Part shown: positions 1 through 64,000 of the stretch, piece by piece
Numbering within the stretch: the first letter of the stretch is position 1
How the letters are laid out: every line of letters starts with the position of its first letter
Virus record (IMG/VR): IMGVR_UViG_3300032562_000003
Location: 124,001 to 188,000 of that record
Reading direction: 5' to 3' (one strand)
Length of the DNA: 64,000 bases
Program-made: the position numbers and the translations under genes
Notes under the pieces: generated by a model
The model's input: only the letters and a program-made list of their open reading frames with translations
Told to the model about the DNA's origin: nothing
The model's database searches: none

Positions 1-135
1 ATCATAGTTTGGAACAGTGTTTTGTTTTTCAAGAAGTTCTTCGATTACTGCATTTGCCTGCTGATCGCATACTGCTAAATCAAAGTAGTATACCGTACCA
101 TCATCTAGAATTTCAATCACTTCATTGTCTTTCAT
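1..135 (-). CDS. hypothetical protein, 5' part (runs off the window start)
   Basis: Hand translation from ATG at 135: MKDNEVIEILDDGTVYYFDLAVCDQQANAVIEELLEKQNTVPNYD..., open to position 1. It follows the 158..736 gene in the same orientation. Confidence 0.6.
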   Translation of the reverse strand, partial: MKDNEVIEILDDGTVYYFDLAVCDQQANAVIEELLEKQNTVPNYD

Positions 136-157
136 TTTAATGCTTTCTTAGCTAAAA

Positions 158-736
158 TTACCTAGTGCGCTCATAACCAGTCACTGGATCAGTTATAACA
201 ATAGTTTTCCCACGCATCATGATATTACCTAAATGCATATCCATATTTACCTTAGGTAACGTAGCGATAAGATCACACGCTTCAGTTATACCAGGCTGCG
301 TCTGTTCTAAGACATACATAGCTTGAATATCACGCTCCAGATTGGCCGGCCAGCTTAGCAGCTTAGCACTATGCCATATATAACTCTCTAGCACACTCAC
401 CATATCGTACATGTCTCTAGTTCTAACTACAGGACTGAGCTTTTCCATTCGAATTGCGTTATAGTTATCATTGACTCTCATGAATGACCCACGAAACTTC
501 GGAAAATGCGGATTAGGATTGGACATGCACATTCTAACATATCTCGCATACGCTCTATCATCTGAGCTAACCAACTTTAATACGTAGGATTTGTCTTTTC
601 TCCACCAAACGTTAGCATACAACCCATGACCTAATTTTTGATATCCTGCTTTTTCTAGAATATCCTCAGCCGTCCGCTGATCGGGACGTGTTACTTCTGT
701 TAACTCTGATTCATTTAGGAGTTCTTGAATCTTCAT
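158..736 (-). CDS. protein kinase-like, resembling the T7 gp0.7 catalytic domain
   Basis: Gly-rich loop KLGHGLYANVW, beta3 Lys in YVLK, catalytic loop DMHLGNIM and ITDPV. These match motifs recalled for the T7 0.7 kinase (DMHSGNIM...ITDPV). Confidence 0.75.
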   Translation of the reverse strand: MKIQELLNESELTEVTRPDQRTAEDILEKAGYQKLGHGLYANVWWRKDKSYVLKLVSSDDRAYARYVRMCMSNPNPHFPKFRGSFMRVNDNYNAIRMEKLSPVVRTRDMYDMVSVLESYIWHSAKLLSWPANLERDIQAMYVLEQTQPGITEACDLIATLPKVNMDMHLGNIMMRGKTIVITDPVTGYERTR

Positions 737-738
737 GA

Positions 739-1320
739 CTATAACTTCTTGATCAGAACGCCGGCCGGTCCCAGCTTAAACGGAGAAACCTCAAATTTAT
801 CACCCAACACAGATTCTACATACTGCTGTAGTTCTTTTGTAGTAAATCCTTTTTGGTAAGTGCCGGTACTTGTAACAATGCTCATTGGCTCAGGACCCGG
901 TTTACCTTTAGCGTCAAGAACATCTCTTCCGCGCGTTGTAATCAGAGCTATGCCACCAGACTTCAACACTCTACCAATATGTTTTACGATTTCTTTTCTG
1001 GTCTTAGGTGGAACCACATTCAGTACATTGAAGTTCGTTACCTTTTCATAGCTGTCATTAGGAATGTCTGCTGCATGATCATACGTAGGCGTGAACTTAC
1101 CTTTAGGAAATGGTTCGTAAGTATCTGCACCAAGAATGTGACTACCGTGTCCTAACCCTGCACCGAAATCCAAAACTTTACCATGCGCAGAGTGAGTATC
1201 TAAATGTGCCTTAGCTTTTGTATAGGTAGGAGCGGTTCCACTAATCTGAGTTTTTTGTGATTTCTCAGGATCTGGAAATTCAAAATCTTCTACCGATTCA
1301 AATAGTTCTTGGATTTTCAT
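739..1320 (-). CDS. class I SAM-dependent methyltransferase
   Basis: Motif I VLDFGAGLG; downstream NVLNVV and LKSGGIALIT. Confidence 0.8.
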   Translation of the reverse strand: MKIQELFESVEDFEFPDPEKSQKTQISGTAPTYTKAKAHLDTHSAHGKVLDFGAGLGHGSHILGADTYEPFPKGKFTPTYDHAADIPNDSYEKVTNFNVLNVVPPKTRKEIVKHIGRVLKSGGIALITTRGRDVLDAKGKPGPEPMSIVTSTGTYQKGFTTKELQQYVESVLGDKFEVSPFKLGPAGVLIKKL

Positions 1321-1335
1321 GTATAACCGTTTACA

Positions 1336-1848
1336 TCATAACCCTGTGATTCTAGGATCACGGGCGGCGCCATATATCGGTTTATTGTTTCGAGACGGAC
1401 TTTTTATATTTGATTTCTTTGATATTCGGTACCTAATTTTTCTCAATGCTCTATCCAGTCGTTGGCGTATTCCTTCGCGGTTTATACCAAGCTTTTCTCC
1501 TATCTGCTCTAGAGACATTTCAGGGACTCCGATACCAAAAGCCATTCTAGCTAGGCGTTCTTCCAATGGATCTAGATCAAGCAAAATAGAATTGACTATT
1601 TTACGAACATCAGCAGCTTGGATGGCTGCGTTAGGATCTTCTTCAGAATCTGGAGTATTATAAGCTTTGTGTATTAGCGTAGTAATCTCTTGTGGATCGT
1701 CTACTATTTCCATTGGTTCTGGTAGTTGCGGTCCCTTACCAGAGAAAAAAGACCGTTGAAAGTTTGTGGGACCAAGCTTGCTGTCATCGTCAGGATTGTT
1801 GTTCTCATTGATTATGTCAATGTATGTTCTGAAAAGGTCTGCGCTCAT
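1336..1848 (-). CDS. stand-alone sigma70 region-4-like HTH protein
   Basis: LDPLEERLARMAFGIGVPEMSLEQIGEKLGINREGIRQRLDRALRKIR matches the RpoD region 4 pattern. No region 2 is present. Confidence 0.75.
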   Translation of the reverse strand: MSADLFRTYIDIINENNNPDDDSKLGPTNFQRSFFSGKGPQLPEPMEIVDDPQEITTLIHKAYNTPDSEEDPNAAIQAADVRKIVNSILLDLDPLEERLARMAFGIGVPEMSLEQIGEKLGINREGIRQRLDRALRKIRYRISKKSNIKSPSRNNKPIYGAARDPRITGL

Positions 1849-1866
1849 GAATAACCCCGTTTTAGT

Positions 1867-1874
1867 TATTTATC
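1867..1874 (-). promoter_or_regulatory. late promoter GATAAATA
   Basis: Variant of the T4 late promoter TATAAATA, 18 nt upstream of the 1848 start. The same octamer recurs before many late genes in the window. Confidence 0.7.
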
Positions 1875-1899
1875 GGTGTTTGCAGTTATCACCGTACAA

Positions 1900-2457
1900 T
1901 TAATCAACATACGGTAAATATGATTCCATCACAAAACCATTTCCACTAAACATTGGCCAAGCTGAGAAGTCTCCGGTATTCTCTAGTATGAGGCGCCAAT
2001 CTGTTGGATTAAAATAACTATAATAATCATCTAATGTATCTAACGAGAACGGTTCTTTCTTATTAGTTTTGACATTATACCAATACTTGTCAAATCTACT
2101 CAATCCTTTAACTACTTCCTGCATCATTTTAGAATGTACTTGCCCTATCATTAACGGTGAACGGTTCAGCCTAGTTTTAAAAAACCATAACATCATGGAT
2201 AAAAGTTTATTACCCCTGTGTTCAGGACTGACATAAACATCATCGATGATGTTATCATTATCAGATAGTGAGCAACAAGCAATTAGGGTTGTATCATTCC
2301 ACATAGAATAATAAATTCCGTCTTGTAAAACCTTATAGTTTTCTATGTCGGCTATATGCTTTCCGTGTTTATACCAATGATCTTTGTTCTTGTTTGCAAA
2401 TTGTTCTGCTTGTAGCGAAAGATCCGGACCTTTCATGGTCATTTCAGAAATTTTCAT
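1900..2457 (-). CDS. GNAT-family acetyltransferase-like protein
   Basis: Motif-A-like DDVYVSPEHRGNKL. Start moved from track position 2562 to ATG 2457 (MKISEM...), which removes the overlap with the HNH gene and matches the neighbouring MKIxE starts. Confidence 0.55.
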   Translation of the reverse strand: MKISEMTMKGPDLSLQAEQFANKNKDHWYKHGKHIADIENYKVLQDGIYYSMWNDTTLIACCSLSDNDNIIDDVYVSPEHRGNKLLSMMLWFFKTRLNRSPLMIGQVHSKMMQEVVKGLSRFDKYWYNVKTNKKEPFSLDTLDDYYSYFNPTDWRLILENTGDFSAWPMFSGNGFVMESYLPYVD

Positions 2458-2503
2458 TAGAGGTTTCCAGTATTCGGTTATTGGTTCTTCTTCGTTATTC
2501 AGT

Positions 2504-3283
2504 TTACACGTCTTTCTGTTTACAGTTATCACCGTGCCAACGAGAATAGTTACTGGGACCAAAAGTTTTATGACAATGTGGGCAAATTTTCTTTAAGTCT
2601 TCTCTGTTATTAGGATTATTTTTTGAGAACTCTTCTTTCATCCTAACAGCAACTTTATCACCGAATCCTTCTGGTTTAGATACACCTTTTTGCTTTATTG
2701 AACGTTTTATCTTTTGTTCTTCGCTCATTGGTCCCTTAGGTTTTCCCTTGAGTGCTAAACTTTGTTTCAATTTGGTTTCTTCAGAGCGTTTTTGTCCAGT
2801 TACTTTAGCGATTCTTTTTAACTGTCCTTCAGCCTGTTTAACAGGATCTATCTTTCTGTTGCGTGTTCTTTCTCTATGTTTTTCTAACTCTTCACCTTCA
2901 AGTTTTTGACCTTTGTTCCAAGCTGGTTTACCTTTCATTCTTTCTGAATGAGTTTTTGCGTGTGCTATCCGATGTTTTTCATATGCTCTAGTTATGATAC
3001 GTGAGTGGTATCTTTGCTGAAACTCATTTTCAGCGTTCATCCCATTAAACGCATATGACATCTTGACGCGGTCTTCTCCTTCAGTCATCTTTAACAATGC
3101 CCAATGACAAAGTGCGTGTTCTCTTCCTGTTAGCCACACCTTATTATCTTTATCATCATTGCCTCCCATTGAACTAGGAATAATATGATGTCGTTCTTTG
3201 TATTGCCCTTTTGGCAATGTACGATTTTTTGCTTTCTCAATAAGGAGCATGTAGTGTTTAGTATATTTATTTTCTTTGAACAT
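2504..3283 (-). mobile_element. free-standing HNH homing endonuclease with NUMOD3-like repeats
   Basis: HHIIPSSMGGNDDKDNKVWLTGREHALCH HNH core; Lys-rich GKPAWNKG, KRSEETK and PMSEEQK segments; C-terminal CPHC...WHGDNC. Confidence 0.85.
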
Positions 3284-3312
3284 AATATCACCTTTCAGTA
3301 ATATTATTTATC
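3284..3312 (-). promoter_or_regulatory. late promoter overlapping an RBS-sequestering hairpin
   Basis: Minus strand reads GATAAAT-AATATTACT-GAAA-GGTGATATT-ATG: a 9-bp stem (2 G-U pairs) with a GAAA tetraloop that buries the SD AAGGTG. Confidence 0.7.
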
Positions 3313-3333
3313 ATAACGGAATAAAAAGCAATA

Positions 3334-3361
3334 GAAAAGGGGACATTTCTGTCCCCTTTTC
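3334..3361 (-). terminator. Rho-independent terminator after the major capsid gene
   Basis: Perfect inverted repeat gaaaaggggaca-tttc-tgtccccttttc, with a GAAA loop and U-tract on the minus strand. Confidence 0.85.
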
Positions 3362-3402
3362 CACCTTGTATAACTTTCTAACAGTTATCACTGTAACGTG
3401 AT

Positions 3403-4599
3403 CTATTGGAATGTTAAATTTTGGACCGCAATTTCGCCAACGTAGTCAGCCGCATTACCAAACGAACTCGCGGTATTCGTCAATTCGATGTAGCCATATC
3501 TGGTCATGAATGAAACGACTGGCTCGAAAGTAGTCGGATCAAGAACGACGCCAGATGACATCAACGGAATGTATGGGCAGTAGAATGCTGCTGCGTCAGT
3601 TTCCGAAGAACCCTTGTAGCCTACGAGTACTGGCTGAGTGTCTGGAGCATAGCTGTTAACGAAAACGCGCATTGCACCGTTCAAAGTACCAACGAACTTA
3701 GTGTTAGTTGGGGCTTCGAAAGTACCTTCAGTAGTACGTGCGAAAGCTGAAGTAGTTGCTGACTGAAGAACAGTCAAGGAAGCTGGAGATACAACAGCCC
3801 AGTTACCTGCACCACGACGAGTGCGTTGTGCGATCAAGTTAGCAACACGGTTGATGAGTACTGCAAGAGCAGCGTGTTCGTCACCAACGTAAGTAGCTGT
3901 ACCTGATACAGTTGCTTGGTTGTAAGTATATTCAGTTGACGCAAGAGTTGCGAGTGAGAGCAAGATTTCTTGGTCGATTTCAGCAGTGATTTCTTGTGCA
4001 AGTGCTGCCATGATTTCTGCTTCAACGTCAATCCCGTGTTGTGATTGTGCGTCTTGTGCAGCTTCGAAAGTCCAGCGAGCTTGTAGCTTACGTGACTTTG
4101 CTTCAACAGCTTGTCTCAAGATTTGTACTGAGATTTGCTTTCCGCCATTACCTTCTAGAGAAGCAGTGTCGGCACCAGTGTAGTAGCTAGTGGAGGTTGC
4201 ATCATTAGGAACGCGAGAATAGGCTTGCGCGATCTTGAATGGTGAAAGTGCTTCTTCACCAGCAGTTACAGAAGTTGCTGCTGCTGAGTTGTCAGTCAAG
4301 CTATTTGCATAGCGAACACGAAGGGTGTGAATCTGACCGACTGGGCCGGTCATTGGTTGCACGCCAACAAGTTCGTTAGCAATAACAGTAGGCATAACAC
4401 GTCGAATTACTGGAAGAATAACGCGATTTAGAGTTGCGATATTACCAGCAGTTGTAGTGCCAGCTGAAGATTCAGCAAGAAGCTGCTTCTTCGTATTTTC
4501 AAACAATACGTTCATAGTTGAACGACGATTGCCTTTTAAGCCTTCAAGCAGGGCGCTTTTAGTTTCGTCCCAACGGCTTTCTAAGAGTACTTTTGACAT
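3403..4599 (-). CDS. gp23: major capsid protein (T4 gp23-like)
   Basis: LPVIRRVMPTVIANELVGVQPMTGPVGQIHTLR, AKSRKLQARWTFEAAQD, EITAEIDQEI, FYCPYIPL, TRYG; strong SD aggag. Confidence 0.97.
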   Translation of the reverse strand: MSKVLLESRWDETKSALLEGLKGNRRSTMNVLFENTKKQLLAESSAGTTTAGNIATLNRVILPVIRRVMPTVIANELVGVQPMTGPVGQIHTLRVRYANSLTDNSAAATSVTAGEEALSPFKIAQAYSRVPNDATSTSYYTGADTASLEGNGGKQISVQILRQAVEAKSRKLQARWTFEAAQDAQSQHGIDVEAEIMAALAQEITAEIDQEILLSLATLASTEYTYNQATVSGTATYVGDEHAALAVLINRVANLIAQRTRRGAGNWAVVSPASLTVLQSATTSAFARTTEGTFEAPTNTKFVGTLNGAMRVFVNSYAPDTQPVLVGYKGSSETDAAAFYCPYIPLMSSGVVLDPTTFEPVVSFMTRYGYIELTNTASSFGNAADYVGEIAVQNLTFQ

Positions 4600-4627
4600 T
4601 ATGTATATTCTCCTAAACTATGTCTAA

Positions 4628-5719
4628 TTAAAGCCCTGCCAGACGCTTGATGTCGATTACATTGTCTGTTTCAGACATATCGACTTCTTGTACTGTATTG
4701 GCAGTTTTATTACCAGTTGCTTCTACAATAACAGACTTAGAAGGCTTAGCTTCTGAACCTGTATTAAGAACGGCTGGCAAATACTTATCGAATGCGTTCT
4801 GTAGCTTTGCTGTTTGAACGCTTTCTAGTAAAGTCTTCATCACTTGAGCCTTTTCAGCGTTGAGACTTGACAATAGATTACCCATTACCTTCTCACGTTG
4901 ATTTGATTCTTTAATGATACGGACTTCACGATCCTTTGATTCTACTAACTTAGTTGCTTGTGCAAGCTTAGCTGTAGCTTCTGAGAGTTGACGGTCTTTG
5001 GCTGCAAGTGCCTTCATTACTTTACGATTTTCAGCCTTATCATTGAGATAAGTTACTGAGAATTCGCTAGCGAATGATTCGAAAATCTTGCGGCCGAAGC
5101 TGTTTTCTCTAGCAGATTTGATGTCTTCTTTAAGTTGTGATAGTTCACCCTTAAGTTGATTTCCAACAAGACCGCTAACCTTCTTAGCGCTTTCGGCAAT
5201 AAACTTTGCCTTGAGTGCTTCAAGTTGCTTGCGACCTTCTGCAACGAGCTTGACCTTAGCTTCTACTACTGCTTGTCTATCAACAGCGAATTCTTTGATT
5301 TCTCTTGATAGGGCGTGAACAATGAATTGTTCTAGCTTCTTTTGGTTTTCCATTTGAACCTTGCGATCAGCACGTAGTTCGCGGATTTCTTCGGCTAGCT
5401 TAGTAACCATGAAATCGTTGAACTTGGTTGCGTTTTCACGTAGTTTCAATTGAGACTTTACGCGGTCTTCGTTCATTGCTTGTCTTTCAGCGTTAAATTC
5501 TGCAATTTCTTCTGAAAGATTTTCTGTCATCATCTTATCTAGGGCTTCTACCATGACGTTACGATCATGCTCGTAACGTTGTGCAAATTCTTCATGAAGT
5601 TCTGCACGAACCTGAGCGCGAGCCTCAGTTAACTTAGATTCCCAGGCTTCGTTAAGTTCTCTGCCTACGTCTTCGTTAATGAGTCCACTTTCAAGTAATG
5701 GTTTGATAGCATCTAGCAT
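4628..5719 (-). CDS. gp22: prohead scaffold protein (gp22-like)
   Basis: Acidic coiled-coil protein between the protease and the capsid gene, with many L/I-x-E sites. Confidence 0.85.
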   Translation of the reverse strand: MLDAIKPLLESGLINEDVGRELNEAWESKLTEARAQVRAELHEEFAQRYEHDRNVMVEALDKMMTENLSEEIAEFNAERQAMNEDRVKSQLKLRENATKFNDFMVTKLAEEIRELRADRKVQMENQKKLEQFIVHALSREIKEFAVDRQAVVEAKVKLVAEGRKQLEALKAKFIAESAKKVSGLVGNQLKGELSQLKEDIKSARENSFGRKIFESFASEFSVTYLNDKAENRKVMKALAAKDRQLSEATAKLAQATKLVESKDREVRIIKESNQREKVMGNLLSSLNAEKAQVMKTLLESVQTAKLQNAFDKYLPAVLNTGSEAKPSKSVIVEATGNKTANTVQEVDMSETDNVIDIKRLAGL

Positions 5720-5735
5720 ATCTGTGATCCCTTTA

Positions 5736-6374
5736 TTATAACTTTAGATCATTGATGAGGCGTTTTACTTCCTCAGCCAAGTATCTTTGGACTTGTTTGT
5801 TGCCTTGAGCGTCTTTAGCAATCTCTAATACTTTATGTCCGTACTTCATGTTCTGAAGACCTTCATAAATTGCCTTAGGATATGCATTCGGAGCACTCGG
5901 TTGAGCAACGATATCTACAGTGATTATTTCAAAGTCACTGACTCGACCATCCATATCGTTAACGTTGCCGCTACCTCTACTGGACACACCGAGCTTCACT
6001 CCTGATTCCAACATTGTTCTTACGAGTTGACCCATTGGAGTAGGAAGAATCTTTAGTTTACCATAACCGTTTGGTCCGTCCATATACATATGAGTGATCA
6101 TATGAGAGACACGGTCTAGGTTTATTTTTAGATCGTCTGGGTGATCGACTTCACCAAGCACCGAGTAACCCTCGTGTATTTGCTTGTTGAGAGTATCTAC
6201 CGCAGTTTCAATTTCGTTGACGGGGTAAATACGCTCATTTGCGTTCTTAATTCCGCCCATGATGAAAATACCTTTCATGTAGAGCGTCTTAAGATCGGTG
6301 CCCTCATCCTTGACTGATTCGACCACCATACTAGCGCGATCAAAGGTCAAATTTTCTCTTAAATATAGAGCCAT
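5736..6374 (-). CDS. gp21: prohead protease (gp21-like)
   Basis: GIKNANERIY, LGEVDHP, LDRVSH, GVSSRGSG, DIVAQPSAPNAY. Start set at ATG 6374 (MALYLRE) behind the SD aagaggtg. Confidence 0.95.
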   Translation of the reverse strand: MALYLRENLTFDRASMVVESVKDEGTDLKTLYMKGIFIMGGIKNANERIYPVNEIETAVDTLNKQIHEGYSVLGEVDHPDDLKINLDRVSHMITHMYMDGPNGYGKLKILPTPMGQLVRTMLESGVKLGVSSRGSGNVNDMDGRVSDFEIITVDIVAQPSAPNAYPKAIYEGLQNMKYGHKVLEIAKDAQGNKQVQRYLAEEVKRLINDLKL

Positions 6375-6514
6375 TATAACACCTCTTTTGGTTTGCATTC
6401 AGAAGCGGGTTGTGGACTCACATACCTACCGTAAAGTGGCACGTGAGTCCAACCATAGAGATTCGGGACTGATTTTACGTTTGCCCGATTCTCACTTCTG
6501 ATGTACAAAGCCAT
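6374..6514 (-). other. 46-codon uORF inside a structured leader of gp21, with a duplicated gp21 start
   Basis: ATG 6514 gives MALYIRSEN...PKEVL, and its stop overlaps the gp21 start as TAATG. The region pairs into a three-way junction (see findings). Confidence 0.55.
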
Positions 6515-6529
6515 TTGCTCTCAGATTCC

Positions 6530-7360
6530 TTATCGTGTTGGTCTACGAGCAGGAGCACGCTTGCGTGATTCTGCTACTGGGCTCTTGGTGTTTTGACCGT
6601 CATCACCGTGCTTTGGCTTAGGTGCTGCGCTCAAATCTTGTGACTTCTTTCCTGGTACGTTCTTGAACTGTCCTGCGCCCTTAAGATCCTTAGTAGGAGG
6701 AGCAGTACGACCCTTTTCATTACCGTCAGCAAACTTTACTGGCTTGCTGTCCATTCCAGCTTGTCCTGAATTGAAAGTAGTTGGGCTCTTAGTGTTCTGA
6801 CCATTGTCACCGTGAGTTACAGAAACCTTCTGAAGCTGAACTGCTTCCATCATGTCTTCTGCATCTTCTTCGTCTTCGTCGCCGAAATCTTCTTCGTCGC
6901 CGAAATCTTCTTCGTCTTCGTCGCCGAAATCTTCTTCGTCGCCGAAGTCTTCTTCTTCGCCTGAACCCATGATTTCTTCAAACTCTGCCATCAATTGGTC
7001 GAGCTTGTCTTCGATGCGAATTACTGCATCTTCAATTTCTTCGTGTTCTTCGCTTTCGTCGTGTTCTGCTTCTAGGTCGTGAGTGAAGTCTTCACCGTCT
7101 TCTTCAGCTTCATCATCAAATTCGATGTCGCTTTCGTCTTCTTCGGTAACACCTTCTTCTTCGGCGTTGATTTCGTCAAGTAGATCACCTACTTGTCCGC
7201 CCATACCTTCGTCCATATCATCGTCATCTTCTTCGGCCATAATTGACTCAAAGATTTCGCGTGACTTTTCTACTACGATTTCGTGAAAGAGTTCTGATGC
7301 TTGCTCGTGATCTTCATTGATTACGAGGTTGATCATTTGTTCGTATTTTCTGATATCCAT
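6530..7360 (-). CDS. acidic prohead core protein (gp67-like position)
   Basis: Very Asp/Glu-rich and located between portal and protease. Start moved to ATG 7360 (MDIRKYEQ) behind aggagac. Confidence 0.7.
   Translation of the reverse strand: MDIRKYEQMINLVINEDHEQASELFHEIVVEKSREIFESIMAEEDDDDMDEGMGGQVGDLLDEINAEEEGVTEEDESDIEFDDEAEEDGEDFTHDLEAEHDESEEHEEIEDAVIRIEDKLDQLMAEFEEIMGSGEEEDFGDEEDFGDEDEEDFGDEEDFGDEDEEDAEDMMEAVQLQKVSVTHGDNGQNTKSPTTFNSGQAGMDSKPVKFADGNEKGRTAPPTKDLKGAGQFKNVPGKKSQDLSAAPKPKHGDDGQNTKSPVAESRKRAPARRPTR
6864..6947. repeat. 42-bp tandem duplication encoding FGDEEDFGDEDEED
   Basis: Two 42-nt units (6864-6905, 6906-6947) differing at one base, each built from 18-nt sub-repeats. Confidence 0.85.
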
Positions 7361-7482
7361 TAAATTGTCTCCTGAATAGAAATGGCTTTGTATATTATAC
7401 TTATGCAGTGAGACAAAAAACACCGTATTAAGTAGTCTTTTTTGCGTTTTTGGCGGTGCTATACAAAATAAATATGGAGAAA

Positions 7483-7550
7483 GATAAATAAAGATGTAGT
7501 TCACGGTGCGCTAACACCCAACTACTCTAATGCTATAAGGAGCAATCAGC
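7483..7550 (+). promoter_or_regulatory. late promoter plus conserved two-hairpin leader, copy 1
   Basis: GATAAATA aagat GTAGTT cac GGTG cgctaa CACC c AACTAC tcta ATGCT ataaggagcaatc AGC-ATG. Confidence 0.85.
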
Positions 7551-8186
7551 ATGTGTATTTATTGCGGCACTACCAAATACCGTAGAATCTACGAACAACA
7601 CAACGGACCTATTCCAAAAGAAGAGAATGATCGATCATATGAAATCCATCACATAGACGGTGATCATTCAAATAATGACCCGATAAACTTGAAGTGTGTA
7701 ACTATTCAAGAACATTATGATATTCATTATTCTCAAGGTGACTACGGTGCTTGTTTTTTACTAGGTAAAAAACAAAAAGTTTCACCTGAAAAACTATCCG
7801 ATTTGAATAGGCTACAGAACTTAACCAGAATACAGAATAATACCCACAACTTGATCAAAAGGGCAGATGGTAGTTCACATGCGTCGGACAGGGTAAAAAA
7901 CGGAACTCATCATTTCTTAGACAAAGAAGCCGCAAGTCTCAGAGGAAAAAAACGAGTAGAAAACGGAACTCATCATTTCTTGAAACAAAACAGGTCACTT
8001 GCTTTTGTAGATAAAGTTAATCAACCTGTATATAAATGGAAACACGTAAAAACTGGTGAAATAGAAATTTTAACAGCAAAAGATTTCATGATCAAACATG
8101 ATTTATCAAAGTATCAAGGGAACATAAGTTGGTTAATAAGTGGTAAACATAAATCGGTTAAAGGTTGGATAGTAATACGAGATTGA
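7551..8186 (+). mobile_element. free-standing HNH homing endonuclease, antisense to the head operon
   Basis: EIHHIDGDHSNNDPINLKCVTIQEHYDIH HNH motif; C-terminal NUMOD1-like GNISWLISGKHKSVKGW. Confidence 0.85.
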
Positions 8187-8244
8187 CGAGTTTCTCCTAT
8201 ATAAATAGGACAAACGTCTCCTTCATATTCAGGTTTTACGATAA

Positions 8245-8478
8245 CTAGATGCTAGGTGCCCCGGCCGCAGCGTCAGGTTTAGCACCATACTGTTTACGTA
8301 ACTTTTCTAGGTACTGTTGCTTCTCGAATGTTCTTACATCCAGCATTCTACGAAGCTTTCGAATCTGTCTAAGCGTCAACTTAGTCTTGCGTGACGTTCT
8401 ATACACAGGTCTGCTGTTGTCAGAATTTACATCCTGTAGACCATTGACCGGCGGACTAAAAATATCTTCTAAAAGCAT
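8245..8478 (-). CDS. small basic protein downstream of portal (possible prohead core, gp68-like position)
   Basis: 77-aa ORF with SD gaggg and its own late promoter (8495-8502); RKTKLTLRQIRKLRR. Confidence 0.65.
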   Translation of the reverse strand: MLLEDIFSPPVNGLQDVNSDNSRPVYRTSRKTKLTLRQIRKLRRMLDVRTFEKQQYLEKLRKQYGAKPDAAAGAPSI

Positions 8479-8492
8479 GACACCCTCATCAA

Positions 8493-8517
8493 TATATTTA
8501 TCATTATGATAAATATA
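8493..8517. promoter_or_regulatory. back-to-back late promoters forming an 11-bp inverted repeat
   Basis: TATATTTATCA-tta-TGATAAATATA, with GATAAATA on the minus strand (8495-8502) and the plus strand (8508-8515). Confidence 0.75.
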
Positions 8518-8577
8518 AACGTAGTTCGCGGGTCAGCAAACCCCAACTACTCTAATGCTATCTTAGGAAACATCAGC
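8508..8577 (+). promoter_or_regulatory. late promoter plus conserved two-hairpin leader, copy 2
   Basis: GATAAATA taaac GTAGTT cgc GGGT cagcaa ACCC c AACTAC tcta ATGCT atcttaggaaacatc AGC-ATG. Confidence 0.85.
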
Positions 8578-9418
8578 ATGACTATTTATCTATACAAGAA
8601 AACCCATAACATAACTGGATTAAAATACTTAGGTAAAACCGCACAATCTAATCCATATAAGTATCCAGGATCCGGAAAAATGTAGAGGTCGCATATAAAA
8701 ACACATGGGTATGATGTTACTACTGAAATATTACGAGAGTGTCACTCTAAAGAAGAGGTAGCAGAATGGGGTTATACTACTCTAAACTGTGGAATATAGT
8801 AGACGAGCGGGATAAGAATGGGAAGAAAACGTGGGCTAATCTAAAGTTTGAAGAGGGCGACGGAGGTGCAACTGTTTTTGGTGACAGCCATCATTCTAAA
8901 ACTATTGAATTTAAAAATAGAATTGATCACGCATGGACTCCCGAAAAAAGAAAAAAACAAGGTGATCTGTCTCGATCACGATTTTCGCACATGTCTACTG
9001 AAGACAAAAAACATATAAGAAAAAAAGCAATCGACACTAGAACTAAAAATAACCCAGATTGGAGGAAAGACTTATCTGATAGAATGTTAGGGAAAACAAT
9101 CCTTCAAAATCTAAAGAAGTAATAGAAAAGATAGCAGAAAGTAAATCAAACTGGAATGACTCCTTTCGAGAATATGTAATCAGTAAAAATTCTGGAATTA
9201 ATCATTACAGAAACAACCCTAATTACAAATCAACTCAATTTGGAAAGGGGCACCCTAATTATAACCCCAATGTATACTCATTTAAAAATAAAAATACACT
9301 AGAAGAAGTTAGAATGACAGTGTTTGATTTTATAAAAACATACAACCTACATCAAGGAAATGTAAGTTTATTAATGTCTGGAAAAAGAAAATCTGTACGC
9401 GGGTGGATGTTATCTTAG
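8578..9418 (+). pseudogene. decayed GIY-YIG (Seg-like) homing endonuclease
   Basis: Starts MTIYLYKKTHNITGLKYLGKT, nearly identical to 17975..18682. TAG at 8683-8685 replaces the conserved Trp. Two 1-nt losses in G runs (8768-8771, 9090-9092). The third frame ends ...GNVSLLMSGKRKSVRGWMLS*. Confidence 0.85.
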
Positions 9419-12400
9419 AAGCCGCCGCCCGGAGTTGCTCCAGGTCCGCCCATTGCTGATGGTTCTGCTGCTACATCGCCGCCTGAAACTGGCCCAGCAG
9501 TTTCCGGTGCTTCACCTTCCTGTTCGGAATTCTCAATCTGATCCGCAGTATTCATATCAGCATCAAAGTCTCCGCTGGATACACCTATGTTTCTAAGATC
9601 AGCACCCTGTGGTTCGCTAGTGACTTCTTCTCTGTTTTCTTCTTCCCAGAGCTTTTCGTTCTTCTTGATTTCTTCTTCTGAAAGACCTAAGAATCTTTCA
9701 AGGTTGAAGCGCTTTGACATGTATGGAATAGCATCCATAGCAGAGAACACTGATACTCGTGCATTATCTAACTCACTCTGACGGTAGGCTGCAAAGTTTT
9801 GCGGAGGATTAAAAGTTAGTTGGAAAAGACTAGTATCAATATTGAAGCCTCTCCAACGCAAGAATAACTTAAACTCTTCATCCAGCTTCAAGCAGATATA
9901 ATTCTGAAGTCTTTCACAGTATTGATTGAATCTAAATTCTTGAATCATCGCTGTGCCGACACGACCATCGTTCATGGGTGTAGTATTGTCGTCGGGACCA
10001 GTTGGTAAGTATGAAGACGGAACACGAAGTCCACGGGCAAGACGATTATTGAAGTACTTCAAGTCATCGATTTCACCTAGATTTTGTCCGCCCGGCAGAA
10101 CTTCAACAGATGATCCACGTCCTTCTGCTGTTACAGGGAAGAAATAGTCTTCGTTCATTGAGTTCTTTACAAATATACCAGCGTCGATAGCAAACGTATG
10201 ATAATCATGCCATTGATGACGCCCATCAATAGTTATAGTTCCAGTGTCTCTGTTACTTACCTTTTCAATCTTTACAATTCTATGGTTAAAATTGTCAATT
10301 TCTTTTACAAAATGTTTCCAATTTTTATATCCAAATTTAGAAAGAAGTCTGTCTAACTTACTGTACCCAAACTTATTAAAGTCTATTTTACATTGTGCAT
10401 TTTTATAATCCAATGGTGATGAATTAGCATTCTTAACCAAACTCAATAAGGTGCTATCATTATCACACCACTCCAGTACCTTATTTTTATTTTTATTACC
10501 TTGCTTAACCTGTTCTGCTACTCGTTGTACCATATCAAATGTCAAGATCAGTGGTTGATTTTTAATTTTAACTCTCTTTTCACAATTTGCACGAACTTTT
10601 TCCAAACCAACTGGATTACGATCAAAGTACTCTTTGCGCACTTGTTGCATACTAGATTTATATTTAGCCGCAGTTATAGGATCGTTCTTTCTAGCCCATA
10701 CAGCTTTTTGTTGCGCTGCTCTAATGTTCCAAAGACCGATTAGACGTTCTTCTTCGGTCATATTTTCCCAATTTTCTTTTAGAGTGGCCGAAGTTTTAGA
10801 CGTTATCTGCTTTCTATATTCATCTGACATCGTTTCCCAAAATTCTTTTTTCTGTGCAGCATGATATAAAACATGATCTGTTTTGTTCATGAATACTAGG
10901 TTTTTGGGTTCGTTATTAAATCTATTGTTATCTTTATGATGAATAACTGTTCTAGGTGCCATTGCGTATTCAGTTAGATAATTAAATTCTTGGTGCTTTC
11001 CTAAATTTCTAAAGAAATCCCCGACCATCCGATGAGTCCAAATCCATTTTTTACTCTCATGGTCCCATACCTGCTGGTAATCATTGGTTTTTCCGCCTGA
11101 AATATTTTTATTTTGAGTATTGAACGCAATTAGACTATCATTTTCAGTTAAATGTTGTGCTTCTACAAAGCCTTTATCAAACACAGGTATTTTATGGTCT
11201 GGTGTACAAACTAATGTTTTGCCGTTATCAAAAGTAAGTTTAATTACTTCTGTGTTTTTTCTAGTAATGCCAGCCCAATTAATTACTCCAGGTACTACTC
11301 TACCGGTTACTGGATCGCAGCTATACGCCCAATTTTCTTTTCCAGCTTCAAATTCAGTGATTATTTCTTGTAAAGACAAGGTTCTTCCATCTAAAAGTGG
11401 AATTTTAGTTTCTAAATCCAAACATAAAGGGTTATAAGAGGCGTCCACAATCGACTGTCCACCGTACGGTGAGGGAATTCTACGCTGGTGAATTTCGTTC
11501 TTTACTCGCTCAACAAATGCCATTGCTAAGTGACTTGGCATGTTACCAACATCGATCTTAAACATTCTACGTTCAGGTGCACGCTGCACACGATAGATAA
11601 GAACCGCATCTTCTAGTAGTTCTTTTTGCTTATAGACCTTAAAGATGTTTTCCAGTATAGATTGACCAAAAGGCCAAAATCTATCTAATCCTTCAGTTAA
11701 GGACAAGTGTACAATATGCTTACTGTCTACTGCTGATTCACTCTGACCTAATGTAAAACGACTTCCAGTCGTATTATATGGCATTGCCGGAACAGTGTAC
11801 GGGGTGTTAGTTCCGCCGCCACTACCACCTAAACCAGTTGCTGGGTTCGCAGCAAAGTCAGTATTGGTTTTCTGTGCTACTGATAAGTTTTGTAGATTGA
11901 TATTGATGTCTTTGATGACATACTGTTCCGGCTTCTTGCCCTCAGATTCGTTGACGATAACCTTAATGACCTTAACCATATCAACCCAGTATAGCTTAAA
12001 GTTTTCTGGGTCACGAACAAATACTTGGTCACCATACTTGACAACGTTTCTGAAAATCTTAAACATTCTCACGTCGAATTCATTTAGCTTGCACCACTGT
12101 TGTAGCTGCTTACCTAGCAATTCTACTTCACGTGGCGTAGGTTCTCCTTTGAATTCAAACGCAAACGGTGTCTTGTTATGTTCATTTCGCTGTGTAGAGA
12201 ACTCTGCTATGATGTCCAAACAAGCGTTGATTTCAGCATCAACGTCCATCATTTCGTATTGATTGTATCGTTCGATTCTGTTGGGGTGACCAGTGTAGAC
12301 TTCCGGTAGTCTACTTTGATAGTTTTTGTATCCAAATTCAGTATTGTTCCAACCACCAGTTGGCATACCGTTTTGTCCAGGCGACCCATTCCATGCTCCG

Positions 12401-12474
12401 GCATTACTGCTCGCACCAGAGATAGGACTCGAAACACCACTCTTGTTTAGAAATTTCTTCTTGTATCCAGACAT
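9415..12474 (-). CDS. gp20: portal protein (gp20-like) containing an intein
   Basis: RYNQYEMMDVDAEINACLD, LLEDAVLIYRVQRAPERRMFKIDVGNMP, EDYFFP, VEVLPGGQNLGEIDDLKYF, RGLRVPSSYL. Confidence 0.96.
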   Translation of the reverse strand: MSGYKKKFLNKSGVSSPISGASSNAGAWNGSPGQNGMPTGGWNNTEFGYKNYQSRLPEVYTGHPNRIERYNQYEMMDVDAEINACLDIIAEFSTQRNEHNKTPFAFEFKGEPTPREVELLGKQLQQWCKLNEFDVRMFKIFRNVVKYGDQVFVRDPENFKLYWVDMVKVIKVIVNESEGKKPEQYVIKDININLQNLSVAQKTNTDFAANPATGLGGSGGGTNTPYTVPAMPYNTTGSRFTLGQSESAVDSKHIVHLSLTEGLDRFWPFGQSILENIFKVYKQKELLEDAVLIYRVQRAPERRMFKIDVGNMPSHLAMAFVERVKNEIHQRRIPSPYGGQSIVDASYNPLCLDLETKIPLLDGRTLSLQEIITEFEAGKENWAYSCDPVTGRVVPGVINWAGITRKNTEVIKLTFDNGKTLVCTPDHKIPVFDKGFVEAQHLTENDSLIAFNTQNKNISGGKTNDYQQVWDHESKKWIWTHRMVGDFFRNLGKHQEFNYLTEYAMAPRTVIHHKDNNRFNNEPKNLVFMNKTDHVLYHAAQKKEFWETMSDEYRKQITSKTSATLKENWENMTEEERLIGLWNIRAAQQKAVWARKNDPITAAKYKSSMQQVRKEYFDRNPVGLEKVRANCEKRVKIKNQPLILTFDMVQRVAEQVKQGNKNKNKVLEWCDNDSTLLSLVKNANSSPLDYKNAQCKIDFNKFGYSKLDRLLSKFGYKNWKHFVKEIDNFNHRIVKIEKVSNRDTGTITIDGRHQWHDYHTFAIDAGIFVKNSMNEDYFFPVTAEGRGSSVEVLPGGQNLGEIDDLKYFNNRLARGLRVPSSYLPTGPDDNTTPMNDGRVGTAMIQEFRFNQYCERLQNYICLKLDEEFKLFLRWRGFNIDTSLFQLTFNPPQNFAAYRQSELDNARVSVFSAMDAIPYMSKRFNLERFLGLSEEEIKKNEKLWEEENREEVTSEPQGADLRNIGVSSGDFDADMNTADQIENSEQEGEAPETAGPVSGGDVAAEPSAMGGPGATPGGGF
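10162..11424 (-). mobile_element. intein (421 aa, residues 351-771) with an HNH endonuclease domain
   Basis: Begins CLDLETKIPLLDG and ends HTFAIDAGIFVKN followed by Ser. Contains block B LVCTPDHKIPV and internal HNH VIHHKDNNRFNNEPKNL...H. Removing it restores contiguous YNPL|SMNEDYFFP. Confidence 0.92.
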
Positions 12475-12497
12475 ATGAACCAGTTCTCTTAATCTAA

Positions 12498-12506
12498 TAT
12501 TTAGTG
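12498..12506 (-). promoter_or_regulatory. late promoter CACTAAATA upstream of portal
   Basis: TAAATA core; the same 9-mer occurs at 15728-15736 (+) and 15745-15753 (-). Confidence 0.65.
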
Positions 12507-15500
12507 CTATGCCATTGAATTACGTAATAACTTAGTCTGTGTACCGTGACTACTTTCAAGGACGGAGATTACTTTATCTAATTTATTTGCCATCATTCCA
12601 AACATTTCCGCTGTAATTTCTCCTGAATTACCAGAAGAATGAGGGTGTGCGGTTTTACCTTTAACTATAGTTTCTATTGCGGCCGCGTCAGTTGCAGGTG
12701 TTTTAGCTAATTTCATAAGCAAAGAATCTGGTCCTAAAGGTGCAACCAGTTCGCCGCCGTGCAATGTAGCCGGATATCCAGACAATGGCCCATCAAACAT
12801 TCCACCGTTTCTAGCTTGTAATTTTCCTTGTCTAAGTAGTGAAATATCCTCTTGCGCCCGACGCCCTACTTGTCCTGCCCACTTACTAGAAGATAATTGT
12901 GCGGCCGCGCCTTCAACATCACCAGCCGAAAGTGCAGCAGTTAAATGTGGCCACTTTTTGTACCAAGACGGGCCCATATTAAATGTCAAGTCTGTTAGCG
13001 CAGCTTGGCCTTTTTCATTTAATTTGTTGAATCCCGGAATATTGCTAGCAGCTTGTTTATGCTTGCCGAAATCCTGCTGGTAAAGTTTCATGACTTCATC
13101 CTTAGAGAACTCACGATTCCATTCAGGTGGTAAAGTACTACCGTCACCGATCAAATGACCCACCCCAATTGTCCATTTACCTAAGGAGTCTTTATATGGT
13201 TTAGTACGCACTCCTTCATGTCCTGCAATTAGATCCATTACCCAATTTCCAAATGACCCAATTGCACCTGCGGCGGCGCCACCGGCTTTTCCTAAGAAAC
13301 TTCCAGCTGCGCCCAACGCGCCGCCTGCTGCATGACCAGCTGCGCCCAACGCGCCTCCTGCTGCATGACCAGCTGCGCCCAACGCGCCTCCTGCTGCATG
13401 ACCAGCTGCGCCCAACGCGCCTCCTACTGCACCCACTGCTCCTGCCCCTAAAGCGGCGCCTGCTGCCATAGCTCCGCCGCCGCCGCCGGATGCTCCACCG
13501 CCTCGGAAGCTACCCATAGCAGTAGCGAACTTCAAGAATGCATCAGTGTTCTTGTCTGCATTAGGACCAAAATCCATCTTAGTGAACTTAAGGAATGCTT
13601 CAGTCGGGCTGTCTTGACCGAATAACTTGCTTAATCCGGAAACTGCTATATCTTTTATTGCTGTTCCCAAGCTTGGTCCGCCTTTATACTTAGACATCGC
13701 TTCCGAAAATGCTATTAATGCATCGGCGTTGGTTTTTACTTTGGCACCGTCGATAGGGAATGATTGGAAATACATTAGTTGCTTAGCAGCAATCTTTAGC
13801 GGATCTTCTTTACCTCCTCCAGTAAAGAAGTTGGCCATTCTACCCATTGCTCCAGCAACTTGTCCAGCGCCTATAGCAACGATGCCAACGCCTAATGCCG
13901 CCATACCTAAACCGGCTTTTTTAAGATTTTCGCCGTTAATGTCATTAAACGCTTTTAAACTCTTTCCCAAGCTTGGAAGCATTACGCTTATTAAGCCGCC
14001 GCCTATGGCCAAACCAGCACCGATACCGGTGATGATCGCAGCAAGAGCAACCCCTAATGCCACGCCGCCCTCCATAACCGCCGGCCCGGCCTTACCTGCT
14101 GCTGCTAGTGCTTCTACTAGACCCATAAGCATTCCGCCGCCGGCGGCTTTACTCATACCACCTACTGCCTCAGCGGCGCCGGCTGCTCCTTTCGGAGCAC
14201 CGCCTCCTAATAGACCCGCAAGTCCACCTGCTTTTCCTAATGCTGCTTTTCCTAAGTTAAATGTAACTAGCCCAAGAGCTCCTGCAAGTGCTACACCGGC
14301 TAAGGTTGCCAGAGTTAAACCATGTTGGAATGGATTCATACTATTAATTAACTCATCCATTCCAACTTTAGCTTTGATTTCTGCATTAGTTAACGCATTT
14401 CTCGCATCTTGTGCTGGATCTTCTGGTCCATTTTCAGCTACACTAGCTGGTTCATATCCAGCTAATTGGTTTGCTGTAGTGAGTGTTCCTGTATTAATAT
14501 TAGCCGCAGAAGCTAATCCTGAATTAACAGACAATGCTGTACTATTTTTAGTTGCAAAGTCTAATGTTTTATCAACCAAATCTTTTTGGAAGTCACCGGC
14601 CTCTTTAGTACCAAACGTTCCTGCGTTGACGGCTGACGCCGTTTTTGCATAATCCTGACCAGTACCTTGAAGTGCTAGAGCTTTTTGGAAAGGCCCGGAA
14701 ACAAAACCTTGTGTTATCTGTTGAGCCATGGCGGCGGCGGAGTCGGCGCCGCCTGTTCTTTGTGCAACTTGAACTGCGTTTTGCGCACTATCTATTTGCT
14801 TTTTTATAGCGTCCTTTTCAGCTTGAGTCTTTGCTGCGTCCATTTCTTTGTGTTTTTTAGCAAGAAATAGCTGGAATTGTATATTAGCCATCGACGCGGC
14901 TTGAGTTTTCTTCTCTTGTTCTACAGATTCTCCGGTAGCTGCGGACATCTCATTTAAATTTTTGATGTATGCAAGGGATGCACCTTGCAGACCACCGGTA
15001 GTCTTACTCAAATCTCGCAACGAAACACCACCTTCAGACATTAAGGTGTTGTAGTCAGCCTGAGCCTGCATTAGTTCGTCTACGCCATATCCCAATCTTT
15101 GAAATTGATTTCTAACCTTTTCGGTTACATGAACCTGTTCTGCAAACTTCTTAGTAGAATCGGCGGCTCCATTACCTAATGCATTGAAGGAATTACCCAT
15201 GCTTTGCATAGGTTTGAGCATTTTTTGAAAATCACCTGAGGCTAAACCAGCATTATTAGCCATCTTTTGAAGTTCGTTAGTGGTGAAAGTGTTAACAGCA
15301 CCTAACCTACTGATACCATCAGAAAATTTTAGTAAATTATCAGTTTGGGCGGTCGCTGCACTCACTACTTTAGTAAATGCAGCAGCTACTAAACCTGCAG
15401 CAACCCCAACGGGCCCCAAAGCTTTTCCTACTTGTATTGCGGCGGTTCCCATGCTATCTAAAGCTGATGTATATTTGTTTAACTCACCTGTACCGTTAAG

Positions 15501-15689
15501 TAATGCTTTAGCGAAGCTACCGGCAGCATCGTCTAACGATCTGAATGCTTTGTTGACGCTACCTACGCGAGTTGAAGCGTTATCAGAAGATTCGCTGAGA
15601 TTTTTTATTGCAGGAGAGGCGTCCCGGCTAATAATATCTGATAACTCTTTAAGCTGTGCGCTTAGCTCTGCTGCGATTTCTGGATCCAT
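12507..15689 (-). CDS. tape-measure-like protein with a C-terminal GH24 (T4-type) lysozyme domain
   Basis: Long Ala/Gly-rich helical protein. HEGVRTKPYKDSLGKWTIG shows the lysozyme E-x8-D-x5-T triad. Confidence 0.8.
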   Translation of the reverse strand: MDPEIAAELSAQLKELSDIISRDASPAIKNLSESSDNASTRVGSVNKAFRSLDDAAGSFAKALLNGTGELNKYTSALDSMGTAAIQVGKALGPVGVAAGLVAAAFTKVVSAATAQTDNLLKFSDGISRLGAVNTFTTNELQKMANNAGLASGDFQKMLKPMQSMGNSFNALGNGAADSTKKFAEQVHVTEKVRNQFQRLGYGVDELMQAQADYNTLMSEGGVSLRDLSKTTGGLQGASLAYIKNLNEMSAATGESVEQEKKTQAASMANIQFQLFLAKKHKEMDAAKTQAEKDAIKKQIDSAQNAVQVAQRTGGADSAAAMAQQITQGFVSGPFQKALALQGTGQDYAKTASAVNAGTFGTKEAGDFQKDLVDKTLDFATKNSTALSVNSGLASAANINTGTLTTANQLAGYEPASVAENGPEDPAQDARNALTNAEIKAKVGMDELINSMNPFQHGLTLATLAGVALAGALGLVTFNLGKAALGKAGGLAGLLGGGAPKGAAGAAEAVGGMSKAAGGGMLMGLVEALAAAGKAGPAVMEGGVALGVALAAIITGIGAGLAIGGGLISVMLPSLGKSLKAFNDINGENLKKAGLGMAALGVGIVAIGAGQVAGAMGRMANFFTGGGKEDPLKIAAKQLMYFQSFPIDGAKVKTNADALIAFSEAMSKYKGGPSLGTAIKDIAVSGLSKLFGQDSPTEAFLKFTKMDFGPNADKNTDAFLKFATAMGSFRGGGASGGGGGAMAAGAALGAGAVGAVGGALGAAGHAAGGALGAAGHAAGGALGAAGHAAGGALGAAGSFLGKAGGAAAGAIGSFGNWVMDLIAGHEGVRTKPYKDSLGKWTIGVGHLIGDGSTLPPEWNREFSKDEVMKLYQQDFGKHKQAASNIPGFNKLNEKGQAALTDLTFNMGPSWYKKWPHLTAALSAGDVEGAAAQLSSSKWAGQVGRRAQEDISLLRQGKLQARNGGMFDGPLSGYPATLHGGELVAPLGPDSLLMKLAKTPATDAAAIETIVKGKTAHPHSSGNSGEITAEMFGMMANKLDKVISVLESSHGTQTKLLRNSMA
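13303..13431. repeat. 33-bp tandem repeat (about 3.9 units) encoding AAGGALGAAGH
   Basis: Units start at 13303, 13336, 13369 and 13402 and are nearly identical at DNA level. Confidence 0.9.
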
Positions 15690-15727
15690 AGTCGATTCCG
15701 TTAAATTAAATAATTGGGTTTTTTGAC

Positions 15728-15753
15728 CACTAAATATACGTATGTATTTAGTG
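15728..15753. promoter_or_regulatory. face-to-face late promoter pair (inverted repeat)
   Basis: CACTAAATA-tacgtatg-TATTTAGTG between the divergent genes starting at 15689 and 15785. Confidence 0.7.
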
Positions 15754-15784
15754 TTAACTAAAAACCGAAAATTATGAGGAAATT

Positions 15785-16606
15785 ATGAACAATAACCCGC
15801 TAAGACAGTACTTCAGAAGACCTGCTGTTTACCTAAAACTCCCCTCAGGAACCACAAGCTACTCAGAGGACGTGATAAACATTCCAGTAACCGGCGAATT
15901 ACCAATCTATCCGATGACTGCTATTGATGAAATTACAGCCAGAACTCCGGATTCGTTGTTTAACGGTACTGCAATTGCTGAATTAATAAAAAGCTGTGTA
16001 CCTGACATCAAAGATCCATGGGCTATTAGTAGCAGTGATTTAGATGCTATCCTCATCGCAATTAAGTCTGCTTCCAACGGTGATCAATTGGACATAGATT
16101 CGATCTGTCCAAAATGTAACGAACTTTCTCCGTACGGCATCAGCTTAGTTGGTATATTGTCTACCCTTAAGGCAGGGGATTACAATAAGGAATTTGAAGT
16201 AGGTGATCTAAAAATTAAGTTTAGACCGTTGGTTTATAAAGAAATGAATGAAGCTTCTATAGCTCAGTTTGAAATGCAAAAACTGTTTGCCTCTATGGAA
16301 AATATGTCAGAAGAGGAAAAAAATAAAATAGGTGGTGATGCACTTGAACGGGTAACGTTGTTGACTATGAAATTATTAAGTTTAGGTATTGAATATATAG
16401 AAACACCAGAAATCAAGGTACAAGAAAATGAGTTTATTCTAGATTTTCTCAAGAACTGTGATCGAAATACTTTTACTTCTATTAGAGACTACGCTACAGA
16501 ACTTAAGAAAAGTTCCACACCACAGCCATTAAAGATAAAATGTGATAGCTGCGGACACGAATACGAGCAAGATTTCTCATTGAACCCTTCTGATTTTTTC
16601 GGCTAA
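15785..16606 (+). CDS. baseplate hub subunit / tail assembly chaperone (gp26-like)
   Basis: NPLRQYFRRPAVYLKLPS, IYPMTAIDEI, two CxxC motifs (CPKC, CDSC), ends SDFFG. Confidence 0.75.
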   Translation: MNNNPLRQYFRRPAVYLKLPSGTTSYSEDVINIPVTGELPIYPMTAIDEITARTPDSLFNGTAIAELIKSCVPDIKDPWAISSSDLDAILIAIKSASNGDQLDIDSICPKCNELSPYGISLVGILSTLKAGDYNKEFEVGDLKIKFRPLVYKEMNEASIAQFEMQKLFASMENMSEEEKNKIGGDALERVTLLTMKLLSLGIEYIETPEIKVQENEFILDFLKNCDRNTFTSIRDYATELKKSSTPQPLKIKCDSCGHEYEQDFSLNPSDFFG

Positions 16607-16648
16607 AGCTTCTACGCTCTAAACCCGAAGAGATTCAGAAGCTACTAG
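16594..16648 (+). promoter_or_regulatory. putative programmed -1 ribosomal frameshift signal
   Basis: In-frame heptamer T TTT TTC (16594-16600), 6-nt spacer, stem AGCTTCT (16607-13)/AGAAGCT (16637-43) with inner CTCT/AGAG. Confidence 0.7.
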
Positions 16649-24392: not shown

Positions 24393-24718
24393 TGGCCGCA
24401 TCGACGCAAAATCAAAGATTGTATTCGGCATCGAGTCCGTATTTTAATACAAATATAGTGAATAACAATTATTTGGATGTTCTTGCATATAGACCACTTC
24501 CTATGAATCCTACAGATGTTTATATGCAAATTACAGCAGTGTACGAATATAGACCCGACTTATTAGCGTTTGACTTGTATCAAAATGCAAGCCTTTGGTG
24601 GGTGTTTGCAGTTAGAAATCCTAATTTACTCGGCCCGGACCCGTACTTCAACTTTACGGCAGGTACTGGGATCTATGTACCAACATTGTCTACTCTAAAG
24701 ACGGTACTGGGAATCTAA
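24392..24718 (+). CDS. gp53: baseplate wedge protein (gp53/LysM-like)
   Basis: YRPDLLAFDLYQNASLWWVFAVRN; TAATG coupling to the upstream gene. Confidence 0.75.
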   Translation: MAASTQNQRLYSASSPYFNTNIVNNNYLDVLAYRPLPMNPTDVYMQITAVYEYRPDLLAFDLYQNASLWWVFAVRNPNLLGPDPYFNFTAGTGIYVPTLSTLKTVLGI

Positions 24719-24719
24719 T

Positions 24720-27383
24720 ATGGTCGATAGTGTGACAACTACTATTAATGGGTATACTGTTATCGCTCAATATAATCCTGAGTATCAAAGGGTTTCCTAT
24801 GTTATTAATAATCCAAACGGGTCTCTTTTATTAAGTGCAGGGAATGCGCAAGCGGCCATGTCGGGCGTGAGGAGTTTGGCGAATGAAGCAATAGATGCCG
24901 GTAATAGTGCATTGGCTTCTAGTCTATCAGCATTGAATATGAATCTTGTTATGCAATCCCCCTCAATAGACGCACAGGCCATGGCTCAATATAAACCTAC
25001 ACCACCAGAACCTACGCCTACAGATAACTCCGCCGCACTAACCCCAACAGCGACAAATGATAAACCTCTTCCTCCGATATCAGATGATGATAGCGGTAAC
25101 ACGCAGTCAAATCCTGCAGGATCATCTGGTGCACCTCCTTCGTCACCGGCAAATCCGTCCGGATCAGTAACAAATCCAACTCCCGCAAGCGTGTCTGCTG
25201 CGGCAGCAGCAGCGCCGACGCCACCCAACGGAGACCTACCTGGAAAACGCCTGTACAATCCATTAAGTCAGCTTTCTAGTTATACATATCAATTAAGTTT
25301 ATATATGATAACACCTGATGCATACAGTGCATTTTTAGCGAGCGGAAAACAAAGTATAAATGTGATTCCTCAGTCACTGGCGAACAGCCCTTCTATAAAC
25401 ACCGCCGCGCAAACAAATACATTTATAAATTCCAATACGGGTCAACCGATAATCGGCGGCGCCTACCTAATAGCACAGAGCGGGGGAAGCGGTAATCCTG
25501 CCAATCGCGCCCCCGGAATTGATTTTGATTATGGTATTGACAATCTATCCTTTGATCATGTAGTGTCTACTAATGGGTCTGGCGCCGCCGCGGTAAACTC
25601 TGATATAAAATTTACTATTACAGAACCATATGGTTTCTCGCTTATTGATAAAATAAAAACAGCACAAACTGTTATAAACAACTACAGTTCGGCCATTAAT
25701 ATACCTGACAATCCGACAAAAAGTCTTTTTATTTTGGGTATTAGATTTTTTGGATATCTACCAGATGGAACACTAGCAACTGGCAAAGAAATATTTAATG
25801 GTATTCCACTAGATCCTAATGCTGGCGGCGTCGGCGCCCTTTTTGAAACTTATTATGATATTAATATAAACACATTCGGGTTTAAGCTTGGTGCAGGCAC
25901 CACTACGTATGACATAGAAGCAACTTACCTAGCAAGCTCTACCGGATTCGGTACAAAATACGGATACCTAAACGGTAGTCCCAATTTTACATGTAAAGGT
26001 TCGACCGTTGGTGAAGTTTTGAGCGACCTTGCTAGTCAGTTGAACGCAAAACAGCAACAACTAACTAATACCAGTAATGGTCAAAAACCATCACAACAAT
26101 ATCCTATAGCCTACACATTTGAATATCAAGGTAACGCAGCAACCACTGTTGCGAATGCTTCTATGATTAATCCAGCCGATAATAACAAAGCAAAAGCAGC
26201 GATGTCTGGTGCAACAAATAGCGCACAATCTAATCCTAAGGCTGAGGTTACCGGAGTTTACAATCCCAACATAAAGACTATTACTTTTGCTTCCCAGCCT
26301 ATTTTACAGTGCATAGACCAAACAATAACATCCAGTACTTATGTAACAGACGCATTGTCTTCTAATACGACCAACTCAACTAACGGGGATAATACAGTTA
26401 TACCAAACCCTAACCCTACTTATCCGGTTTGGTATAACTGTAGTGTCCGGGTAGAAAATCCTAGATGGGATAATATTATTCATGATTGGATATTTGATAT
26501 AGTATATGTTATCCGGGAATATCAAACACCTCTCGTTAACAGTCCAGCTATTAGTACAACTCAACCATATTATGGTCCTTATAAAAGATATCAGTATTGG
26601 TATACAGGAAAAAATTCAGAGATTACAGAATATTCACATACTATTAATAATGGATATTTTTTGGCTGCACTAAATCAACCTGGCCCAGACCCTTTAAAGG
26701 GTGCACCTAATACTGCTACTACTGCTCCCGCGCAAAGCACGCCCCAATCCAGCACCAACACTCAAGGTAACGGAGCAGAAGCAGTAGCTAGCTACAAAGA
26801 CAGTTTATACAATCCAGTAGCCTATTCAGACGTTCACGTATCTGTTTTGGGTGATCCAGATTTCCTAATACAAGATACGGCTAATCAAGACAATCATTTT
26901 AATACACACTATTCTCCGAATGGATATAGTATTGCACCCAATGGTGGTCAGGTGTTTGTTGAAATAAATTTCAATGAAGCGATAGATTATGATACTACTA
27001 GTAACGGGACTGGACTAATGAATCTAAATGACAAAGTATATTTTCAAACATATCCGAATTCGGTGAATATTCTCAAAGATGCTAACGGAAATCCTTTAGT
27101 TCAAGGGGTTAGTTACCAAGTAAACACAGTAAAAAATACTTTTTCTGGCGGAAAATTTACTCAATCATTTGAGATGACAGTGAATCCGTTCAACGGGGTT
27201 CCAGTAGATTCTAACGCAGCGTCATCTGCATCACAGTCTTCAAATCCAGGTCCATCACCGACTAATGCGAGCAAACAAGCGCCTACTACTGGATTAAAGC
27301 CTGCTCCGCAAACTGATGCCCAAAACGGCACAGTAAGCCAACCTCAACCAGCACAACAAAAACCAGCCGAAGCTACAACTTAA
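24720..27383 (+). CDS. baseplate hub protein (gp27 / P2 gpD-like)
   Basis: Located between gp53-like and gp5-like genes; VLGDPDFL and VKNTFSGGKFTQ motifs. Confidence 0.6.
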   Translation: MVDSVTTTINGYTVIAQYNPEYQRVSYVINNPNGSLLLSAGNAQAAMSGVRSLANEAIDAGNSALASSLSALNMNLVMQSPSIDAQAMAQYKPTPPEPTPTDNSAALTPTATNDKPLPPISDDDSGNTQSNPAGSSGAPPSSPANPSGSVTNPTPASVSAAAAAAPTPPNGDLPGKRLYNPLSQLSSYTYQLSLYMITPDAYSAFLASGKQSINVIPQSLANSPSINTAAQTNTFINSNTGQPIIGGAYLIAQSGGSGNPANRAPGIDFDYGIDNLSFDHVVSTNGSGAAAVNSDIKFTITEPYGFSLIDKIKTAQTVINNYSSAINIPDNPTKSLFILGIRFFGYLPDGTLATGKEIFNGIPLDPNAGGVGALFETYYDININTFGFKLGAGTTTYDIEATYLASSTGFGTKYGYLNGSPNFTCKGSTVGEVLSDLASQLNAKQQQLTNTSNGQKPSQQYPIAYTFEYQGNAATTVANASMINPADNNKAKAAMSGATNSAQSNPKAEVTGVYNPNIKTITFASQPILQCIDQTITSSTYVTDALSSNTTNSTNGDNTVIPNPNPTYPVWYNCSVRVENPRWDNIIHDWIFDIVYVIREYQTPLVNSPAISTTQPYYGPYKRYQYWYTGKNSEITEYSHTINNGYFLAALNQPGPDPLKGAPNTATTAPAQSTPQSSTNTQGNGAEAVASYKDSLYNPVAYSDVHVSVLGDPDFLIQDTANQDNHFNTHYSPNGYSIAPNGGQVFVEINFNEAIDYDTTSNGTGLMNLNDKVYFQTYPNSVNILKDANGNPLVQGVSYQVNTVKNTFSGGKFTQSFEMTVNPFNGVPVDSNAASSASQSSNPGPSPTNASKQAPTTGLKPAPQTDAQNGTVSQPQPAQQKPAEATT

Positions 27384-27398
27384 TAACGAGAAACCAGT

Positions 27399-30300
27399 AT
27401 GCCAATTGATACATTTAAACCAAGAGGTCAGATAGCAGCAGACAAACCTGGTAAAGGTGGGTCTGGTGTACAAACTGTACCACTAATAGGCGTAGTTAGA
27501 GATAATGTTGACCCGACACGATCTGGTCGTATTAGAGTATCTTTGGTACAACCTAACAGCTCCAGCAAACCAGAAGACTCTACAAATTGGATTACTGTAA
27601 GCTATCTAAGTAGCTTTTTTGGTAAGGTGCAAGCAACTGCGAATAGTGACGGTTACGGTACTTACAAATCTAATTCTAGCTCATACGGACAATGGCAAGC
27701 TCCGCCTGACATCGGTACTCAGGTAATCTGCATATTTGTTAATGGTGATAAAAACTACGGGTACTACATCGGTGCTATTCCGGAAGCAGAATCATTACAG
27801 ATGGTTCCTGCAATCGGATCATCAGATAATATTCTCACTAACGAGGGTGAAGCAAACAGTTATGGAGGCGCAACTCGTCTTCCTGTAACTAATATGAACA
27901 CTAACGACAAGAAGAAGTCAGATAGTGCAGAATTTTTAAATACTGCCCGGCCGGTTCACAGCTATACCGCAGCAATCATGAATCAACAGGGTATAATTCG
28001 TGACCCTATTCGCGGACCTATATCATCCTCTGCATCACGCGAGACTGTATCTCGTGTTGGTTGGGGAGTATCTACTCCGGGCAGACCCATATATACAGGT
28101 GGATACGATGATACTACACTACCTGCATCATTGCAACAAGATAATCCGCAAGGACTTCAGGTTGTAGCACGCAGAGGCGGCCACTCAATTGTTATGGACG
28201 ACGGCGACATTATCGGCCGCGACCAGCTAGTTCGAATTCGAACAGCTTTGGGTCATCAGATTCTTATGAGCGACGACGGTCAGACATTAATGATTCTGCA
28301 CTCTAATGGTCAATCGTATATTGAATTAGGAAAAGAGGGTACCATTGACATGTACTCAACCAATTCAGTGAACATTCGAACACAAGGTGACCTGAACTTA
28401 CATGCGGATCGTGACGTTAACATTCATGCAATGGAAAATTTAAATATCCAAGCAAAACAAATTCATACCAATTCTGAAGACGACACTATGATGCGTTCGG
28501 GCGGCGACTTTAAAACTTCTGCGACCGGTGACATAACTGGATTAGCAGCCGGCGCCATTGCATTTGCTGCGGGCGGCGACGCTTCGTTAGCAGCATCAGG
28601 TCAGGCATACGTTAACGGCACCAAAGTAAACCTTAATTCAGGAAAATCAAGCACGACACCTGAGGCAGTGGACAATATTCCACTAAATGCACAAACTGAC
28701 ACCTTATACGATGAAGAAAAAGGATTCCTTGCTGCACCCGGTAAACTACTTACGATTGCCTCAAGGGCACCAGCACATGCGCCATGGGCTAATGCAGGTC
28801 AAGGTGTAGATGTGAAAACCAGCCTTAGCGCTTCAGATAATCTTCCCGCAGCACCAACTCCGGCTGCAACAGCCGCAAGCTCTGCTGGCGCAGCGACCGG
28901 CGCCACGCCTCCTGCGGTAGCAACAGTAGCGTCAGCGCCTACAAACGCACCTAACATCTCAACTGCACTGGATAAAGGTACTACCAATGCAATGCTTGGT
29001 GCAACAGCTACAGCAGCAGCTACCGGGCCGCTAGCAGCAGCGACAAAGCAGGGCGCTGCCGTTGTAGAAACTGCAACCGGAAAAGTAGGAGCAATTGGTT
29101 CATTTGCACTCACGCCTTCGTCATTGGCTAGTGCTGGTGTACTTAAACCCGGAGCAGATACCCTTGTAAATGGGCTAGTTAAGAACGGTGTTGATTTGAC
29201 GAATGCGATGCCGTCTTCTCTCTTTACTGGTGCACCTGGAGCAAAAGATTTAACAAACCTAACCCAAAATATTACTGCACAAACAAATACCGTAATTACC
29301 AACATGCAAAAGTCACAAACTGCATTAGGAGCAGCCGGCGTTCTAACCGGAGCAGAATCTCCGGCAACGGTTGCTGGTTTAGTCCAGTCCGCGACAACGA
29401 ACGGAGTAGAGGCCACAACTGATGCTGTAAAACAAGTGAGCGGTGTAGCAGGCGCAGCATTGGGCAACATTACGGGAGCACTACAGTCTATTGGATCTGG
29501 TATAGCAGCAGCAGGTTTGGCTACTTCCTTAGGTGGATTGGGCGGCATTTCAAATGCATTAACTGCGATGGGTAAAATTCCATCCTTGGCTGGTTTAATA
29601 GACCAAGCTAAAGGTATTGCAGGTTCAGCGTTCGATGCGATCAAGAATTCATTTAAACCTCTTAAACCAAATGTCCCACAGAATCTCACACAAATTGCAA
29701 AAGATAATGCTGCTACTGCTGCTGGATTGTCAGAGCAAACTGGTCAACTAAGCACTACGGTAAGTTCGGATGCCTCTAGCATCTTTGGCTCAAACGGTAT
29801 TAGTGCAAACTTTACTACGTTGACTGGATCGCTTGCAGGCGCGGCCGGCGCACTAACGTCATTGACTAAAATTGCAGGTTCAGTCAACGGAGCAGTAGGC
29901 TCTATCAACAATTCAGTGGGCGGAATAACTGGTTCTATCGCGGCCGTATCTACTCTCGCAAGCAAAGCCACAAATATCGTTAACGCTGCAACTAGTTCAT
30001 ATGGTTCTGTCACAACTACTATCGGCGGCGTAACCGGTGTATCTAGTACGACGGCTACAGTTACACTATCTTCAGTTACTAGCAATCCTCTTAATCCTAC
30101 TTCAAGCGGAGTGCAAACGGCCGTAAACTCAGTAAGCGCAATTGCGGGCGCCGGAGCAACTATAGCTAGCGGAGGCATAGGCGGACTATCTACAGCAGCC
30201 TCGATTGTTCAGCAAGGTTCAGCAGCATCGACCTCATCTACTATAGCTAGCGGGTTAAGCAATTTACCTGGAGGAATAAGTGCAGTGTCATCGGTATTCA

Positions 30301-31190
30301 ATAATGCTAAAAATGCAGTAAATGCAATTCCGGGTGTAGGACAGTTGACTGGTGCAATCAATGCTGCTACGGCAAGTGTGATGGGAGGATTAAATCTTTC
30401 TCCTATTAGTTTACCTAATAGTCTAAACAGTTTAACCAGCTTAGCATCTTCAGGGCTATCAGTTGGTGCAGCAGCGGACCTACAATCGGCAATCGCTGCG
30501 TTGTCGTCAGGACCAAGCGGCATCAAGTTGCCTGTTATAGGTTTCAACACCACAGACAGAACAAGTATAACCTCACAAATTACTAACGTATTAGGTGATC
30601 CTGGCATACCGATGCCAAATTTAGTTGGTGGAATTCCTAGTAGTGCAGTAAATGACGCACAGTCACTCGTTGATCAAGGAAATAAGTTATATGACGTAAT
30701 TGATCAATTGGATGCGTACAATAAAAAAGCAGAGGCTGCGAGAAAGGCATACGAGTCTGCTCGACAAACCCTTCCGGCCGGCGATCCACAATTAGCGGTT
30801 CTGCTTGCTCAGTGGAATAGTGTAATTAATGATCCAACATATTTGGCGTTGCTACAAGAGGGTGATGGAACAGCAGCAGCGGTGTCTGACCAAACAAGCA
30901 ACACCGCTTCTGCACCTACTGGTCTTCCTAACCCACCTTCTACTATCAACACAGGAATTCCTCTTTCTACTGCAGGACTGAAAAGCACAGTTCAGGGCAT
31001 AGTATCTACAATTACAGGGGCTGGCACGTCATTAATTAATCTAGCACAAACAACACCTGTAACAGTATCTACTACTCCTATAACTCAAACAGCTACCGCA
31101 ATCAAAGCATTGCAACTCTCGACTGCAAATAACATTGCGTCTCTGAACAATTCACTTGATGGTATTACGGGACCAACAAATAATGCATAA
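27399..31190 (+). CDS. gp5: baseplate central spike (gp5/VgrG-like) with a long low-complexity C-terminal extension
   Basis: GVVRDNVDPTRSGRIRV OB-fold, PPDIGTQVICIF, GHSIVMDD, RIRTALGHQILM beta-helix repeats. Confidence 0.8.
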   Translation: MPIDTFKPRGQIAADKPGKGGSGVQTVPLIGVVRDNVDPTRSGRIRVSLVQPNSSSKPEDSTNWITVSYLSSFFGKVQATANSDGYGTYKSNSSSYGQWQAPPDIGTQVICIFVNGDKNYGYYIGAIPEAESLQMVPAIGSSDNILTNEGEANSYGGATRLPVTNMNTNDKKKSDSAEFLNTARPVHSYTAAIMNQQGIIRDPIRGPISSSASRETVSRVGWGVSTPGRPIYTGGYDDTTLPASLQQDNPQGLQVVARRGGHSIVMDDGDIIGRDQLVRIRTALGHQILMSDDGQTLMILHSNGQSYIELGKEGTIDMYSTNSVNIRTQGDLNLHADRDVNIHAMENLNIQAKQIHTNSEDDTMMRSGGDFKTSATGDITGLAAGAIAFAAGGDASLAASGQAYVNGTKVNLNSGKSSTTPEAVDNIPLNAQTDTLYDEEKGFLAAPGKLLTIASRAPAHAPWANAGQGVDVKTSLSASDNLPAAPTPAATAASSAGAATGATPPAVATVASAPTNAPNISTALDKGTTNAMLGATATAAATGPLAAATKQGAAVVETATGKVGAIGSFALTPSSLASAGVLKPGADTLVNGLVKNGVDLTNAMPSSLFTGAPGAKDLTNLTQNITAQTNTVITNMQKSQTALGAAGVLTGAESPATVAGLVQSATTNGVEATTDAVKQVSGVAGAALGNITGALQSIGSGIAAAGLATSLGGLGGISNALTAMGKIPSLAGLIDQAKGIAGSAFDAIKNSFKPLKPNVPQNLTQIAKDNAATAAGLSEQTGQLSTTVSSDASSIFGSNGISANFTTLTGSLAGAAGALTSLTKIAGSVNGAVGSINNSVGGITGSIAAVSTLASKATNIVNAATSSYGSVTTTIGGVTGVSSTTATVTLSSVTSNPLNPTSSGVQTAVNSVSAIAGAGATIASGGIGGLSTAASIVQQGSAASTSSTIASGLSNLPGGISAVSSVFNNAKNAVNAIPGVGQLTGAINAATASVMGGLNLSPISLPNSLNSLTSLASSGLSVGAAADLQSAIAALSSGPSGIKLPVIGFNTTDRTSITSQITNVLGDPGIPMPNLVGGIPSSAVNDAQSLVDQGNKLYDVIDQLDAYNKKAEAARKAYESARQTLPAGDPQLAVLLAQWNSVINDPTYLALLQEGDGTAAAVSDQTSNTASAPTGLPNPPSTINTGIPLSTAGLKSTVQGIVSTITGAGTSLINLAQTTPVTVSTTPITQTATAIKALQLSTANNIASLNNSLDGITGPTNNA

Positions 31191-31210
31191 TACAGGGGCT
31201 AAATAGAAGT

Positions 31211-31660
31211 ATGGCACAGTATATTGGATTTAGCACGATTGATGCATGTCTACCAAAGACCACAAATGTCCTAAATGGGCCTGATGGTGGTCCTGGCGGA
31301 ACAGTAACTTCTTTAGTAATCGGCAAGAAGTTCCGTATGGTAGATGTTCAATTAGTTATAAGAGATTTCATAAATGCACTAAACATACCGTACGGTCAAA
31401 AAGTAGGACAGCCACAGTACGGTACCTTTCTCTGGGATTTTGTTTTTGAACCTAACACGACGGACACACAAGTTCAATTGCAAAACGAAATCAGACGTAT
31501 AGCATCATTGGATCCAAGACTTTCCTTAGGGTATGTCAACGTATACCCGCAATTAAATGGTATTCTAGTAGAAGTTGAAATTGCAGTCGTGCCGTTCAAT
31601 CAGCCGTCGGTGTTGAACGTATTCTTTAATACACAGACAGGTATAGCTGCCATACAATAA
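31211..31660 (+). CDS. gp25: baseplate wedge protein (gp25-like)
   Basis: IRDFINALNIPYGQKVGQPQYGTFLWDFVFEP...IASLDPRL. Confidence 0.85.
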   Translation: MAQYIGFSTIDACLPKTTNVLNGPDGGPGGTVTSLVIGKKFRMVDVQLVIRDFINALNIPYGQKVGQPQYGTFLWDFVFEPNTTDTQVQLQNEIRRIASLDPRLSLGYVNVYPQLNGILVEVEIAVVPFNQPSVLNVFFNTQTGIAAIQ

Positions 31661-31714
31661 CAAATCCACCTTTTTGGTAATGATAAATATATCTATATCA
31701 AAAAGAGTGTACAC

Positions 31715-34700
31715 ATGGCAACAAGTTCAAGACAGTCAGCGTTATTTGGATTAAATGATTGGAAAACCATTTATCAAACCTTCCAACAAGCGGACTTTCG
31801 CAGTTACGACTATGAAACTCTGCGCAAAAGTTTCATTGACTACTTGCAACTATACTACCCTGAAACGTTCAATGATTATACTGAATCGTCTGAATATATT
31901 GCATTACTCGATGTTATCGCGTTTATGGGACAAGGGCTTGCTTTCCGTGATGATCTAAACACTCGTGAAAACTTCATTGATACTGCCGAGCGCCGCGACT
32001 CTGTTATTAAACTAGCTAACCTAGTAAGCTACACACCAAAGCGCAACATTGCAGGTCAGGGTTGGCTGAAAGTCTCAAGTCTTTCTACTACACAAAACAT
32101 TACCGACATTAATGGAACAAATCTAAGTAATATTCCTATACTATGGAATGACCCAGCTAATCCGAATTGGTTGGAACAGATGAATACAATCTGGAACGCC
32201 GCACTTGTTTCAACACAACGTATCGGTAAGCCAGGTAATATTGCAGACTTGCTAGGAGTTACTACGAGTGAGTACGCTATTCAAATTCCTCCTACTGTTC
32301 TACCGATCGTACCATTCACGTCAACTATTGACGGTGTAACTATGAATTTTGAACTATGCAGTGTCACTTCGTTAAATGAGGATTACATATATGAGATTCC
32401 ACCTGCACCGTCCGGCAAATTCAATATGGTATATCGAAATGATACACTGGGCTTCGGATCACCTGCAACTGGATTTTTCTTCTATTTCAAGCAAGGCACG
32501 CTACAGAACTATGACTTCACTTTGCAGCAGCAGATTTCAAATCAAATAATTCCAATTGGCGCAATTCAAGGGGTCAATAATACCGACACTTGGTTGTACC
32601 AAATTAATTCTGATGGAACTACAACACCATGGATTCAAGTGGAAAACATCTATGCTGATGCATATCTACAAACGACTACATCAAACAAAACAATCTTTTC
32701 TGTGAACTCCGGCTTCAACGATCAAGTATCCTACATTTTCGGTGACGGCGTATTTTCTAAGATTCCAGTAGGAACGTATAGATCATATGTTCGTGCAGGT
32801 AATGCGCTGACCTACACAATCTCTCCTAGTGAAATGAATGGTATTTCGGTTTCGTTCACGTATATTGACAGTACAGGGAAGGCACAAACACTGACTATAG
32901 GGTTGACGCTTCCTCAGACGGTTTCTACTGCACAGGCTCGTGAGTCACTGGCTGACATTAAGCAACGTGCACCAACTCGTTACTATACACAAAATAGAAT
33001 GGTTAATGGTGAAGATTATAATAACTTCCCATATACGCTTTACAGTTCTATAATTAAATCAAAATCTATTAATAGAGCATCTGTTGGTGTATCTAAAAAT
33101 CTAGATTTACTCGATCCTACTGGAAAGTATTCAAGTACCAATTCATTTGGTAGTGACGGTGGACTATATCAAACTACAGTGGACGGTGTACTGACGTTAA
33201 CGATCAATAGTACGAATGATATTATTGCGTTCTTTAGTGACACACTATCTTCGGTATTATCACTAAACAGAGCTAACCAGTATTATATTCAAAATTATAC
33301 TAGATATCCAGTAGTAGCTCCTACTCCAACTAGTGATAACTTAGTTTACTGGAATACAAGTTCAGTCGATTCTGGATCGGAAACTGGATACTTTTATACC
33401 AAAGCCGGTAGCCAACTTAATCCTATATCCATTGGTACTTATGGAAGCACTAATGGAATCATGTACATTACTACTGGCGCTATATGTAAATTCCAAGCGC
33501 CGACTGGTTATTATTTTGACATTAATAATCGTTTGGTTGCAGGTATACCGGGCGCGACAGACTCGACTTATATTTGGTCTACTGTACTAAATGTAGTAGG
33601 CGATGGGTCAAATAACGGTGCTGGCACGTTTGCAAACGGAGTTGGTCCGGTTAGCATTAATGGTTATGTACCAGACGGCGTTACCGTCAGTGAAGTGATC
33701 CCGGTATTTGGTAATGCACTGTCCACAGCAATCATTCAAGAATGTATATTTAAAATGGAGTTGCAGCAAGATTTTACTCTGGTGTTTAACAACGCTCTAC
33801 AGATAAATCAAGATCGTTGGTCAGTAAGCACTGCCGGCGATCCAAATTATTTCGTAAAATTCACCAGTCAAGGTGGCAATAGATACATAGTTACATACAA
33901 ATCATTAACATACTATTTTGGTTCAGTTGCAGATACTAGATTTACTTTCTCAAAAGACGGAATCGTGTATGACCCTTATTCAGGTAAACTTATACAAGAC
34001 TTTGTAAACGTGCTGTCAGTAAACAGTCAATTTAACTCTACTACCGCATTGGGTAGAGACTACAAAATAAACATTGTGGGACAAACGACTCAAACTGACG
34101 GTTATGTAAACGATTTCCAAATAGAAGTTGCTGCAACTGACGTTAACAACAAACAATTAATATTAAATCCAGACTTCTTTAATGAAATTACTGGATATGT
34201 TAACGGATCTTCAAACACTGGTGTGTACGCTTTCTTTGAAACGGTACAAGATCCAATCAATCTAACAAGACAATATCTTATACCATCAAGTTCTGTAGTA
34301 TACCAGTATCCAACAGTTACTAACATCGAAGTAGTAAAGTACGATTATCCTTTAGGTCAACTATTTTATGCGTATTCAGAAGGTAACTTTTATACTAGTG
34401 TTCAAGATCAAACAGTGACCACACCCTCATATATTTTGGTTGTTCAGAACCAATATTCTGTGTTGTTTGGTAGACAAGGGCTGTCCTTCCAATATAGACA
34501 CAACTCAAATGATACCAATCGTATAGATCCTATCACGACCAATATTATTGATTTGTACGTCGTTCCTCAGGCATACTATACTGCATATACCAATTGGATT
34601 ACTGATACCACAAATACTGTTCCTGAACCCACAGTACCTACTATAACTGAACTTACCCAAGAATACGGTAAAGTTCAAGATTATAAAATGCTATCGGATT

Positions 34701-35092
34701 CTGTGATTGTAAATAGTGTTGTCTTTAAACCGCTCTTCGGTCCTAAAGCAGATGAGAACTTACGTGGAACAATTAAGGTTATTAAAACAAGTAATACCAA
34801 TGCAAGTGACAGTGAAATTAGAAGTGCTGTACTAGCTGCTATGAATAATTACTTTAGCATCAATAATTGGAATTTCGGAGATACTTTCTATTTCTCAGAA
34901 TTAAGTGCGTATCTTCATGCGCAATGCGGAGATTTAATTAGTTCTGCGGTACTCGTATCTAATGACCCAACACAACCGTTCGGCACACTGTATGAAATCA
35001 AGTGTCTACCGTATGAAATCTTCGTATCCGCCGCCACCGCAAATGACGTACTAGTAGTTCCGGCCCTCACACCCGCCGAATTACAGTATTGA
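31715..35092 (+). CDS. gp6: baseplate wedge protein (gp6-like)
   Basis: DFRSYDYETLR, ALLDVIAFMGQ, ENFIDTAERRDSVIKLA, FGDGVF, QNRMVNGEDY. Confidence 0.85.
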   Translation: MATSSRQSALFGLNDWKTIYQTFQQADFRSYDYETLRKSFIDYLQLYYPETFNDYTESSEYIALLDVIAFMGQGLAFRDDLNTRENFIDTAERRDSVIKLANLVSYTPKRNIAGQGWLKVSSLSTTQNITDINGTNLSNIPILWNDPANPNWLEQMNTIWNAALVSTQRIGKPGNIADLLGVTTSEYAIQIPPTVLPIVPFTSTIDGVTMNFELCSVTSLNEDYIYEIPPAPSGKFNMVYRNDTLGFGSPATGFFFYFKQGTLQNYDFTLQQQISNQIIPIGAIQGVNNTDTWLYQINSDGTTTPWIQVENIYADAYLQTTTSNKTIFSVNSGFNDQVSYIFGDGVFSKIPVGTYRSYVRAGNALTYTISPSEMNGISVSFTYIDSTGKAQTLTIGLTLPQTVSTAQARESLADIKQRAPTRYYTQNRMVNGEDYNNFPYTLYSSIIKSKSINRASVGVSKNLDLLDPTGKYSSTNSFGSDGGLYQTTVDGVLTLTINSTNDIIAFFSDTLSSVLSLNRANQYYIQNYTRYPVVAPTPTSDNLVYWNTSSVDSGSETGYFYTKAGSQLNPISIGTYGSTNGIMYITTGAICKFQAPTGYYFDINNRLVAGIPGATDSTYIWSTVLNVVGDGSNNGAGTFANGVGPVSINGYVPDGVTVSEVIPVFGNALSTAIIQECIFKMELQQDFTLVFNNALQINQDRWSVSTAGDPNYFVKFTSQGGNRYIVTYKSLTYYFGSVADTRFTFSKDGIVYDPYSGKLIQDFVNVLSVNSQFNSTTALGRDYKINIVGQTTQTDGYVNDFQIEVAATDVNNKQLILNPDFFNEITGYVNGSSNTGVYAFFETVQDPINLTRQYLIPSSSVVYQYPTVTNIEVVKYDYPLGQLFYAYSEGNFYTSVQDQTVTTPSYILVVQNQYSVLFGRQGLSFQYRHNSNDTNRIDPITTNIIDLYVVPQAYYTAYTNWITDTTNTVPEPTVPTITELTQEYGKVQDYKMLSDSVIVNSVVFKPLFGPKADENLRGTIKVIKTSNTNASDSEIRSAVLAAMNNYFSINNWNFGDTFYFSELSAYLHAQCGDLISSAVLVSNDPTQPFGTLYEIKCLPYEIFVSAATANDVLVVPALTPAELQY

Positions 35093-35155
35093 TAAATACA
35101 CTTGACTAGCAGTAGTCTGCTATGTGCAGTAAAAACAAAGTAGAGAACCATTATA

Positions 35156-38100
35156 ATGGCCCGAATTCGGACAATAACTTTTCTTCCTGAGATTTTTCAA
35201 ACCTCAACTAACGCGGAATTTTTGTCAGCGACCCTAGATCAGATCGTAAATCCACCGAATACGATGAAGATTCAAGGCTATGTAGGTAGCAAGTTTGGAT
35301 ATGGTGTAAATGCAACTGACAATTATGTAGTTGAACCAACAAAAACTCGGGTGAACTATCAGTTAGATCCGGGTGTAGTTTTTACTAAGCCAAACGAATC
35401 TGTAGCAAACGACTTTATCTCGTATCCAGGCATCATCGACTCTATTGCAATGCAAGATAGTATTACGGATAACAACAGTCGTCTATTCAAAAGTCAGTTT
35501 TATTCATGGGACTCCTTCACTAACCTCGACAAGCTCATTAACTTTAATGAATATTACTGGTTGCCAGTCGGGCCGCCGGCTGTTACTATCTCAGCAGCAA
35601 CCGTGTACTCTACTGAAAATTATGCAGTCACATCACTACCTAATGGATATGAAATTGCTCTAGTCGGACAACCTATCGGTAGCATCAATCCTACACTTGG
35701 ATTGATCCGCGGAGGAACCTATACTTTTGCTGTAAATCAATCGTCTCAGTTTTGGATTCAGACGGATCCGGGTACCTCAGGATATTCGCCATTCCAATCG
35801 AATCTTACTACTAGACAAGTATACGGAGTAGACAACAATGGCGCAAGTCAAGGTGTTGTTACGTTTACTGTTCCGCAAAAAAATGCACAAGATCAATATA
35901 TTTTTCCAGGTAACAACACTGTCGATCTAGTCAGCACTAAATTGTTTGACCAAGTAAATGGAGCAGTTTTAAAGACATTTACTGACACGGATGGCGTAAC
36001 ATATCAAGGACTTAATGACATTGATGGCGTGACTGCGCTTGAAGGGTTACGCATCATGTTCTATTATGATGGTATTCCGGCAGAGAAGGGAAACACAGAG
36101 ACCTTCTTGAGCGAGACACCGCTGGACATCAATAGTGATGTTCTCGTCGCACCAATCGTTATAAATGTAACTAGCTGTGATGCTTCTGCGTTTACTACAG
36201 ATAGTACCTCTCAATTAGTAGTCGGTCAAACTGTAACCTTTAACAACCCAACATTCGGTGGAGTTACTGCAGGGGAAGTCTATTATGTTCATAGTATTCC
36301 TACTTCAGGTACATTTACTATCGCGTTGACTCTAGATGCTTCGTCTCCGTTAACTTTGGTTCCTGGATCAGGTACTATGGTTGCCAATATCAATCAGGGT
36401 CTATATGAAGAAAGTGTCGCATCAACGGTGTTTGAATACTATTACTTGATTGAATACATCGGTGATCCAAAGAACCCAACTATTCGTTTAGTTCCAGATG
36501 GTACTATTCCTGTAAATCAAACAATTACTCCATTATATGGTACTCAATGGAACAATATACCATTTTATCGTTCACCTACCGGAGTAATTAATCCAATTCC
36601 TGTTATCACTGCTCCGTTAGATGTTCTATATTATCAAGACGGTACATCTGCTGATTCTGTCGGCGTGATTAAAATCATTGACAGCAATACTACAAATACT
36701 ATTAATGTTGTGACTGAAATCTTGGGTAACCCTAATTATACGTCATCTAGTGGAGTAGTATTTACTAATGGATTGAAAGTTAACTTTCAAGGTGACATTA
36801 TTCCTACAAGTTATTTACAGGGACAATACTATGTACAGGGTGTAGGAACTGCAATTGAGTTAGTTCCAGTAAGCTCTCTAGTCTGTACTGAAGATTTTAC
36901 ACATGGTAATTACATTCCATATGATTCTACACCATATGACATTAGCAATTACGATTCGGACCTTTTTATTCCAACAGATAAAGACTATATTACTATTGCT
37001 AGAAACGCAATCAATAAAAATGCTTGGTCCAGAAGCAATCGTTGGTTCCACATCGATGTCATCAACGCAACTGCAAAATACAATAACGACCCTAATATCG
37101 CAACTACTTACGCGACACAAGCAAACAAAGCAGTCCGCCCTATAATCGAGTTTTATCCTAATCTAAAATTATACAATTCGGGTTCTGTAGGCGCCGCAGG
37201 AATCGATTTTATCGATACCCATAACACTGATGCATTGTCAACAGTAGCAGGATCTTACAATTATTACCCAGATACAGAAGTACTTACTACAGCATCGGCG
37301 TCGGTTGTAGGAGTAACCGCCGCAACATCAACTACCTTTAGTGTAGACGCTGCTAACGTTTCGGGTACATTCCAAATTGGAATGTATGTTGCAGATTCTT
37401 CAAGCATTCTTCCTAATAATACACAAATTACCGACATTACTGGTACTACTACGCTAACTGTAACAGTTTCATGGCCCGGCGCAAAAAACATATCCTCTGC
37501 TTCAAACTTGTCTATTGTGGGTTCAGACACTACTTTAGATAACTATGCTTTGTTTCCGGAAGCAAGAATCGTATTTGCTGCTGACTCTAGCTCTACTGTA
37601 AGAAACAAAATCTATGTCGTAAACTTCTCGGTAATTGATCCTAATACTAGACCTGTAATTACACTCACGGTAGCAGAAGACGGAAATATTGTCCCTGATG
37701 AACAATTAGCAATTAAGCGTGGTTATTATCACCAAGGCACTAGTTACTATTATGATGGTATAAAGTGGATACAGGCACAACAAAAGGTTACGGTTAACCA
37801 ACCACCGCTGTTTGACGTTTTTGATGCCAACGGTATTTCTTTTGGGGATTCTTCGGTCTATCAAAGTACTTCGTTCAAGGGGTGTAAACTTTTCGCATAC
37901 AGTGTTGGTAGCGGAGTCAATGACCCTATATTAGGCTTTCCAATCGCATATTCTGGTATAGATAACGTAGGGGATATTAGTTTCGACGTATCACTGAATT
38001 TGGATACATTTAATTATGTGTCTGGATATAATCCTATTAATCAAAAGGTAAATACTGGCTACGTATATAATTATACATCAGGTACATCATATGTAAGACA

Positions 38101-41100
38101 GCTTGGTTGGCAAACCGCAATTGCTGATAGCACGCAATATCAATTATTCAGTTTTGACTTTGATCCTACAAATCCAACATTAAGTTTCCAGTGTGACGTT
38201 GCAGCATTGCCTGCTTTAGCAACGGGAGAAACTGGTTGGCCGAGAGTTAAGGTATACATCAACAATGTATATCAAGCACCAACATCATATGCTACGGTAG
38301 TTGGTACCAATACTACCACAATTACATTTAACAGTAGCAGTTCACTACCAACAACTAGCACGGTAGTTCAAGTATTAGTATTGAGTGATCAAGTAAGCCA
38401 AATCGGTTACTACGACATTCCTATTAATTTAAATAATAATCCATTAAATGCTGATTTAACTACAGCCAATGTTGGTGATATCCGTGCACAGTATAGAGAC
38501 ATTTTTATTAATTCACCAAACACGACAGGTGAAATTTTCGGCGCAAATAATTTTAGAGATTGCGGTAACTTAGTACCATATGGTACAGAGATAATTCAAA
38601 ACTCTGCGTCATTAGTACTGCCGGGAACCTTTTTCCGAAACACGCAGCACAACTTGTTTGACGCATTGATGTTTAACAGCCGTGAATATATAAAGTATAA
38701 ACAATTACTAGTATATACGGTACAAAACACAGATTACGTTCAGCGATACACTCCGTCGCAAATTCTGGATAGCGCACTAGACCAGATTACTGCTGCAAAG
38801 AGCGAAATCAACGCATTCTTTTGGTCGGACATGTTACCGTCAAAGGCTCCGTACCGCACCAACACGTACACGTTCAATAATCAACTGGATACTTCTGTTT
38901 ATCCATTAAGCAATGTTTATAATTTTGAAACTGCTAACTATAGCGGCGTTCTTGTTTATGTGTTGAGAACAGTCGCTGGTGTAGTAGTTGAACGACAACT
39001 TACTAGTGGCATAGATTATATAATAAGTCCGGATGCCCCTTCGCTCACTATCATTAGCCCGCTTGGTGATGGCGATAAGGTCATCATTAAAGAATACAAC
39101 CAAACATACGGCTCATATATTCCTAATACACCAACTAAGTTGGGACTATATCCTTCATTTTATCCAGAAGTAGTTTTGGATTCAGATTACACAGTTCCTA
39201 CTTACTTCATCAAAGGACATGACGGATCGTTCACTAAGTTATACGGTGACTATGACGAAACATTAGGAGTATTGATTGATTTCAGAGACCAGGCTCTGCT
39301 TGAGTTTGAACTAAGAATTTACAATAATTTAAAATTAAGCACAACTGTTCCTATCGAGCGATACGAAGTTGTACCTGGTTACTTCAGAAGTTCTACATCA
39401 ACATATTCATGGAATGAATTTATACAGATGTACGAACCTACGTTCTTGAACTGGATTGGTCAAAATCGTCTCGATTATAAGTCCCAGTACTATCAAAAGA
39501 ACAACGAGTTCAGTTATAACTATACAAATTCAGGTAATAAACTAGACCAAGCTGCTATTCAGCAAGGTTATTGGAGAGGGGTCTATGAATATTTCTATGA
39601 CACAACTACTCCAAACGAAACTCCATGGGAGATGTTAGGATTTGCTAATGAACCAACCTGGTGGGCTGATCGTTACGGACCTACTCCTTATACGAGCGAT
39701 AACGGTATTCTATGGGGTGATTTAGAAGCTGGTTATATTTGGAATAACGGTAATCCCTACACCGTACCTGAGTTAGCACGTCCTGGACTATCTAAAATTA
39801 TTCCGGTTGACTCCAACGGCGATTTGTTGTCTCCGCTAATCGCAATTGTAGGCAACTATAATCCAAGTACGTTCCAAAAAGATTGGGTAGTAGGAGATGA
39901 TGCACCTGTGGAGTTGAGCTATCGACGTAGTTCAACTTGGCCATTTGATTTAATGAGACTATTTGCACTGACTAGACCAGCTGAATTTTTCAATTTGGCC
40001 GTCGACCTTGACAATTACAAATACAATGCTGAATTTAATCAATATTTGGTTAATGACAGAAGCCATTTAGTTCCTGCAAATATTGAAATTTATGGTAATG
40101 GTACTGCAAAAACCAGCTACATTAACTGGATTGTAGATTATGAAAAGCAACAAGGGGTTGACGCAACTACTAACATTACAACCCTTTTGAATAACCTTGA
40201 TGTTCGTCTGGTTTATCGTCTTGCTGGATACAGTGACAAAACATTGCTTCAATTCTATGTGGAAAAGGGTTCGCCTAATAGCAATAACGCAACACTATTG
40301 ATTCCTAACGAAAGTTATTCAGTGTTGTTATATGACAATCAGCCCTTCGATCAGATTATGTTCAGTGGCGTGGTCATTCAGAAAAATCAAGGCTATTGGA
40401 CTGTATACGGTAATTCACAAACATTTGCATACTTTAAAACACTAAAACCTATCAATAACGGTACATACGGTAGTGTTGACGTTTTAGGTACTACAGTTAA
40501 GTATGCTAAAAACTATACTGATCAAGTAGTTCTTGTTCCATACGGTACCAAATTCTACAGCACTCAGGGAGTAGTTCAATTCCTAATGAGCTATGGTGCC
40601 GAACTTGAAAGCCAGGGCATGTTGTTCAATGAAGTTGAACAAGGAATTGAAGTCACTTGGGCACAGATGGCAGCAGAATTCTTGTATTGGTCAATGTCCG
40701 GATGGGAAGTAGGAAGTCTGATAACACTAAATCCGTCTGCTACTGCAATAAACATTGATAGACCAAGCGCGATAGTTCAGCCGCTTACGGTTCAGCAAAC
40801 TAACTTTATACTAAATCAAAATCTCTATCCGATACAACTAAATGATCTTTGCGTTGAACGTGACGATACATTATTCCATGCGCACACCTTGAATCAGGGT
40901 GATTCTATGTCTTATGCTCAATTTAACGTAAGTAATTTCGAGCATGGTATCGTATTCGATAATGTCACTTTGTTTAATGATATTATCTATAATCTAACTA
41001 CTGGACTAAGACAAAACCGCATCTACGCTCGCGGGGTCAAGACTGCTGATTGGAACGGAACCGTAAACGCCTGGGGCTTCATTTTAAATCAAGACAACGT

Positions 41101-44100
41101 ATTAGAATGGAATGGTAATCTAAAGTATACTAAAGGTGTTATCGTACAATATAAGAATAAGTATTGGACTGCACTTAAAGTAATAGAACCATCCGCGACA
41201 TTCAACGAGCAAGATTGGAAGCTCGTGAATTACAATGACATTCAAAAAGGAATGTTATCAAACGCTTCTACTCGTGCATACGAAAGCACACTATACTATG
41301 ATGTTTACCAAGCAAATCTTGAACAAGATGCCGACTTGCTTGCGTTCTCACTTATTGGATATAGACCACGCGACTATCTTGCTCTGGTAGACCTTACAGA
41401 TTCTACTCAAGTTCAAGTCTATCAAAATTTGATCAAGAACAAGGGAACCCGCAATGCAGTAGATGCATTCCAAGGTGCTACTTTCCCACAAGGTAGTATA
41501 TCTTATGATTTCTACGAAAACTGGTCTATTTTAACTAAACAATATGGTGGAGTGCTGAATGAAAACTTCGTTGACTTCAGAATAAACCAAACAAATCTTA
41601 TGGGTAATCCATCAATTGTTAGTTTGACAAATGGAGTATACACGGTTGGTTCAGACCAAGAAGTTCCACTATACAATTTATTCAATTATAACACACCACC
41701 AGCATCACCGAATGTATTGTCAACACTAGACACTACGGTTAATTCACAACTGTACCCATCCGCCGGATACATCAACGTAAATGATGTTAAGATGTCATCA
41801 TATTTCTTCTCTGGATTGCCTTCTGCGGTTGACAGTACCGGTGCAGTTGTTCCTATTAATAATTTCTACGTAGGTGAATATTTTTGGTTAGCTAACTTTA
41901 AAAATAAATGGGACGTATTTAGATGGACCAATATTGGTCAAGTAATTCAAGTTAGAAATAATACTAACGGAACAGCAACCATAACGTTCAGTTCTCCGCA
42001 TTCTCTCAATAAGCTAGATCCGATGGCCATCATTAACTTCGCGCAGAATGTTGATGGATATTATATAGTCGCTGATGTTCTAAATCTTTATGAAGTTGTA
42101 ATAAATCTATCTGCACTAAATGCAAATCAAAATTCAATTCAAGGCAGAGGGTTAGCCTTTGGGTTCGTGTCGCAACGAGTAGCATCACCTGCAGGAATAA
42201 TTCCGTTAGCATCTGCTGAAAACGAATTTATCAAAAACACTGTTTGGGTAGACGAAAACACTGACGGCAACTGGGCAGTCTATCGCAAGAGTTTAAATTA
42301 TGCTTATCAGAACCAATTTGAACAGGCCGATGGCGGCACATTTGGTTCTGCTGTCGCATATACATCTGATATGGGTTACCTGATAGGTGATTCCGGCACA
42401 GGGATTTTGTATAGATACATATACGACAGTTTAGCTCAAGCGTACCTTCTGAAGGAAAACAAGACCGGCGGAACATCGTTTGGTTCAACAATAAAGTACG
42501 CCCAAAATCTATATGCAGTATCTCAACCTTCTGGCGTATCGCCAGCAGTAACGTTGTACACCTTAAATCATACGGTTGTTACTGATCGTATGTTAACATA
42601 CCAAACCATAGCCGCGCCCGGAGGAGTAACCGACTGGGGCAGTGCATTAGCTATTTCGGGTGACACTAATTGGCTTTACATCTCTGATGCGCAAAACAAC
42701 AATGTATATGTATATCGCAAGCAAAATATTCCTCTAATTGCAGGATACTTTGTGACCGGTGAAACATATGTTATCACGTCATTGGGTAGTACAGACTTCA
42801 CTGCTATCGGTGCAGTAGACAACAAAGTAGGTATTACTTTTGTTGCAACTGGCGCCGGCGCCGGCACCGGTACTGCGACCCAGATTACATACAAGCAATC
42901 CACTATCATAAGCGGGTCATCTTTGTTCAGTCTAGGGGCCGGTGACGGATTCGGGACTGCGCTTGCAACATCATATGACGGTAGCACTCTAGCGGTAACC
43001 GCACCGTTTATCGACTATAGCCCAACGATAACAAATTGGGGTACAACATTTGTGCTACAACGCACGATGCAAAATTTTGAAGCAAAACAAAATTCGCTCC
43101 CTGAGCAGACAACTTCTTTCTCATTGTCTTGGACTCCAGCTGCTGGCGCCACTATAACAGCAAGTGCAACCTCTTCGGTAACAAATAGAATTACTTGCAG
43201 CGGATCAATGACTGGATTCCAAATCAATCAACCAGTAGTATTTGCAGGTAGCAATTTTGGTTCAAGCAATGTTTCACCTAATCAAGTCTACTACATTCAC
43301 GGTATTTCGGGTAGCGAAATATCAATAAAAACATCACGATCAAGCACCACTCCTGTAAATCTAACTACTGCGGCTGGTCTATCGTTCTCTGTTTATGTAC
43401 AAGTTGATCCTCTTTATGTGTATCTCAACGGTAAATTGGTTACTGATGACAATTACGCAGTAATTGGTACATCGTTTATCTATTACAGTTCATTGATTGC
43501 AGGTGACATTTTAACTGTGAGCGACAATCAATACTTCCCTGCGCAACAAATCAATTCTGATTATATTGACAGAACAGATATTGAATTTGGTTATGCGGTT
43601 GATATGTACAAAACCGGGTCAACACTTCTAATTGGTTCACCGTACGAAGTTGATGCAAATGATGTCGAAGGTGCAGTATACTCTTATGTTAACGGTGGCG
43701 CCGAATATGGCGTAGTGATCGGAACGAATGAATGTAACGTAACTACCAACCGCACGTTGTTGATCAATGGATTCGCAGTAAATCTCTCTGCTGGAAACGC
43801 ACAATCAGTTGCGAACACGATCAATTCTAGTAAGATTATCAATGTACAAGCAGCAGCGACTAGTGATAATAAATTGATTATTCAAGTAATCAATCAAAAT
43901 ATCGCTCAGATTAATCAAAAGTTAACTGTGTATGCATATGATAGTGGTACTACGCTTTCTGAACTCGGTATAAACCTGTACACTAAAACTCAGATTATTC
44001 AGTCTCCTCACGAGCAAGGTGCATCTAGATTCGGGTCTGCAATCAAGATCAATGAATTCGATAGCGTTATAATTTCGGCTCCGGTAGGAACACGATATGA

Positions 44101-47100
44101 AGGCACCTTCTTTGACTTTACTGATGACGAGAATTTAGACAATGATACGGTCTTCGATAACAATGCAACTCAATTCGTAGATTCCTACGTTAATGCAGGC
44201 GCAGTTTACATGTTCGACTATATTGGTCTATACAATGAGAGTCTAGCAAATCCGGGCGCATACGTATATGCACAGAGCGTAAACAGCAAAAACATTCCAT
44301 ATGGTCAACAGCCTCTTTATGGAACAGCGATTGATTTTAATGAAAATGTCGTAGTTGTAGGTAGTCCTAATTTCTATCCAGTAGCCGTTGGCGGACAAGT
44401 AGTAGTTTACAACAATGCAACTGGTGTTTCTGACTGGTCAGTATACAGAAATTCTGCACCTATCGTTGATATCAGTAAAATTCAAAATACTCAAATTTTC
44501 AGTGCTTCTACTAATCAAACGCTAATCAATTTGGATTATATGGATCCTTTACAAGGTAAACTGCTGGGCGCAGCAAGAGAAAACCTAGACTTTGTTTCTG
44601 GAACTGATCCGGCACGATATAACAGTGATCTATCAACCATCATCGGTTCGGTCTGGGGTGCAGAGCACGTTGGTCAACTATGGTTCAACACAAACAATGT
44701 TCGTTGGATGAATTATCATCAGAATGATAATGTTTATAATAGCAAATATTGGGGTGCAGTATTTCCGGGCTCAGATGTTGCAGTTTACACTTGGGTAGCA
44801 AGCTTTGTTCCGCCCAATTCATATCCAGGCCCCGGCGCAGTTTATAACCCTAATCTATATGTAGTGAGCACGGTATTAAATGCATCAAATAATGCAGTCC
44901 CTGTATATTACTTCTGGGTTAGCAATACTAATATAATATTTGAACAGACCGGTAAAACATTATCCGATTCGGTTGTTGCATCTTATATTTCAAATCCAAA
45001 AGGATCCGGTATTGCATATATGGCACCGCTGCTACCTAATACATTTGCATTATATAACTCAGTAGATTACTTTAATGCGAATGACAGTGTTTTCCATATT
45101 GGATTTGCAAATGGAACAACAGATGACGTTGCTCACCAAGAGTACGCATTGATTCGTGAGAATTATCAGGATGACTTCTTGCCAGGTCTACCTCACGGCG
45201 GAACTTCGGCGCACACATTAGCAATTCAAGGCGGATATACTATTTCTGAAACAGACGTACCGTATTCATTGTACGCAAAACTTCTAGACTCTTTGGCAGG
45301 CTGCGACGGCGCAGGAGCAGTTGTCCCTAACCCATGGTTACCACTAGCTGTTCAGTCGGGAATTCGAAGCCGCCCAAACCAAAGTTTCTTCTATGATAGA
45401 TACCTTGCAATTAACAACTACTTGACGTATGCAAATACTGTTCTAGCACAATATCCTATTGCAGAAATTAGACCAGACGCAACATTCTTGTTCCAATCCG
45501 GTACATACTTCAATACTGCTGATTATTGGTCATACGTCAATTGGTGGGCAACAGGATATAGCGATAGCACCAAATCTTCGCTTCAAGTGCCAAACTATGC
45601 AGATTTGGCAGCGTTAAATGTTGCAGTCAACACTATCGTAACAGTAGAACAAAACGGCGCAGGTAAGTTTGAAGTATATCGATATGATGGTTACGGTGTT
45701 TGGACACGTATCGGTCTTCAAAACGGTACTATTGCATTCGATACTAGCCTCTGGGATTACTCCTCAGCTAAGATTGGTTATGGTGATAATTTCTTTGATA
45801 CAACACCTTATGATCAATATCCAAGCGAAGAAACTCGATATATCGTCCGCGCATTAACTGAGCAAATTTATATCAGCGACTTGCTAATATATCGAAACAC
45901 GAGCCTAATTCTGTTGTTCGACTACATCCAGAGCGAGACTACTCAATCTCAAAATTTCTTGCCTTGGTTGAATAAGACGTCCTTGGCTGATGTATCGCAT
46001 ACTATTCGTGAGCTAATACCATATGAAGTTTATCAAACAGATAATACTGCATTCCTGTCAGGATACATCAATGAAGTAAAACCTTATCACGTTGTAATCA
46101 AGGATTTCGTGTTTAAATATACCGGAACTGACGTATATCAAGGTAACATCACAGACTTTGACCTGCCTGCAACTTACAATTCGTCGTACCAGCAGTATAT
46201 TTCACCTCAGTTAGTGTATAGTAATCCTAACAGTCAGTATGAATATCTTCCTACTGACAGCATTTGGTCTACGGCTCCGTATACACAATGGTTCCAAAAT
46301 CACGGTGTATCTATTACAGGTCAACCAAACTATAACATCACAGTAACTACTTCCTATGTGAGCACAAGCTCAACCTACATCGTAGTTGACAATGCACACG
46401 GTTTCCCAATTAACGGTACCATTAATATCGGAAATGAAATCATCGGATATTCATTTGTAGATAGAGCATTGAATGTACTAAGTGGATTGGTTAGAGGTGT
46501 AAACGGAACTCCTATTGAAAATCATATAACCGGCGCCCAAATTTATATTGATTTACCAGCTGCATTGGTACTATTCGGAGGCCGCGGCTACGTTGAACCA
46601 CCTAAGGTTACTGCATATATCGATACAAGTATATATCCTGCACCGAAAACTCCGGCAGTTCTAGAAGCAGTAATGAACCTCGATTCTGTGTTACAGATCA
46701 ATGTAATTGATCCTGGCGAAGGATACGCAGTTCTTCCTGAAATTGTTATTGATCCGGCAGAAGTAATTGCGTTTGACAATACCGCAGTTAACGGAACGTT
46801 TCACACTATTAGACTTTATGCTCCTAATCTACAGACTGGTGACGCCGTTCTATATAAATCCGGAATAACAGCATCAGTGGGTGCATTGGCAAACAATCAA
46901 TGGTACTACATTAATGTATTAGAGACAGTTCCTACAGCTATCATTGCTCTCTACACAACCTATAGTGATGCGATAAATGATAAAGCTAGAGTTAAAATTT
47001 ACCCAATTGGAATTGGAAGTGATATGACTCTAAGTTCAGGCGCGAGAGCATCCGCTATCACGACGGCATTGCCGATTAGAGAAAACAATACTACAATACG

Positions 47101-50100
47101 TTTTGACAGAACTACATATGGTTCTCAGGTACAAGATTGGGAGGCTGGCGCATATTACGGATCGTTCTTTGCTGGTACGCTAGACAACAGTAGCACAACT
47201 TCAAGCTCATCCATTGGATTAGAAAGCACTGAACCACCAATCGACAGTATTTTGGCTAGTGCCCAAGGCGCAGTATTTGAAATTACCGACATAAGCAACG
47301 ATCAGCAGCTTACCTGGTCTTCATTTATAAGATATGTATCCGGAACAACAGCAAGCAATCATTCTATTACTCTGATTCCACAAGATAACGGAGGAGGACA
47401 ACCAAACGCATCTGGTACTACCATCGGTTTCTATATTGGTATGCCGGTCAAATTCCAGTCGACCTTGTCGTTTGGTGGACTAGTGTCCAATCAAATATAC
47501 TATGTGAATACTATTCTTAGTGAAACTGAATTTACAGTGTCAACTACCGTCGGTGGTCCAATATTTGGTGTAACTGACTCTGTGGTAGGTGTCTACACAA
47601 TGGAATGTTTTGTTGGTGAGGTAACTAATACTGCGGTAATGTCTATTAATTATCCTGGCATTCTACAAGTTACTGCCACCACAGCAACAACTAATGCATT
47701 GACTGTTCCAACTAGTTTGGTTGGTACCGGTGGAACTTTAGGTTTCTATACCAACTTACCGGTCTTCTTCACTGAAGATGTATTCGGTGGAATTGTAGCT
47801 AATAAAACATACTACGTTACAAGTGTGATAGATAATCAAACATTTACTATGTCTGCGACTACCAATCCAGTATCTACCACTGCATATTCTGTCGATGGTT
47901 CTACCGATAGAGTCGCAGTAAATGATGGCACTAACTTTAACATCAATGATATTGTGGTCTTTACTGATATGGTTATTGCAGGAACAAGCACTACTAATTT
48001 CGGTGGCTTAGTAGCTGGTACATTCTATTATGTCAGTGGAGTTTATCTCTCAAGTAAAGAAATAACTCTCTCTGCTACAAAGAACGGAGCAGTATTAAAT
48101 CTTACTACAGTTGTTGCTGCTTCTGATACCAGTGCAATAATGACAAATCAAAAGGACACGGTTGCACTAACAACTGCGGTTGGTTCAGCAACTATGAATG
48201 TGTCTTTACCAATAAGCCCTGGACAAATTAACGGACAACTGTTTACCATTTATGAAACTTCGGGCCAATACCCTAATAATATTGTATCCGCAGGTGAAGT
48301 TTCTTCGCTTATATCTCGCAGCATTAACGCAACGATTTCAGCAGTTAATAGAATTGCAGTCAGTGCTTCACTGGGTGGAACAGATTTCTTCTACAAGAAT
48401 ATGCCTATTAGAGTTACTACTAACATAGGTAACCTAGTAGCGGGTACAACATACTATATTAGAGAGTACACTGGCGACGGCACAAACACTGTAATTGAAG
48501 TAACTGTAACTAATACATCAAGTTCTGGTAATGTACTAAGTTGCGGTTCAACTGCTTCTCTGTATATAGGAATGCCAATAGTATTTTCGGGACAATCGTT
48601 GGGTGGTATCTTTGTAACAGAGACGTACTATATTCAGGATATTCCTAGTAGTACAACGTTCACCTTGTCTCTGACCGTCAGCGGCCCGGCAATTACGTTG
48701 ACAAATGATAATGGAGTCATGACCGGCGCTGGTGATCCATTCTTTACGGTTTCTACTACAGTTAATGGCAGCGAGTTTGCACTGTCATCTGATCACACTA
48801 CGGTATCAACTGCAACACAATATGTAACTGGTTATACTACATTCGATTTGTCATACAAGTTAGGTGGGTACAGTGCAGTTCCAACAAATGCAGGATCCGG
48901 ATTTGCAGTCAATAATATAATTACTATTCCGGGTACAGCAGTCGGAGGAACGTCACCGGCTAATGATATTACTCTTGAAGTCAATTCGGTTGATGCATTA
49001 GGTGGAATCATTAATGTTATTGCATCGGGTAATGTACCATCTACATCTACTAAGTACTACCTAAAAGTTATCTCATCAAATCAATTAGAAGTCTACAGCA
49101 ATCCTCTGTTAACTGTTCCAGTAAGCGGTATCAACTTCCCATTCAATGGGTATACCACTACTACAGTTCAGAGTGTATCATCAAATATAATCACAGTTAA
49201 TAGTACAACTGGATTCAATGTGAATGATGCAGTAGTGTTTACTGGAAATGTGTCCGCCGGCATTGTTGCAGGGCAAACGTATTACATTGTAAATAATGTA
49301 AACTTCACATCCAACACCTTACAGATAAGCAGCACCCCTGGCGGAACAGCTATCACCTTGTCTAATGCATCTAGTTTGTCATATACTATGGCCAAATCAG
49401 GTAGTTATGCGTTCTTACCTGAACCATTCTACTTTAATCAATCGATTGTGAAATTCAACAATAAAGTCTATATCTGTGTCATATCTAACAACGATAAAGA
49501 ATTTGTTATAGGCAAGTGGGAGGAATTGGATTCAGGTGATCGTAGACTTAATGCGATGGACAGAGTTATGGGTTACTATAAACCAACTGTCAATATGCCT
49601 GGTGTGGATCTAACTCAGCTATTCGATGGGGTAACTTATCCGAATTCAATATACCTGGGTAATGCATTCCAACCTAATCAACAATTTGCGTTAGATGTGG
49701 TTGTACAAGATCAGCCATTCTATCCATCACAAGTCAACATTACTGCGGTAGAGTACCATAACAATGTATACCATGCAGTTGCCAACTTACCTACATATTC
49801 TGCACTTCTTACTAGTGCCGATGGTATAACATGGGCTATAACTCAACTAGCAAATACTGATATAAATGTAACTAATATTGTATACAACAATGGTACTTAC
49901 TTAATTTCCGCCGCTAACAATGCAACTCCTATTCTTACTAGTGTGGATGGTCTAGTTTGGACAGTAGCAAATACTACTGAACATTCCTCGCAAGCGGCTG
50001 CATACGGTAATGGTTGCTGGATATCAGTAGGAGACAATATCGTTCGTAGTACCGATGCAATAACATGGAATACAGTACACACGTTTGATTCTATTTTTGA

Positions 50101-53100
50101 AGTAGAACTCTATGGAGTAAGTTTTGTTCAAACTGCCTCGTTTACTGGATTTGTAGCAGTAGGTAACGGATTAAGATATGATTATTCAACAGGTGTCACT
50201 CAGTTGGTCCCTACAGACATCATCATAACTAGTGCGGATGGCATTACTTGGACTCAAGTTGCACCACTTACTAATAAGAGCTTAAATTCTGTAGTAAGTA
50301 ACGGAACCACTATAGTGGCTCTGGGCGAAAATAATGTTCAGTATACTAGCACTGATGCAATTAATTGGTTCGGAAATGAGGCTTTAGTAACTACATTTAG
50401 TAGTACTAACTACATAATCAGTACTGCACCAAATGCATTCACAGTAAATGCAGCAGTACAATTTAGTAATTCTTTTTCAAGTATCAATGCAGGGACAACT
50501 TACTATGTAAAGTCCATAGTATCACCGACTCTAGTGACTATATCAGATACTTTGGGTGGATCGACTAAAACACTATCAGCAGATACAGTACCAATCAATA
50601 CACTGATGTATGAGTACGACGCAAATCCAAGTACTGTACGTGACTCTGTTTATGTTGGTGGTACGTTTGTGAGCGTAGGTGACAATGGCCTGATCAAGAC
50701 TTCTACAGATGGGTATGTTTGGACACTTCGTTCTTCCGGAACAACACAGAACTTGAATGGCATAACATATGATACTGACGGAATAACTACCTTTACTGTA
50801 GTAGGTGACAACAATACAGTTCTAACTAGCACTGACACAATTATTTGGACCGACAATTCAGTGTTCACTGTTCCACCTACTGTATACGATGTTAAGGGCG
50901 CGGATTTCCCATATGGTTACGGCCCTGAAGAATTAGTTCCAGGCGTCGTTACTGATAATCTTGCGCTGACAGTAGTTACTCGTCCCGGCAGCAATTGGGA
51001 CGTAACTGAATACTCACATACCGGATTTAATGTTGTATCTCTTGAATTAGCTCCAACTTTCGGTACACAAACAGTTTATACTTTTGCAGGTGCAGTACAA
51101 GTACCGGCACAGCTTACCGTGCAAATCATAGATCCGGTAACTGGTTTAGGTACTGGTATTACAGAGGGTATAGATTATACTATTAATTGGTTGAATAAAA
51201 CAGTTATACTTTCGACACCACTACAATTTTCACCTAAAAAAATATTAAGAATTGACGTTTATGAAGTAGGCAACGGTGATCAACTAGTGCAATCTAGCAC
51301 GGATGTAAATCCTATTAGAGTCGATGATGTTACTGGCTTTAATGAAGTATATGTTGACTGTAATTACAGCGCATCTGTTTATCAAGGTAGCGGTGTAATT
51401 AGACCAGGTACCAGCGCAATCGAATCACAAGTTCTTTCTACTGATTCTACGACAAATAGATTGACTTGCACGGATATTTCCAAATTTATTCTTAATGGTC
51501 CTGTAACTTTCTTAGGTGTTCTGTTCGGCGGAGTAGTTTCCGAGACCACATACTACGTTAAGTCGATTAGTACAGCTACAGATTCTATAATTATATCTGC
51601 GTCAATTGACCCAGTGACTGGTTTAGCCGGCCCGGCATTTGATCTAGTCACTGCATCGGGCGATGCAATGTATGTAAGCATTCAATCTGGTAATGGCCAA
51701 GTTTGGACTACTCCTATCATGTATCATAATGGTAATAAACTAGTGTTAGGTGCGACTAATATTGTTATTAGAACACAATCTATTAATAATTCATTAACTA
51801 CGAATTCAACATTTGGTTTCGTACCGGGCACACGCATCACCTTCTCCAATACAATGTTTGCTGGAATTTCTCCTCAAACAACGTATTACGTCTCGTCTGT
51901 TATAAACAATAACGAATTCACTATTTCTGCAACTAATGGTGGCCCTGTTCTACCGTTGCCGGATACAACCGGAGGCGCGATCTTTGTTACTAATGATTAT
52001 GCGTTTGGAACTCAGCCAAATGGCATCGCTGCAAAAATTATATTTGCATCAGACGCATATACAACTGAAACTGACTACATCGTCTACTCGCTGTTCGGTG
52101 AAACTACACCACAGTACGGTTATGCAGTTCCAGAAATTCAATACTTTACTGGTACTGGATCACAAACCGCGTTCACCTTGTCTAACTATGTAGGAGAAAA
52201 TAACCCTAATAACGCAGTTGTTGAAGTTAATGGTGTTAGAAAAACAGTAACTACTGATTACAGTATTAATCCTAACACCAACGTTATAACATTCACGTCT
52301 GCTCCTGTGTCAAATTCGTCTATCTCAGTATTGACATACAACGATACTCAGCAACAGTATCTCACTAGTCAATACGGATTAACTGGAACCACAGTTGCAC
52401 CAATCCTATCGATTAATACTACACTAAGTCCGATACTAGCAACTACTACTGTCACCGCAACATCGTCTACTGGAAATCTAATTACAGCTACTAGTACCGC
52501 TGGTTTTGTTGTAGGACAACAAATTCAGTTCTTTGGCATCGCCCCGCTCGGTGGAATTAAAGTTGATGGTACAATGTATTGGGTTGGATCAATCATCAGT
52601 AATACGTTCACTATAAAAGATCAATACGGAGTTGCAGTACCGCTGTCGAATGCATCAGGTACGTTGCTCGCTGAGGTAGGTGGAATTTCTACTACTAGGG
52701 TGACTACTACTATTCCACACGGATTCGCTGAAAACTCTCTAGTTAGAATTGACGGTACAGTTGGGTCTATTCAGCTTAACAACAATATTTACTATGCTAG
52801 AGTGATCACTGATACTGTATTTGACTTGTATCAGAGTGATGTTTCGGGATACACTGGATATAATCCAACGTTGGGGGCAACTAATTATCCAGTAATCGGC
52901 GTATCTACTTATATTTCTGGTGGATATACTTGGTTAACGGGCTCGTTCAACATCACAACTACGACTGCTACTGCAACAACAAGCTCAAACAATACGATCA
53001 CGGTTGCCTCTACTGCAAATCTGATCGTAAACACTCCAGTTTACTTTAGCGAAAACTACACATTGAATGGCACTGACTTAAGTTTCGGTGGACTAGTATC

Positions 53101-54049
53101 AGGAACAGAATACTATGTTAGCGAAATAGTTAACGGCACCACATTTGTGGTGTCTGACACATATGATGGTCCATCTAAGACGCTAACGACATCAGGTCCC
53201 GCCACTATCAACGTAACACAATGGTCACAACAATACACTGATCGTATCTGGGTAACAGTTAATGGATTGAGAGTACCATCATCTAAGTTAAGAATAAATC
53301 CTGCAAATGAGGTCAGTATTCTAGCTGAGATTCAATCAACTGATAAAGTAATTATTACTAGTATGATTGCACACTGGACACCAGAAGAAATGACTTATAT
53401 GAATTTCGTAGACAAGAATGGAGTAGCATCGGTTTATAGATCAAATACGTTAACTAGAACTTGGTTAACTGAATCTATTCAAGACTTGACTACGGTGATT
53501 TACGTTAATGATGTAAACAGCGTTATCCAGGATGTAGTCTTTACTGCAACGGTACCTACTGTATCCGTCGACGGTTACTACTATATTGGATTGCCGGCGG
53601 ACAAGAGAATTCTCACTGCTGTATCTGTTGTAAATATTTCAACTACACCAAATCAAACTATCAGCAGCAATGATTATGAGGTTGTACTAGTAGATACTGC
53701 ACCAACACTAAAGATCACTCCAGGAAGCTACATTTCAACTGGCAACACCTTAACTATTAATGTACTTGAAGGAGATATCATCTACGTTAACGGAGAAGCT
53801 ATTAGATTTAATGCAGTTGATATTGCAAGTAATTCGTTGCTTGGTATTCAACGCGGGGTTAACGGTACTGCTAAACAATCTTATATACCAGCGTACACTG
53901 AAGTATTTGGATTATTGACTAGCAACAAGCTAGACGATGTTTACTATAATCAAACTTGGAACTCCTACACCTTCAATACAATAGACGGGGATCCACTACA
54001 AATCAGCACTACGACACCTGCATTATTCTTACAAACGGACATCACGTAA
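35156..54049 (+). CDS. giant 6297-aa virion protein (gp7-like wedge with appended adhesin-like modules)
   Basis: Uninterrupted ORF after gp6. Contains VKPYH (gp7-like), FG-GAP-like repeats, Asp-box repeats and at least 13 copies of a V-x-F...GG...YYV repeat. Confidence 0.75.
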   Translation: MARIRTITFLPEIFQTSTNAEFLSATLDQIVNPPNTMKIQGYVGSKFGYGVNATDNYVVEPTKTRVNYQLDPGVVFTKPNESVANDFISYPGIIDSIAMQDSITDNNSRLFKSQFYSWDSFTNLDKLINFNEYYWLPVGPPAVTISAATVYSTENYAVTSLPNGYEIALVGQPIGSINPTLGLIRGGTYTFAVNQSSQFWIQTDPGTSGYSPFQSNLTTRQVYGVDNNGASQGVVTFTVPQKNAQDQYIFPGNNTVDLVSTKLFDQVNGAVLKTFTDTDGVTYQGLNDIDGVTALEGLRIMFYYDGIPAEKGNTETFLSETPLDINSDVLVAPIVINVTSCDASAFTTDSTSQLVVGQTVTFNNPTFGGVTAGEVYYVHSIPTSGTFTIALTLDASSPLTLVPGSGTMVANINQGLYEESVASTVFEYYYLIEYIGDPKNPTIRLVPDGTIPVNQTITPLYGTQWNNIPFYRSPTGVINPIPVITAPLDVLYYQDGTSADSVGVIKIIDSNTTNTINVVTEILGNPNYTSSSGVVFTNGLKVNFQGDIIPTSYLQGQYYVQGVGTAIELVPVSSLVCTEDFTHGNYIPYDSTPYDISNYDSDLFIPTDKDYITIARNAINKNAWSRSNRWFHIDVINATAKYNNDPNIATTYATQANKAVRPIIEFYPNLKLYNSGSVGAAGIDFIDTHNTDALSTVAGSYNYYPDTEVLTTASASVVGVTAATSTTFSVDAANVSGTFQIGMYVADSSSILPNNTQITDITGTTTLTVTVSWPGAKNISSASNLSIVGSDTTLDNYALFPEARIVFAADSSSTVRNKIYVVNFSVIDPNTRPVITLTVAEDGNIVPDEQLAIKRGYYHQGTSYYYDGIKWIQAQQKVTVNQPPLFDVFDANGISFGDSSVYQSTSFKGCKLFAYSVGSGVNDPILGFPIAYSGIDNVGDISFDVSLNLDTFNYVSGYNPINQKVNTGYVYNYTSGTSYVRQLGWQTAIADSTQYQLFSFDFDPTNPTLSFQCDVAALPALATGETGWPRVKVYINNVYQAPTSYATVVGTNTTTITFNSSSSLPTTSTVVQVLVLSDQVSQIGYYDIPINLNNNPLNADLTTANVGDIRAQYRDIFINSPNTTGEIFGANNFRDCGNLVPYGTEIIQNSASLVLPGTFFRNTQHNLFDALMFNSREYIKYKQLLVYTVQNTDYVQRYTPSQILDSALDQITAAKSEINAFFWSDMLPSKAPYRTNTYTFNNQLDTSVYPLSNVYNFETANYSGVLVYVLRTVAGVVVERQLTSGIDYIISPDAPSLTIISPLGDGDKVIIKEYNQTYGSYIPNTPTKLGLYPSFYPEVVLDSDYTVPTYFIKGHDGSFTKLYGDYDETLGVLIDFRDQALLEFELRIYNNLKLSTTVPIERYEVVPGYFRSSTSTYSWNEFIQMYEPTFLNWIGQNRLDYKSQYYQKNNEFSYNYTNSGNKLDQAAIQQGYWRGVYEYFYDTTTPNETPWEMLGFANEPTWWADRYGPTPYTSDNGILWGDLEAGYIWNNGNPYTVPELARPGLSKIIPVDSNGDLLSPLIAIVGNYNPSTFQKDWVVGDDAPVELSYRRSSTWPFDLMRLFALTRPAEFFNLAVDLDNYKYNAEFNQYLVNDRSHLVPANIEIYGNGTAKTSYINWIVDYEKQQGVDATTNITTLLNNLDVRLVYRLAGYSDKTLLQFYVEKGSPNSNNATLLIPNESYSVLLYDNQPFDQIMFSGVVIQKNQGYWTVYGNSQTFAYFKTLKPINNGTYGSVDVLGTTVKYAKNYTDQVVLVPYGTKFYSTQGVVQFLMSYGAELESQGMLFNEVEQGIEVTWAQMAAEFLYWSMSGWEVGSLITLNPSATAINIDRPSAIVQPLTVQQTNFILNQNLYPIQLNDLCVERDDTLFHAHTLNQGDSMSYAQFNVSNFEHGIVFDNVTLFNDIIYNLTTGLRQNRIYARGVKTADWNGTVNAWGFILNQDNVLEWNGNLKYTKGVIVQYKNKYWTALKVIEPSATFNEQDWKLVNYNDIQKGMLSNASTRAYESTLYYDVYQANLEQDADLLAFSLIGYRPRDYLALVDLTDSTQVQVYQNLIKNKGTRNAVDAFQGATFPQGSISYDFYENWSILTKQYGGVLNENFVDFRINQTNLMGNPSIVSLTNGVYTVGSDQEVPLYNLFNYNTPPASPNVLSTLDTTVNSQLYPSAGYINVNDVKMSSYFFSGLPSAVDSTGAVVPINNFYVGEYFWLANFKNKWDVFRWTNIGQVIQVRNNTNGTATITFSSPHSLNKLDPMAIINFAQNVDGYYIVADVLNLYEVVINLSALNANQNSIQGRGLAFGFVSQRVASPAGIIPLASAENEFIKNTVWVDENTDGNWAVYRKSLNYAYQNQFEQADGGTFGSAVAYTSDMGYLIGDSGTGILYRYIYDSLAQAYLLKENKTGGTSFGSTIKYAQNLYAVSQPSGVSPAVTLYTLNHTVVTDRMLTYQTIAAPGGVTDWGSALAISGDTNWLYISDAQNNNVYVYRKQNIPLIAGYFVTGETYVITSLGSTDFTAIGAVDNKVGITFVATGAGAGTGTATQITYKQSTIISGSSLFSLGAGDGFGTALATSYDGSTLAVTAPFIDYSPTITNWGTTFVLQRTMQNFEAKQNSLPEQTTSFSLSWTPAAGATITASATSSVTNRITCSGSMTGFQINQPVVFAGSNFGSSNVSPNQVYYIHGISGSEISIKTSRSSTTPVNLTTAAGLSFSVYVQVDPLYVYLNGKLVTDDNYAVIGTSFIYYSSLIAGDILTVSDNQYFPAQQINSDYIDRTDIEFGYAVDMYKTGSTLLIGSPYEVDANDVEGAVYSYVNGGAEYGVVIGTNECNVTTNRTLLINGFAVNLSAGNAQSVANTINSSKIINVQAAATSDNKLIIQVINQNIAQINQKLTVYAYDSGTTLSELGINLYTKTQIIQSPHEQGASRFGSAIKINEFDSVIISAPVGTRYEGTFFDFTDDENLDNDTVFDNNATQFVDSYVNAGAVYMFDYIGLYNESLANPGAYVYAQSVNSKNIPYGQQPLYGTAIDFNENVVVVGSPNFYPVAVGGQVVVYNNATGVSDWSVYRNSAPIVDISKIQNTQIFSASTNQTLINLDYMDPLQGKLLGAARENLDFVSGTDPARYNSDLSTIIGSVWGAEHVGQLWFNTNNVRWMNYHQNDNVYNSKYWGAVFPGSDVAVYTWVASFVPPNSYPGPGAVYNPNLYVVSTVLNASNNAVPVYYFWVSNTNIIFEQTGKTLSDSVVASYISNPKGSGIAYMAPLLPNTFALYNSVDYFNANDSVFHIGFANGTTDDVAHQEYALIRENYQDDFLPGLPHGGTSAHTLAIQGGYTISETDVPYSLYAKLLDSLAGCDGAGAVVPNPWLPLAVQSGIRSRPNQSFFYDRYLAINNYLTYANTVLAQYPIAEIRPDATFLFQSGTYFNTADYWSYVNWWATGYSDSTKSSLQVPNYADLAALNVAVNTIVTVEQNGAGKFEVYRYDGYGVWTRIGLQNGTIAFDTSLWDYSSAKIGYGDNFFDTTPYDQYPSEETRYIVRALTEQIYISDLLIYRNTSLILLFDYIQSETTQSQNFLPWLNKTSLADVSHTIRELIPYEVYQTDNTAFLSGYINEVKPYHVVIKDFVFKYTGTDVYQGNITDFDLPATYNSSYQQYISPQLVYSNPNSQYEYLPTDSIWSTAPYTQWFQNHGVSITGQPNYNITVTTSYVSTSSTYIVVDNAHGFPINGTINIGNEIIGYSFVDRALNVLSGLVRGVNGTPIENHITGAQIYIDLPAALVLFGGRGYVEPPKVTAYIDTSIYPAPKTPAVLEAVMNLDSVLQINVIDPGEGYAVLPEIVIDPAEVIAFDNTAVNGTFHTIRLYAPNLQTGDAVLYKSGITASVGALANNQWYYINVLETVPTAIIALYTTYSDAINDKARVKIYPIGIGSDMTLSSGARASAITTALPIRENNTTIRFDRTTYGSQVQDWEAGAYYGSFFAGTLDNSSTTSSSSIGLESTEPPIDSILASAQGAVFEITDISNDQQLTWSSFIRYVSGTTASNHSITLIPQDNGGGQPNASGTTIGFYIGMPVKFQSTLSFGGLVSNQIYYVNTILSETEFTVSTTVGGPIFGVTDSVVGVYTMECFVGEVTNTAVMSINYPGILQVTATTATTNALTVPTSLVGTGGTLGFYTNLPVFFTEDVFGGIVANKTYYVTSVIDNQTFTMSATTNPVSTTAYSVDGSTDRVAVNDGTNFNINDIVVFTDMVIAGTSTTNFGGLVAGTFYYVSGVYLSSKEITLSATKNGAVLNLTTVVAASDTSAIMTNQKDTVALTTAVGSATMNVSLPISPGQINGQLFTIYETSGQYPNNIVSAGEVSSLISRSINATISAVNRIAVSASLGGTDFFYKNMPIRVTTNIGNLVAGTTYYIREYTGDGTNTVIEVTVTNTSSSGNVLSCGSTASLYIGMPIVFSGQSLGGIFVTETYYIQDIPSSTTFTLSLTVSGPAITLTNDNGVMTGAGDPFFTVSTTVNGSEFALSSDHTTVSTATQYVTGYTTFDLSYKLGGYSAVPTNAGSGFAVNNIITIPGTAVGGTSPANDITLEVNSVDALGGIINVIASGNVPSTSTKYYLKVISSNQLEVYSNPLLTVPVSGINFPFNGYTTTTVQSVSSNIITVNSTTGFNVNDAVVFTGNVSAGIVAGQTYYIVNNVNFTSNTLQISSTPGGTAITLSNASSLSYTMAKSGSYAFLPEPFYFNQSIVKFNNKVYICVISNNDKEFVIGKWEELDSGDRRLNAMDRVMGYYKPTVNMPGVDLTQLFDGVTYPNSIYLGNAFQPNQQFALDVVVQDQPFYPSQVNITAVEYHNNVYHAVANLPTYSALLTSADGITWAITQLANTDINVTNIVYNNGTYLISAANNATPILTSVDGLVWTVANTTEHSSQAAAYGNGCWISVGDNIVRSTDAITWNTVHTFDSIFEVELYGVSFVQTASFTGFVAVGNGLRYDYSTGVTQLVPTDIIITSADGITWTQVAPLTNKSLNSVVSNGTTIVALGENNVQYTSTDAINWFGNEALVTTFSSTNYIISTAPNAFTVNAAVQFSNSFSSINAGTTYYVKSIVSPTLVTISDTLGGSTKTLSADTVPINTLMYEYDANPSTVRDSVYVGGTFVSVGDNGLIKTSTDGYVWTLRSSGTTQNLNGITYDTDGITTFTVVGDNNTVLTSTDTIIWTDNSVFTVPPTVYDVKGADFPYGYGPEELVPGVVTDNLALTVVTRPGSNWDVTEYSHTGFNVVSLELAPTFGTQTVYTFAGAVQVPAQLTVQIIDPVTGLGTGITEGIDYTINWLNKTVILSTPLQFSPKKILRIDVYEVGNGDQLVQSSTDVNPIRVDDVTGFNEVYVDCNYSASVYQGSGVIRPGTSAIESQVLSTDSTTNRLTCTDISKFILNGPVTFLGVLFGGVVSETTYYVKSISTATDSIIISASIDPVTGLAGPAFDLVTASGDAMYVSIQSGNGQVWTTPIMYHNGNKLVLGATNIVIRTQSINNSLTTNSTFGFVPGTRITFSNTMFAGISPQTTYYVSSVINNNEFTISATNGGPVLPLPDTTGGAIFVTNDYAFGTQPNGIAAKIIFASDAYTTETDYIVYSLFGETTPQYGYAVPEIQYFTGTGSQTAFTLSNYVGENNPNNAVVEVNGVRKTVTTDYSINPNTNVITFTSAPVSNSSISVLTYNDTQQQYLTSQYGLTGTTVAPILSINTTLSPILATTTVTATSSTGNLITATSTAGFVVGQQIQFFGIAPLGGIKVDGTMYWVGSIISNTFTIKDQYGVAVPLSNASGTLLAEVGGISTTRVTTTIPHGFAENSLVRIDGTVGSIQLNNNIYYARVITDTVFDLYQSDVSGYTGYNPTLGATNYPVIGVSTYISGGYTWLTGSFNITTTTATATTSSNNTITVASTANLIVNTPVYFSENYTLNGTDLSFGGLVSGTEYYVSEIVNGTTFVVSDTYDGPSKTLTTSGPATINVTQWSQQYTDRIWVTVNGLRVPSSKLRINPANEVSILAEIQSTDKVIITSMIAHWTPEEMTYMNFVDKNGVASVYRSNTLTRTWLTESIQDLTTVIYVNDVNSVIQDVVFTATVPTVSVDGYYYIGLPADKRILTAVSVVNISTTPNQTISSNDYEVVLVDTAPTLKITPGSYISTGNTLTINVLEGDIIYVNGEAIRFNAVDIASNSLLGIQRGVNGTAKQSYIPAYTEVFGLLTSNKLDDVYYNQTWNSYTFNTIDGDPLQISTTTPALFLQTDIT

Positions 54050-54064
54050 ATGATAAATAATGAG

Positions 54065-54214
54065 ATGAACGAATATAAGTCAAATAGTGAAGGGAATCAG
54101 GCCCGCCCTGAACGCAAGCCTGATGAAGTTAGTGGTTACTATTTTTCCTCTAGCATAAAGATTTTTGATCCAAATTCGAAGGAAGTAATAGTACATAAAA
54201 GAGGCGATATATAA
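54065..54214 (+). CDS. small 49-aa protein, missed by the track
   Basis: MNEYKSNSEG...KPDEVSGYYFSSSIKIFDPNSKEVIVHKRGDI*, 5 nt after the late promoter GATAAATA (54052-54059). Confidence 0.65.
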   Translation: MNEYKSNSEGNQARPERKPDEVSGYYFSSSIKIFDPNSKEVIVHKRGDI

Positions 54215-54883
54215 GTGGGTATTATCTACATCACAGAAAATTTATACAACAAAGCGCACGGTATTATGCCATGGCGGTATATAGGAAGTGAGCAATACAA
54301 CAATGATAACTACTTAGGGTCAAGTATTGACCTAAAAAAAGACATAGCAGCGTTAGGTGCAGAAAACTTCAAGAAGATAATACTAGCCGATTTAGGTGAC
54401 ATTGATAACAAAGAGCTTCGCAGAATCGAGTCAATTGAATATTTGCAGCCGAACAATGTCCCCGCGGATGAAACGTACTACAACAACACAGATAAGTATG
54501 CGCCGGCCGGCGCACGACTGGGCATGAAGCATACTAAAGTTTTTAAACGAACACAAGCATGGAAAGATAGTAGACGAGGCTACAGGCATACCGATGATGC
54601 CAAAGCAAGCATGGCATTGAAAAAAATTGGCACTACAGCAAGCAAACAAACCAAACAGTTAATGTCAGCAGCCCGATCAGGTGAAAACAACCCGAATGCA
54701 TTGAGTTGGACTATAACCTCCCCCGCCGGTGAAACCTTCAATGTTAAGGGACTTGCTAAGTGGGCAAAGGACAACAACTATAAATACAGAGATATATATC
54801 ATAATAAAAACGGTTGGACCGCAGTAAAACACGGGGTTGGATTAGGCGGCCGAAAGAAAAGGGATCATATCAGTGGAATTTAA
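54215..54883 (+). mobile_element. free-standing GIY-YIG homing endonuclease
   Basis: GIIYITEN...WRYIGS, YLGSS; NUMOD3-like GYRHTDDAKASM and SGENNP. Confidence 0.75.
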
Positions 54884-55499
54884 CATGAGGGTGTCGGTTA
54901 AAGGGCACATTACAATAACTGATGTCACAGAACCGGATAATCACATTGTATTAGTTGACAAAGATAACAGCATTAATTATGAAAACATGTCAGAAGCTAT
55001 TGCAGACACGCTAAGCAGTCGCGGCTATGGCGAAATCTACCAAATGGCATTTGGTGACGGGGGAGCGTCCGTCGATGAGACTGGTGTAATTACCTATCTT
55101 CCACCTAATACTACCGGTCAAAATGCGGCGCTATACAATCAAACTTATGCAAAAATAGTAGATGATACTAGTGTATTCAACCTTGATCCTACTAGAAATA
55201 AGATGACGGTGTATCACACTACAGGCAACCTATACACTGATATTTTAGTTCAATGCTTACTTGACTACGGTGAACCATCTGGACAAGCTGCATTTGACAA
55301 CAGCACTCAAACTACATCCAGTTATGTTTTTGATGAATTAGGTTTACTAGCTAACTACGGTACTGACAGTAGCGGTAATGTAATAACTAAACTACTAACT
55401 CACGTAATTTTTCACCCTATACAAAAGTCGCTGAATAGACAGATTCAGATCGACTACACTGTGAGAATTCAGAGCCTAACTAATTTGATAACCATATAA
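54873..55499 (+). CDS. conserved baseplate/structural protein
   Basis: MAFGDGGASVD, LLDYGEPSGQ, FDELGL, LLTHVIFHPIQKSLNR; lies within the structural block. Confidence 0.6.
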   Translation: MEFNMRVSVKGHITITDVTEPDNHIVLVDKDNSINYENMSEAIADTLSSRGYGEIYQMAFGDGGASVDETGVITYLPPNTTGQNAALYNQTYAKIVDDTSVFNLDPTRNKMTVYHTTGNLYTDILVQCLLDYGEPSGQAAFDNSTQTTSSYVFDELGLLANYGTDSSGNVITKLLTHVIFHPIQKSLNRQIQIDYTVRIQSLTNLITI

Positions 55500-55522
55500 A
55501 ACAGTATAATTAGGGGACAATA

Positions 55523-57304
55523 GTGTCGTATACTATTTACAAATCGGACGGAACTTTATTGACGACTATTCCAGATGGTGTCGTCAACATAACCAGCACG
55601 CCGCTAAGTCTGCCAGGCCGCAACTACGCAGGTTACGGGCAAGTATTCGACACAAACTATGTACATCAACTAGAAAATTTTGCAAATAGTACTTTACCTG
55701 CAAACGCTCTGAGAGGTCAGTTGTGGTTTAATACTACCAATAGCACGCTGTATGTTTGTCCGACTGACGGTGAAACCAATCAAAGCAATTGGATCGCGCT
55801 CCTTACCGCTAACAATAGCGGAAATATTAATACAGGAAATTTGAACGCTTCTAGCAACATATATGCAAACAACGCCTCATTAACTAATAATCTTAATTCC
55901 AATGTAATATATACCAACTACTTAACCGTAAATGTACAAGCACAGATAGCAAATGCAAATATATCAAATGCAAATATAGCAAATTCTAATCTCACTGGTA
56001 CTGCAAATATAGTAACATTGCGGACAAATAATATTACTACAGGATCAACATCTACCAATGGTAATATAATCGGTACATGGACTGCAAATGGAACAGGAAC
56101 TGCTAACGGTGTATCTGGAACTGCACTGTGGGTTACTGGTGGAAATTTAGTAATCAGCGGCCCGGGCTCGCTGGGCATTAGTACTGATAATTATTATTAC
56201 GCGAACGGAGTACCCATTTCTTTTGCGGGAACCTATTCTAACTCAAATGTTAATTCATATTTACCTACATATACTGGTAATGTTGGCGCACCTAGCGGAG
56301 CAACGACTTTCAATGGTGTATCTCTAAATTCGGGATCAAACTTGATTGCAGGTACAATTACGGGCAACTGGACTCTTTCTGCTGGATCAAATATTAATGG
56401 TGTGATCGTTTCCGGTGGAAACGTAGTTGGACCAGTAGCGTCTGCGACATCTGCAGGTACAGCGACAACTGCTACGTCAGCGATCACGGCCGGCACTGTT
56501 ACTACTGCTGCGCAACCTAATATAACTTCTGTAGGTACACTATCATCTCTATCTGTGTTAGGCACGATCACTAGCGGGTCTTGGAACGGTAATATCGTCA
56601 CACCAAATTACGGTGGTACAGGGTTGGCAGCAACTCCAAGCAATGGTCAGTTGCTTATAGGTAATGGATCTGGCTTCTCGCTTAGTGGGCTTACAGCAGG
56701 GTCTGGAGTAACCATCACTAACACGCCGGGCGGAATAACTATTTCGGTTACCGGATCATCTGTTCCTTCAGGTCTCATATCGATGTGGTCCGGTTCTATT
56801 GCTTCTATTCCATCTGGGTGGGTCCTTTGTAACGGACAAAACGGAACTCCGGATCTTAGAGATAGGTTTGTGATAGGCGCAGGAGGCTCTTACTCTCCGG
56901 GTTCTGCCGGCGGCTCAACTACACTAAGCACTTCGGTATCGGTAAACGGGCACACATTAACCGTAGATGAAATACCCGGTCACCAGCATACCTTCGATAC
57001 CAATAGCAGTTATACTGGGATTTCGGTTAGCGATTCTGGACACGCACATCCTCTATATAATATAGTTGATAATAATGGTCCGTGGGCAGTCAATAGAGCT
57101 TTTGGACAATACAATGGTCAACTAGAAATAATAGACACAGCTACTGGTGTTAGTTATGCAGCCATCAGCACGTCTGACCCTTCACACTATCATAGTGGAA
57201 CTACCAACAGTACAGGATCAGGCTACGCTCACAATCACACTGCATCAGCTACTACAACCGGTATTCCTCCGTACTACGCATTAGCATTCATAATGAAAAC
57301 CTAA
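55523..57304 (+). CDS. tail fibre with collar domain and His-x-His needle tip
   Basis: VPSGLISMWSG...GWVLCNG...TPDLRDRFVIGAG collar; HQH, HAH, HYH, HNH motifs; ends PPYYALAFIMK. Confidence 0.8.
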   Translation: MSYTIYKSDGTLLTTIPDGVVNITSTPLSLPGRNYAGYGQVFDTNYVHQLENFANSTLPANALRGQLWFNTTNSTLYVCPTDGETNQSNWIALLTANNSGNINTGNLNASSNIYANNASLTNNLNSNVIYTNYLTVNVQAQIANANISNANIANSNLTGTANIVTLRTNNITTGSTSTNGNIIGTWTANGTGTANGVSGTALWVTGGNLVISGPGSLGISTDNYYYANGVPISFAGTYSNSNVNSYLPTYTGNVGAPSGATTFNGVSLNSGSNLIAGTITGNWTLSAGSNINGVIVSGGNVVGPVASATSAGTATTATSAITAGTVTTAAQPNITSVGTLSSLSVLGTITSGSWNGNIVTPNYGGTGLAATPSNGQLLIGNGSGFSLSGLTAGSGVTITNTPGGITISVTGSSVPSGLISMWSGSIASIPSGWVLCNGQNGTPDLRDRFVIGAGGSYSPGSAGGSTTLSTSVSVNGHTLTVDEIPGHQHTFDTNSSYTGISVSDSGHAHPLYNIVDNNGPWAVNRAFGQYNGQLEIIDTATGVSYAAISTSDPSHYHSGTTNSTGSGYAHNHTASATTTGIPPYYALAFIMKT

Positions 57305-57355
57305 ACGACGCAACACGAATTTTAAGATAAATAAGGATAACGGAGTAACTTAACT

Positions 57356-58579
57356 ATGGCATATACAATCGTAAAAAGTGATGGTACGACTCTCACTACT
57401 ATCGCTGACGGTACAATCAACACGACTAGTACTAGTCTGGGTTTGCCGGGCCGAAACTATGCAGGATATGGTCAACAATTAGACACAAACTTTGTTCATC
57501 AGCTAGAAAATTTTGCATTCAGCCAACCTCCGTCTAATCCCATCAGAGGCCAACTCTGGTTCAACACAGTATCAAATACCCTCTTGGTCTGTCCGGCCGA
57601 CGGAACTACTAATGCTGCTGCTTGGCTGTCTCTTGCGCAATCAGGTTCAGCCGGTACTACAACGTTTGGCAGTATATCAGTAACTGGCAATGCTGCTGCA
57701 AACAACATGGCTGTTACAAACAATCTTACTGCCACGACCGGTACGTTCTTCAATCTAACAGCCACCGCAAACGCAAACGTTGCTAATCTAAACGTATCAT
57801 CTACTGCAAACATTAGTACTTTGGTGACAACTGCAATCACATCAGGTAGCGCATCTACTAATGGAACACTAACTGGTGTTTGGACCGCAAACGGAACCGG
57901 AACTGCAAATGGTGTTGCGGGAACATCGATGTGGGTTACCGGCGGCAACCTAGTGATTACCGGATCTGGAATTGGTATTCGTACTGATAATTATTATTAT
58001 GCAAACGGTGCATCTATTCCGATCGGCGGCTCATATGGCAATTCTAATGTCGCATCATACTTGCCAACGTATAACGGTGCGATATTAACTACAACTACGC
58101 AAGCTACTACATTAACTACTGGAGCAAACACAACCGCCGGAACGCTTACAGGTACCTGGACACTATCATCGGGTTCACAACTACAAGCGACTTACGCTGA
58201 CTTGGCCGAAAGATTTGCAGCAGACGATGTATATTCTCCAGGTACAGTAGTACAATTAGGCGGAACCAAAGAAATAACAGCAGTGCAGTATGAACTTTCT
58301 GAAGATGTATTCGGTGTTATTTCCGATACTGCTGCATATCTAATGAATGCCGGCGCCGGCAATGATACTACTCATCCCCCTGTTGCAGTTTCCGGTAGAG
58401 TAGAGGTTAAAGTTACTGGTAAAGTACTAAAAGGACAGCGATTAGTAAGTGCAGGTAACGGTATTGCTCGTGCTGCTCACTCCGGTGAAGCAACCGCATT
58501 TAATACTATAGGAAGAGCATTAGCAGATAAAACCACAGATGGCGAAGGTGTTGTAGAAGCTATCGTTATGATTCGATAA
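57356..58579 (+). CDS. tail fibre paralog with a C-terminal peptidase-G2/IMC-like chaperone domain
   Basis: N-terminus shared with 55523; ATYADLAERF...PGTVV...VAVSGRVEVKVTG. Confidence 0.75.
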   Translation: MAYTIVKSDGTTLTTIADGTINTTSTSLGLPGRNYAGYGQQLDTNFVHQLENFAFSQPPSNPIRGQLWFNTVSNTLLVCPADGTTNAAAWLSLAQSGSAGTTTFGSISVTGNAAANNMAVTNNLTATTGTFFNLTATANANVANLNVSSTANISTLVTTAITSGSASTNGTLTGVWTANGTGTANGVAGTSMWVTGGNLVITGSGIGIRTDNYYYANGASIPIGGSYGNSNVASYLPTYNGAILTTTTQATTLTTGANTTAGTLTGTWTLSSGSQLQATYADLAERFAADDVYSPGTVVQLGGTKEITAVQYELSEDVFGVISDTAAYLMNAGAGNDTTHPPVAVSGRVEVKVTGKVLKGQRLVSAGNGIARAAHSGEATAFNTIGRALADKTTDGEGVVEAIVMIR

Positions 58580-58591
58580 TAAGGAATAGAG

Positions 58592-59545
58592 ATGACTTAC
58601 TCACAGTATGGAACTATACAGGCTTCTGACTATAATACCTTTGTAGGGGGCAATCCTACTGGAAACTCGTCATTAAATGCTGTTTGGGCGACCGGATCAG
58701 GTTCAGCGGGGTATGGACAAACTGCTCTCGCTAATGTTGCTGTAGGTGCAACTGTAGCAGCATCAGATTGGGCAAACTTAGTCAACAAAACATCTAACTC
58801 AGCAAGTCACCAAGGAACATCAATTTCGGCAGTAACGGCACCATCTACTGGTGGTATAGTAACATACCTATCTGGTATTCCCACGAACATAACTTCAATA
58901 TTTAGCAACAGATTTAACGCCGCATCGCAAGGTAGCACGTCAGCCAATACTGCAACGTATGGATCATCTTGGTCACATGCCATTACTTTTGCACATACAG
59001 TTTCATTTGCTAATGGTGACGCTGCTCGGTACTTCTTTAACTCCGGTGGACAAATTAAATTGACAATGAGTCATTCTCCTACCACAACTACTATGGATAC
59101 GGTATTTCACAATCTAGCATCAAATGTGGGCACTATTGTAATGTCATCCCCCACTTCCGGCACTGTGACAATCGTAGGTGTTAGTTATAACGGCATTACT
59201 AAAATAGGTGGTGGAGGCAATTCTCCAACCCTTCTAGCCAACACCGGATATTATGCACTTACTACGTCTAACGCAGCAGTGTTCACTCAAGTTGCAACAG
59301 GTGCACCTACTCACTATACAAATACTGATATAGTAGTAAATATCAAGTCAAACGGTACGCAAGGATCAAATGGTGATGTCGGCAACATTATAACTATCTA
59401 TTCAACATGGGGCGAATTAGCGAATACCGGACTTACTGTTTCTTCTGGTTCAGCTGTCAGTTGTACGGCAGTGGCACCAGAAACAACTTATATAGCCAAT
59501 ACATGGGGCGCTATTACTCTTTCGGGCACCGTAACCGGTTCATAA
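58592..59545 (+). CDS. Ser/Thr/Gly-rich virion structural protein
   Basis: ARYFFNSGGQI motif; follows the fibre genes. Confidence 0.55.
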   Translation: MTYSQYGTIQASDYNTFVGGNPTGNSSLNAVWATGSGSAGYGQTALANVAVGATVAASDWANLVNKTSNSASHQGTSISAVTAPSTGGIVTYLSGIPTNITSIFSNRFNAASQGSTSANTATYGSSWSHAITFAHTVSFANGDAARYFFNSGGQIKLTMSHSPTTTTMDTVFHNLASNVGTIVMSSPTSGTVTIVGVSYNGITKIGGGGNSPTLLANTGYYALTTSNAAVFTQVATGAPTHYTNTDIVVNIKSNGTQGSNGDVGNIITIYSTWGELANTGLTVSSGSAVSCTAVAPETTYIANTWGAITLSGTVTGS

Positions 59546-59569
59546 TTATTTTGCATCTATGGCGTCTAT

Positions 59570-59576
59570 CTAAATA
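59570..59576 (+). promoter_or_regulatory. late promoter CTAAATA ahead of the glycosyltransferase cluster
   Basis: TAAATA core followed by SD aggag and ATG 59592. Confidence 0.55.
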
Positions 59577-59591
59577 CTTTAGGAGTATAAG

Positions 59592-59897
59592 ATGGACACT
59601 AAGACACTACTTGCTGATGCTAAAGCAAGATTTAACCACAATTCAGCCAAAGCATATCTAGAAGAAAAGTACACAGCTAAACTTATTGTAGCTGCGCAAG
59701 GTGGCCTCTGGAAGGCAGATGCAGAAACTATTAGTTTTCTGAGTTCATTTGATACCGAAACCCTGGTTTTAATAGATACCTTTAATAATCCAGTAGAAGT
59801 AAATCGTGCTGAATTGCTGAAAACATTGCGTCTCGCATATATAGAAGCCACTATGCAATGGTATGCTGAATGGAAAGCTCTAGAAAGTAACAGATGA
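59592..59897 (+). CDS. hypothetical protein
   Basis: ORF with strong SD; ATGA overlap with the next gene. Confidence 0.7.
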   Translation: MDTKTLLADAKARFNHNSAKAYLEEKYTAKLIVAAQGGLWKADAETISFLSSFDTETLVLIDTFNNPVEVNRAELLKTLRLAYIEATMQWYAEWKALESNR

Positions 59898-60712
59898 CGC
59901 GAGGTATAATACTCTTTGCCTTCAATTCTATCAAATACAACTACTATGAAATGGCAGAGTTCACAGCTAAAAGAGTAAATCATTTTTTAGGATTGCCAGT
60001 TACACTAGTTACTGACGAAGAATCATTGCCAACTAAAACAACCTATGTTTGGGATAAGGTAATTACAGTAACTCCAAATAAAGATAATTTTCGTACATGG
60101 GGCCAGTGGATCAACAAAGGCAGGTATCAAGCATATGAGTTGAGTCCATATGATGAAACAATACTACTTGATGTAGACTACGTGGTTAATTCTGACAAGC
60201 TACTAAAAACTTTTGAAGTATACGATGACTTTTGTTGTCACAATACTACTAAATTTTTAATGCAGCCAGCTGCACCGCAAGATTATCTCTCTGATTATAG
60301 CTATCCAATACTATGGGCTACGGTTATTGCTTTTAAAAAGACCGATAGAGCAAATCAAATCTTTAATACTATTAAAATGATACAGAATAACTACCAACAC
60401 TATGAAAATATCCATCGATTCGTCGGTGGAACATATCGTAATGACTTTGCATTAACGCTGGCATTAAGAATAGTTAATGGACATTCTAATCCAATCACTG
60501 ATTATCTTCCATGGAACTTAGTTCATATTGGAAATAACACACAGATATATGCTAACAACGATACTTCGTTAAACACTGAATACACAGTAATGTTTGACAG
60601 CACTAAAAACGGTAAGAATAAAAAAGAATACATGCTTATTAAGGATATGGATTTTCACATTCTTGTTAAAGAAATATACATCGATATGATAAAAGGAAAA
60701 GATCATGAGTAA
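59894..60712 (+). CDS. putative GT-A fold glycosyltransferase
   Basis: AYELSPYDETILLDVDY (DxD motif), FAL/RNDF segment. Confidence 0.65.
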   Translation: MTRGIILFAFNSIKYNYYEMAEFTAKRVNHFLGLPVTLVTDEESLPTKTTYVWDKVITVTPNKDNFRTWGQWINKGRYQAYELSPYDETILLDVDYVVNSDKLLKTFEVYDDFCCHNTTKFLMQPAAPQDYLSDYSYPILWATVIAFKKTDRANQIFNTIKMIQNNYQHYENIHRFVGGTYRNDFALTLALRIVNGHSNPITDYLPWNLVHIGNNTQIYANNDTSLNTEYTVMFDSTKNGKNKKEYMLIKDMDFHILVKEIYIDMIKGKDHE

Positions 60713-60947
60713 ACCAATCATTGACGCTGCCACATATGAAGTGGCCAAACAGTATGGTGTGGCTGTAGCCAACTTACATTTAGTAGAACAGTCCCGAGAT
60801 AAAACGATAGAAGTAGCCACCCGTAGAGCCTTAGTAGAAAAATATCATGAATTATTGATCATGAAAGTGCAAGAATGTATTAAGGATCAAGAAGATGAAC
60901 TAGACGATCAAACTAGAGTATTTGAAAAATTCGGAATTTCTTTCTAA
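60705..60947 (+). CDS. hypothetical protein
   Basis: 80-aa ORF coupled to both neighbours. Confidence 0.6.
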   Translation: MSKPIIDAATYEVAKQYGVAVANLHLVEQSRDKTIEVATRRALVEKYHELLIMKVQECIKDQEDELDDQTRVFEKFGISF

Positions 60948-61702
60948 TGAATAGAGGATTTGTGATTATGGCACAGGGTGACAAATATGTCACATGTGCT
61001 AAAGCATTGGAAGCAAGCATTAAACTAACGATGCCCGATACCAACGTGACCATAATCACAACTGACATGTTGCCATATGGAGATCAGGCACCAAATACGA
61101 ATTGGAAACTGCAAAACGATTGGCAAGTATACGACGCCTCTCCGTATGAGTACACCATCAAGTTGGAAGCTGATATGTACATTCCGCAATCGATTGATTA
61201 CTGGTGGGACGTTCTTAAGGAACGTGATGTTGTAGTATCTACTCATGTCAGAAATTTCAAGCAAGAAATATCTGATGTTACTTACTATCGTAAGTTTATC
61301 GTTGACAACAATCTTCCTGACTGTTACAATGCGATCACATATTTTAGAAAATCGGATTTGGCTAAACAGTTTTTTGATATAGTACGAAAAGTCTTTGAAA
61401 ATTGGGACGAAATTCGTGGCACTTTAAAGTGCAACGTTGATGAACCTGCTACCACAGACTGGGTATATGCGATTGCATGTCATGTGATAGGCGCGGAGAA
61501 AACTACTTTGCCTCAGTTCAAGCCTTATGGGATGGTGCACATGAAGCAGTTCATCAACGGACTATTTACAGACAACTGGACAGATACTCTAATATATGAG
61601 ATTCTACCACATACATTTAGAATCAACACTATCGCACAGATGTATCCAGTTCACTATTATAATAAAGAATTCGCTAATACTATATTAGAGAATATAAAAT
61701 GA
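60947..61702 (+). CDS. putative glycosyltransferase, paralog of 59894
   Basis: RGFVIMA start; VYDASPYEYTIKLEADMY (ExD variant). Confidence 0.6.
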   Translation: MNRGFVIMAQGDKYVTCAKALEASIKLTMPDTNVTIITTDMLPYGDQAPNTNWKLQNDWQVYDASPYEYTIKLEADMYIPQSIDYWWDVLKERDVVVSTHVRNFKQEISDVTYYRKFIVDNNLPDCYNAITYFRKSDLAKQFFDIVRKVFENWDEIRGTLKCNVDEPATTDWVYAIACHVIGAEKTTLPQFKPYGMVHMKQFINGLFTDNWTDTLIYEILPHTFRINTIAQMYPVHYYNKEFANTILENIK

Positions 61703-62022
61703 ACGAAGAACATATAATCATCTGGGAGCCGCCGGTAATAGTTCCTCCTACGTTTAGATTATACTATGATGATAGGGGAAAGGTACTGTTCTATACATGT
61801 GAAAAGCCTGAAGGTAACTTCATAGAAATCGATGCTCAAACGTATGCAGAATGCCGACATGATTTAAGAGTAATCGATGGTAAGTTAGTTAGACAAGGTG
61901 CTACTACAGTTTCACGATTGCGCAAGAGTGACAAAGGAACGCTGTGCGAGCAAGAAGATATGAGTATTATTACGACTGACAATGACGGACAATATTGGGA
62001 ATTAGAAACATATGAACTCTAA
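61699..62022 (+). CDS. hypothetical protein
   Basis: 107-aa ORF overlapping its neighbours in operon fashion. Confidence 0.6.
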   Translation: MNEEHIIIWEPPVIVPPTFRLYYDDRGKVLFYTCEKPEGNFIEIDAQTYAECRHDLRVIDGKLVRQGATTVSRLRKSDKGTLCEQEDMSIITTDNDGQYWELETYEL

Positions 62023-62212
62023 AGAATTAGACATCAAACCTGGAATGAAGATTAAATTTGATGGACCATGGTGGAATAATAAAGATATACACTATACTGT
62101 AGTAGAAGCATCCTGGTATAACAAAGAAAAGGAATCTACCGCAGTACAACTCAAGCTTGAGGAAATTGATCATATTACAGTTGTTTCTAGAAACGGTATA
62201 AAGATTGTATGA
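62012..62212 (+). CDS. hypothetical protein
   Basis: 66-aa ORF filling the gap, ATGA-coupled to the next gene. Confidence 0.55.
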   Translation: MNSKELDIKPGMKIKFDGPWWNNKDIHYTVVEASWYNKEKESTAVQLKLEEIDHITVVSRNGIKIV

Positions 62213-63150
62213 GTGACATAGTAGACATTGCCGACTTAGACGTAATCTACTTAAGTTACGATGAACCCCAGAAAGAGGAATTCTGGCTCAAGATTAAGAA
62301 CATGGTTCCGTGGGCCAAGAGAGTCGATGGAGTAAAGGGCAGCGATGCGGCACACAAGGCAGCAGCAGAAGCTTCCGACACTGAACGCTTCATTCTAATT
62401 GACGGTGACAATCTTCCTAACGAAGACTTCTTCAACATTCAGTTAGATTTTACAGATAAGGATCCTAGCTACAAGTTAGCACAATATCGTTGGCGAGCTA
62501 TTAATGCTATTAACGGTCTTCGTTACGGTAACGGTGGTATCTCTAGCTGGACTAAGACATATGTAGCGAACATGCACACACATGAAAGTTCAGACGGTGA
62601 TCCAACCACTACGGTAGATTTCTGCATGGATTCCAGTAACAATCTGTATTGGGCAATGCACGACTGTTATTCAGTAACTTACCCAAACTATACCCCTTTC
62701 CAAGCCTGGAGAGCCGGATTTAGGGAGGGCGTAAAGATGGTTCTCGATAAGGGTGCAAAGCCCAGCATTGATGATTTTAAAGCTAGAGTGTCAAGTCGCA
62801 ATCTAAACAATCTGACAATCTGGCACAACGTAGGTGCGGACGTAGAGAATGGTTATTGGGCAATATACGGTGCTCGGCTCGGAACGCAGATGACGATGCT
62901 GACTGACTGGGATCACACCAATGTCATGTGGTTCGACAACTTTCCTGAGTTATGGGACAAGCACAAGAATAATCCGCATCATTACGCAGAAGTTATCGGA
63001 GAAGAACTTCAAGACAAGTTGGATTTGCCAATCTGTACGCTAAGTGCAGACCAAAGTAAGTTCTTCAAGAGACATTATAATGCAGATAAGTATAATTTAG
63101 GTCCTTTAGTTAAAGAGATGGACGTGATTCGTAAAATTGAAGGATGGTAA
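62209..63150 (+). CDS. putative glycosyltransferase-like protein
   Basis: VIYLSYDEP, AHKAAA, FILIDGDN (DxD), AWRAGFREGVKM. Confidence 0.55.
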   Translation: MSDIVDIADLDVIYLSYDEPQKEEFWLKIKNMVPWAKRVDGVKGSDAAHKAAAEASDTERFILIDGDNLPNEDFFNIQLDFTDKDPSYKLAQYRWRAINAINGLRYGNGGISSWTKTYVANMHTHESSDGDPTTTVDFCMDSSNNLYWAMHDCYSVTYPNYTPFQAWRAGFREGVKMVLDKGAKPSIDDFKARVSSRNLNNLTIWHNVGADVENGYWAIYGARLGTQMTMLTDWDHTNVMWFDNFPELWDKHKNNPHHYAEVIGEELQDKLDLPICTLSADQSKFFKRHYNADKYNLGPLVKEMDVIRKIEGW

Positions 63151-63153
63151 AAT

Positions 63154-64000
63154 ATGTCAAATAATGGTTATCAACAACATTTAGAAAATGTTAAAAATGA
63201 ACTAGATTCTGTTAGCAAAACATTCTGTGCTGCTAAGTGGAAACAAGTAACTATGCATCTACAAAATGGACACACGCATAGTTGCCACCATCCTAAAACG
63301 CATCATGTTCCTGTACAAGAAATTCAAATAAATCCTACTGCACTGCACAATAGTAATTATAAAAAATTACAAAGGAAGATGATGCTTGAAGGTGAGCGTC
63401 CAGCAGAATGTGATTATTGCTGGCGAGTAGAGGATCAAGGTGATAGCCATAGTGACAGAATATACAAGAGTGCAGATAAATGGGCTAATCCTTTTATACA
63501 GGATATCGCCAATAAGCCATGGGATGATGATGTTGATCCAAGCTATGTAGAAGTAAGCTTTGGTAATGTATGCAATTTCAAATGCAGTTATTGTGCACCT
63601 CATATCAGTAGTCAATGGATGGAAGAGATCGAACGGTTCGGACCTTATCCTACCACAGATAGGTTCAATAATCTAGATTGGTTGAAAAGCCAAAATATGA
63701 TGCCTATTCTCAATAGAGAAGAAAATCCATATGTAGAGGCTTTCTGGAAGTGGTGGCCAAAGATGTATAATAGTCTACAGCACTTCAGAATTACCGGAGG
63801 CGAGCCGCTACTAAACAAGAACACCTTCAAGGTGCTGGATTATATCATCGATAACCCTAATCCAAATCTAGAAGTTGCCATCAATACGAACATGAATGTT
63901 CCTGATGATATTTTCAATAGGTTCTTAGAAAAGATCAAGATAATATCTGAAGAAAAAAAACTGAAAAACATCAAGATATTCACAAGTGCTGAAGCACACG
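63154..64000 (+). CDS. radical SAM protein with N-terminal twitch/SPASM-like Cys motifs (3' truncated)
   Basis: Hand translation from ATG 63154: CAAKW, HSCHH, ECDYCW, CNFKCSYC (CxxxCxxC, 63571-63594), ITGGEPLL, INTN. Not in the ORF track. Confidence 0.88.
   Translation, partial: MSNNGYQQHLENVKNELDSVSKTFCAAKWKQVTMHLQNGHTHSCHHPKTHHVPVQEIQINPTALHNSNYKKLQRKMMLEGERPAECDYCWRVEDQGDSHSDRIYKSADKWANPFIQDIANKPWDDDVDPSYVEVSFGNVCNFKCSYCAPHISSQWMEEIERFGPYPTTDRFNNLDWLKSQNMMPILNREENPYVEAFWKWWPKMYNSLQHFRITGGEPLLNKNTFKVLDYIIDNPNPNLEVAINTNMNVPDDIFNRFLEKIKIISEEKKLKNIKIFTSAEAH

What the first reader, a model, noticed from the sequence alone, without database searches (positions are those of the whole stretch)
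158..736. T7 gp0.7-like protein kinase in a T4-like head operon
SEEN: LGHGLYA...VLK...AYARY...PKF...DMHLGNIM...ITDPV. KNOWN (from recall): the T7 0.7 kinase has DMHSGNIM and ITDPV and is an early gene that phosphorylates many host proteins; related podophage kinases are reported to blunt defence systems. INFERENCE: this is a compact catalytic domain without T7's C-terminal shut-off domain, placed under late control with a capsid-targeting-like N-terminus. That suggests delivery from the virion rather than early synthesis.
Basis: partly seen in the sequence, partly recalled or inferred. Interest (0 to 1): 0.7.

Follow-up and report, generated by a model that had tools for sequence, protein, structure and literature searches.

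The report
Capsid-tagged T7-type kinase, jumbo phage
A freshwater jumbo phage encodes a minimal T7-type protein kinase that sits just after the capsid gene and begins with a short tag like the one phage T4 uses to load proteins into its head, so the enzyme is probably injected ready-made with the DNA, although this has not been shown.

Summary
All catalytic residues are invariant and there is no shut-off domain.

The host genome is a lake-water jumbo phage (259 kb record, about 73% complete) with T4-type head genes. It is not a T4 phage.

The kinase is not in the capsid operon. A strong terminator follows the capsid gene. The nearest promoter-like site is a T4-late-like GATAAATAA upstream of a sigma-r4-like / methyltransferase / kinase unit.

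The "capsid-targeting-like" N-terminus holds up better than expected:
- At least 11 unrelated-looking proteins of this genome start M[KR]xxE[FL]x(1-2)E (expected 0.04). The same pattern in T4 finds ipII, ipIII and Alt.
- The tag ends in the [L/I]xE site of the T4-type prohead protease, which this phage encodes.
- In relatives the capsid protein is 95-96% identical, but the kinases are only 40-49% identical and occur in one to three copies, inside a variable island of tagged genes.
- Homologues are fused to ART-PolyVal and Acb1.

Virion delivery is a well-supported inference, not a demonstration. No proteome exists for this clade.

The parts
158..736 (-). CDS of the 192-aa minimal T7-type protein kinase
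   Evidence: ORF. PHROG 15752 E 1.3e-13. hhalign to T7 gp0.7 98.3%. AF2 pLDDT 90.4 with a kinase fold.
710..736 (-). Codons 1-9, MKIQELLNE: an N-terminal tag like the T4 capsid-targeting sequence, ending in an L-x-E protease-type site
   Evidence: pLDDT 47 over residues 1-10. Absent from many homologues, whose alignments begin at query residue 11-12. The same pattern heads at least 11 proteins of the genome, P about 4e-24. T4 ipII/ipIII start MKTYQEFIAE and Alt starts MELITELFDE.
623..631 (-). Gly-rich loop G36-H-G38; G38 aligns with T7 G76
   Evidence: G36 and G38 are nearly invariant in A1. Alignment to T7. T7 G76F is catalytically dead (PMC13645617).
575..577 (-). Invariant ATP-binding lysine K54 (VLK)
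   Evidence: Invariant in 45 homologues.
224..241 (-). Catalytic loop D166-M-H-L-G-N171
   Evidence: D166 and N171 are invariant. The loop aligns with T7 DMHSGN.
182..190 (-). DPV motif (D183-P-V), the DFG equivalent; the protein ends 7 residues later
   Evidence: D183 and P184 are invariant in A1, and V185 is invariant in the close set A3. DPV is the T7K signature (PMC13645617).
739..1320 (-). 193-aa SAM-dependent methyltransferase with the same tag (MKIQELFE). Its stop codon lies 2 nt before the kinase ATG.
   Evidence: Methyltransf_23 E 4.2e-07. Tag. One homologue is fused to ART-PolyVal and only 3 of 95 homologues carry the tag.
1336..1848 (-). 170-aa protein with a sigma-70 region 4 domain; first gene of the putative sigma-r4 / methyltransferase / kinase unit
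   Evidence: Sigma70_r4 E 7.5e-10.
1866..1874 (-). GATAAATAA, a T4-late-like promoter motif ending 18 nt before the sigma-r4-like ATG
   Evidence: The NATAAATA motif family is 17-29x enriched in upstream intergenic DNA. Site list. Sequence.
1900..2457 (-). 185-aa GNAT acetyltransferase, starting MKISEM (tag-like but without the x-E site)
   Evidence: Acetyltransf_1 E 6.2e-05. Conserved in relatives L076, L084 and L081.
2504..3283 (-). HNH/NUMOD3 homing endonuclease cassette with its own GATAAATAA motif (3304-3312)
   Evidence: PHROG 655 E 2.5e-46. Motif. Metagenome contigs break at both ends of the cassette.
3330..3365 (-). Intrinsic terminator (16-pair stem plus T run) directly after the capsid gene
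   Evidence: Metatranscriptome contigs cover only 3424-4457.
3403..4599 (-). Major capsid protein, gp23 type. It has four L-x-E sites in its first 43 residues.
   Evidence: PF07068 E 1.7e-97. N-terminal sequence.
4628..5719 (-). Scaffolding protein
   Evidence: PHROG 10922 E 1.7e-80. The gene in the equivalent position in MIJ3 and 121Q/G17 is annotated as scaffolding protein.
5736..6398 (-). Prohead core protease (T4 gp21 type, Peptidase_S77), the presumed tag-cleaving enzyme
   Evidence: PF03420 E 2.5e-25. Match to T4 gp21, E 3.6e-16.

Best explanation
The gene encodes an active, minimal Ser/Thr/Tyr protein kinase of the T7 gp0.7 (T7K) family: N-lobe, hinge, three helices, catalytic loop and DPV, and nothing after that.

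Unlike T7's early kinase, it is made with the structural genes. It is transcribed from a T4-late-like ATAAATA promoter as the last enzyme of a sigma-r4-like / methyltransferase / kinase unit, which lies between the capsid gene and the tail-fibre genes.

Its first 9 residues (MKIQELLNE) are proposed to act as a portable capsid-targeting tag of the T4 kind. In this model:
1. The tag takes the protein into the scaffolding core of the prohead.
2. The gp21-type prohead protease removes the tag after the L-N-E glutamate.
3. The mature basic kinase stays in the head.
4. It enters the cell with the DNA and phosphorylates host proteins, plausibly defence and nucleic-acid-handling proteins as T7K does, before any phage gene is expressed.

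The same tag is proposed to load about a dozen other proteins of this phage, including a second kinase, the neighbouring methyltransferase and a 756-aa GH19 muramidase protein.

Shown: family membership, intact catalytic residues, the recurrent tag, gene order, hypervariability and domain fusions.
Inferred: late timing, packaging, cleavage, injection and targets.
For: Kinase identity
- PHROG 15752 E 1.3e-13.
- hhalign to T7 gp0.7 98.3%.
- K54, E98, D166, N171 and D183 are invariant in 45 homologues.
- The model has pLDDT 90.4 and a kinase fold.

The tag
- 11 of 325 predicted proteins start M[KR]xxE[FLIM]x(1-2)E, against 0.04 expected (P about 4e-24). Only 2 of 1539 internal Met residues show the pattern.
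- After the first 12 residues are removed, the 14 tag-like proteins fall into 10 BLAST groups.
- The codons of the tag differ synonymously between genes, so selection acts on the peptide.
- The same regex in T4 returns ipII, ipIII, alt and one extra ORF. In G17 and PA5oct it returns one ORF each.
- The T4 capsid-targeting sequence is MKTYQEFIAE, and any protein fused to it is packaged. Alt is cut at ITE-6.
- The tag has pLDDT 47 and is missing from many homologues.
- In fusion proteins the tag sits at the extreme N-terminus whatever domain follows.

Protease
- An S77 protease is present.
- The capsid propeptide has four L-x-E sites.

Timing and position
- The ATAAATA motif is 17-29x enriched upstream of genes. 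It precedes the tail-fibre genes and the kinase unit.
- Apart from one site at each edge, there is no sigma-70-type promoter in the 105-146 kb structural block.
- There is a weak gp55-like hit.
- In 5 of 5 close metagenomic relatives and 10 of 12 IMG/VR loci, the kinase lies 1.3-4.7 kb downstream of the capsid gene.

Arms-race signature
- The capsid protein is 95-96% identical, but the kinases are 40-49% identical, occur in 1-3 tandem copies, and the island content varies.

Counter-defence and injection links
- Homologues are fused to Acb1 (anti-CBASS) and to ART-PolyVal, and some start ELFED like T4 Alt.
- 60 of 101 homologues of the tagged GH19 protein carry the tag-like start, including polyvalent-type fusions.
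- T7K disarms defences by promiscuous phosphorylation (PMC13645617).
Against: - There is no virion proteome, no N-terminal sequencing and no time-resolved transcription for this phage or its clade.
- The nearest isolates with proteomes do not help. PA5oct/MIJ3 lack the kinase, and PA5oct lacks the tag repertoire. G17/121Q has a kinase without the tag, far from the head genes.
- Many family members without the 10-residue extension still begin M[RK]xxE[LI] fused directly to the conserved TRP segment. Part of the resemblance could therefore be a family-specific N-terminus.
- A 5'-nucleotidase also carries the tag, which is not an obvious cargo.
- A terminator separates the kinase unit from the capsid gene. 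A lake metatranscriptome gave contigs only for the capsid gene.
- The ATAAATA motif is called 'late' only by analogy with T4 and by its position before structural genes.
- Protease-kinase co-folding gave no answer.
Confidence: 0.55

Rival explanations
1. The kinase is expressed late but is not packaged. It acts in the cytoplasm late in infection, for example on assembly, lysis timing or late-acting defences. The shared N-terminus would then be a lineage-specific N-terminal helix, or an expression or stability element, with no role in head targeting.
For: - The late-like promoter motif and the position in the structural block fit this explanation as well.
- Short-form homologues begin M[RK]xxE[LI]TRP, so a similar start is intrinsic to the kinase domain.
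- A nucleotidase carries the tag.
- There are no proteomic data.
Against: - The tag occurs on 10 BLAST-unrelated groups of proteins and always ends in the protease-type [L/I]xE.
- It is selected at the peptide level.
- It matches the experimentally defined T4 targeting sequence, and in T4 the same pattern picks out the known packaged proteins.
- It also heads GH19 and polyvalent-type proteins, which are expected to be ejected.
Confidence: 0.25
2. It is an ordinary T7K-like takeover or anti-defence kinase, synthesised early or in the middle period from a promoter not recognised here. Its position next to the capsid gene would be an accident of a mobile, homing-endonuclease-rich island.
For: - T7 and G17 homologues lie among early-type genes.
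- The island is polymorphic and flanked by repeats next to a homing endonuclease.
- A terminator isolates it from the capsid gene.
Against: - There is no TTGAC-N17-TAnnnT promoter in or near the island, whereas such sites cluster in regions of small genes elsewhere.
- The position after the capsid gene is conserved in 15 of 17 related loci despite 50-60% sequence divergence of the kinase.
- The tag is unexplained by this model.
Confidence: 0.12
3. It is not a protein kinase in practice. It would be either a small-molecule phosphotransferase (APH-like) or a catalytically silent structural or decoy protein.
For: The best PDB fold hits include aminoglycoside phosphotransferases at the same E-value range as protein kinases. 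The fold lacks the whole C-lobe after the DFG equivalent.
Against: - The nearest sequence and structure relatives are T7-type phage protein kinases, whose family has been shown to phosphorylate proteins.
- All catalytic residues, and the DPV motif linked to hyperactivity, are invariant.
Confidence: 0.05

Closest known systems
Phage T7 gp0.7 protein kinase (T7K; PHROG 2828/15752, PF27024)
   Same: - Homologous catalytic core: Gly-rich loop, VxK lysine, DMHxGN catalytic loop, ITDPV.
- The family is phage-restricted.
- T7K is a hyperpromiscuous kinase that disarms defence systems (PMC13645617).
   Different: - No C-terminal shut-off / DNA-binding domain.
- 192 aa against 359 aa.
- Carries an N-terminal T4-type tag.
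- Lies in the structural gene block behind a late-like promoter motif, not among class I early genes.
- About 24% identity over the aligned core.
Jumbophage T7K homologues (Escherichia phage G17/121Q G17_00108, Salmonella phage Munch) noted in PMC13645617
   Same: Stand-alone kinase domain without the shut-off domain, in Rak2-like jumbo phages. Function unknown.
   Different: - The G17 gene lies 115 kb from the capsid gene, among small genes.
- It starts MTKQEIF with no [L/I]xE tag.
- It has DPL rather than DPV.
- The G17 genome has no tag repertoire.
T4 internal proteins IPI-III and Alt (head-packaged, injected; capsid-targeting sequence cut by gp21)
   Same: - A 9-10 residue N-terminal tag of the same pattern (MKTYQEFIAE and MELITELFDE against MKIQELLNE and MRVTEFIAE), ending in [L/I]xE.
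- A T4-type prohead protease, scaffold and capsid protein are present.
- The cargo genes are hypervariable against a conserved head.
- Alt shows that an injected host-modifying enzyme is a real category.
   Different: - No sequence homology beyond the tag.
- The cargo here is enzymes (kinase, methyltransferase, muramidase) rather than small basic DNA-binding inhibitors.
- Packaging and cleavage are untested.
Polyvalent proteins of phages and conjugative elements (Iyer et al. 2017, PMC5512222), including their truncated kinase domains
   Same: - The idea that kinases, ARTs, GNATs, methyltransferases and lysozymes are delivered with the DNA.
- Homologues of this kinase are fused to ART-PolyVal and Acb1. 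Homologues of the tagged GH19 protein are multi-enzyme fusions.
   Different: - This protein is a single domain.
- The kinase clade described there (Verrucomicrobia/Bacteroidetes prophages, with other signature residues) is treated as distinct from T7K.
- A term search of that paper found no mention of an N-terminal leader.

Membership tests
T7 gp0.7-type protein kinase family (PF27024 / PHROG 15752, 2828) | Significant profile match to the family's kinase domain | tested here: met
   PHROG 15752 E 1.3e-13 and PHROG 2828 E 0.006. hhalign to T7 gp0.7 prob 98.3%, E 1.4e-14. Homologues carry PF27024. The local Pfam copy lacks that model and gave no hit.
T7 gp0.7-type protein kinase family (PF27024 / PHROG 15752, 2828) | Catalytic residues: Gly-rich loop, beta-3 Lys, catalytic Asp...Asn, metal-binding Asp in the DPV motif | tested here: met
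   G36/G38, K54, D166, N171 and D183-P184-V185 are invariant or nearly so. They align with the T7 residues, including G76.
T7 gp0.7-type protein kinase family (PF27024 / PHROG 15752, 2828) | Protein-kinase-like fold | tested here: met
   AF2 pLDDT 90.4. BFVD T7-like kinases at TM 0.6-0.7, E down to 1e-11. PDB APH and eukaryotic-type protein kinases at E 2e-5.
T7 gp0.7-type protein kinase family (PF27024 / PHROG 15752, 2828) | Phosphotransfer to proteins | not testable with these tools
   Needs an in vitro assay with a D166A control.
T7 gp0.7 orthologue (kinase plus shut-off domain, class I early gene) | C-terminal shut-off / DNA-binding domain | tested here: not met
   The protein ends at residue 192, 7 residues after DPV. 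The alignment covers T7 residues 65-218 only.
T7 gp0.7 orthologue (kinase plus shut-off domain, class I early gene) | Early-region position behind host-type promoters | tested here: not met
   It lies between the capsid and tail-fibre genes. There is no sigma-70-type site nearby, and the nearest motif is ATAAATA.
T4-type head-packaged proteins with a capsid-targeting sequence | N-terminal propeptide of 10-20 residues matching the targeting consensus | tested here: met
   MKIQELLNE against T4 MKTYQEFIAE and MELITELFDE. The same regex recovers T4 ipII, ipIII and alt. There is genome-wide enrichment, P about 4e-24.
T4-type head-packaged proteins with a capsid-targeting sequence | Cleavage site [L/I]-x-E at the end of the tag, and a gp21-type protease in the genome | tested here: met
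   L-N-E at residues 7-9. Peptidase_S77 at window 5736-6398. The motif is as reported for T4 (PMC5694885). Actual cleavage was not tested.
T4-type head-packaged proteins with a capsid-targeting sequence | Late expression together with the head proteins | tested here: inconclusive
   There is a late-like motif and a structural-block position. However, a terminator follows the capsid gene, and the only RNA data show capsid transcripts alone.
T4-type head-packaged proteins with a capsid-targeting sequence | Presence of the processed protein in virions and its entry into the cell | not testable with these tools
   No isolate or proteome exists for this clade. Related isolates lack the kinase or the tag.
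Polyvalent proteins (Iyer et al. 2017) | Two to fifteen effector domains in one polypeptide | tested here: not met
   This is a single domain of 192 aa. Only its homologues are fused: P0066 to Acb1, and P0165 and P0187 to ART-PolyVal.

The most novel reading that the evidence does not exclude
A lineage of abundant lake-water jumbo phages uses a portable 9-residue T4-like capsid-targeting tag. With it, the phage loads a fast-evolving arsenal of ready-made enzymes into the head: one to three T7-type kinases, a methyltransferase, ART-like proteins, a GH19 muramidase protein and others. A promiscuous kinase would then be injected as protein and could disarm host defences before any phage gene is transcribed. 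The capsid-to-tail-fibre island would be the functional counterpart of T4's hyperplastic internal-protein locus, and the tag would be a sequence signature for finding injected effectors in metagenomes.
Probability: 0.45. Interest if true: 0.8.

Novelty: new variant of a known kind. Interest (0 to 1): 0.65.

Why it matters
T7's kinase was recently shown to disarm many bacterial defence systems by mass phosphorylation. The same paper left the jumbo-phage homologues as "function to be elucidated".

If this homologue is pre-packaged and injected, it would act at time zero. That is the moment when restriction, retrons, CBASS and similar systems decide the outcome of infection. It would add kinases to the short list of enzymes known to be injected from phage heads, such as T4 Alt and the N4 and phiKZ RNA polymerases.

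The recurrent tag is also practically useful:
- It offers a simple sequence handle for predicting virion-delivered effectors in uncultured phages.
- It may be a ready-made tag for loading foreign proteins into non-T4 capsids.

The contrast between a 95%-identical capsid protein and 45%-identical kinases marks the island as an arms-race locus worth mining for anti-defence genes.

Tried and rejected
- Pfam-A (local copy) gave no family for the kinase. This is because PF27024 is newer than that copy, so it is not evidence against membership.
- A sequence search of the PDB gave only chance hits with E about 1.
- The exact T4 late promoter TATAAATA is not enriched in the window: 2 sites against 6 expected. 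Only the degenerate NATAAATA family, restricted to intergenic DNA, is enriched.
- Co-folding of the S77 protease with the kinase gave 'no answer' (score 0.00, controls not run). This counts neither for nor against binding.
- I looked for proteomic support in isolates:
  - MIJ3 (capsid protein 66% identical) and its sister isolate PA5oct: MIJ3 has no T7K homologue, and PA5oct has only one tag-like ORF.
  - G17/121Q have a kinase without the tag, elsewhere in the genome, and one tag-like ORF.
  - The phAPEC6 and RaK2 papers mention no such kinase in virions.
  - So no existing proteome bears on this clade.
- I considered that the shared N-terminus is a nucleotide-level element such as a translation signal. 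I rejected this because the codons differ synonymously between genes.
- I considered that the tagged genes are paralogues sharing an inherited N-terminus. I rejected this because they fall into 10 BLAST-unrelated groups.
- The search for related loci with the broad alignment A1 failed for lack of conserved stretches. It worked with the closer set A3.
- Metatranscriptome contigs covered only the capsid gene. This shows the presence of capsid RNA. It does not show the absence of kinase RNA.
Full report
**1. The observation**

Window 158-736 on the minus strand is one ATG-initiated ORF of 192 aa. Its ATG lies 2 nt after the stop codon of the upstream gene.

**2. Kinase identity**

- The local Pfam copy gave nothing. 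PHROGs gave the T7 0.7 kinase family, phrog_15752, at E 1.3e-13, with weaker hits to phrog_18305 and phrog_2828.
- A word-indexed search found 65 homologues, many carrying PF27024. A later context table names this family Phage_T7_kinase.
- An exhaustive HMMER search found 1628 representative clusters at E <= 1e-3.
- In an alignment of 45 homologues, K54, E98, D166, N171 and D183-P184 are invariant, and G36 and G38 are nearly so.
- A profile-profile comparison with T7 gp0.7, taken from the T7 record, gave 98.3% probability over T7 residues 65-218. The Gly-rich loop (G38 against T7 G76), VLK/VIK, DMHLGN/DMHSGN and ITDPV/ITDPV all align.
- The AF2 model is confident (pLDDT 90.4). Only the first 10 residues are poor, at pLDDT 47. 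The model matches T7-like phage kinases in BFVD, and APH and eukaryotic-type protein kinases in the PDB.
- The protein stops 7 residues after DPV. It has no shut-off domain and none of the canonical C-lobe beyond the DFG equivalent.
- The close clade keeps the full DPV motif. The 2026 T7K paper links this motif to hyperactivity and finds it degraded in the jumbophage homologues it examined (PMC13645617).

**3. The genome**

- The window is bases 124001-188000 of a 258,859-bp IMG/VR virus record. It has 40.6% G+C, and CheckV estimates it as 73% complete.
- The sequence is present in at least 19 lake-water and freshwater metagenome runs.
- The capsid protein is of the gp23 type. At the amino-acid level it is 66% identical to Pseudomonas phage MIJ3 (Wroclawvirus) and about 63% identical to the GAP32 and Asteriusvirus jumbo phages.
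- The phage is therefore a jumbo phage with T4-type head genes (portal, S77 protease, scaffold, gp23). It is not a T4-like phage.

**4. Gene order and transcription signals**

On the minus strand the order is: portal (with an intein), two small genes, protease, scaffold, capsid protein, terminator, HNH endonuclease, GNAT, sigma-70-region-4-like protein, methyltransferase, kinase, an 89-aa ORF, then three tail-fibre-like paralogues.

- A 16-pair stem with a T run follows the capsid gene. The kinase is therefore not simply part of the head operon.
- A k-mer survey of upstream intergenic DNA put the NATAAATA family at the top (17-29x enriched), followed by a Shine-Dalgarno word and GTTGACTT.
- ATAAATA sites precede the tail-fibre genes, many large structural-looking genes, the HNH gene and the sigma-r4-like gene. 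The last site is GATAAATAA, ending 18 nt before that gene's ATG.
- TTGAC-N17-20-TAnnnT sites cluster in regions of small genes at 2.7-14.5 kb and 30-55 kb. Apart from one site at each edge (104.9 and 146.9 kb), they are absent from the 105-146 kb structural block.
- A weak gp55-like match exists (E 1.1e-5).
- Late expression of the sigma-r4 / methyltransferase / kinase unit is thus a reasonable inference. It is not a measurement.
- The one metatranscriptome that holds this phage yielded contigs only over the capsid gene. They end near its stop codon. This fits the terminator and says nothing about timing.

**5. The N-terminal tag**

*Recurrence in this genome*
- The kinase, the methyltransferase and, more loosely, the GNAT all start MKI[QS]E.
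- With a slightly wider pattern, 11 of 325 predicted proteins in the genome begin M[KR]xxE[FLIM]x(1-2)E. The expectation is 0.04 (binomial P about 4e-24), and only 2 of 1539 internal methionines show the pattern. A twelfth case is hidden by my start-codon choice.
- The tagged proteins include:
  - a second T7K-family kinase of 373 aa;
  - a 756-aa protein with a GH19 lysozyme-like domain;
  - an NT5C nucleotidase;
  - several proteins of unknown function.

*Evidence that it is a portable peptide tag*
- After the first 12 residues are removed, the 14 tag-like proteins fall into 10 BLAST groups.
- The tag is encoded with different synonymous codons in different genes.
- In every strict case the tag ends in [L/I]-x-E.

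*Comparison with T4*
- From the T4 record itself, ipII and ipIII start MKTYQEFIAE and Alt starts MELITELFDE.
- The literature defines MKTYQEFIAE as the capsid-targeting sequence. It suffices to package foreign proteins and is then cut off once (bioRxiv 10.1101/2021.01.19.427310; PMC3012670).
- Alt is processed at ITE-6 (PMC5694885).
- As a positive control, the same regex on the whole T4 genome returned ipII, ipIII, alt and one small ORF of unknown function, gp61.1.
- As negative controls, G17 and PA5oct gave one ORF each.
- This phage's own capsid propeptide has four L-x-E sites in its first 43 residues.

**6. Modularity of the tag**

- Many kinase homologues align from query residue 11-12 to their own residue 2-3. 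They lack the first 10 residues.
- In fusion proteins the tag sits at the extreme N-terminus and the kinase domain starts internally without it. P0078 and P0098 are examples.
- Only 3 of 95 methyltransferase homologues carry the tag. The rest have other N-terminal extensions.
- A caveat: short-form kinases begin M[RK]xxE[LI]TRP. A similar start is therefore also intrinsic to the domain.

**7. Comparative context**

- In five metagenomic relatives, the kinase or kinases lie two to four genes after the capsid gene and before a conserved 80-94 aa ORF and the tail-fibre genes.
- In 10 of 12 IMG/VR loci the same is true.
- Across these loci the identities are:
  - capsid protein, 95-96%;
  - protease, 82-91%;
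  - kinases, only 40-49%.
- The kinases occur in one to three tandem copies.
- The island variably holds a GNAT, the sigma-r4-like gene, the methyltransferase and other tagged ORFs of 93, 98, 102, 150 and 552 aa.
- This is the pattern described for T4's internal-protein locus: conserved tag, hypervariable cargo (PMC3012670).

**8. Functional links**

- Homologues include P0066, a 1769-aa protein with three kinase domains and a C-terminal Acb1 anti-CBASS domain.
- P0187 and P0165 are ART-PolyVal-kinase fusions. P0165 starts MKMRELFEDE, close to Alt's N-terminus.
- One homologue sits beside ART-PolyVal and NUDIX genes.
- Of 101 homologues of the tagged GH19 protein, 60 start with the tag-like pattern. 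They include multi-enzyme fusions of the polyvalent type: GNAT+GH19+SET, deaminase+GH19 and GH19+amidoligase.
- Iyer et al. inferred that such proteins are packaged and injected. They discuss a different truncated kinase clade, and a term search of the paper found no N-terminal leader (PMC5512222).
- The mature kinase and the mature methyltransferase are both basic, with pI 8.8 and 8.9.

**9. What is known already**

- T7K is a hyperpromiscuous kinase that disarms defences. The same paper lists jumbophage homologues (G17, Munch) that lack the shut-off domain and states that their function is open.
- In G17 the homologue is 115 kb from the capsid gene, among small genes, and has no tag.
- My searches of the held library turned up no report of a T7-type kinase with a capsid-targeting tag.

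**10. Verdict**

- The kinase call is secure.
- The tag is real, recurrent and T4-like.
- The island is hypervariable and carries links to counter-defence.
- Packaging, cleavage, injection and late timing are inferred. No proteome or time course exists, and a co-fold of protease and kinase gave no answer.
- I put about 0.55 on the packaged-effector model. The main rival is a late but unpackaged kinase.

Noticed in passing
window 9415-12474 (-): The portal gene is 1019 aa because it carries an intein with an HNH endonuclease (two Portal_T4 stretches, Intein_splicing 359-740, HNH_3). A relative (L076) has a 1485-aa portal with the same kind of insert.
   Followed up: partly
window 1883-1892, 2523-2532, 3382-3391 (-): A repeat with core GTGATAACTG (about 13-20 nt alike) occurs three times against 0.17 expected: just after the capsid gene, at the 3' end of the HNH gene, and after the GNAT gene. 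Metagenome contigs break, with alternative loose ends, at 2520-2560 and 3351-3380. The HNH cassette therefore looks like a population polymorphism bounded by the repeats.
   Followed up: partly
G000 86204-96456 (outside the window, - strand): A cluster holds four tagged proteins in a row: 429 aa, the second T7K-type kinase of 373 aa, 345 aa, and the 756-aa GH19 protein. A Dps/ferritin-like gene sits among them. GH19 homologues elsewhere are also near ferritin genes.
   Followed up: partly
window 1336-1848 (-): A 170-aa protein consists of an acidic N-terminal part plus a sigma-70 region 4 domain. It is the first gene of the unit that ends with the kinase. It could be a host-RNA-polymerase mimic or decoy.
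   Followed up: no
window 35156-54049 (+): A single ORF of 6297 aa is preceded by a GATAAATAC motif. It was not analysed.
   Followed up: no
G000 1317, 25022, 26707, 79113, 106679 and others: In about 17 genes the ATAAATA motif ends only 3-8 nt before the ATG. If the motif is a -10 element, those late mRNAs would be leaderless or nearly so. Several tagged genes also lack a visible Shine-Dalgarno sequence.
   Followed up: no
protein P0330 (metagenomic homologue of the tagged GH19 protein): The tag MRAREFINE is followed directly by a twin-arginine signal (SRRNFLRGAG, PF10518). Removal of the tag in the head might therefore expose an export signal that works after injection.
   Followed up: no
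T4 record NC_000866 18966-19130 (-), gene 61.1: This 54-aa ORF of unknown function, next to the primase gene, starts MKTFKEFIKED. That is very close to the T4 capsid-targeting sequence.
   Followed up: no
proteins P0066, P0067, P0068: Metagenomic proteins of 813-1769 aa contain three to five tandem T7K-type kinase domains in one chain.
   Followed up: partly
window 3424-4457: A 2017 lake metatranscriptome contains contigs identical to the capsid gene, so the phage was actively infecting in that sample.
   Followed up: partly

Follow-up and report, generated by a model that had tools for sequence, protein, structure and literature searches.

Outside T4, P1, N4, and the phiKZ group, very few proteins coinjected with phage DNA have been described, to our knowledge. 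Injected proteins precede the reading of any phage gene and are, therefore, prime candidates for host takeover or counter-defense. The capsid-targeting sequence (CTS) of T4 is MKTYQEFIAE, with targeting depending on residues 4 and 7 and processing on residues 8 and 10 (PMC9026906). T4 gp24 begins with MAKINELLRES and carries an annotation for cleavage by gp21. T4 Alt is a late ADP-ribosyltransferase; after loading into the head and trimming by gp21, it is injected and modifies host RNA polymerase (PMC9026906, PMC5512222). T4 core proteins with a similar N-terminus are degraded and expelled (PMC9026906). In phiKZ and SPN3US, a gp21-related protease cleaves many head-internal proteins after Glu, and these proteins are ejected (PMC9026906). 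Polyvalent proteins, whose domains include kinases and GNATs, are predicted to be packaged and injected (PMC5512222). T7 gp0.7 is a kinase of host proteins and reportedly disarms defenses, as cited in PMC11895373.

We analyzed a window of 64,000 nucleotides (positions 124,001 to 188,000 of IMG/VR record IMGVR_UViG_3300032562_000003), in which a cassette of four genes had been predicted to encode effectors that are packaged in the capsid and injected. Coordinates are those of the window.

Results

The window belongs to a giant lake phage of approximately 260 kb, an environmental relative of Asteriusvirus and Eneladusvirus and not one of the Tevenvirinae. A near-identity DNA search of phages matched only part of the capsid gene, at approximately 74% identity, in Asteriusvirus and Eneladusvirus, and the cassette was absent downstream of the capsid gene in these matched phages. 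The literature on the cultured relatives Sharanji, PA5oct, and RaK2 yielded nothing on virion propeptides, processing, or the proteins described here.

The four adjoining genes of the cassette (158-2457, minus strand) encode a kinase, a SAM methyltransferase, a sigma-70 region 4 protein, and a GNAT. All four ORFs were found on the minus strand with the coordinates and N-termini of the original prediction, starting with MKIQELLNES (158-736), MKIQELFES (739-1320), MSADLFRTYIDIINEN (1336-1848), and MKISEM (1900-2457). The predicted folds also held, with Methyltransf_23, Sigma70_r4, and Acetyltransf_1 scoring above the Pfam thresholds and the kinase being recognized through PHROG 15752. Each protein was a single domain by Pfam, and no polypeptide carried two or more effector domains. 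The cassette had been placed beside the major capsid gene; it does lie in the same block, but a gene for an HNH/NUMOD3 homing endonuclease (2504..3283, minus strand; Pfam HNH and NUMOD3) is inserted between the two. The HNH/NUMOD3 protein is not cargo. An orthologue of the kinase gene on a 344-kb contig again follows a capsid gene and an HNH gene. At the edge of the window is the start of an 89-aa acidic ORF (1..135, minus strand) that begins with MKDNEVIEILDDG and travels with the kinase gene in relatives.

The head genes next door are also on the minus strand. The gp23-type major capsid protein (3403..4599; Pfam Gp23 E = 1.7e-97), when aligned to T4 gp23, has predicted propeptide sites at MSKVLLE/S and QLLAE/SSAG, where the slash marks the predicted cut. 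It is followed in the coordinates by a scaffold protein (4628..5719; syntenic with the scaffold genes of Serratia phage BF and Escherichia phage G17) with the start MLDAIKPLLE/S and an internal KIFE/S, and by a gp21-family prohead serine protease (Peptidase_S77, 5736..6398; Pfam S77 E = 2.5e-25). The protease is 33% identical to T4 gp21 and keeps its catalytic motifs, with the DHP and GVSSRG segments conserved. We propose it as the enzyme that would cut the leaders, with a specificity assumed from T4. An acidic prohead core protein (6530..7360; PHROG 15696, virion structural protein) starts with MDIRKYEQMINLVINE/D and has EIFE/S, and a gp67-like small core protein of 77 aa (8245..8478) has clade orthologues beginning with MKLFE/MFD. 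The L/I-x-E-S strings that had been pointed out in these proteins are present: VLLES and LLAES in the capsid protein, PLLES and KIFES in the scaffold, and EIFES in the acidic core protein.

Two leaders were distinguished in the cassette: leader A, M-K-I-x-E-L-hydrophobic-(x)-E, and leader B, MSxxLFRxYIDIINE. The cassette leaders end in LNE/S, LFE/S, INE/N, and ISE/M, in line with the form expected of T4-type head cargo (approximately 7-19 residues, with [L/I]-x-E at the end and a small residue behind the cut), although the GNAT leader in the window has only 5 residues. Among the approximately 47 genes of the window, MKI.E starts were confined to the cassette. The pattern hydrophobic-hydrophobic-x-E-small occurred within the first 17 residues of 7 of 47 genes, all 7 of them inside the head block (158-8478), compared to a rate of 1.5% in internal 17-mers; one of the 7, the MFKEN match in the HNH gene, is probably spurious. 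A chance MK start was ruled out by these N-terminal statistics. The kinase and the methyltransferase have their six first residues in common and no other similarity. The codons for these residues differ, which rules out a recent duplication of 5' ends.

In IMG/VR, 64 of 64 occurrences of the leader B motif FRxY[IV]DxINE fell at ORF residues 6-9, on 15 unrelated bodies; 30 of these 64 loci had capsid, head, or fiber genes of the clade within a few kb. At least 17 unrelated bodies carried leader A in its strict pattern, a major capsid protein among them, and approximately 28 of 36 matches to MKIQEL[LF]xE were at ORF starts. Approximately 30 unrelated body families with leaders were found in all; the same leader stands on unrelated mature proteins, as a portable signal would. 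Leader A loci in the collection scan were mostly from other phage lineages. Pfam detected no gp23-type capsid gene among the proteins beside the leader A arrays of those lineages, so no link between leader A and an S77 protease could be drawn there. A text search of the literature with the leader strings returned unrelated papers only.

The kinase (158..736, minus strand) is a truncated protein-kinase-like enzyme of 192 aa with a T7 gp0.7-type N-terminal kinase core behind leader A (MKIQELLNE/S); a second possible cut is at LTE/V. It had no match in the local Pfam copy or in a PDB sequence search, and it matched PHROG 15752, annotated as "protein kinase; inhibitor of host transcription". The Gly-loop, K54, D166, N171, and D183 were invariant in 51 homologues, and the elements of a kinase-like fold (Gly-loop, catalytic Lys, Asp, Asn, and Mg-binding Asp) were all found. 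The AF2 model had a pLDDT of 90 with low confidence for residues 1-18, and Foldseek matched it to protein kinases and aminoglycoside phosphotransferases (APH). Forty-five of 64 homologues begin with M[KR]-hydrophobic-x-[ED]-hydrophobic, the family consensus being MRINELLNES. The homologues in Autographiviridae (T7-like) lack the leader and are longer than 318-325 aa, compared to the 192 aa of the cassette kinase, which is core only.

The methyltransferase (739..1320, minus strand; Pfam Methyltransf_23) is a class I SAM-dependent enzyme of 193 aa with leader A (MKIQELFE/S). Its conserved core starts at approximately residue 14 (PDPEKSQKTQ); homologues align only from residue 14-18, and their N-termini are unrelated. 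The AF2 model had a pLDDT of 93.6, with low values for the first 10 residues. A PDB sequence search gave nothing, and the best PDB structure matches were METTL6 and generic SAM, small-molecule, or protein methyltransferases. A DNA methylase was considered and rejected: there is no DPPY/NPPY or cytosine-C5 motif, and the nearest structures are not DNA methyltransferases. The enzyme is class I, of METTL6-like or small-molecule type, and no recognizable DNA methylase. The same domain recurs in giant head-module proteins of other phages: in CRP-3 gp36, which is encoded between portal and coat genes and where it is accompanied by a cell-wall hydrolase, and in Myrna gp97, which adjoins the head gene; elsewhere it is fused to ART-PolyVal.

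The sigma region 4 protein (1336..1848, minus strand) has 170 aa and consists of leader B (MSADLFRTYIDIINE/N), an acidic Pro-rich linker of approximately 60 aa, and a stand-alone helix-turn-helix of the sigma-70 region 4 type, which Pfam assigns to Sigma70_r4 (residues 91-139). It matches only region 4 of RpoD (RpoD residues ~572-640). Region 2, which provides core binding and -10 recognition, is absent, and the protein is, therefore, not a true sigma factor. A search of 5.8 billion proteins returned only two relatives. The first 15 residues, and nothing else, are common to this protein and a protein of another locus, L025.

The fourth protein (1900..2457, minus strand; Pfam Acetyltransf_1) is a GNAT-like acetyltransferase of 185 aa with the short leader MKISE/MTMKG. 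The Atlas leads for it were all GNAT, and tblastn against cultured phages gave no match. In its family, 61-63 of about 135-140 members begin with M[KR][LI]x[ED]L..E/MTM[KR], and relatives without this tag have MTM or MR.G as their first residues, a start that coincides exactly with the predicted cut. One tagged homologue was observed among many tiny ORFs, outside any head module.

Taken together, the absence of leaders from T7-like kinases, the start of tag-less GNATs at the cut, and the low AF2 confidence of the leaders support the view that the leaders are add-ons.

A late-promoter-like motif, GATAAATA, is located 18 nt upstream of the sigma region 4 gene (1867..1874, minus strand), from where it would drive, in order, that gene, the methyltransferase gene, the kinase gene, and the 89-aa ORF. 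A second copy upstream of the HNH gene (3305..3312, minus strand) would do the same for the HNH and GNAT genes, in that order. The motif was counted 14 times, compared to 4.5 expected. It precedes structural genes in the window and, in clade loci, 67 non-redundant gene starts, most of them structural. Just after the capsid gene is a strong intrinsic terminator with a 16-bp stem and a T-run (3330..3365, minus strand), which divides the capsid transcript from the cassette; none was found within the cassette. One lake metatranscriptome run contained capsid-gene fragments only, mostly from relatives, and nothing from the cassette.

Discussion

The suggestion that the leaders are of the T4 capsid-targeting or propeptide type is favored by every computational test applied: their likeness to T4 sequences, their modularity, their absence in T7-like homologues, the adjoining S77 protease, the motifs in the core proteins, the late-promoter-like motif upstream, and the occurrence of the methyltransferase domain in head-module polyvalent proteins. 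The Y-I-D-I-I-N-E of leader B mirrors Y4, the hydrophobic residue 7 (F7), I8, and E10 of the T4 CTS, and leader A has Q-E-hydrophobic-hydrophobic-x-E in common with it. The gp24 propeptide MAKINELLRE/S and MKIQELLNE/S or MRINELLNE/S are nearly identical 10-mers; gp24 is a shell protein, whereas here that leader type is on soluble enzymes.

These likenesses suggest that the four proteins are probably made in advance, as cargo that is injected together with the DNA. From sequence, we assign a probability of about 0.65 to the reading that they are head cargo expressed from GATAAATA-type late promoters, targeted by their leaders, cleaved by a gp21-type protease, and ejected with the DNA. The proteins would be produced late from these promoters, and the leader would dock them on the scaffold or core of the assembling prohead. 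The gp21-family protease would then cut after [L/I]-x-E to leave a mature enzyme inside the capsid, and in the next infection the enzymes would exit together with the DNA and be active before phage gene expression. Late expression, docking, cleavage, and ejection, as well as the targets and any host-takeover or anti-defense roles, are what we infer for this locus. For the sigma region 4 module, the simplest reading is that it may act as a decoy or competitor for the contacts of sigma-70 region 4 (beta-flap, -35 DNA, and region-4 binders).

We interpret the cassette as a variation on the T4 system of internal proteins and Alt that carries cargo of new classes. As with IPI, IPII, and IPIII of T4, a short leader ending in [L/I]-x-E is found with a gp21-family protease by the scaffold and capsid genes, one leader is on unrelated bodies, and the locus is polymorphic among relatives. 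The T4 internal proteins are small and basic, whereas the cargo here comprises recognizable enzymes and a DNA/RNAP-binding module with two leader types, and the locus here comes directly after the capsid gene, the HNH insertion aside. Alt catalyzes ADP-ribosylation; the cassette offers phosphorylation, methylation, and acetylation. The polyvalent proteins, P1 DarB, and MuF-type head proteins (Iyer et al. 2017) also include enzymes such as kinases, GNATs, and methylases, but a polyvalent protein is one giant polypeptide, in contrast to separate small proteins with a leader each; the cassette methyltransferase family is itself a domain of polyvalent proteins, although it is not a DarB-type adenine methylase. 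The kinase core is homologous to that of T7 gp0.7 (PHROG 15752). However, gp0.7 is an early product with a C-terminal shut-off domain, and the cassette kinase is a core with a leader in a late-looking operon. In phiKZ and SPN3US the cleavage motif is S/A/G-x-E and the propeptides are long, compared to a portable leader of 10-15 residues here.

The leaders could also load the proteins into proheads for action there or in the producing cell, where they would modify capsid, core, or packaged DNA or be degraded as core filler, and not serve as effectors in the next host. We consider this unlikely. The fate of the T4 core proteins with a similar N-terminus is in its favor, and no computed result bears on ejection. 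However, the T4 internal proteins, Alt, and the polyvalent proteins that bear this methyltransferase domain are known or predicted to be ejected. In known systems, both a gp0.7-type kinase and a sigma region 4 module find their targets in the host, and the catalytic residues are strongly conserved.

Injection of pre-made cargo must also be weighed against an ordinary accessory island of cytoplasmic enzymes, in which similar starts arose from cassette recombination or translation-start selection and not from targeting. The gap between capsid and fiber genes is a hypervariable island generally; since most genes there have no leader in 80 relatives, position alone means little. A direct repeat of 17-19 nt, GGTGATAACTGYAAACA, with three copies at the cassette joints (1877..1896, 2517-2536, and 3382-3395), suggests recombination, MK starts are frequent in A+T-rich phages, and one tagged GNAT is in an early-looking region. 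Recombination of a common 5' end is nevertheless difficult to reconcile with different codons for the common residues and unrelated upstream DNA, and a bias in translation starts would neither keep 10-15 residues nor vanish in T7-like homologues. The leaders' [L/I]-x-E ends, as in the capsid, scaffold, and core proteins and in T4 substrates, and the exclusively N-terminal position of leader B on its 15 bodies also argue against such an island, which we find improbable.

It is very unlikely that the leaders are some other pro- or docking peptides, whether for zymogen control of toxic enzymes or for anchoring to the neck or fibers instead of the capsid interior: fibers and decoration proteins likewise combine a conserved N-terminus with a variable body, the locus adjoins fiber genes, and the small acidic ORF that accompanies the kinase could be an inhibitor, but enzymes dependent on ATP, SAM, or acetyl-CoA are useless outside cells, the leaders resemble T4 core-targeting sequences and not the fiber N-termini of the clade (MAxEPFNS..GYSVGIPP), and a gp21-type protease, going by T4, is not known to be active outside proheads.

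If the leaders work as in T4, a gp0.7-type kinase could arrive ready-made rather than as an early gene product; a free sigma region 4 would interfere with host RNA polymerase at time zero, in a new way; and a sequence of 10-15 residues would be a simple key for searching metagenomes for injected effectors. A broader proposal, to which we give even odds, is that many freshwater jumbo phages, forming a large clade, use the two portable leaders as address labels that load interchangeable single-domain effectors (the kinase, the METTL6-like methyltransferase, the GNAT, the region 4 decoy, and a mini-ART of a sibling cassette) at a polymorphic capsid-side locus, with leader A also occurring in other lineages. 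If so, the leaders alone would mark dozens of uncharacterized metagenome protein families as injected first-minute effectors or counter-defense proteins. The leaders could double as portable packaging tags for engineering phages other than T4. ART is absent from this window; the sibling cassette, L087, encodes an ART-fold protein of 120 aa with a leader.

Gene Order and Folds of the Cassette Proteins

The window was an exact match to a segment of IMG/VR contig 3300032562_000003, a 258.9-kb environmental jumbo phage whose capsid gene DNA had only ~74% identity to Asteriusvirus/Eneladusvirus. The minus-strand order was portal (with intein), a 77-aa gp67-like protein, acidic core, S77 protease, scaffold, gp23-type capsid, and terminator, followed by HNH endonuclease, GNAT (1900-2457), sigma-70 region 4 protein (1336-1848), methyltransferase (739-1320), kinase (158-736), an 89-aa acidic ORF, and tail fibers in the flank (locus L003). 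The capsid-to-fiber gap is a general variable island, and the majority of its genes carried no leader. The T4-type portal gene (9415-12474 (-), 1019 aa) was split at approximately residues 359-740 by an intein with an HNH endonuclease, compared to portals of 575-597 aa in relatives. The adjoining 1060-aa protein (12507-15689 (-)) included a phage lysozyme domain spanning residues 824-946. A 6297-aa single ORF (35156-54049 (+)), neither half of which had a Pfam match, was preceded by the late-promoter-like motif GATAAATA.

Our reading of ORFs and sequence agreed exactly with the four ORFs and first residues quoted in the original prediction, and matches to Methyltransf_23, Sigma70_r4, and Acetyltransf_1 were above Pfam thresholds. 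The kinase had no match in our local Pfam copy; it matched PHROG 15752 ("protein kinase; inhibitor of host transcription", T7 gp0.7-type), and tblastn found Autographiviridae kinases. The Gly-loop, K54, D166, N171, and D183 were kept across 51 aligned homologs, and the AF2 model (pLDDT 90) resembled protein kinases and aminoglycoside phosphotransferases. At 192 residues, the kinase is truncated. The methyltransferase was modeled (pLDDT 93.6) as a class I SAM enzyme, with no DNA-methylase motif found; its nearest structures were METTL6 and small-molecule or protein methyltransferases, and the resemblance to METTL6 is only a lead. The sigma region 4 assignment stood in that RpoD region 4 was matched, but identity as a sigma factor was rejected because region 4 alone matched.

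An acidic ORF of 80-89 aa (MKDNEVIEILDDGTVYYFDL...) lay beside the kinase gene in both relatives examined (window, 1-135 (-); L003, which includes the window's flank, 8602-8871; IMG/VR locus L126, 9750-9992). It is downstream of the kinase here and upstream in L126, and may be a kinase partner or inhibitor.

N-Terminal Leaders and T4 Substrates

Two leader types were present: leader A (M-K-I-x-E-L-hydrophobic-(x)-E; kinase and methyltransferase) and leader B (MSxxLFRxYIDIINE; sigma region 4 protein). Among approximately 47 window genes, MKI.E starts were confined to the cassette. The pattern hydrophobic-hydrophobic-x-E-small occurred within the first 17 residues of 7 genes, all 7 inside the head block (158-8478), against a background rate of 1.5% in internal 17-mers. 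MKIQEL is common to the kinase and methyltransferase, yet their codons differ, their upstream DNA is unrelated, and no similarity extends beyond it.

T4 head genes were read from NC_000866, in which gp24 starts MAKINELLRES and is annotated as gp21-cleaved, and gp22, gp21, gp67, and gp68 likewise start with [L/I]-x-E strings. The kinase family consensus from 29 close homologs, M-R-I-[SNT]-E-L-L-[NT]-E-S, is almost identical to the gp24 propeptide. T4 gp24 loses exactly ten residues. Within the T4 capsid targeting sequence, MKTYQEFIAE, targeting depends on residues 4 and 7 and processing on residues 8 and 10 (PMC9026906); leader B (...Y-I-D-I-I-N-E, then N) shows Y, a hydrophobic residue, I, and E at the same four positions, and leader A shares Q-E-hydrophobic-hydrophobic-x-E. 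The clade's gp67-like small core protein starts MKLFEMFD (e.g., loci L008, 5036; L012, 5039; L126, 4664-4903), similar in kind to the GNAT leader MKISEM.

Comparison of families showed the leaders as additions. Kinase homologs in T7-like phages had unrelated N-termini. The methyltransferase core begins at PPxxNAQKTQ, and 90 homologs had N-terminal extensions of all kinds, a small number of which resembled leaders (MRAQEFIVEV, MRKYINIVTES, MKFKQLFKES). In both AF2 models, the leader was of low confidence and outside the fold. Approximately 61-63 of 135-140 GNAT members open M[KR][LI]x[ED]L..E and then MTM[KR], and leaderless members start at MTM or MR.G, the predicted cut position. The GNAT leader in the window is short, and one tagged homolog lay amid tiny ORFs distant from head genes; T4 IP genes are also scattered.

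Portability of the Leaders

Scanning IMG/VR for leader B (FRxY[IV]DxINE) yielded 65 stretches, with the motif at ORF residues 6-9 in 64 of 64 evaluable. The bodies behind it formed 15 mutually dissimilar families, and clade capsid, scaffold, protease, portal, or fiber genes lay within a few kb of flank at 30 of the 64 loci. One leader on 15 body families, with clade genes in the flanks, argues that differing bodies are exchanged behind a constant leader at the site following the capsid gene. A 179-aa protein of locus L025, for example, shared its first 15 residues with the sigma region 4 protein and nothing further. T-even phages have the same pattern of variable bodies and constant leader at their internal-protein locus.

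For leader A, MKIQEL[LF]xE gave 36 matches, approximately 28 at ORF starts. The strict pattern occurred on 40 ORFs in 17 body families, compared to ~1% of 831 ORFs in loci not selected for it. Bodies included a major capsid protein, a dCMP deaminase carrying DUF6321, GH19 lysozymes, and DUF6267 proteins, frequently in tandem arrays. DUF6321 recurred C-terminally on leader-bearing proteins (dCMP deaminase and a 280-aa protein) and on methyltransferase homologs (L106, 1982-2773; L133, 3840-4682; P0098 and relatives). An S-AG-x-IA-x-V motif followed predicted cleavage sites in the window MCP (residues 43-56) and in several proteins from other lineages that were not otherwise related (L133, 8241-8435; L106, 3279-4724; L120, 4589-6601).

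Expression and Cassette Joints

GATAAATA occurred 14 times (4.5 expected), 5-60 nt upstream of structural genes in the window, and in clade loci it preceded 67 non-redundant gene starts, of which almost all belonged to portal, gp67-like, fiber, or endonuclease genes. One copy lay 18 nt upstream of the sigma region 4 gene and another upstream of the HNH gene. A strong 16-bp terminator directly followed the capsid gene, and none was found within the cassette. These upstream copies and the terminator placement suggest that the cassette is likely expressed late.

Free-standing homing-endonuclease genes had a common upstream leader of ~60 nt (7483-7550 (+), 18683-18750 (-), 8508-8590), with GATAAATA at its start and ...CTAATGCTAnAAGGAGCAATCAGC-ATG at its end; a regulatory or RNA role common to these genes is possible. 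The joints after the capsid, HNH, and GNAT genes carried copies of a direct repeat of 17-19 nt, GGTGATAACTGYAAACA (3382-3395, 2517-2536, and 1877-1896, respectively; also L014, 7624-7640, and L087), which look like sites where cassettes are exchanged by recombination or homing. The one RNA run found, a lake-water metatranscriptome whose library may include DNA, contained only capsid-gene fragments (3424-4457) from this phage and relatives 90-95% identical, with no cassette sequence; the clade was therefore present in the sample and possibly active.

Proposed Packaging and Injection

Over the segments containing the catalytic His and Ser, the S77 protease had 33% identity to T4 gp21. The capsid protein aligned with T4 gp23, its predicted cut (LLAE, then S) falling three residues ahead of the first aligned segment.

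The methyltransferase domain was found inside CRP-3 gp36 (1292 aa, between portal and coat, with a cell-wall hydrolase domain too), inside Myrna gp97, a neighbor of the major head gene, and, in a marine protein, as a fusion with ART-PolyVal. All three are polyvalent proteins, a class predicted to be packaged and injected, with domains including kinases and GNATs and solo versions noted beside structural genes (Iyer et al., PMC5512222). A kinase ortholog on a 344-kb contig again followed a capsid gene and HNH, and a distant one was separated from a T4-type portal by a few genes.

As far as sequence reaches, these data favor the packaged cargo originally predicted, and we place at roughly two in three the probability that the cassette is a head-cargo system of the T4 targeting-sequence/internal-protein type. 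The proteins would be made late, and the leader would dock them onto the prohead core. The S77 protease, with specificity assumed from T4, would cut after [L/I]-x-E, and the mature enzymes would be retained with the DNA and ejected at the next infection; docking, cleavage, retention, and ejection are what we infer. A gp0.7-type kinase has no obvious late-infection use unless stored for the next cell, and likewise a free region 4 module, which could occupy the beta-flap, -35 DNA, or region-4 binders in competition with sigma-70 region 4. Leader logic and protease are the same as in T4. What differs is new classes of cargo, a pair of leader types, and a polymorphic locus beside the capsid gene in an uncultured jumbo-phage clade.

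The sibling cassette of locus L087 encoded an extra 120-aa protein (2102-2464 (-)) with leader MRDLMIIIEN, a WHGT motif, and no Pfam match. Its Atlas model resembled ADP-ribosyltransferase folds (PARP, DarT, Arr), a lead toward a leader-bearing, ART-like parallel to T4 Alt.

Follow-up and report, generated by a model that had tools for sequence, protein, structure and literature searches.

The 46-codon leader ORF that precedes the prohead core protease gene (gp21) is very probably a degenerate stage of a free-standing GIY-YIG homing-endonuclease cassette. We found it in the window, i.e. the whole stretch of 64,000 nucleotides analysed here (positions 124,001 to 188,000 of the IMG/VR record IMGVR_UViG_3300032562_000003). 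As judged from the alleles of related uncultured freshwater jumbo phages, a clade of homing-endonuclease genes (HEGs) inserts after codon 5-6 of gp21 and starts from the ribosome-binding region and ATG that belong to gp21. The 3' end of these genes appears to give back to gp21 a replacement Shine-Dalgarno sequence (SD) and a replacement ATG.

A duplicated start in front of gp21

All genes in the region are on the minus strand. The features that define the locus are the following.

6530..7360, minus strand: upstream acidic prohead-core gene (from the ORF list; it precedes gp21 in all relatives)
6515..6529, minus strand: candidate ancestral gp21 translation-initiation spacer, near-identical to the spacer at empty sites
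6497..6514, minus strand: left copy, the putative ancestral gp21 start with codons 2-6 (MALYIR), now the start of the leader ORF
6374..6514, minus strand: 46-codon leader ORF, MALYIRSEN...KEVL, the probable remnant of a GIY-YIG HEG after an in-frame internal deletion
6380..6385, minus strand: SD GAGGTG of gp21, probably supplied by the cassette and homologous to the SDs in the last codons of intact HEGs
6372..6376, minus strand: TAATG, in which the stop of the leader ORF overlaps the start of gp21 (ORF coordinates; it recurs in intact HEG alleles)
6351..6374, minus strand: right copy, gp21 codons 1-8, probably supplied by the cassette and identical to the gp21 start behind the intact L094/L110 HEG
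5736..6374, minus strand: gp21 prohead core protease gene (Pfam Peptidase_S77, E 2.3e-25; tblastn matches to jumbo-phage proteases)

The core gene has a likely start (MDIRKYEQ) at 7360 and ends with the TAA at 6532-6530. The leader ORF opens 15 nt past this stop (ATG at 6514-6512), and the last A of its own stop (TAA, 6376-6374) also belongs to the ATG of gp21 (6374-6372). A preliminary description of the locus had reported this arrangement of stop, 46 codons and TAATG overlap, and all its coordinates were correct. Our recount also returned its 13 matches in 18 nt between the two starts, and the SD that it placed just 3' of an RNA structure is the GAGGTG that we find 5 nt upstream of the gp21 ATG. 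The spacer contains an SD-like GAGAG (6522-6518), which today serves the leader ORF, and belongs to a small native hairpin around the AUG, as indicated by the energies of matched versus mismatched duplexes.

About 75 relatives with an empty site share the first 11 nt of the left copy (ATGGCTTTGTA) at their gp21 start, and the right copy differs from the empty-site sequence by recoding at five synonymous positions. By this comparison, the upstream MALY copy appears to be the ancestral gp21 start and the downstream one a synonymously recoded copy supplied by the cassette. Annotated from the downstream ATG, gp21 begins with MALYLREN. DNA searches of cultured phages with megablast and blastn gave nothing useful.

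Empty and occupied sites in related phages

The preliminary description had proposed that the locus is the scar of a mobile element that brought a recoded start to the 5' end of gp21, and had suggested comparing it with relatives carrying either an empty site with a single MALY start or a full endonuclease gene. Both kinds of allele exist. The site is empty in about 75 of 80 gp21-related phage contigs, where the stop of the core gene is followed by about 15 nt and a single gp21 start, which matches the upstream copy of the window. Full endonuclease genes occupy exactly the same position in L005, L092, L110-L126 and L147. The tally at the gp21 start is thus about 75 empty alleles, at least 17 intact occupied ones and three remnants, i.e. 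a presence/absence polymorphism at one fixed site among related genomes. Together with the homology of the leader ORF to both ends of these genes, the coexistence of empty and occupied relatives supports the scar interpretation.

Intact HEGs encode 190-266 aa, and their beginning is that of gp21 itself, with its ATG and first 5-6 codons (MALY...). All HEGs of the clade begin with the same codons as the left copy, which diverges past +15 to +18. Their 3' ends hold an SD (AAGGAG or AAAGAGG) inside the last codons, and in most intact alleles the stop of the HEG overlaps the new ATG of gp21. The TAATG of the window is also present in L111-L116, L121 and L124, while the overlap is ATGA/GTGA in L092 and L064. 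Codons 2-5 of gp21 are altered in most HEG-bearing alleles (in nearly all alleles when counted on the right copy); L122 keeps an unaltered right copy. In L082, a patch of 17 differences in gp21 adjoins the cassette, which may hint indirectly at cleavage of the empty allele and gene conversion.

Several lines of evidence indicate that the intact genes are putative GIY-YIG homing endonucleases. They match PHROG 314 ('homing endonuclease') with E-values of 4e-17 to 2e-24, and the L005 HEG contains NUMOD3; matches to Pfam SegE_GIY-YIG were sub-threshold only. The alignment of 16 HEGs contains the motif (F/Y)LYKWTH...KWYVGSRT, with downstream E and N residues (FNRHNGDG). A search of PDB sequences with the profile of the clade found no match, and a fold search was therefore needed. 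The AF2 model of an HEG (pLDDT 79) had the catalytic domain of I-TevI as best PDB fold match (1MK0/1LN0, probability 1.0), followed by UvrC GIY-YIG. Motifs, family and predicted fold of the intact relatives all point to a GIY-YIG catalytic domain. Relatives in cultured phages are at most 33% identical.

The leader ORF resembles an endonuclease with its core deleted

The leader ORF corresponds to about 41 N-terminal and about 5 C-terminal codons of the HEG. Its peptide is 42% identical to the L005 HEG over aa 19-44 (BLASTP, E 4e-6), the profile of the clade matches positions 6383-6514 (E 3e-16), and the element scores 141 bits against the covariance model. The 3' end of the leader (...CCAAAAGAGGTGTTATAATGG) aligns to the 3' ends of the L111 and L112 HEGs. 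The breakpoint was located by comparing the leader with the two ends of the HEGs of L110, L111 and L112.

6386..6394, minus strand: candidate deletion junction, AAACCAAAA

At this junction, the 5' part of the HEG (...GC AAx CCx...) joins its 3' end (...CAA CCx AAR GAG...) with an AAxCCxAA microhomology, and the reading frame is preserved. We infer that about 0.45 kb, the catalytic core included, were deleted in frame between short repeats (AAxCCxAA). The inference draws on relatives that differ by 33-39% in the 5' domain, since no direct ancestor with the same flanks was found: a degenerate-pattern search of viral and metagenome collections detected no near-identical intact HEG, and all that it returned was the same remnant, HEGs already known and one further remnant. 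What is left in the window falls short of a complete catalytic domain, because mutations have turned the KWYVGS of the YIG motif into GRYVSP and the region of the Arg, Glu and Asn residues is deleted. The ORF thus looks like a remnant, not a gene. The 46-aa peptide itself is recognised by neither Pfam nor PHROGs. The element is found unchanged in at least seven contigs and in lake metagenome runs.

Two other alleles are independent remnants. L064 has a 42-codon leader that has lost its coding similarity and forms three perfect hairpins of 5-10 bp with compensatory changes. L196 carries an in-frame deletion that shortened the gene from 207 to about 95 aa. The decay of L196 is very recent. The three remnants (window, L064 and L196) are all in frame and open up to an overlapping stop and restart. 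Since all three also have an intact RNA domain, this suggests that the decay of the HEG is constrained by the need of the host gene for translation.

A predicted RNA domain shared with the endonuclease clade

RNAfold predicts a three-way junction for positions 6360-6530 of the minus strand, with an energy of -60.9 kcal/mol. None of 200 dinucleotide shuffles was as stable (mean -39.0 +/- 4.1 kcal/mol, z -5.3). This is the junction that the preliminary description had drawn, and every stem that it quoted lies where it had been placed. In the closing stem, CAGAAG (6500-6495) pairs with CTTCTG (6405-6400). The stem of arm 1 pairs TGGACTCAC (6451-6443) with GTGAGTCCA (6421-6413), and that of arm 2 pairs GAGAATCGGG (6493-6484) with CCCGAATCTC (6467-6458), leaving one A.A mismatch. 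The predicted parts are listed below; the closing helix is given as it appears in the fold of the 126-nt element and in the alignment of the clade.

6494..6513, minus strand: closing helix, 5' strand (UGG, UUUGUA, UCAGAAGU), which takes in part of the ancestral start codon
6458..6493, minus strand: arm 2 hairpin (GAGA.UCGGG with CCCGA.UCUC), from the fold; it encodes the variable N-terminal extension of the HEG
6408..6454, minus strand: arm 1 hairpin, 20 bp with one bulge, from the fold; it spans the former GIY...YIG coding segment
6389..6406, minus strand: closing helix, 3' strand (GCUUCUGA, UGCAAA, CCA), the former 'A-x-G-C-N-P' codons of the HEG

With plain MAFFT alignments as input, RNAalifold recovered arm 1 alone, with GC/AU swaps and many U.G pairs, and failed on the native start hairpin. 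It missed the other helices because the registers of the hairpins shift between sequences. Hence, we used tests of synonymous recoding, energies of matched versus mismatched duplexes and an alignment made with a covariance model. Arms 1 and 2 are each more stable than synonymous recodings in 14 of the 15 HEGs (for arm 1, p <= 0.033 in 14/15). HEGs inserted elsewhere show little of the excess stability of arm 1 (mean z -0.9), which is therefore not a general consequence of the codons of the GIY-YIG motif. A hairpin is present at the place of arm 2 in every member of the clade, with differing sequences; in the model-fitted alignment (helices 3-4) it is 84% paired and has double changes at all nine pairs. 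The closing helix (helices 1-2 of the clade alignment) is 64-75% paired, with double changes at 12 pairs. Overall, 72% of the pairs are formed in the model-fitted alignment, against 64.5% in shuffles and only 29-44% in slid controls. Cells with double changes number 122, against 59 +/- 6 in shuffles, and none of 500 shuffles reached this count. These results indicate that the three-way junction is a conserved 5' RNA domain of the HEG clade and was not invented at the locus of the window. The many G.U pairs suggest that it acts on the sense strand.

Of the 126 nt of the element, 41-49 differ between the window and its nearest intact relatives, yet the window copy folds at -55.5 kcal/mol, a value attained by none of 400 equally mutated copies (averages of -31 to -32 kcal/mol). 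Arm 1 was retained despite changes that destroyed the TGKW and YVGS motifs. Part of this structural conservation could have been inherited from the time when the HEG was alive.

Translation of gp21 and a possible role of the leader

Under the remnant interpretation, gp21 would be made as MALYLREN... from the downstream ATG with its GAGGUG SD, and initiation there is probably helped by ribosomes that terminate at the UAAUG after reading the leader. The locus has the design of termination-reinitiation, with the TAATG at 6376-6372 and the SD GAGGTG at 6385-6380, and intact HEG alleles are alike. Two metatranscriptome runs gave contigs in gp21 (6130-6349) and in the core gene (6587-6737), beside the element, none of them over 6374-6514. 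A target that is both split and recoded would protect the genome from being cut by related endonucleases. Originally, the hairpins may have limited or timed the translation of the endonuclease from the strong late start of gp21, and may now tune the flow of ribosomes into gp21.

The preliminary description had also considered an attenuator that keeps the protease scarce relative to scaffold and capsid. The predicted access to the start region does not favour this: the opening energy from -13 to +13 is 9.5 +/- 1.6 kcal/mol in HEG and remnant alleles and 9.5 +/- 1.8 kcal/mol at empty sites (Mann-Whitney p 0.93). A simple role of the junction in masking the ribosome-binding site hijacked by the endonuclease is thus not supported; the conserved arms lie downstream of the initiation footprint.

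A regulator may nevertheless have arisen later. After the death of the endonuclease, the junction and the open leader ORF could have been selected as a cis-acting control of protease translation, in which ribosomes that enter at the old start unfold the junction, terminate at the UAAUG and start again on gp21. We regard this exaptation as possible but doubtful. It is compatible with an origin as a scar, and the fold of the window is the most stable of 20 related elements (z -7.8; the nearest intact HEGs have -2.3 to -3.3). Through the changes that destroyed the GIY-YIG motifs, two wobble pairs became Watson-Crick pairs and the inner helix formed again, L064 keeps its three hairpins though all coding similarity is gone, and the three independent remnants have all stayed in frame up to the overlapping stop and start. 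The SD of the window (GAGGTG) is also stronger than that of L094. However, the known remnants are only three, one of which (L196) is so recent, and the conservation may predate inactivation. Moreover, neither the old nor the new start region stands out in predicted accessibility, and the outer pairings of both starts shift with the sequence context that is folded. We are equally tentative about the more complete scenario, in which the clade parasitises the start of an essential late gene by means of a junction RNA maintained by selection, and the phage then keeps domain and leader for the expression of its protease.

Other explanations of the insert

A miniature transposon (a MITE or an IS200/605-type hairpin element) that landed in the gp21 start would account for the length of about 120-140 nt, the inverted repeats and the short target duplication. 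It is very unlikely, given that the 259-kb genome has one copy, that every copy found in public collections of viral and metagenomic sequences sits at the gp21 start, and that the sequence is colinear with both ends of the HEG.

We give hardly any credence to a bypass of the gene 60 type, in which ribosomes that started at the upstream ATG would take off at the AGA at 6499-6497, land on the matching AGA in the downstream copy and produce a single protein. The preliminary description had raised it as a long shot on account of the matching AGA codons, and the structure between them is strong, but the take-off AGA is followed by AGU and not by a stop. Since the downstream copy, which repeats codons 1-5, is equipped with an SD and an ATG of its own, hopping would duplicate nothing useful. 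Furthermore, the leader is homologous to an endonuclease gene, and in the relatives the 'gap' holds that gene, with 190-266 codons.

A small self-splicing intron or self-cleaving ribozyme interrupting gp21 is just as improbable, even with a three-way junction at an insertion site within a gene and the frequent residence of phage HEGs in group I introns: a group I core needs more than 141 nt, the strands of the junction encode protein motifs (LYKW, SRTA) and are devoid of hammerhead core sequences, DNA and RNA contigs show no joint here, and the target is duplicated with its own start, which makes splicing unneeded. Rfam gave no match near a gathering score (for the window region at E <= 10, a best hit of 20 bits against a cut-off of 52; for five related loci at E <= 0.1, no match), and ARAGORN found no tRNA or tmRNA.

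Implications and comparison with known systems

The gp21 site offers a natural series of empty, intact and three independently decayed alleles of an essential gene of capsid maturation, so that the life cycle of a homing endonuclease can be read directly in uncultured jumbo phages. To our knowledge, the in-frame takeover of a host start by an element with a built-in replacement start has not been described for phage endonucleases. The analysis also revealed a conserved RNA domain, as predicted from folding and covariation, inside the coding region of an endonuclease. For annotation, the true start of gp21 is probably the downstream ATG, and short 'hypothetical' ORFs of the leader kind may be recognised as endonuclease scars. 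If the exaptation is true, the RNA of a selfish element was turned into a structured, coupled leader.

Homing endonucleases reportedly go through a cycle of invasion, decay and loss, in the model of Goddard and Burt. The gp21 site resembles this cycle in that empty, intact and decayed alleles coexist at one site and the decayed ones appear to keep the target disrupted. It goes beyond it in that the three decayed alleles are all in frame, with an open leader and an intact RNA domain.

The clade has the composition of the free-standing seg GIY-YIG HEGs of T4-type phages, i.e. a GIY-YIG nuclease that carries a DNA-binding part at its C-terminus (NUMOD3 in L005). As in seg-type HEGs and intronless homing, the genes are inserted between or in conserved genes of T4-type phages, are present or absent among close relatives, may alter the target in the carrier and are adjoined by a patch of divergence (PMC2988022). 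T4 seg genes lie between genes that have their own starts, or overlap the upstream ORF. In contrast, the clade is fused in frame to gp21 codons 1-5/6, takes over the ribosome-binding region and the ATG, and gives gp21 a new SD and ATG in return; in most alleles, the first codons are also recoded.

The locus also recalls T4 mobA and the 50-nt insert of gene 60, where a mobile cassette likewise places extra structured RNA within an essential gene, in its 5' or internal coding part. The T4 gene 60 insert disrupts the target of the endonuclease. Gene 60 needs ribosomes to hop over the gap, whereas gp21 is simply restarted from a new SD and an ATG that overlaps the preceding stop; the features that define the gene 60 bypass (a stop after the take-off codon and no independent downstream start) are absent at gp21. 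For the T4 mobA/gene 60 combination of an endonuclease with a cassette forming a coding gap, see also bioRxiv 10.1101/2022.08.31.505936.

RNA hairpins restrict the translation of I-TevI, I-TevII, I-TevIII, segB and Aeh1 mobE (PMC2988022). The clade shares with these endonucleases a conserved RNA secondary structure at the 5' end of the HEG message. Their hairpins sequester the ribosome-binding site, whereas the arms of the clade are at +19 to +107, inside the coding region, and are closed by a long-range helix; we found no structure of the I-TevI/segB/mobE type occluding the SD and AUG of the endonuclease. Finally, ORFs of organellar group I introns that are fused to the upstream exon (see PMC7487136 for context) also have their endonuclease read from the start of the host gene. 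Unlike these, the gp21 cassettes involve no intron or splicing, and gp21 is restored by the duplication of its start.

The gp21 leader and its genomic setting

The window derives from a 258,859 bp contig of an uncultured virus, with a T4-type head module on the minus strand in this region. Among cultured phages, its gp21 is closest to proteins of jumbo phages (Sinorhizobium Phosso, Pseudomonas PA5oct), with identities not exceeding 60%.

Genes of the head region in the window
3403-4599, minus strand: major capsid protein
4628-5719, minus strand: scaffold
5736-6374, minus strand: gp21 prohead protease (Peptidase_S77, E 2e-25)
6374-6514, minus strand: 46-codon ORF (the leader)
6530-7360, minus strand: acidic core protein
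9415-12474, minus strand: portal gene with intein (Portal_T4, E 1.5e-94; Intein_splicing, E 5e-9; HNH_3, E 1.5e-4)

Re-reading the sequence confirmed every coordinate of the preliminary description. The ATG at 6514 lies 15 nt past the core-gene stop, the end of the ORF forms TAATG with the gp21 ATG at 6374, and 13 of 18 nt are shared by the two gp21-like starts. All three helices lie at the positions given, and RNAfold returns the same three-way junction (-60.9 kcal/mol, z -5.3 against dinucleotide shuffles, none of which is as stable). The element is present once in its own genome, and no Rfam family or tRNA fits it.

Other features of the region deserve mention. Imperfect tandem repeats (EEDFGDE…; 6800-7230, minus strand) occur in the acidic core protein; they show added depth in metagenome contigs, and one length variant omits 168 nt (7060-7229). 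The portal product has 1018 aa and its intein carries an HNH domain. An HNH endonuclease gene (7551-8186, plus strand; 211 aa; Pfam HNH_3, E 5e-13) is found some 1 kb away from the leader, between the core gene and a small upstream gene and on the opposite strand. The block of about 820 bp that contains it (7452-8273) is precisely absent from two otherwise near-identical contigs, L082 and L200 (the latter 99.6% identical). Hence, it is a second free-standing endonuclease, recently gained or lost. Three short ORFs at 8506-9418 (plus strand; 59, 118 and 34 aa; …IYLYKKTHNITGLKYLGKT…) resemble fragments of a disrupted seg-type GIY-YIG gene, which has an intact 235-aa paralogue about 9 kb away (~17975-18682, minus strand). 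Another, distant GIY-YIG gene (228 aa) is at ~100.3-101.0 kb of the genome.

Empty and occupied sites at the gp21 start

We read the DNA 5' of gp21 in 80 viral contigs encoding this protein at 71-92% identity. The preliminary description had suggested looking among relatives for an empty site and for a full endonuclease gene, and both exist. About 75 of the 80 contigs are empty, with a single MALY start: the core-gene stop is followed by some 15 nt (…GGAATCTGAGAGCAA) and then by ATGGCTTTGTATCTCAGAGAAAAT…, which directly continues as gp21. Since the upstream copy of the window (ATGGCTTTGTAC…) and its spacer have this same arrangement, they represent the original start of gp21. Five changes, each synonymous, separate the downstream copy from the sequence of the empty sites. 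Two loci, L005 and L064, do not follow the empty-site pattern.

The site is occupied by a complete MALY-starting endonuclease ORF of 190-266 aa in at least 17 distinct loci. For example, in the contig L005 a 266-aa ORF runs from the ancestral ATG (MALYLSDD…) and gp21 restarts as MANSYLREN. In L064 the ORF ahead of the restarted gp21 has 42 codons (MALYLSDN…). The family, gathered by searches with the L005 ORF and then with that of a closer relative, L094, is a GIY-YIG homing endonuclease. It carries the motif …(F/Y)LYKWTH…KWYVGSRT…, with conserved downstream E and N, and matches PHROG 314 'homing endonuclease' (E 4e-17 to 2e-24). L005 has NUMOD3, and SegE_GIY-YIG matches fall below threshold. 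In a PDB fold search, an AlphaFold model (pLDDT 79) matches the I-TevI catalytic domain best and, next, the DNA-binding domain of I-TevI and UvrC GIY-YIG. Relatives in cultured phages are of the seg type only, at 33% identity or less.

We compared 17 alleles, each read as far as the stop of the homing-endonuclease gene (HEG). The HEG takes over the gp21 ribosome-binding region, ATG and first 5-6 codons. In most alleles an SD (AAGGAG, AAAGAGG or GGAG) is visible within the last HEG codons, and the HEG stop overlaps or abuts the new gp21 ATG (TAATG in L111-L116, L121 and L124; ATGA in L092). Codons 2-5 of gp21 are altered, synonymously or not, in nearly all alleles (L122 is the exception), from which we infer that a cassette-bearing genome would be immune to its own endonuclease. 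An element residing within the 5' end of an essential gene, and destroying its own target, needs just such a layout.

A small hairpin encloses the native gp21 start and places its AUG in the loop (-20 to +27 in empty-site relatives, e.g. L011 2981-3027; 6488-6534 in the window). The SD region pairs with codons 4-6 (TCTGAGA/TCTCAGA, CTTG-AGA/TCTCAAG, GATAC/GTATC, TTAGG/CCTAA), and matched upstream/downstream duplexes are more stable than mismatched ones (-6.8 versus -5.1 kcal/mol, p 3e-7). The HEG retains this hairpin and is inserted directly 3' of it.

The leader as an endonuclease remnant

Residues 19-44 of the leader peptide match residues 26-51 of L005 (42% identity, E 4e-6), and a profile of the HEG clade finds 6383-6514 in the genome (E 3e-16). 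The leader is colinear with the HEGs of L094, L111 and L112 from the ATG to …GAA TGC AAA CC, which corresponds to …GGA TGC AAT CC ('GCNP') in the HEG. Its final 20 nt (…CCAAAAGAGGTGTTATAATGG) share homology with the 3' ends of the HEGs of L112 (…CTAAAAGAGGTCGCATAATGG) and L111 (…CCTAAGGAGATGGTGTAATGG), and the gp21 start that follows is identical to that behind the intact L094 HEG. Together these indicate an in-frame internal deletion, which by sequence comparison would have removed about 0.45 kb between short AAxCCxAA repeats. The window allele keeps some 41 N-terminal and 5 C-terminal codons. The peptide cannot be a nuclease, because the catalytic part is absent and the YIG motif is mutated. 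The proposal that the leader is the scar of a mobile element that supplied a recoded start is thus borne out by empty and occupied relatives and by homology to both HEG ends. Very probably, the element is a decayed stage of a HEG cassette that hijacks, then replaces, the prohead protease start.

There are other remnants. L064 is of the L005 type and has entirely lost coding similarity. In L196 (Ga0194048_10023081, 2411-2681) an L112-type HEG has shrunk in frame from 207 to ~95 aa by internal deletion; this remnant is very recent and lies at a contig end. L082 has the same scar as the window, with one difference. Its 17 differences from window 6200-6350 cluster in gp21 codons ~9-58, adjoining the cassette, and the next ~1.8 kb are almost identical; the cluster resembles a short tract of gene conversion at the site of the endonuclease.

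A conserved RNA structure

Both arms of the junction are present beyond the window. Arm 2 lies within a variable N-terminal extension found only in the gp21-site clade; HEGs at other sites begin 3-6 residues ahead of the GIY motif, and AlphaFold assigns residues 1-18 low confidence. All members of the clade form a hairpin at this position, with differing sequences (AAACGGG/CCCGTTT in L112, GAGAAACGC/GCGTTTCTC in L121, ACGCTTGAGTG/CACTCAAGCGT in L116). In arm 1 the H-V-P codons pair with the W-Y-V codons and covary at synonymous sites (CACGTACC/GGTACGTG versus CACATACC/GGTATGTG); its many U.G and few A.C pairs point to a structure of the sense-strand RNA. Against 300 synonymous recodings per protein, arm 1 (p <= 0.033) and arm 2 (p <= 0.03) are each more stable in 14 of 15 HEGs.

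A covariance model of the window junction detects the domain throughout the clade (33-141 bits). In its alignment, which is fitted to the model so that pair counts lean towards structure, 72% of cells are paired versus 64.5% in shuffles and 29-44% in slid controls, and double-change cells number 122 versus 59 +/- 6 (none of 500 shuffles reaches 122). HEGs inserted elsewhere show little of the excess stability of arm 1 (mean z -0.9), hence the domain is a property of the gp21-site clade.

Continued selection on the structure in the remnant is suggested by several observations but falls short of proof. Of 126 nt, 41-49 are changed in the element of the window relative to its nearest intact relatives, and its fold (-55.5 kcal/mol) is nonetheless stronger than theirs (-44 to -47). 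Equally mutated copies (400 per relative) average -31 to -32 kcal/mol and none is as stable as the window element. Conserved protein motifs are lost through changes (in YVGS, GGT to AGT and TCA to CCA; in TGKW, a frameshifted segment) that convert wobble pairs to Watson-Crick pairs and restore the inner helix. L064 has three perfect hairpins and one clear compensatory change (GATTCGG/CCGAATC to GATAATTTGG/CCAAATTATC). No stop interrupts any of the three remnants (window, L064, L196) between the hijacked ATG and the native stop/restart; we estimate the chance of an open frame in AT-rich L064 at ~0.06 and of three in-frame deletions at ~0.04. The pattern is consistent with a requirement that ribosomes translate on as far as the gp21 restart.

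Possible roles and comparison with known systems

Many studies of lake water have yielded metagenomes with the element stretch unchanged. Exact contigs of gp21 and the core gene occur in two metatranscriptome runs and flank the element rather than cross it, and no splice or deletion joint at the element was seen in DNA or RNA contigs. RNA structure masks the ribosome-binding site of I-TevI, segB and mobE (PMC2988022). Simple masking of this kind is unsupported here, since the predicted opening energy from -13 to +13 at the hijacked start is 9.5 +/- 1.6 kcal/mol in HEG and remnant alleles and 9.5 +/- 1.8 at empty sites. One reason for this equality is that the native start already lies in its small conserved hairpin, which the HEG retains. 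The arms may instead slow ribosomes or act in RNA processing or stability, and the remnant might now regulate gp21. An intron or ribozyme is rejected: the element has no Rfam covariance-model match, is too small, and its junction strands are coding motifs. A transposon is rejected as well, since there is a single copy and the locus is invariable. The gene-60-type ribosomal hop, raised earlier as a long shot, fails on two counts: the codon proposed for take-off is not followed by a stop, and the downstream part is equipped with an SD and ATG of its own.

Free-standing phage HEGs, their decay and RNA structure at HEG 5' ends are already known. In contrast to the structures of I-TevI, segB and mobE, which mask a ribosome-binding site, the conserved arms of the gp21-site clade are inside the coding region. 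Judging by the literature searched, three features are new: a start taken over in frame by a cassette that brings a restart with it, a three-way-junction RNA shared by the whole clade, and the persistence of this RNA in remnants.

What the first reader, a model, noticed from the sequence alone, without database searches (positions are those of the whole stretch)
10162..11424. Intein in the portal protein carrying an HNH rather than a LAGLIDADG nuclease
SEEN: a 421-aa insertion from Cys351 to Asn771 with +1 Ser and penultimate Lys instead of His, at the conserved YNPL|SMNEDY site. It contains an HNH motif and a long basic helical region. Splicing would give a 598-aa portal. KNOWN: most inteins sit in nucleotide-handling enzymes and most intein nucleases are LAGLIDADG. 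INFERENCE: portal ring formation, and therefore head initiation, depends on splicing, which could gate assembly conditionally.
Basis: partly seen in the sequence, partly recalled or inferred. Interest (0 to 1): 0.6.

Follow-up and report, generated by a model that had tools for sequence, protein, structure and literature searches.

The report
HNH intein in a phage portal
The portal gene of this freshwater jumbo phage is interrupted in frame by a real, apparently active self-splicing intein that carries an HNH homing nuclease; it belongs to a large, apparently undescribed portal-specific intein family, but it is a selfish mobile element of a known kind and nothing shows that it regulates assembly.

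Summary
ORF 9415..12474 (-) encodes a 1019-aa T4 gp20-type portal. It is interrupted between YNPL and SMNEDY by a 421-aa insert (10162..11424) with Cys1, Lys-Asn at its end and Ser at +1. Intein-less portals show a gap with exactly these borders.

The insert is a class-1 intein. It has the block B TxxH motif, the block F Asp and His, and a HINT fold (Z 22 to the NrdJ-1 intein). It carries an I-HmuI-like HNH domain followed by basic helices and an HTH-like module.

In 184 relatives the splicing residues and the HNH motif are nearly invariant. The penultimate Lys is a family trait (162/184), not decay.

All of the best 150 representative clusters checked are T4-type portals. Intein-bearing and intein-less alleles are interleaved on the extein tree (at least 10 gains or losses). 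An intein-less relative co-occurs in the same lake samples. The intein DNA is AT-richer than the exteins.

The site maps to the clip domain of T4 gp20 (328|329), so splicing is very probably needed for a working portal. Conditional gating has no support.

HNH inteins and portal inteins are both already known. I file this as a new member of a known kind, of moderate interest.

The parts
9415..12474 (-). Portal precursor gene, 1019 codons plus stop; a T4 gp20-type portal interrupted by one intein
   Evidence: ORF list and translation. Pfam Portal_T4 at 1.5e-94, split into two stretches; PHROG 213 portal at 3e-97.
11425..12474 (-). N-extein, portal residues 1-350, ending in YNPL
   Evidence: Matches intein-less portals up to residue 350 exactly. 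It is 91-96% identical to many 593-604-aa intein-less alleles.
10162..11424 (-). Intein, 421 aa (Cys351-Asn771), 49.2 kDa, pI 9.2, GC 33.7% against 42-45% in the exteins
11119..11424 (-). N-terminal splicing region (intein residues 1-102): block A with Cys1, block B with T74-P-D-H77
   Evidence: TIGR01445 at 33.6 bits. C1, T74 and H77 are invariant in 184 relatives. The region is part of the HINT fold, Z 22.0 to 8ubs_A.
10837..11118 (-). HNH nuclease domain (intein residues 103-196); catalytic motif H162 H163 ... N171 ... N175 ... D183 H184 ... H188 at 10861..10941
   Evidence: Pfam HNH_3 at 21.7 bits (below the 24.8 cut-off); PHROG 7545 at 1e-8. The motif is invariant or nearly so in 184 relatives. 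The best fold match is I-HmuI 1u3e_M: Foldseek prob 0.80, VIA Z 6.2, rmsd 3.0 over 74 residues, which is weak.
10555..10836 (-). Basic helical region (intein residues 197-290), four long helices, net charge +7; probable DNA-binding arm
   Evidence: Model helices 201-282; charge. Weak likeness to the DNA-bound STPR helices, Z 5.8-6.4. Poorly conserved in the family.
10291..10554 (-). Small helical module (intein residues 291-378) resembling helix-turn-helix DNA-binding domains
   Evidence: VIA Z 4-5 to AraC- and TetR-type HTH domains, which is weak. pLDDT is mostly 85-97.
10162..10290 (-). C-terminal splicing region (intein residues 379-421): block F with D400 and H409, block G ending K420-N421
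   Evidence: In 184 relatives: D400 182, H409 184, K420 162, N421 184. It completes the HINT fold.
9418..10161 (-). C-extein, portal residues 772-1019, starting with Ser772 (+1 nucleophile)
   Evidence: Ser+1 is found in 184/184 relatives. Ser772 aligns with T4 gp20 S329.

Best explanation
The insert is a functional class-1 intein carrying an HNH homing endonuclease, lodged in the clip domain of a T4 gp20-type portal of a freshwater jumbo phage.

The gene is translated as a 1019-aa precursor. The HINT domain then splices itself out in four steps:
- Cys351 attacks the Leu350 carbonyl, helped by Thr424 and His427 of block B.
- Ser772 takes over the N-extein, helped by Asp750 of block F.
- Asn771 cyclises and releases the intein. 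His759 and, in this family, Lys770 stand where the usual penultimate His would act.
- An O-to-N shift leaves a normal Leu350-Ser772 bond and a 598-aa portal.

The released 49-kDa intein is an I-HmuI-like HNH nuclease with a basic helical arm and an HTH-like module. In a cell co-infected by an intein-less relative, it would cut or nick that relative's portal gene at or near the YNPL|S codons. Recombinational repair from the intein-bearing copy would then copy the intein in (homing).

Shown by computation: borders, residues, fold, insertion site, family and distribution. Inferred: that splicing and cleavage actually occur.
For: - Exact borders against intein-less portals.
- Intein models above their cut-offs.
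- A profile search hits the NrdJ-1 intein at E 5e-12.
- The AF2 model has pLDDT 91, and its HINT domain matches NrdJ-1 at Z 22.0, rmsd 1.5 A over 142 residues.
- In 184 relatives down to about 27% identity, C1, T74, H77, H409, N421 and Ser+1 are invariant and D400 is present in 182. The HNH residues H162, H163 and N175 are invariant, and H184, H188 and N171 are present in 182-183.
- On an N-extein tree of 148 portals (28 with the intein, 120 without) the label needs at least 10 changes, at least 5 of them forced by well-supported branches. There are with/without sister pairs at branch lengths under 0.03.
- In close phages the extein is more conserved than the intein (90-94% against 75-80%). 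In distant ones the intein is the more conserved (69-72% against 58-62%).
- The intein's GC is 33.7% and its GC3 25.7%, against 42-45% and 37-40% in the exteins.
- In three lake-water runs a related allele reads straight across an intein-less junction (DATYNPL-ST) at depth 48-54 in two of them and 5 in the third, beside the intein-bearing phage at 72-97.
Against: - No experiment: splicing, cleavage and homing are all inferred.
- Pfam HNH_3 is just below its cut-off, and the fold match to I-HmuI is weak (Z 6.2; Foldseek E 0.25).
- The penultimate His is replaced by Lys. Splicing without that His is documented for other inteins (references cited in PMC4031507), but it has not been tested for Lys here.
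- The nearest intein-less allele I could read as DNA is only about 80% identical in nucleotides, so no recent homing event or co-conversion tract was seen.
- The tree used FastTree on a biased sample (the best hits of two searches).
Confidence: 0.85

Rival explanations
1. The intein still splices because the portal is essential, but it is no longer mobile. On this reading the HNH domain is inactive or has another role, and the patchy distribution reflects repeated precise losses from an old insertion.
For: The middle third of the intein (residues 197-360) is poorly conserved. Extein and intein identities are positively correlated (r 0.71), which fits much vertical descent. No near-identical pair of intein-bearing and intein-less alleles was found at the DNA level.
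Against: The HNH catalytic motif is invariant or nearly so in 184 members across very divergent portals, which implies selection on the nuclease. Related inteins sit at several different sites in the same gene, which needs movement. In distant phages the intein is more conserved than the extein. The AT-rich composition differs from that of the host gene.
Confidence: 0.08
2. One reading: the intein is kept because splicing responds to a condition (redox, temperature, metal) and so times or gates portal dodecamer formation and head initiation.
For: The site lies in the clip domain, so an unspliced precursor is unlikely to work. The nucleophile is a Cys, and two further Cys (C36, C73) are fairly well conserved, in 157-158 of 184 members. 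The unusual Lys at the penultimate place could change the rate of Asn cyclisation. Conditional splicing exists in other inteins (established knowledge, not tested here).
Against: Very many phages with 91-96% identical exteins do without the intein, and intein-less alleles are interleaved with intein-bearing ones. No regulatory need is therefore visible. A conserved homing nuclease is not required for a regulatory switch. No sensor feature was found. I could not read model coordinates, so the distances between the cysteines were not measured.
Confidence: 0.05
3. The insert is not removed. It stays in the mature portal as a nuclease module, for example one that helps DNA packaging in the way stand-alone HNH proteins next to the terminase and portal genes of some phages do.
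For: HNH proteins that assist terminases are known in other phages (from my own knowledge; not tested here). The host protein sits at the packaging vertex.
Against: The insert has a complete HINT splicing domain whose catalytic residues are all invariant. It sits in the tightly packed clip of the dodecamer. It is absent from most close relatives.
Confidence: 0.02

Closest known systems
HNH-endonuclease inteins (first described by Dalgaard et al. 1997; in-frame HNH inteins of actinobacteriophages, bioRxiv 10.1101/2025.01.02.630785)
   Same: A HINT splicing domain split by an in-frame HNH nuclease in place of LAGLIDADG. Both are found in phages. The preprint calls this architecture rare and non-canonical.
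   Different: In the actinobacteriophage survey, the non-canonical nucleases, in-frame HNH among them, sat in DNA polymerase, minor capsid protein, TerL and thymidylate synthase, and the portal is not among those hosts. Here the host is a T4 gp20-type portal, the nuclease is followed by a long basic helical arm and an HTH-like module, and the penultimate residue is Lys.
Portal-protein inteins of cluster C1 mycobacteriophages and other actinobacteriophages (Kelley et al. 2016, PMC5050341; 2025 preprint)
   Same: An intein in a phage portal protein, a DNA-contacting structural protein.
   Different: Those portals are filed under another portal entry (InterPro IPR009279), not Pfam Portal_T4, and no non-canonical nuclease was reported in portals there. 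No sequence relationship to the present intein was tested.
NrdJ-1 and gp41-1 cyanophage-like split inteins (PDB 8ubs, 6qaz, 6riz)
   Same: The closest solved splicing domains: profile E 5e-12; Z 22.0, rmsd 1.5 A over 142 residues, 27% identity for NrdJ-1; Z 17.9 for gp41-1. From my own knowledge, both also use Cys1 and Ser+1.
   Different: They are split mini-inteins without a nuclease and sit in other host proteins. The present intein is contiguous and carries a nuclease insert of about 280 aa.
I-HmuI (PDB 1u3e), the HNH homing endonuclease of Bacillus phage SPO1
   Same: The best fold match for the nuclease domain (23% identity over 74 residues). The architecture is similar: an HNH core followed by helices and a C-terminal helix-turn-helix DNA-binding part (the I-HmuI architecture is from my own knowledge).
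   Different: I-HmuI is a free-standing, intron-encoded enzyme. The match here is weak (Z 6.2; Foldseek E 0.25), so membership of that subfamily is not established.

Membership tests
Class 1 intein | N-terminal nucleophile Cys or Ser at intein position 1 | tested here: met
   Cys351, invariant in 184/184 relatives.
Class 1 intein | Block B Thr-x-x-His | tested here: met
   T74-P-D-H77; T74 and H77 are 184/184. TIGR01445 is above its cut-off.
Class 1 intein | Block F assisting residues (F:4 Asp, F:13 His) | tested here: met
   D400 in 182/184 and H409 in 184/184. The residue roles are as described in PMC4031507.
Class 1 intein | Block G: penultimate His, C-terminal Asn, and Ser/Thr/Cys at +1 | tested here: inconclusive
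   Asn421 and Ser+1 are 184/184, but the penultimate residue is Lys (162/184) rather than His. The penultimate His is an assisting residue, not an obligatory one. Inteins that splice without it are documented in references cited in PMC4031507.
Class 1 intein | HINT fold | tested here: met
   The model has pLDDT 91. Matches are Z 22.0 to the NrdJ-1 intein, 19.4 to the Mtu RecA intein and 17.2 to PI-PfuI, and all of the first 32 structural hits are intein, Hint or related autoprocessing domains.
Class 1 intein | In-frame insertion at a conserved site of a host protein that also exists without it | tested here: met
   The gap is exact in alignment A1. There are very many 593-604-aa intein-less alleles.
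Class 1 intein | Protein splicing shown experimentally | not testable with these tools
   It needs expression of the precursor or virion proteomics.
HNH (beta-beta-alpha-metal) homing endonuclease, HNH_3 / I-HmuI-like | Match to the family model | tested here: inconclusive
   Pfam HNH_3 scores 21.7 bits against a cut-off of 24.8. PHROG HNH families give E 1e-8 to 1e-5. Several relatives do carry a precomputed PF13392 hit.
HNH (beta-beta-alpha-metal) homing endonuclease, HNH_3 / I-HmuI-like | Conserved catalytic His and Asn/His metal-site residues | tested here: met
   H162, H163 and N175 are 184/184; N171 is 182, H184 is 183 and H188 is 182.
HNH (beta-beta-alpha-metal) homing endonuclease, HNH_3 / I-HmuI-like | Beta-beta-alpha fold resembling solved HNH nucleases | tested here: inconclusive
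   I-HmuI is the top Foldseek hit but is weak (E 0.25, prob 0.80). VIA gives Z 6.2, rmsd 3.0 over 74 residues, and the GVE2 HNH gives Z 4.4.
HNH (beta-beta-alpha-metal) homing endonuclease, HNH_3 / I-HmuI-like | Site-specific cleavage of the intein-less allele, and homing | not testable with these tools
   Only indirect support: the patchy distribution and the co-occurring intein-less allele.
T4 gp20-type portal protein (host gene) | Match to Portal_T4 over both exteins, and synteny with the head module | tested here: met
   PF07230 at 1.5e-94. The exteins match T4 gp20 chains. In the relative L008 the neighbours include the prohead protease S77 and the gp23 capsid protein, and the window has ORFs of matching sizes and order.

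The most novel reading that the evidence does not exclude
The most novel reading not excluded is that splicing of this Lys-Asn intein responds to a condition. The cue could be redox acting through Cys1 and the conserved Cys36 and Cys73, or a slow Asn cyclisation without the penultimate His. The intein would then time the supply of assembly-competent portal and so the start of head assembly, and would be kept partly for that reason. A more modest and more likely novelty is that the portal clip is a hot spot for a portal-specialised HNH intein lineage that has hopped between at least three or four sites within about 95 residues of one gene.
Probability: 0.06. Interest if true: 0.7.

Novelty: new member of a known kind. 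Interest (0 to 1): 0.38.

Why it matters
For the annotation of this genome it settles that the 1019-aa 'portal' is a precursor of a 598-aa portal and a 49-kDa nuclease.

More broadly it shows a very large intein family that is apparently undescribed in the literature I could search. The family seems restricted to T4-type portals of uncultured, mostly jumbo phages. There were 3562 representative clusters at E <= 0.001, and every one of the best 150 that I checked is a portal. Three traits stand out:
- Lys is used consistently in place of the penultimate His.
- The nuclease is HNH, not LAGLIDADG.
- There are several insertion sites in the clip and channel-loop region, with up to four or more inteins in one portal.

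That makes it a good natural system for studying three things: how inteins choose sites in a DNA-contacting structural protein, how they move between sites in one gene, and how Asn cyclisation works with Lys at G:6. The splicing domain is close to the fast NrdJ-1 and gp41-1 inteins used in protein engineering, so the family could also be a source of new tools.

It does not by itself show a new biological principle.

Tried and rejected
- **Phage records, DNA:** megablast of the portal gene against 50,697 phage records found nothing.
- **Phage records, protein:** tblastn of the intein found only 8 weak hits. These were HNH inteins in other host genes, plus one unannotated huge phage.
- **Origin from the neighbouring HNH gene:** the free-standing HNH gene at 7551..8186 shares only the 31-residue motif with the intein (39% identity), so I rejected the idea that the intein nuclease derives from it.
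- **Rfam:** a scan of the whole window at gathering thresholds found nothing. There is no intron-like RNA near the portal.
- **Nuclease fold:** Foldseek on the nuclease domain alone gave no hit at E <= 0.001. The I-HmuI likeness therefore stays weak.
- **Co-conversion tract:** the nearest intein-less allele readable as DNA (L008) is only about 80% identical in nucleotides, with synonymous sites largely saturated. It is not informative.
- **Reads:** the runs are held only as contigs, so they could not show rare intein-less variants of the same strain or any expression. No RNA run holds the stretch.
- **BIL or Hedgehog-type Hint domain instead of an intein:** rejected, because of the terminal Asn, the +1 Ser, the exact in-frame insertion and the intein-less alleles.
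- **Group I intron with an in-frame ORF:** rejected, because the frame is continuous through HINT halves on both sides and Rfam finds nothing.
Full report
**1. The observation**

The ORF at 9415..12474 on the minus strand encodes 1019 residues. Window 10162..11424 (-) translates to 421 residues that begin with Cys and end with Lys-Asn. The next residue is Ser, and the junction context is YNPL|C...KN|SMNEDY.

Pfam finds Portal_T4 (1.5e-94) split into two stretches on either side of the insert. Within the insert it finds Intein_splicing at 36.6 bits (cut-off 35.8). NCBIfam finds the intein N-terminal splicing region TIGR01445 at 33.6 bits (cut-off 24.5). The HNH signal is weaker. Pfam HNH_3 scores 21.7 bits, under its 24.8 cut-off, but PHROG HNH families reach E 1e-8.

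I aligned the protein with the annotated intein-less portals of Pseudomonas phage PA5oct, Sinorhizobium phage Phosso and Cronobacter phage GAP32. The window's protein has a single 421-residue insertion, whose borders fall exactly between the invariant YNPL and S..EDY.

**2. Where the window comes from**

The window is bases 124001-188000 of a 258,859-base IMG/VR virus record estimated to be 73% complete. The exact portal protein occurs on 17 contigs, the longest 314 kb. The DNA is held by freshwater and lake-water metagenomes from 17 studies. The nearest cultured portals, at about 50% identity, belong to jumbo phages such as PA5oct, the Rak2/GAP32 group and Phosso. This is therefore an uncultured freshwater jumbo phage.

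The portal lies in a head module. Upstream is a 1060-aa lysozyme-bearing protein. Downstream are ORFs whose sizes and order match the small gene, the prohead protease, the probable scaffold and the gp23-like capsid gene of a related contig.

**3. What the insert is**

A profile of 124 family members hits the NrdJ-1 intein among solved structures at E 5e-12. An AlphaFold2 model built on that alignment has mean pLDDT 91.

Its two ends, residues 1-102 and 379-421, come together as a HINT domain. That domain superposes on the NrdJ-1 split intein with Z 22.0 and rmsd 1.5 A over 142 residues. It also superposes on the Mtu RecA, Npu DnaB, gp41-1 and PI-PfuI inteins at Z 17-19.

The middle was folded alone (pLDDT 92.9). 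It has three parts:
- a small beta-beta-alpha domain, whose best match is the HNH homing endonuclease I-HmuI, though weakly (Foldseek E 0.25, prob 0.80; VIA Z 6.2, rmsd 3.0 over 74 residues, 23% identity);
- four long helices with net charge +7 that faintly resemble the DNA-bound STPR helices (Z 6.4);
- a three-helix module that resembles the HTH domains of AraC and TetR regulators (Z 4-5).

No LAGLIDADG family was listed by Pfam at E <= 1. The architecture is thus: HINT N-half, HNH, basic helical arm, HTH-like module, HINT C-half.

**4. Is it likely to be active?**

I collected 184 full-length relatives of the intein, with identity down to about 27%, and aligned them.

| Role | Residue (intein numbering) | Present in 184 relatives |
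|---|---|---|
| Block A nucleophile | Cys1 | 184 |
| Block B | Thr74 | 184 |
| Block B | His77 | 184 |
| Block F | Asp400 | 182 |
| Block F | His409 | 184 |
| Block G, penultimate | Lys420 | 162 |
| Block G, terminal | Asn421 | 184 |
| +1 nucleophile | Ser | 184 |
| HNH | His162, His163, Asn175 | 184 each |
| HNH | Asn171 | 182 |
| HNH | His184 | 183 |
| HNH | His188 | 182 |

Splicing without the penultimate His is documented for other inteins (references cited in PMC4031507).
- The helical arm and the HTH-like part (residues 197-360) are poorly conserved.
- Purifying selection on both catalytic centres argues that the element splices and that its nuclease works.

**5. Is it mobile?**

Four lines of evidence point the same way.

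(a) *Distribution.* A search with the N-extein alone returned at least 120 portals of 593-604 aa without any intein that are 91-96% identical to the window's N-extein. A search with the intein returned at least 120 portals that carry it. I built a tree of the N-extein region for 148 portals at least 75% identical to the window's: 28 with the intein and 120 without. The label needs at least 10 gains or losses, at least 5 of them forced by well-supported branches. There are with/without sister pairs such as P0010/P0336 and P0027/P0296. The caveats are that the tree is a FastTree tree and that the sample is biased towards the best hits of two searches.

(b) *Relative divergence.* In close phages the extein is more conserved than the intein (90-94% against 75-80%). 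In distant ones the order reverses (58-62% against 69-72%). This fits occasional transfer between lineages on top of vertical descent (r 0.71).

(c) *Composition.* The intein has GC 33.7% and GC3 25.7%. The exteins have GC 42-45% and GC3 37-40%.

(d) *Co-occurrence.* Logan contigs of four runs were laid on the gene. The intein-bearing form is present without differences. In three lake runs a second, roughly 90% similar contig matches the start of the C-extein. It then continues with letters whose reverse complement reads DATYNPL-ST, an intein-less junction. Its depth is 48-54 in two runs and 5 in the third, beside 72-97 for the intein-bearing phage. Hosts for homing are therefore present in the same waters. 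Co-infection itself is not shown.

**6. The family**

An exhaustive HMMER search of 1.84 billion representatives gave 3562 proteins at E <= 0.001 and 456 at E <= 1e-30. All but three of the best 150 match the window's portal exteins directly. Those three, and two very long hits that I also checked, are T4-type portals by Pfam. So every one of the best 150 is a portal, and the lineage appears to be specific to this host gene.

I mapped the insertions against a natural intein-less portal (P0273). The same kind of intein (C...KN|S) is seen at these sites:

| Site in the portal | Cases | Ends of the insert |
|---|---|---|
| YNPL\|S | 161 | C...KN\|S |
| LPGG\| region, about 25 residues downstream | about 58 | C...KN\|S |
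| NLG\|EIDD | 11 | C...KN\|S |
| FFPVT\|AEG | 12 | C...HN\|S (a different intein) |

- Sixty of 259 portals carry two or more insertions, and some carry up to four.
- One protein of 2818 aa shows six Intein_splicing stretches.
- An unannotated 484-kb 'uncultured phage' record (LR756508.1) encodes a 1386-aa T4-type portal with three intein stretches, one of them with an HNH.

**7. Where the site lies in the portal**

The C-extein's first residue aligns with S329 of T4 gp20. The site is therefore gp20 328|329. According to the 3.6 A structure paper (PMC4493910):
- the clip domain spans residues 279-358;
- the contact between adjacent subunits is in part stabilised by the clip, which contains a three-stranded element;
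- the clip is exposed outside the capsid and is where the terminase gp17 and the neck attach;
- it carries the DNA-facing inner clip loop (R338, K342).

[quoted passage not shown] That paper describes the loop as exceptionally conserved between T4 and SPP1.

Twelve 49-kDa inserts at this place can hardly be compatible with a working dodecamer. It also fits the general rule that phage inteins sit in conserved sites of proteins that touch nucleic acid (PMC5050341).

**8. Conditional gating**

I found nothing that supports it. Many close relatives lack the intein, no sensor feature is visible, and the nuclease is conserved, which a switch would not need. I could not measure Cys-Cys distances in the model. 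The idea stays possible but unlikely (about 5%).

**9. Comparison with what is known**

- Inteins with in-frame HNH nucleases have been known since Dalgaard et al. 1997. They are called rare and non-canonical in a 2025 survey of actinobacteriophages, where the non-canonical nucleases, in-frame HNH among them, sit in DNA polymerase, minor capsid protein, TerL and thymidylate synthase.
- Portal inteins are known in cluster C1 mycobacteriophages and other actinobacteriophages. Those portals are filed under a different portal entry (InterPro IPR009279).
- In Rak2-like jumbo phages a LAGLIDADG intein was noted in TerL, and none in phage CBB.
- The paper on Jug gut jumbo phages mentions fragmented portal genes and 26 Intein_splicing proteins without further detail.
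- Six full-text searches found no description of an intein in a T4 gp20-type portal, of a portal-specific HNH intein family, or of a Lys-Asn intein family. The library lacks most subscription journals, so absence is not proof.

I file the feature as a new member of a known kind. The family-level picture (portal specificity, Lys at G:6, several sites in the clip) is the part worth a specialist's attention.

**10. Procedure notes**

- The spliced (joined) portal was not used as a query for any search or fold. The exteins were searched separately by reference.
- In one local script the two extein DNA stretches were laid end to end, only to pair codons with the natural intein-less allele L008. Nothing from it was saved or sent on. 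The later site map used a natural intein-less portal instead.
- Read laying was given 3060 letters.
- No alternative genetic code was used.

Noticed in passing
window 7551..8186 (+): A free-standing HNH_3 homing-endonuclease gene (Pfam 5.5e-13; PHROG 12324 'intron-like DNA endonuclease' 8e-29). It lies on the opposite strand inside the head-gene module, between the 77-aa gene and the next structural gene. The related intein-less contig L008 has only about 120 nt at that place. The gene shares only the HNH motif with the intein nuclease.
   Followed up: partly
window 8479..9414, with ORF 8766..9122 (+): About 930 nt separate the portal stop from the next gene, against 16 nt in the relative L008. 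The stretch holds a 118-aa basic ORF on the opposite strand that has no PHROG hit and only a Pfam match I take for chance (IBN_N, 21.4 bits against a cut-off of 21). There is no Rfam hit. It may be a remnant of another mobile insertion.
   Followed up: partly
own genome outside the window: G000:C1:231672-234236 (locus L006 727..3289, +): A UvsW/ResIII-like helicase ORF ends in an N-terminal intein half (Hint/Intein_splicing). It is followed by a separate 313-aa ORF with no family hit, then by another ORF. A weak hit to the C-terminal part of the intein model lies further on, in a stretch with stops. This looks like a fractured gene with a split intein and an intervening gene, or like a decayed intein.
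   Followed up: partly
related proteins P0184 (2818 aa), P0158 (2296 aa), P0007 and P0022 (1784 aa); locus L009 1030..5190: T4-type portals of other uncultured phages carry several inteins each: up to four large insertions by alignment, and six Intein_splicing stretches in P0184. Almost all lie within the clip and channel-loop region. Some mix HNH, LAGLIDADG and mini-inteins.
   Followed up: partly
window 12507..15689 (-): The gene just upstream of the portal encodes a 1060-aa protein with long Gly/Ala-rich, membrane-like stretches, a tandem 'GHAAGGALGAA' repeat and a C-terminal phage lysozyme domain (PF00959, 1e-16). It resembles internal virion or ejection proteins with a lysozyme motif. GC rises locally to 58-62%.
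   Followed up: no
window 11606..11940: In three of the four runs the Logan contigs break into short pieces here, and summed depth roughly doubles in two bins (11557-11658 and 11863-11964). This suggests a stretch of the N-extein shared with co-occurring related phages, which breaks the assembly graph.
   Followed up: no
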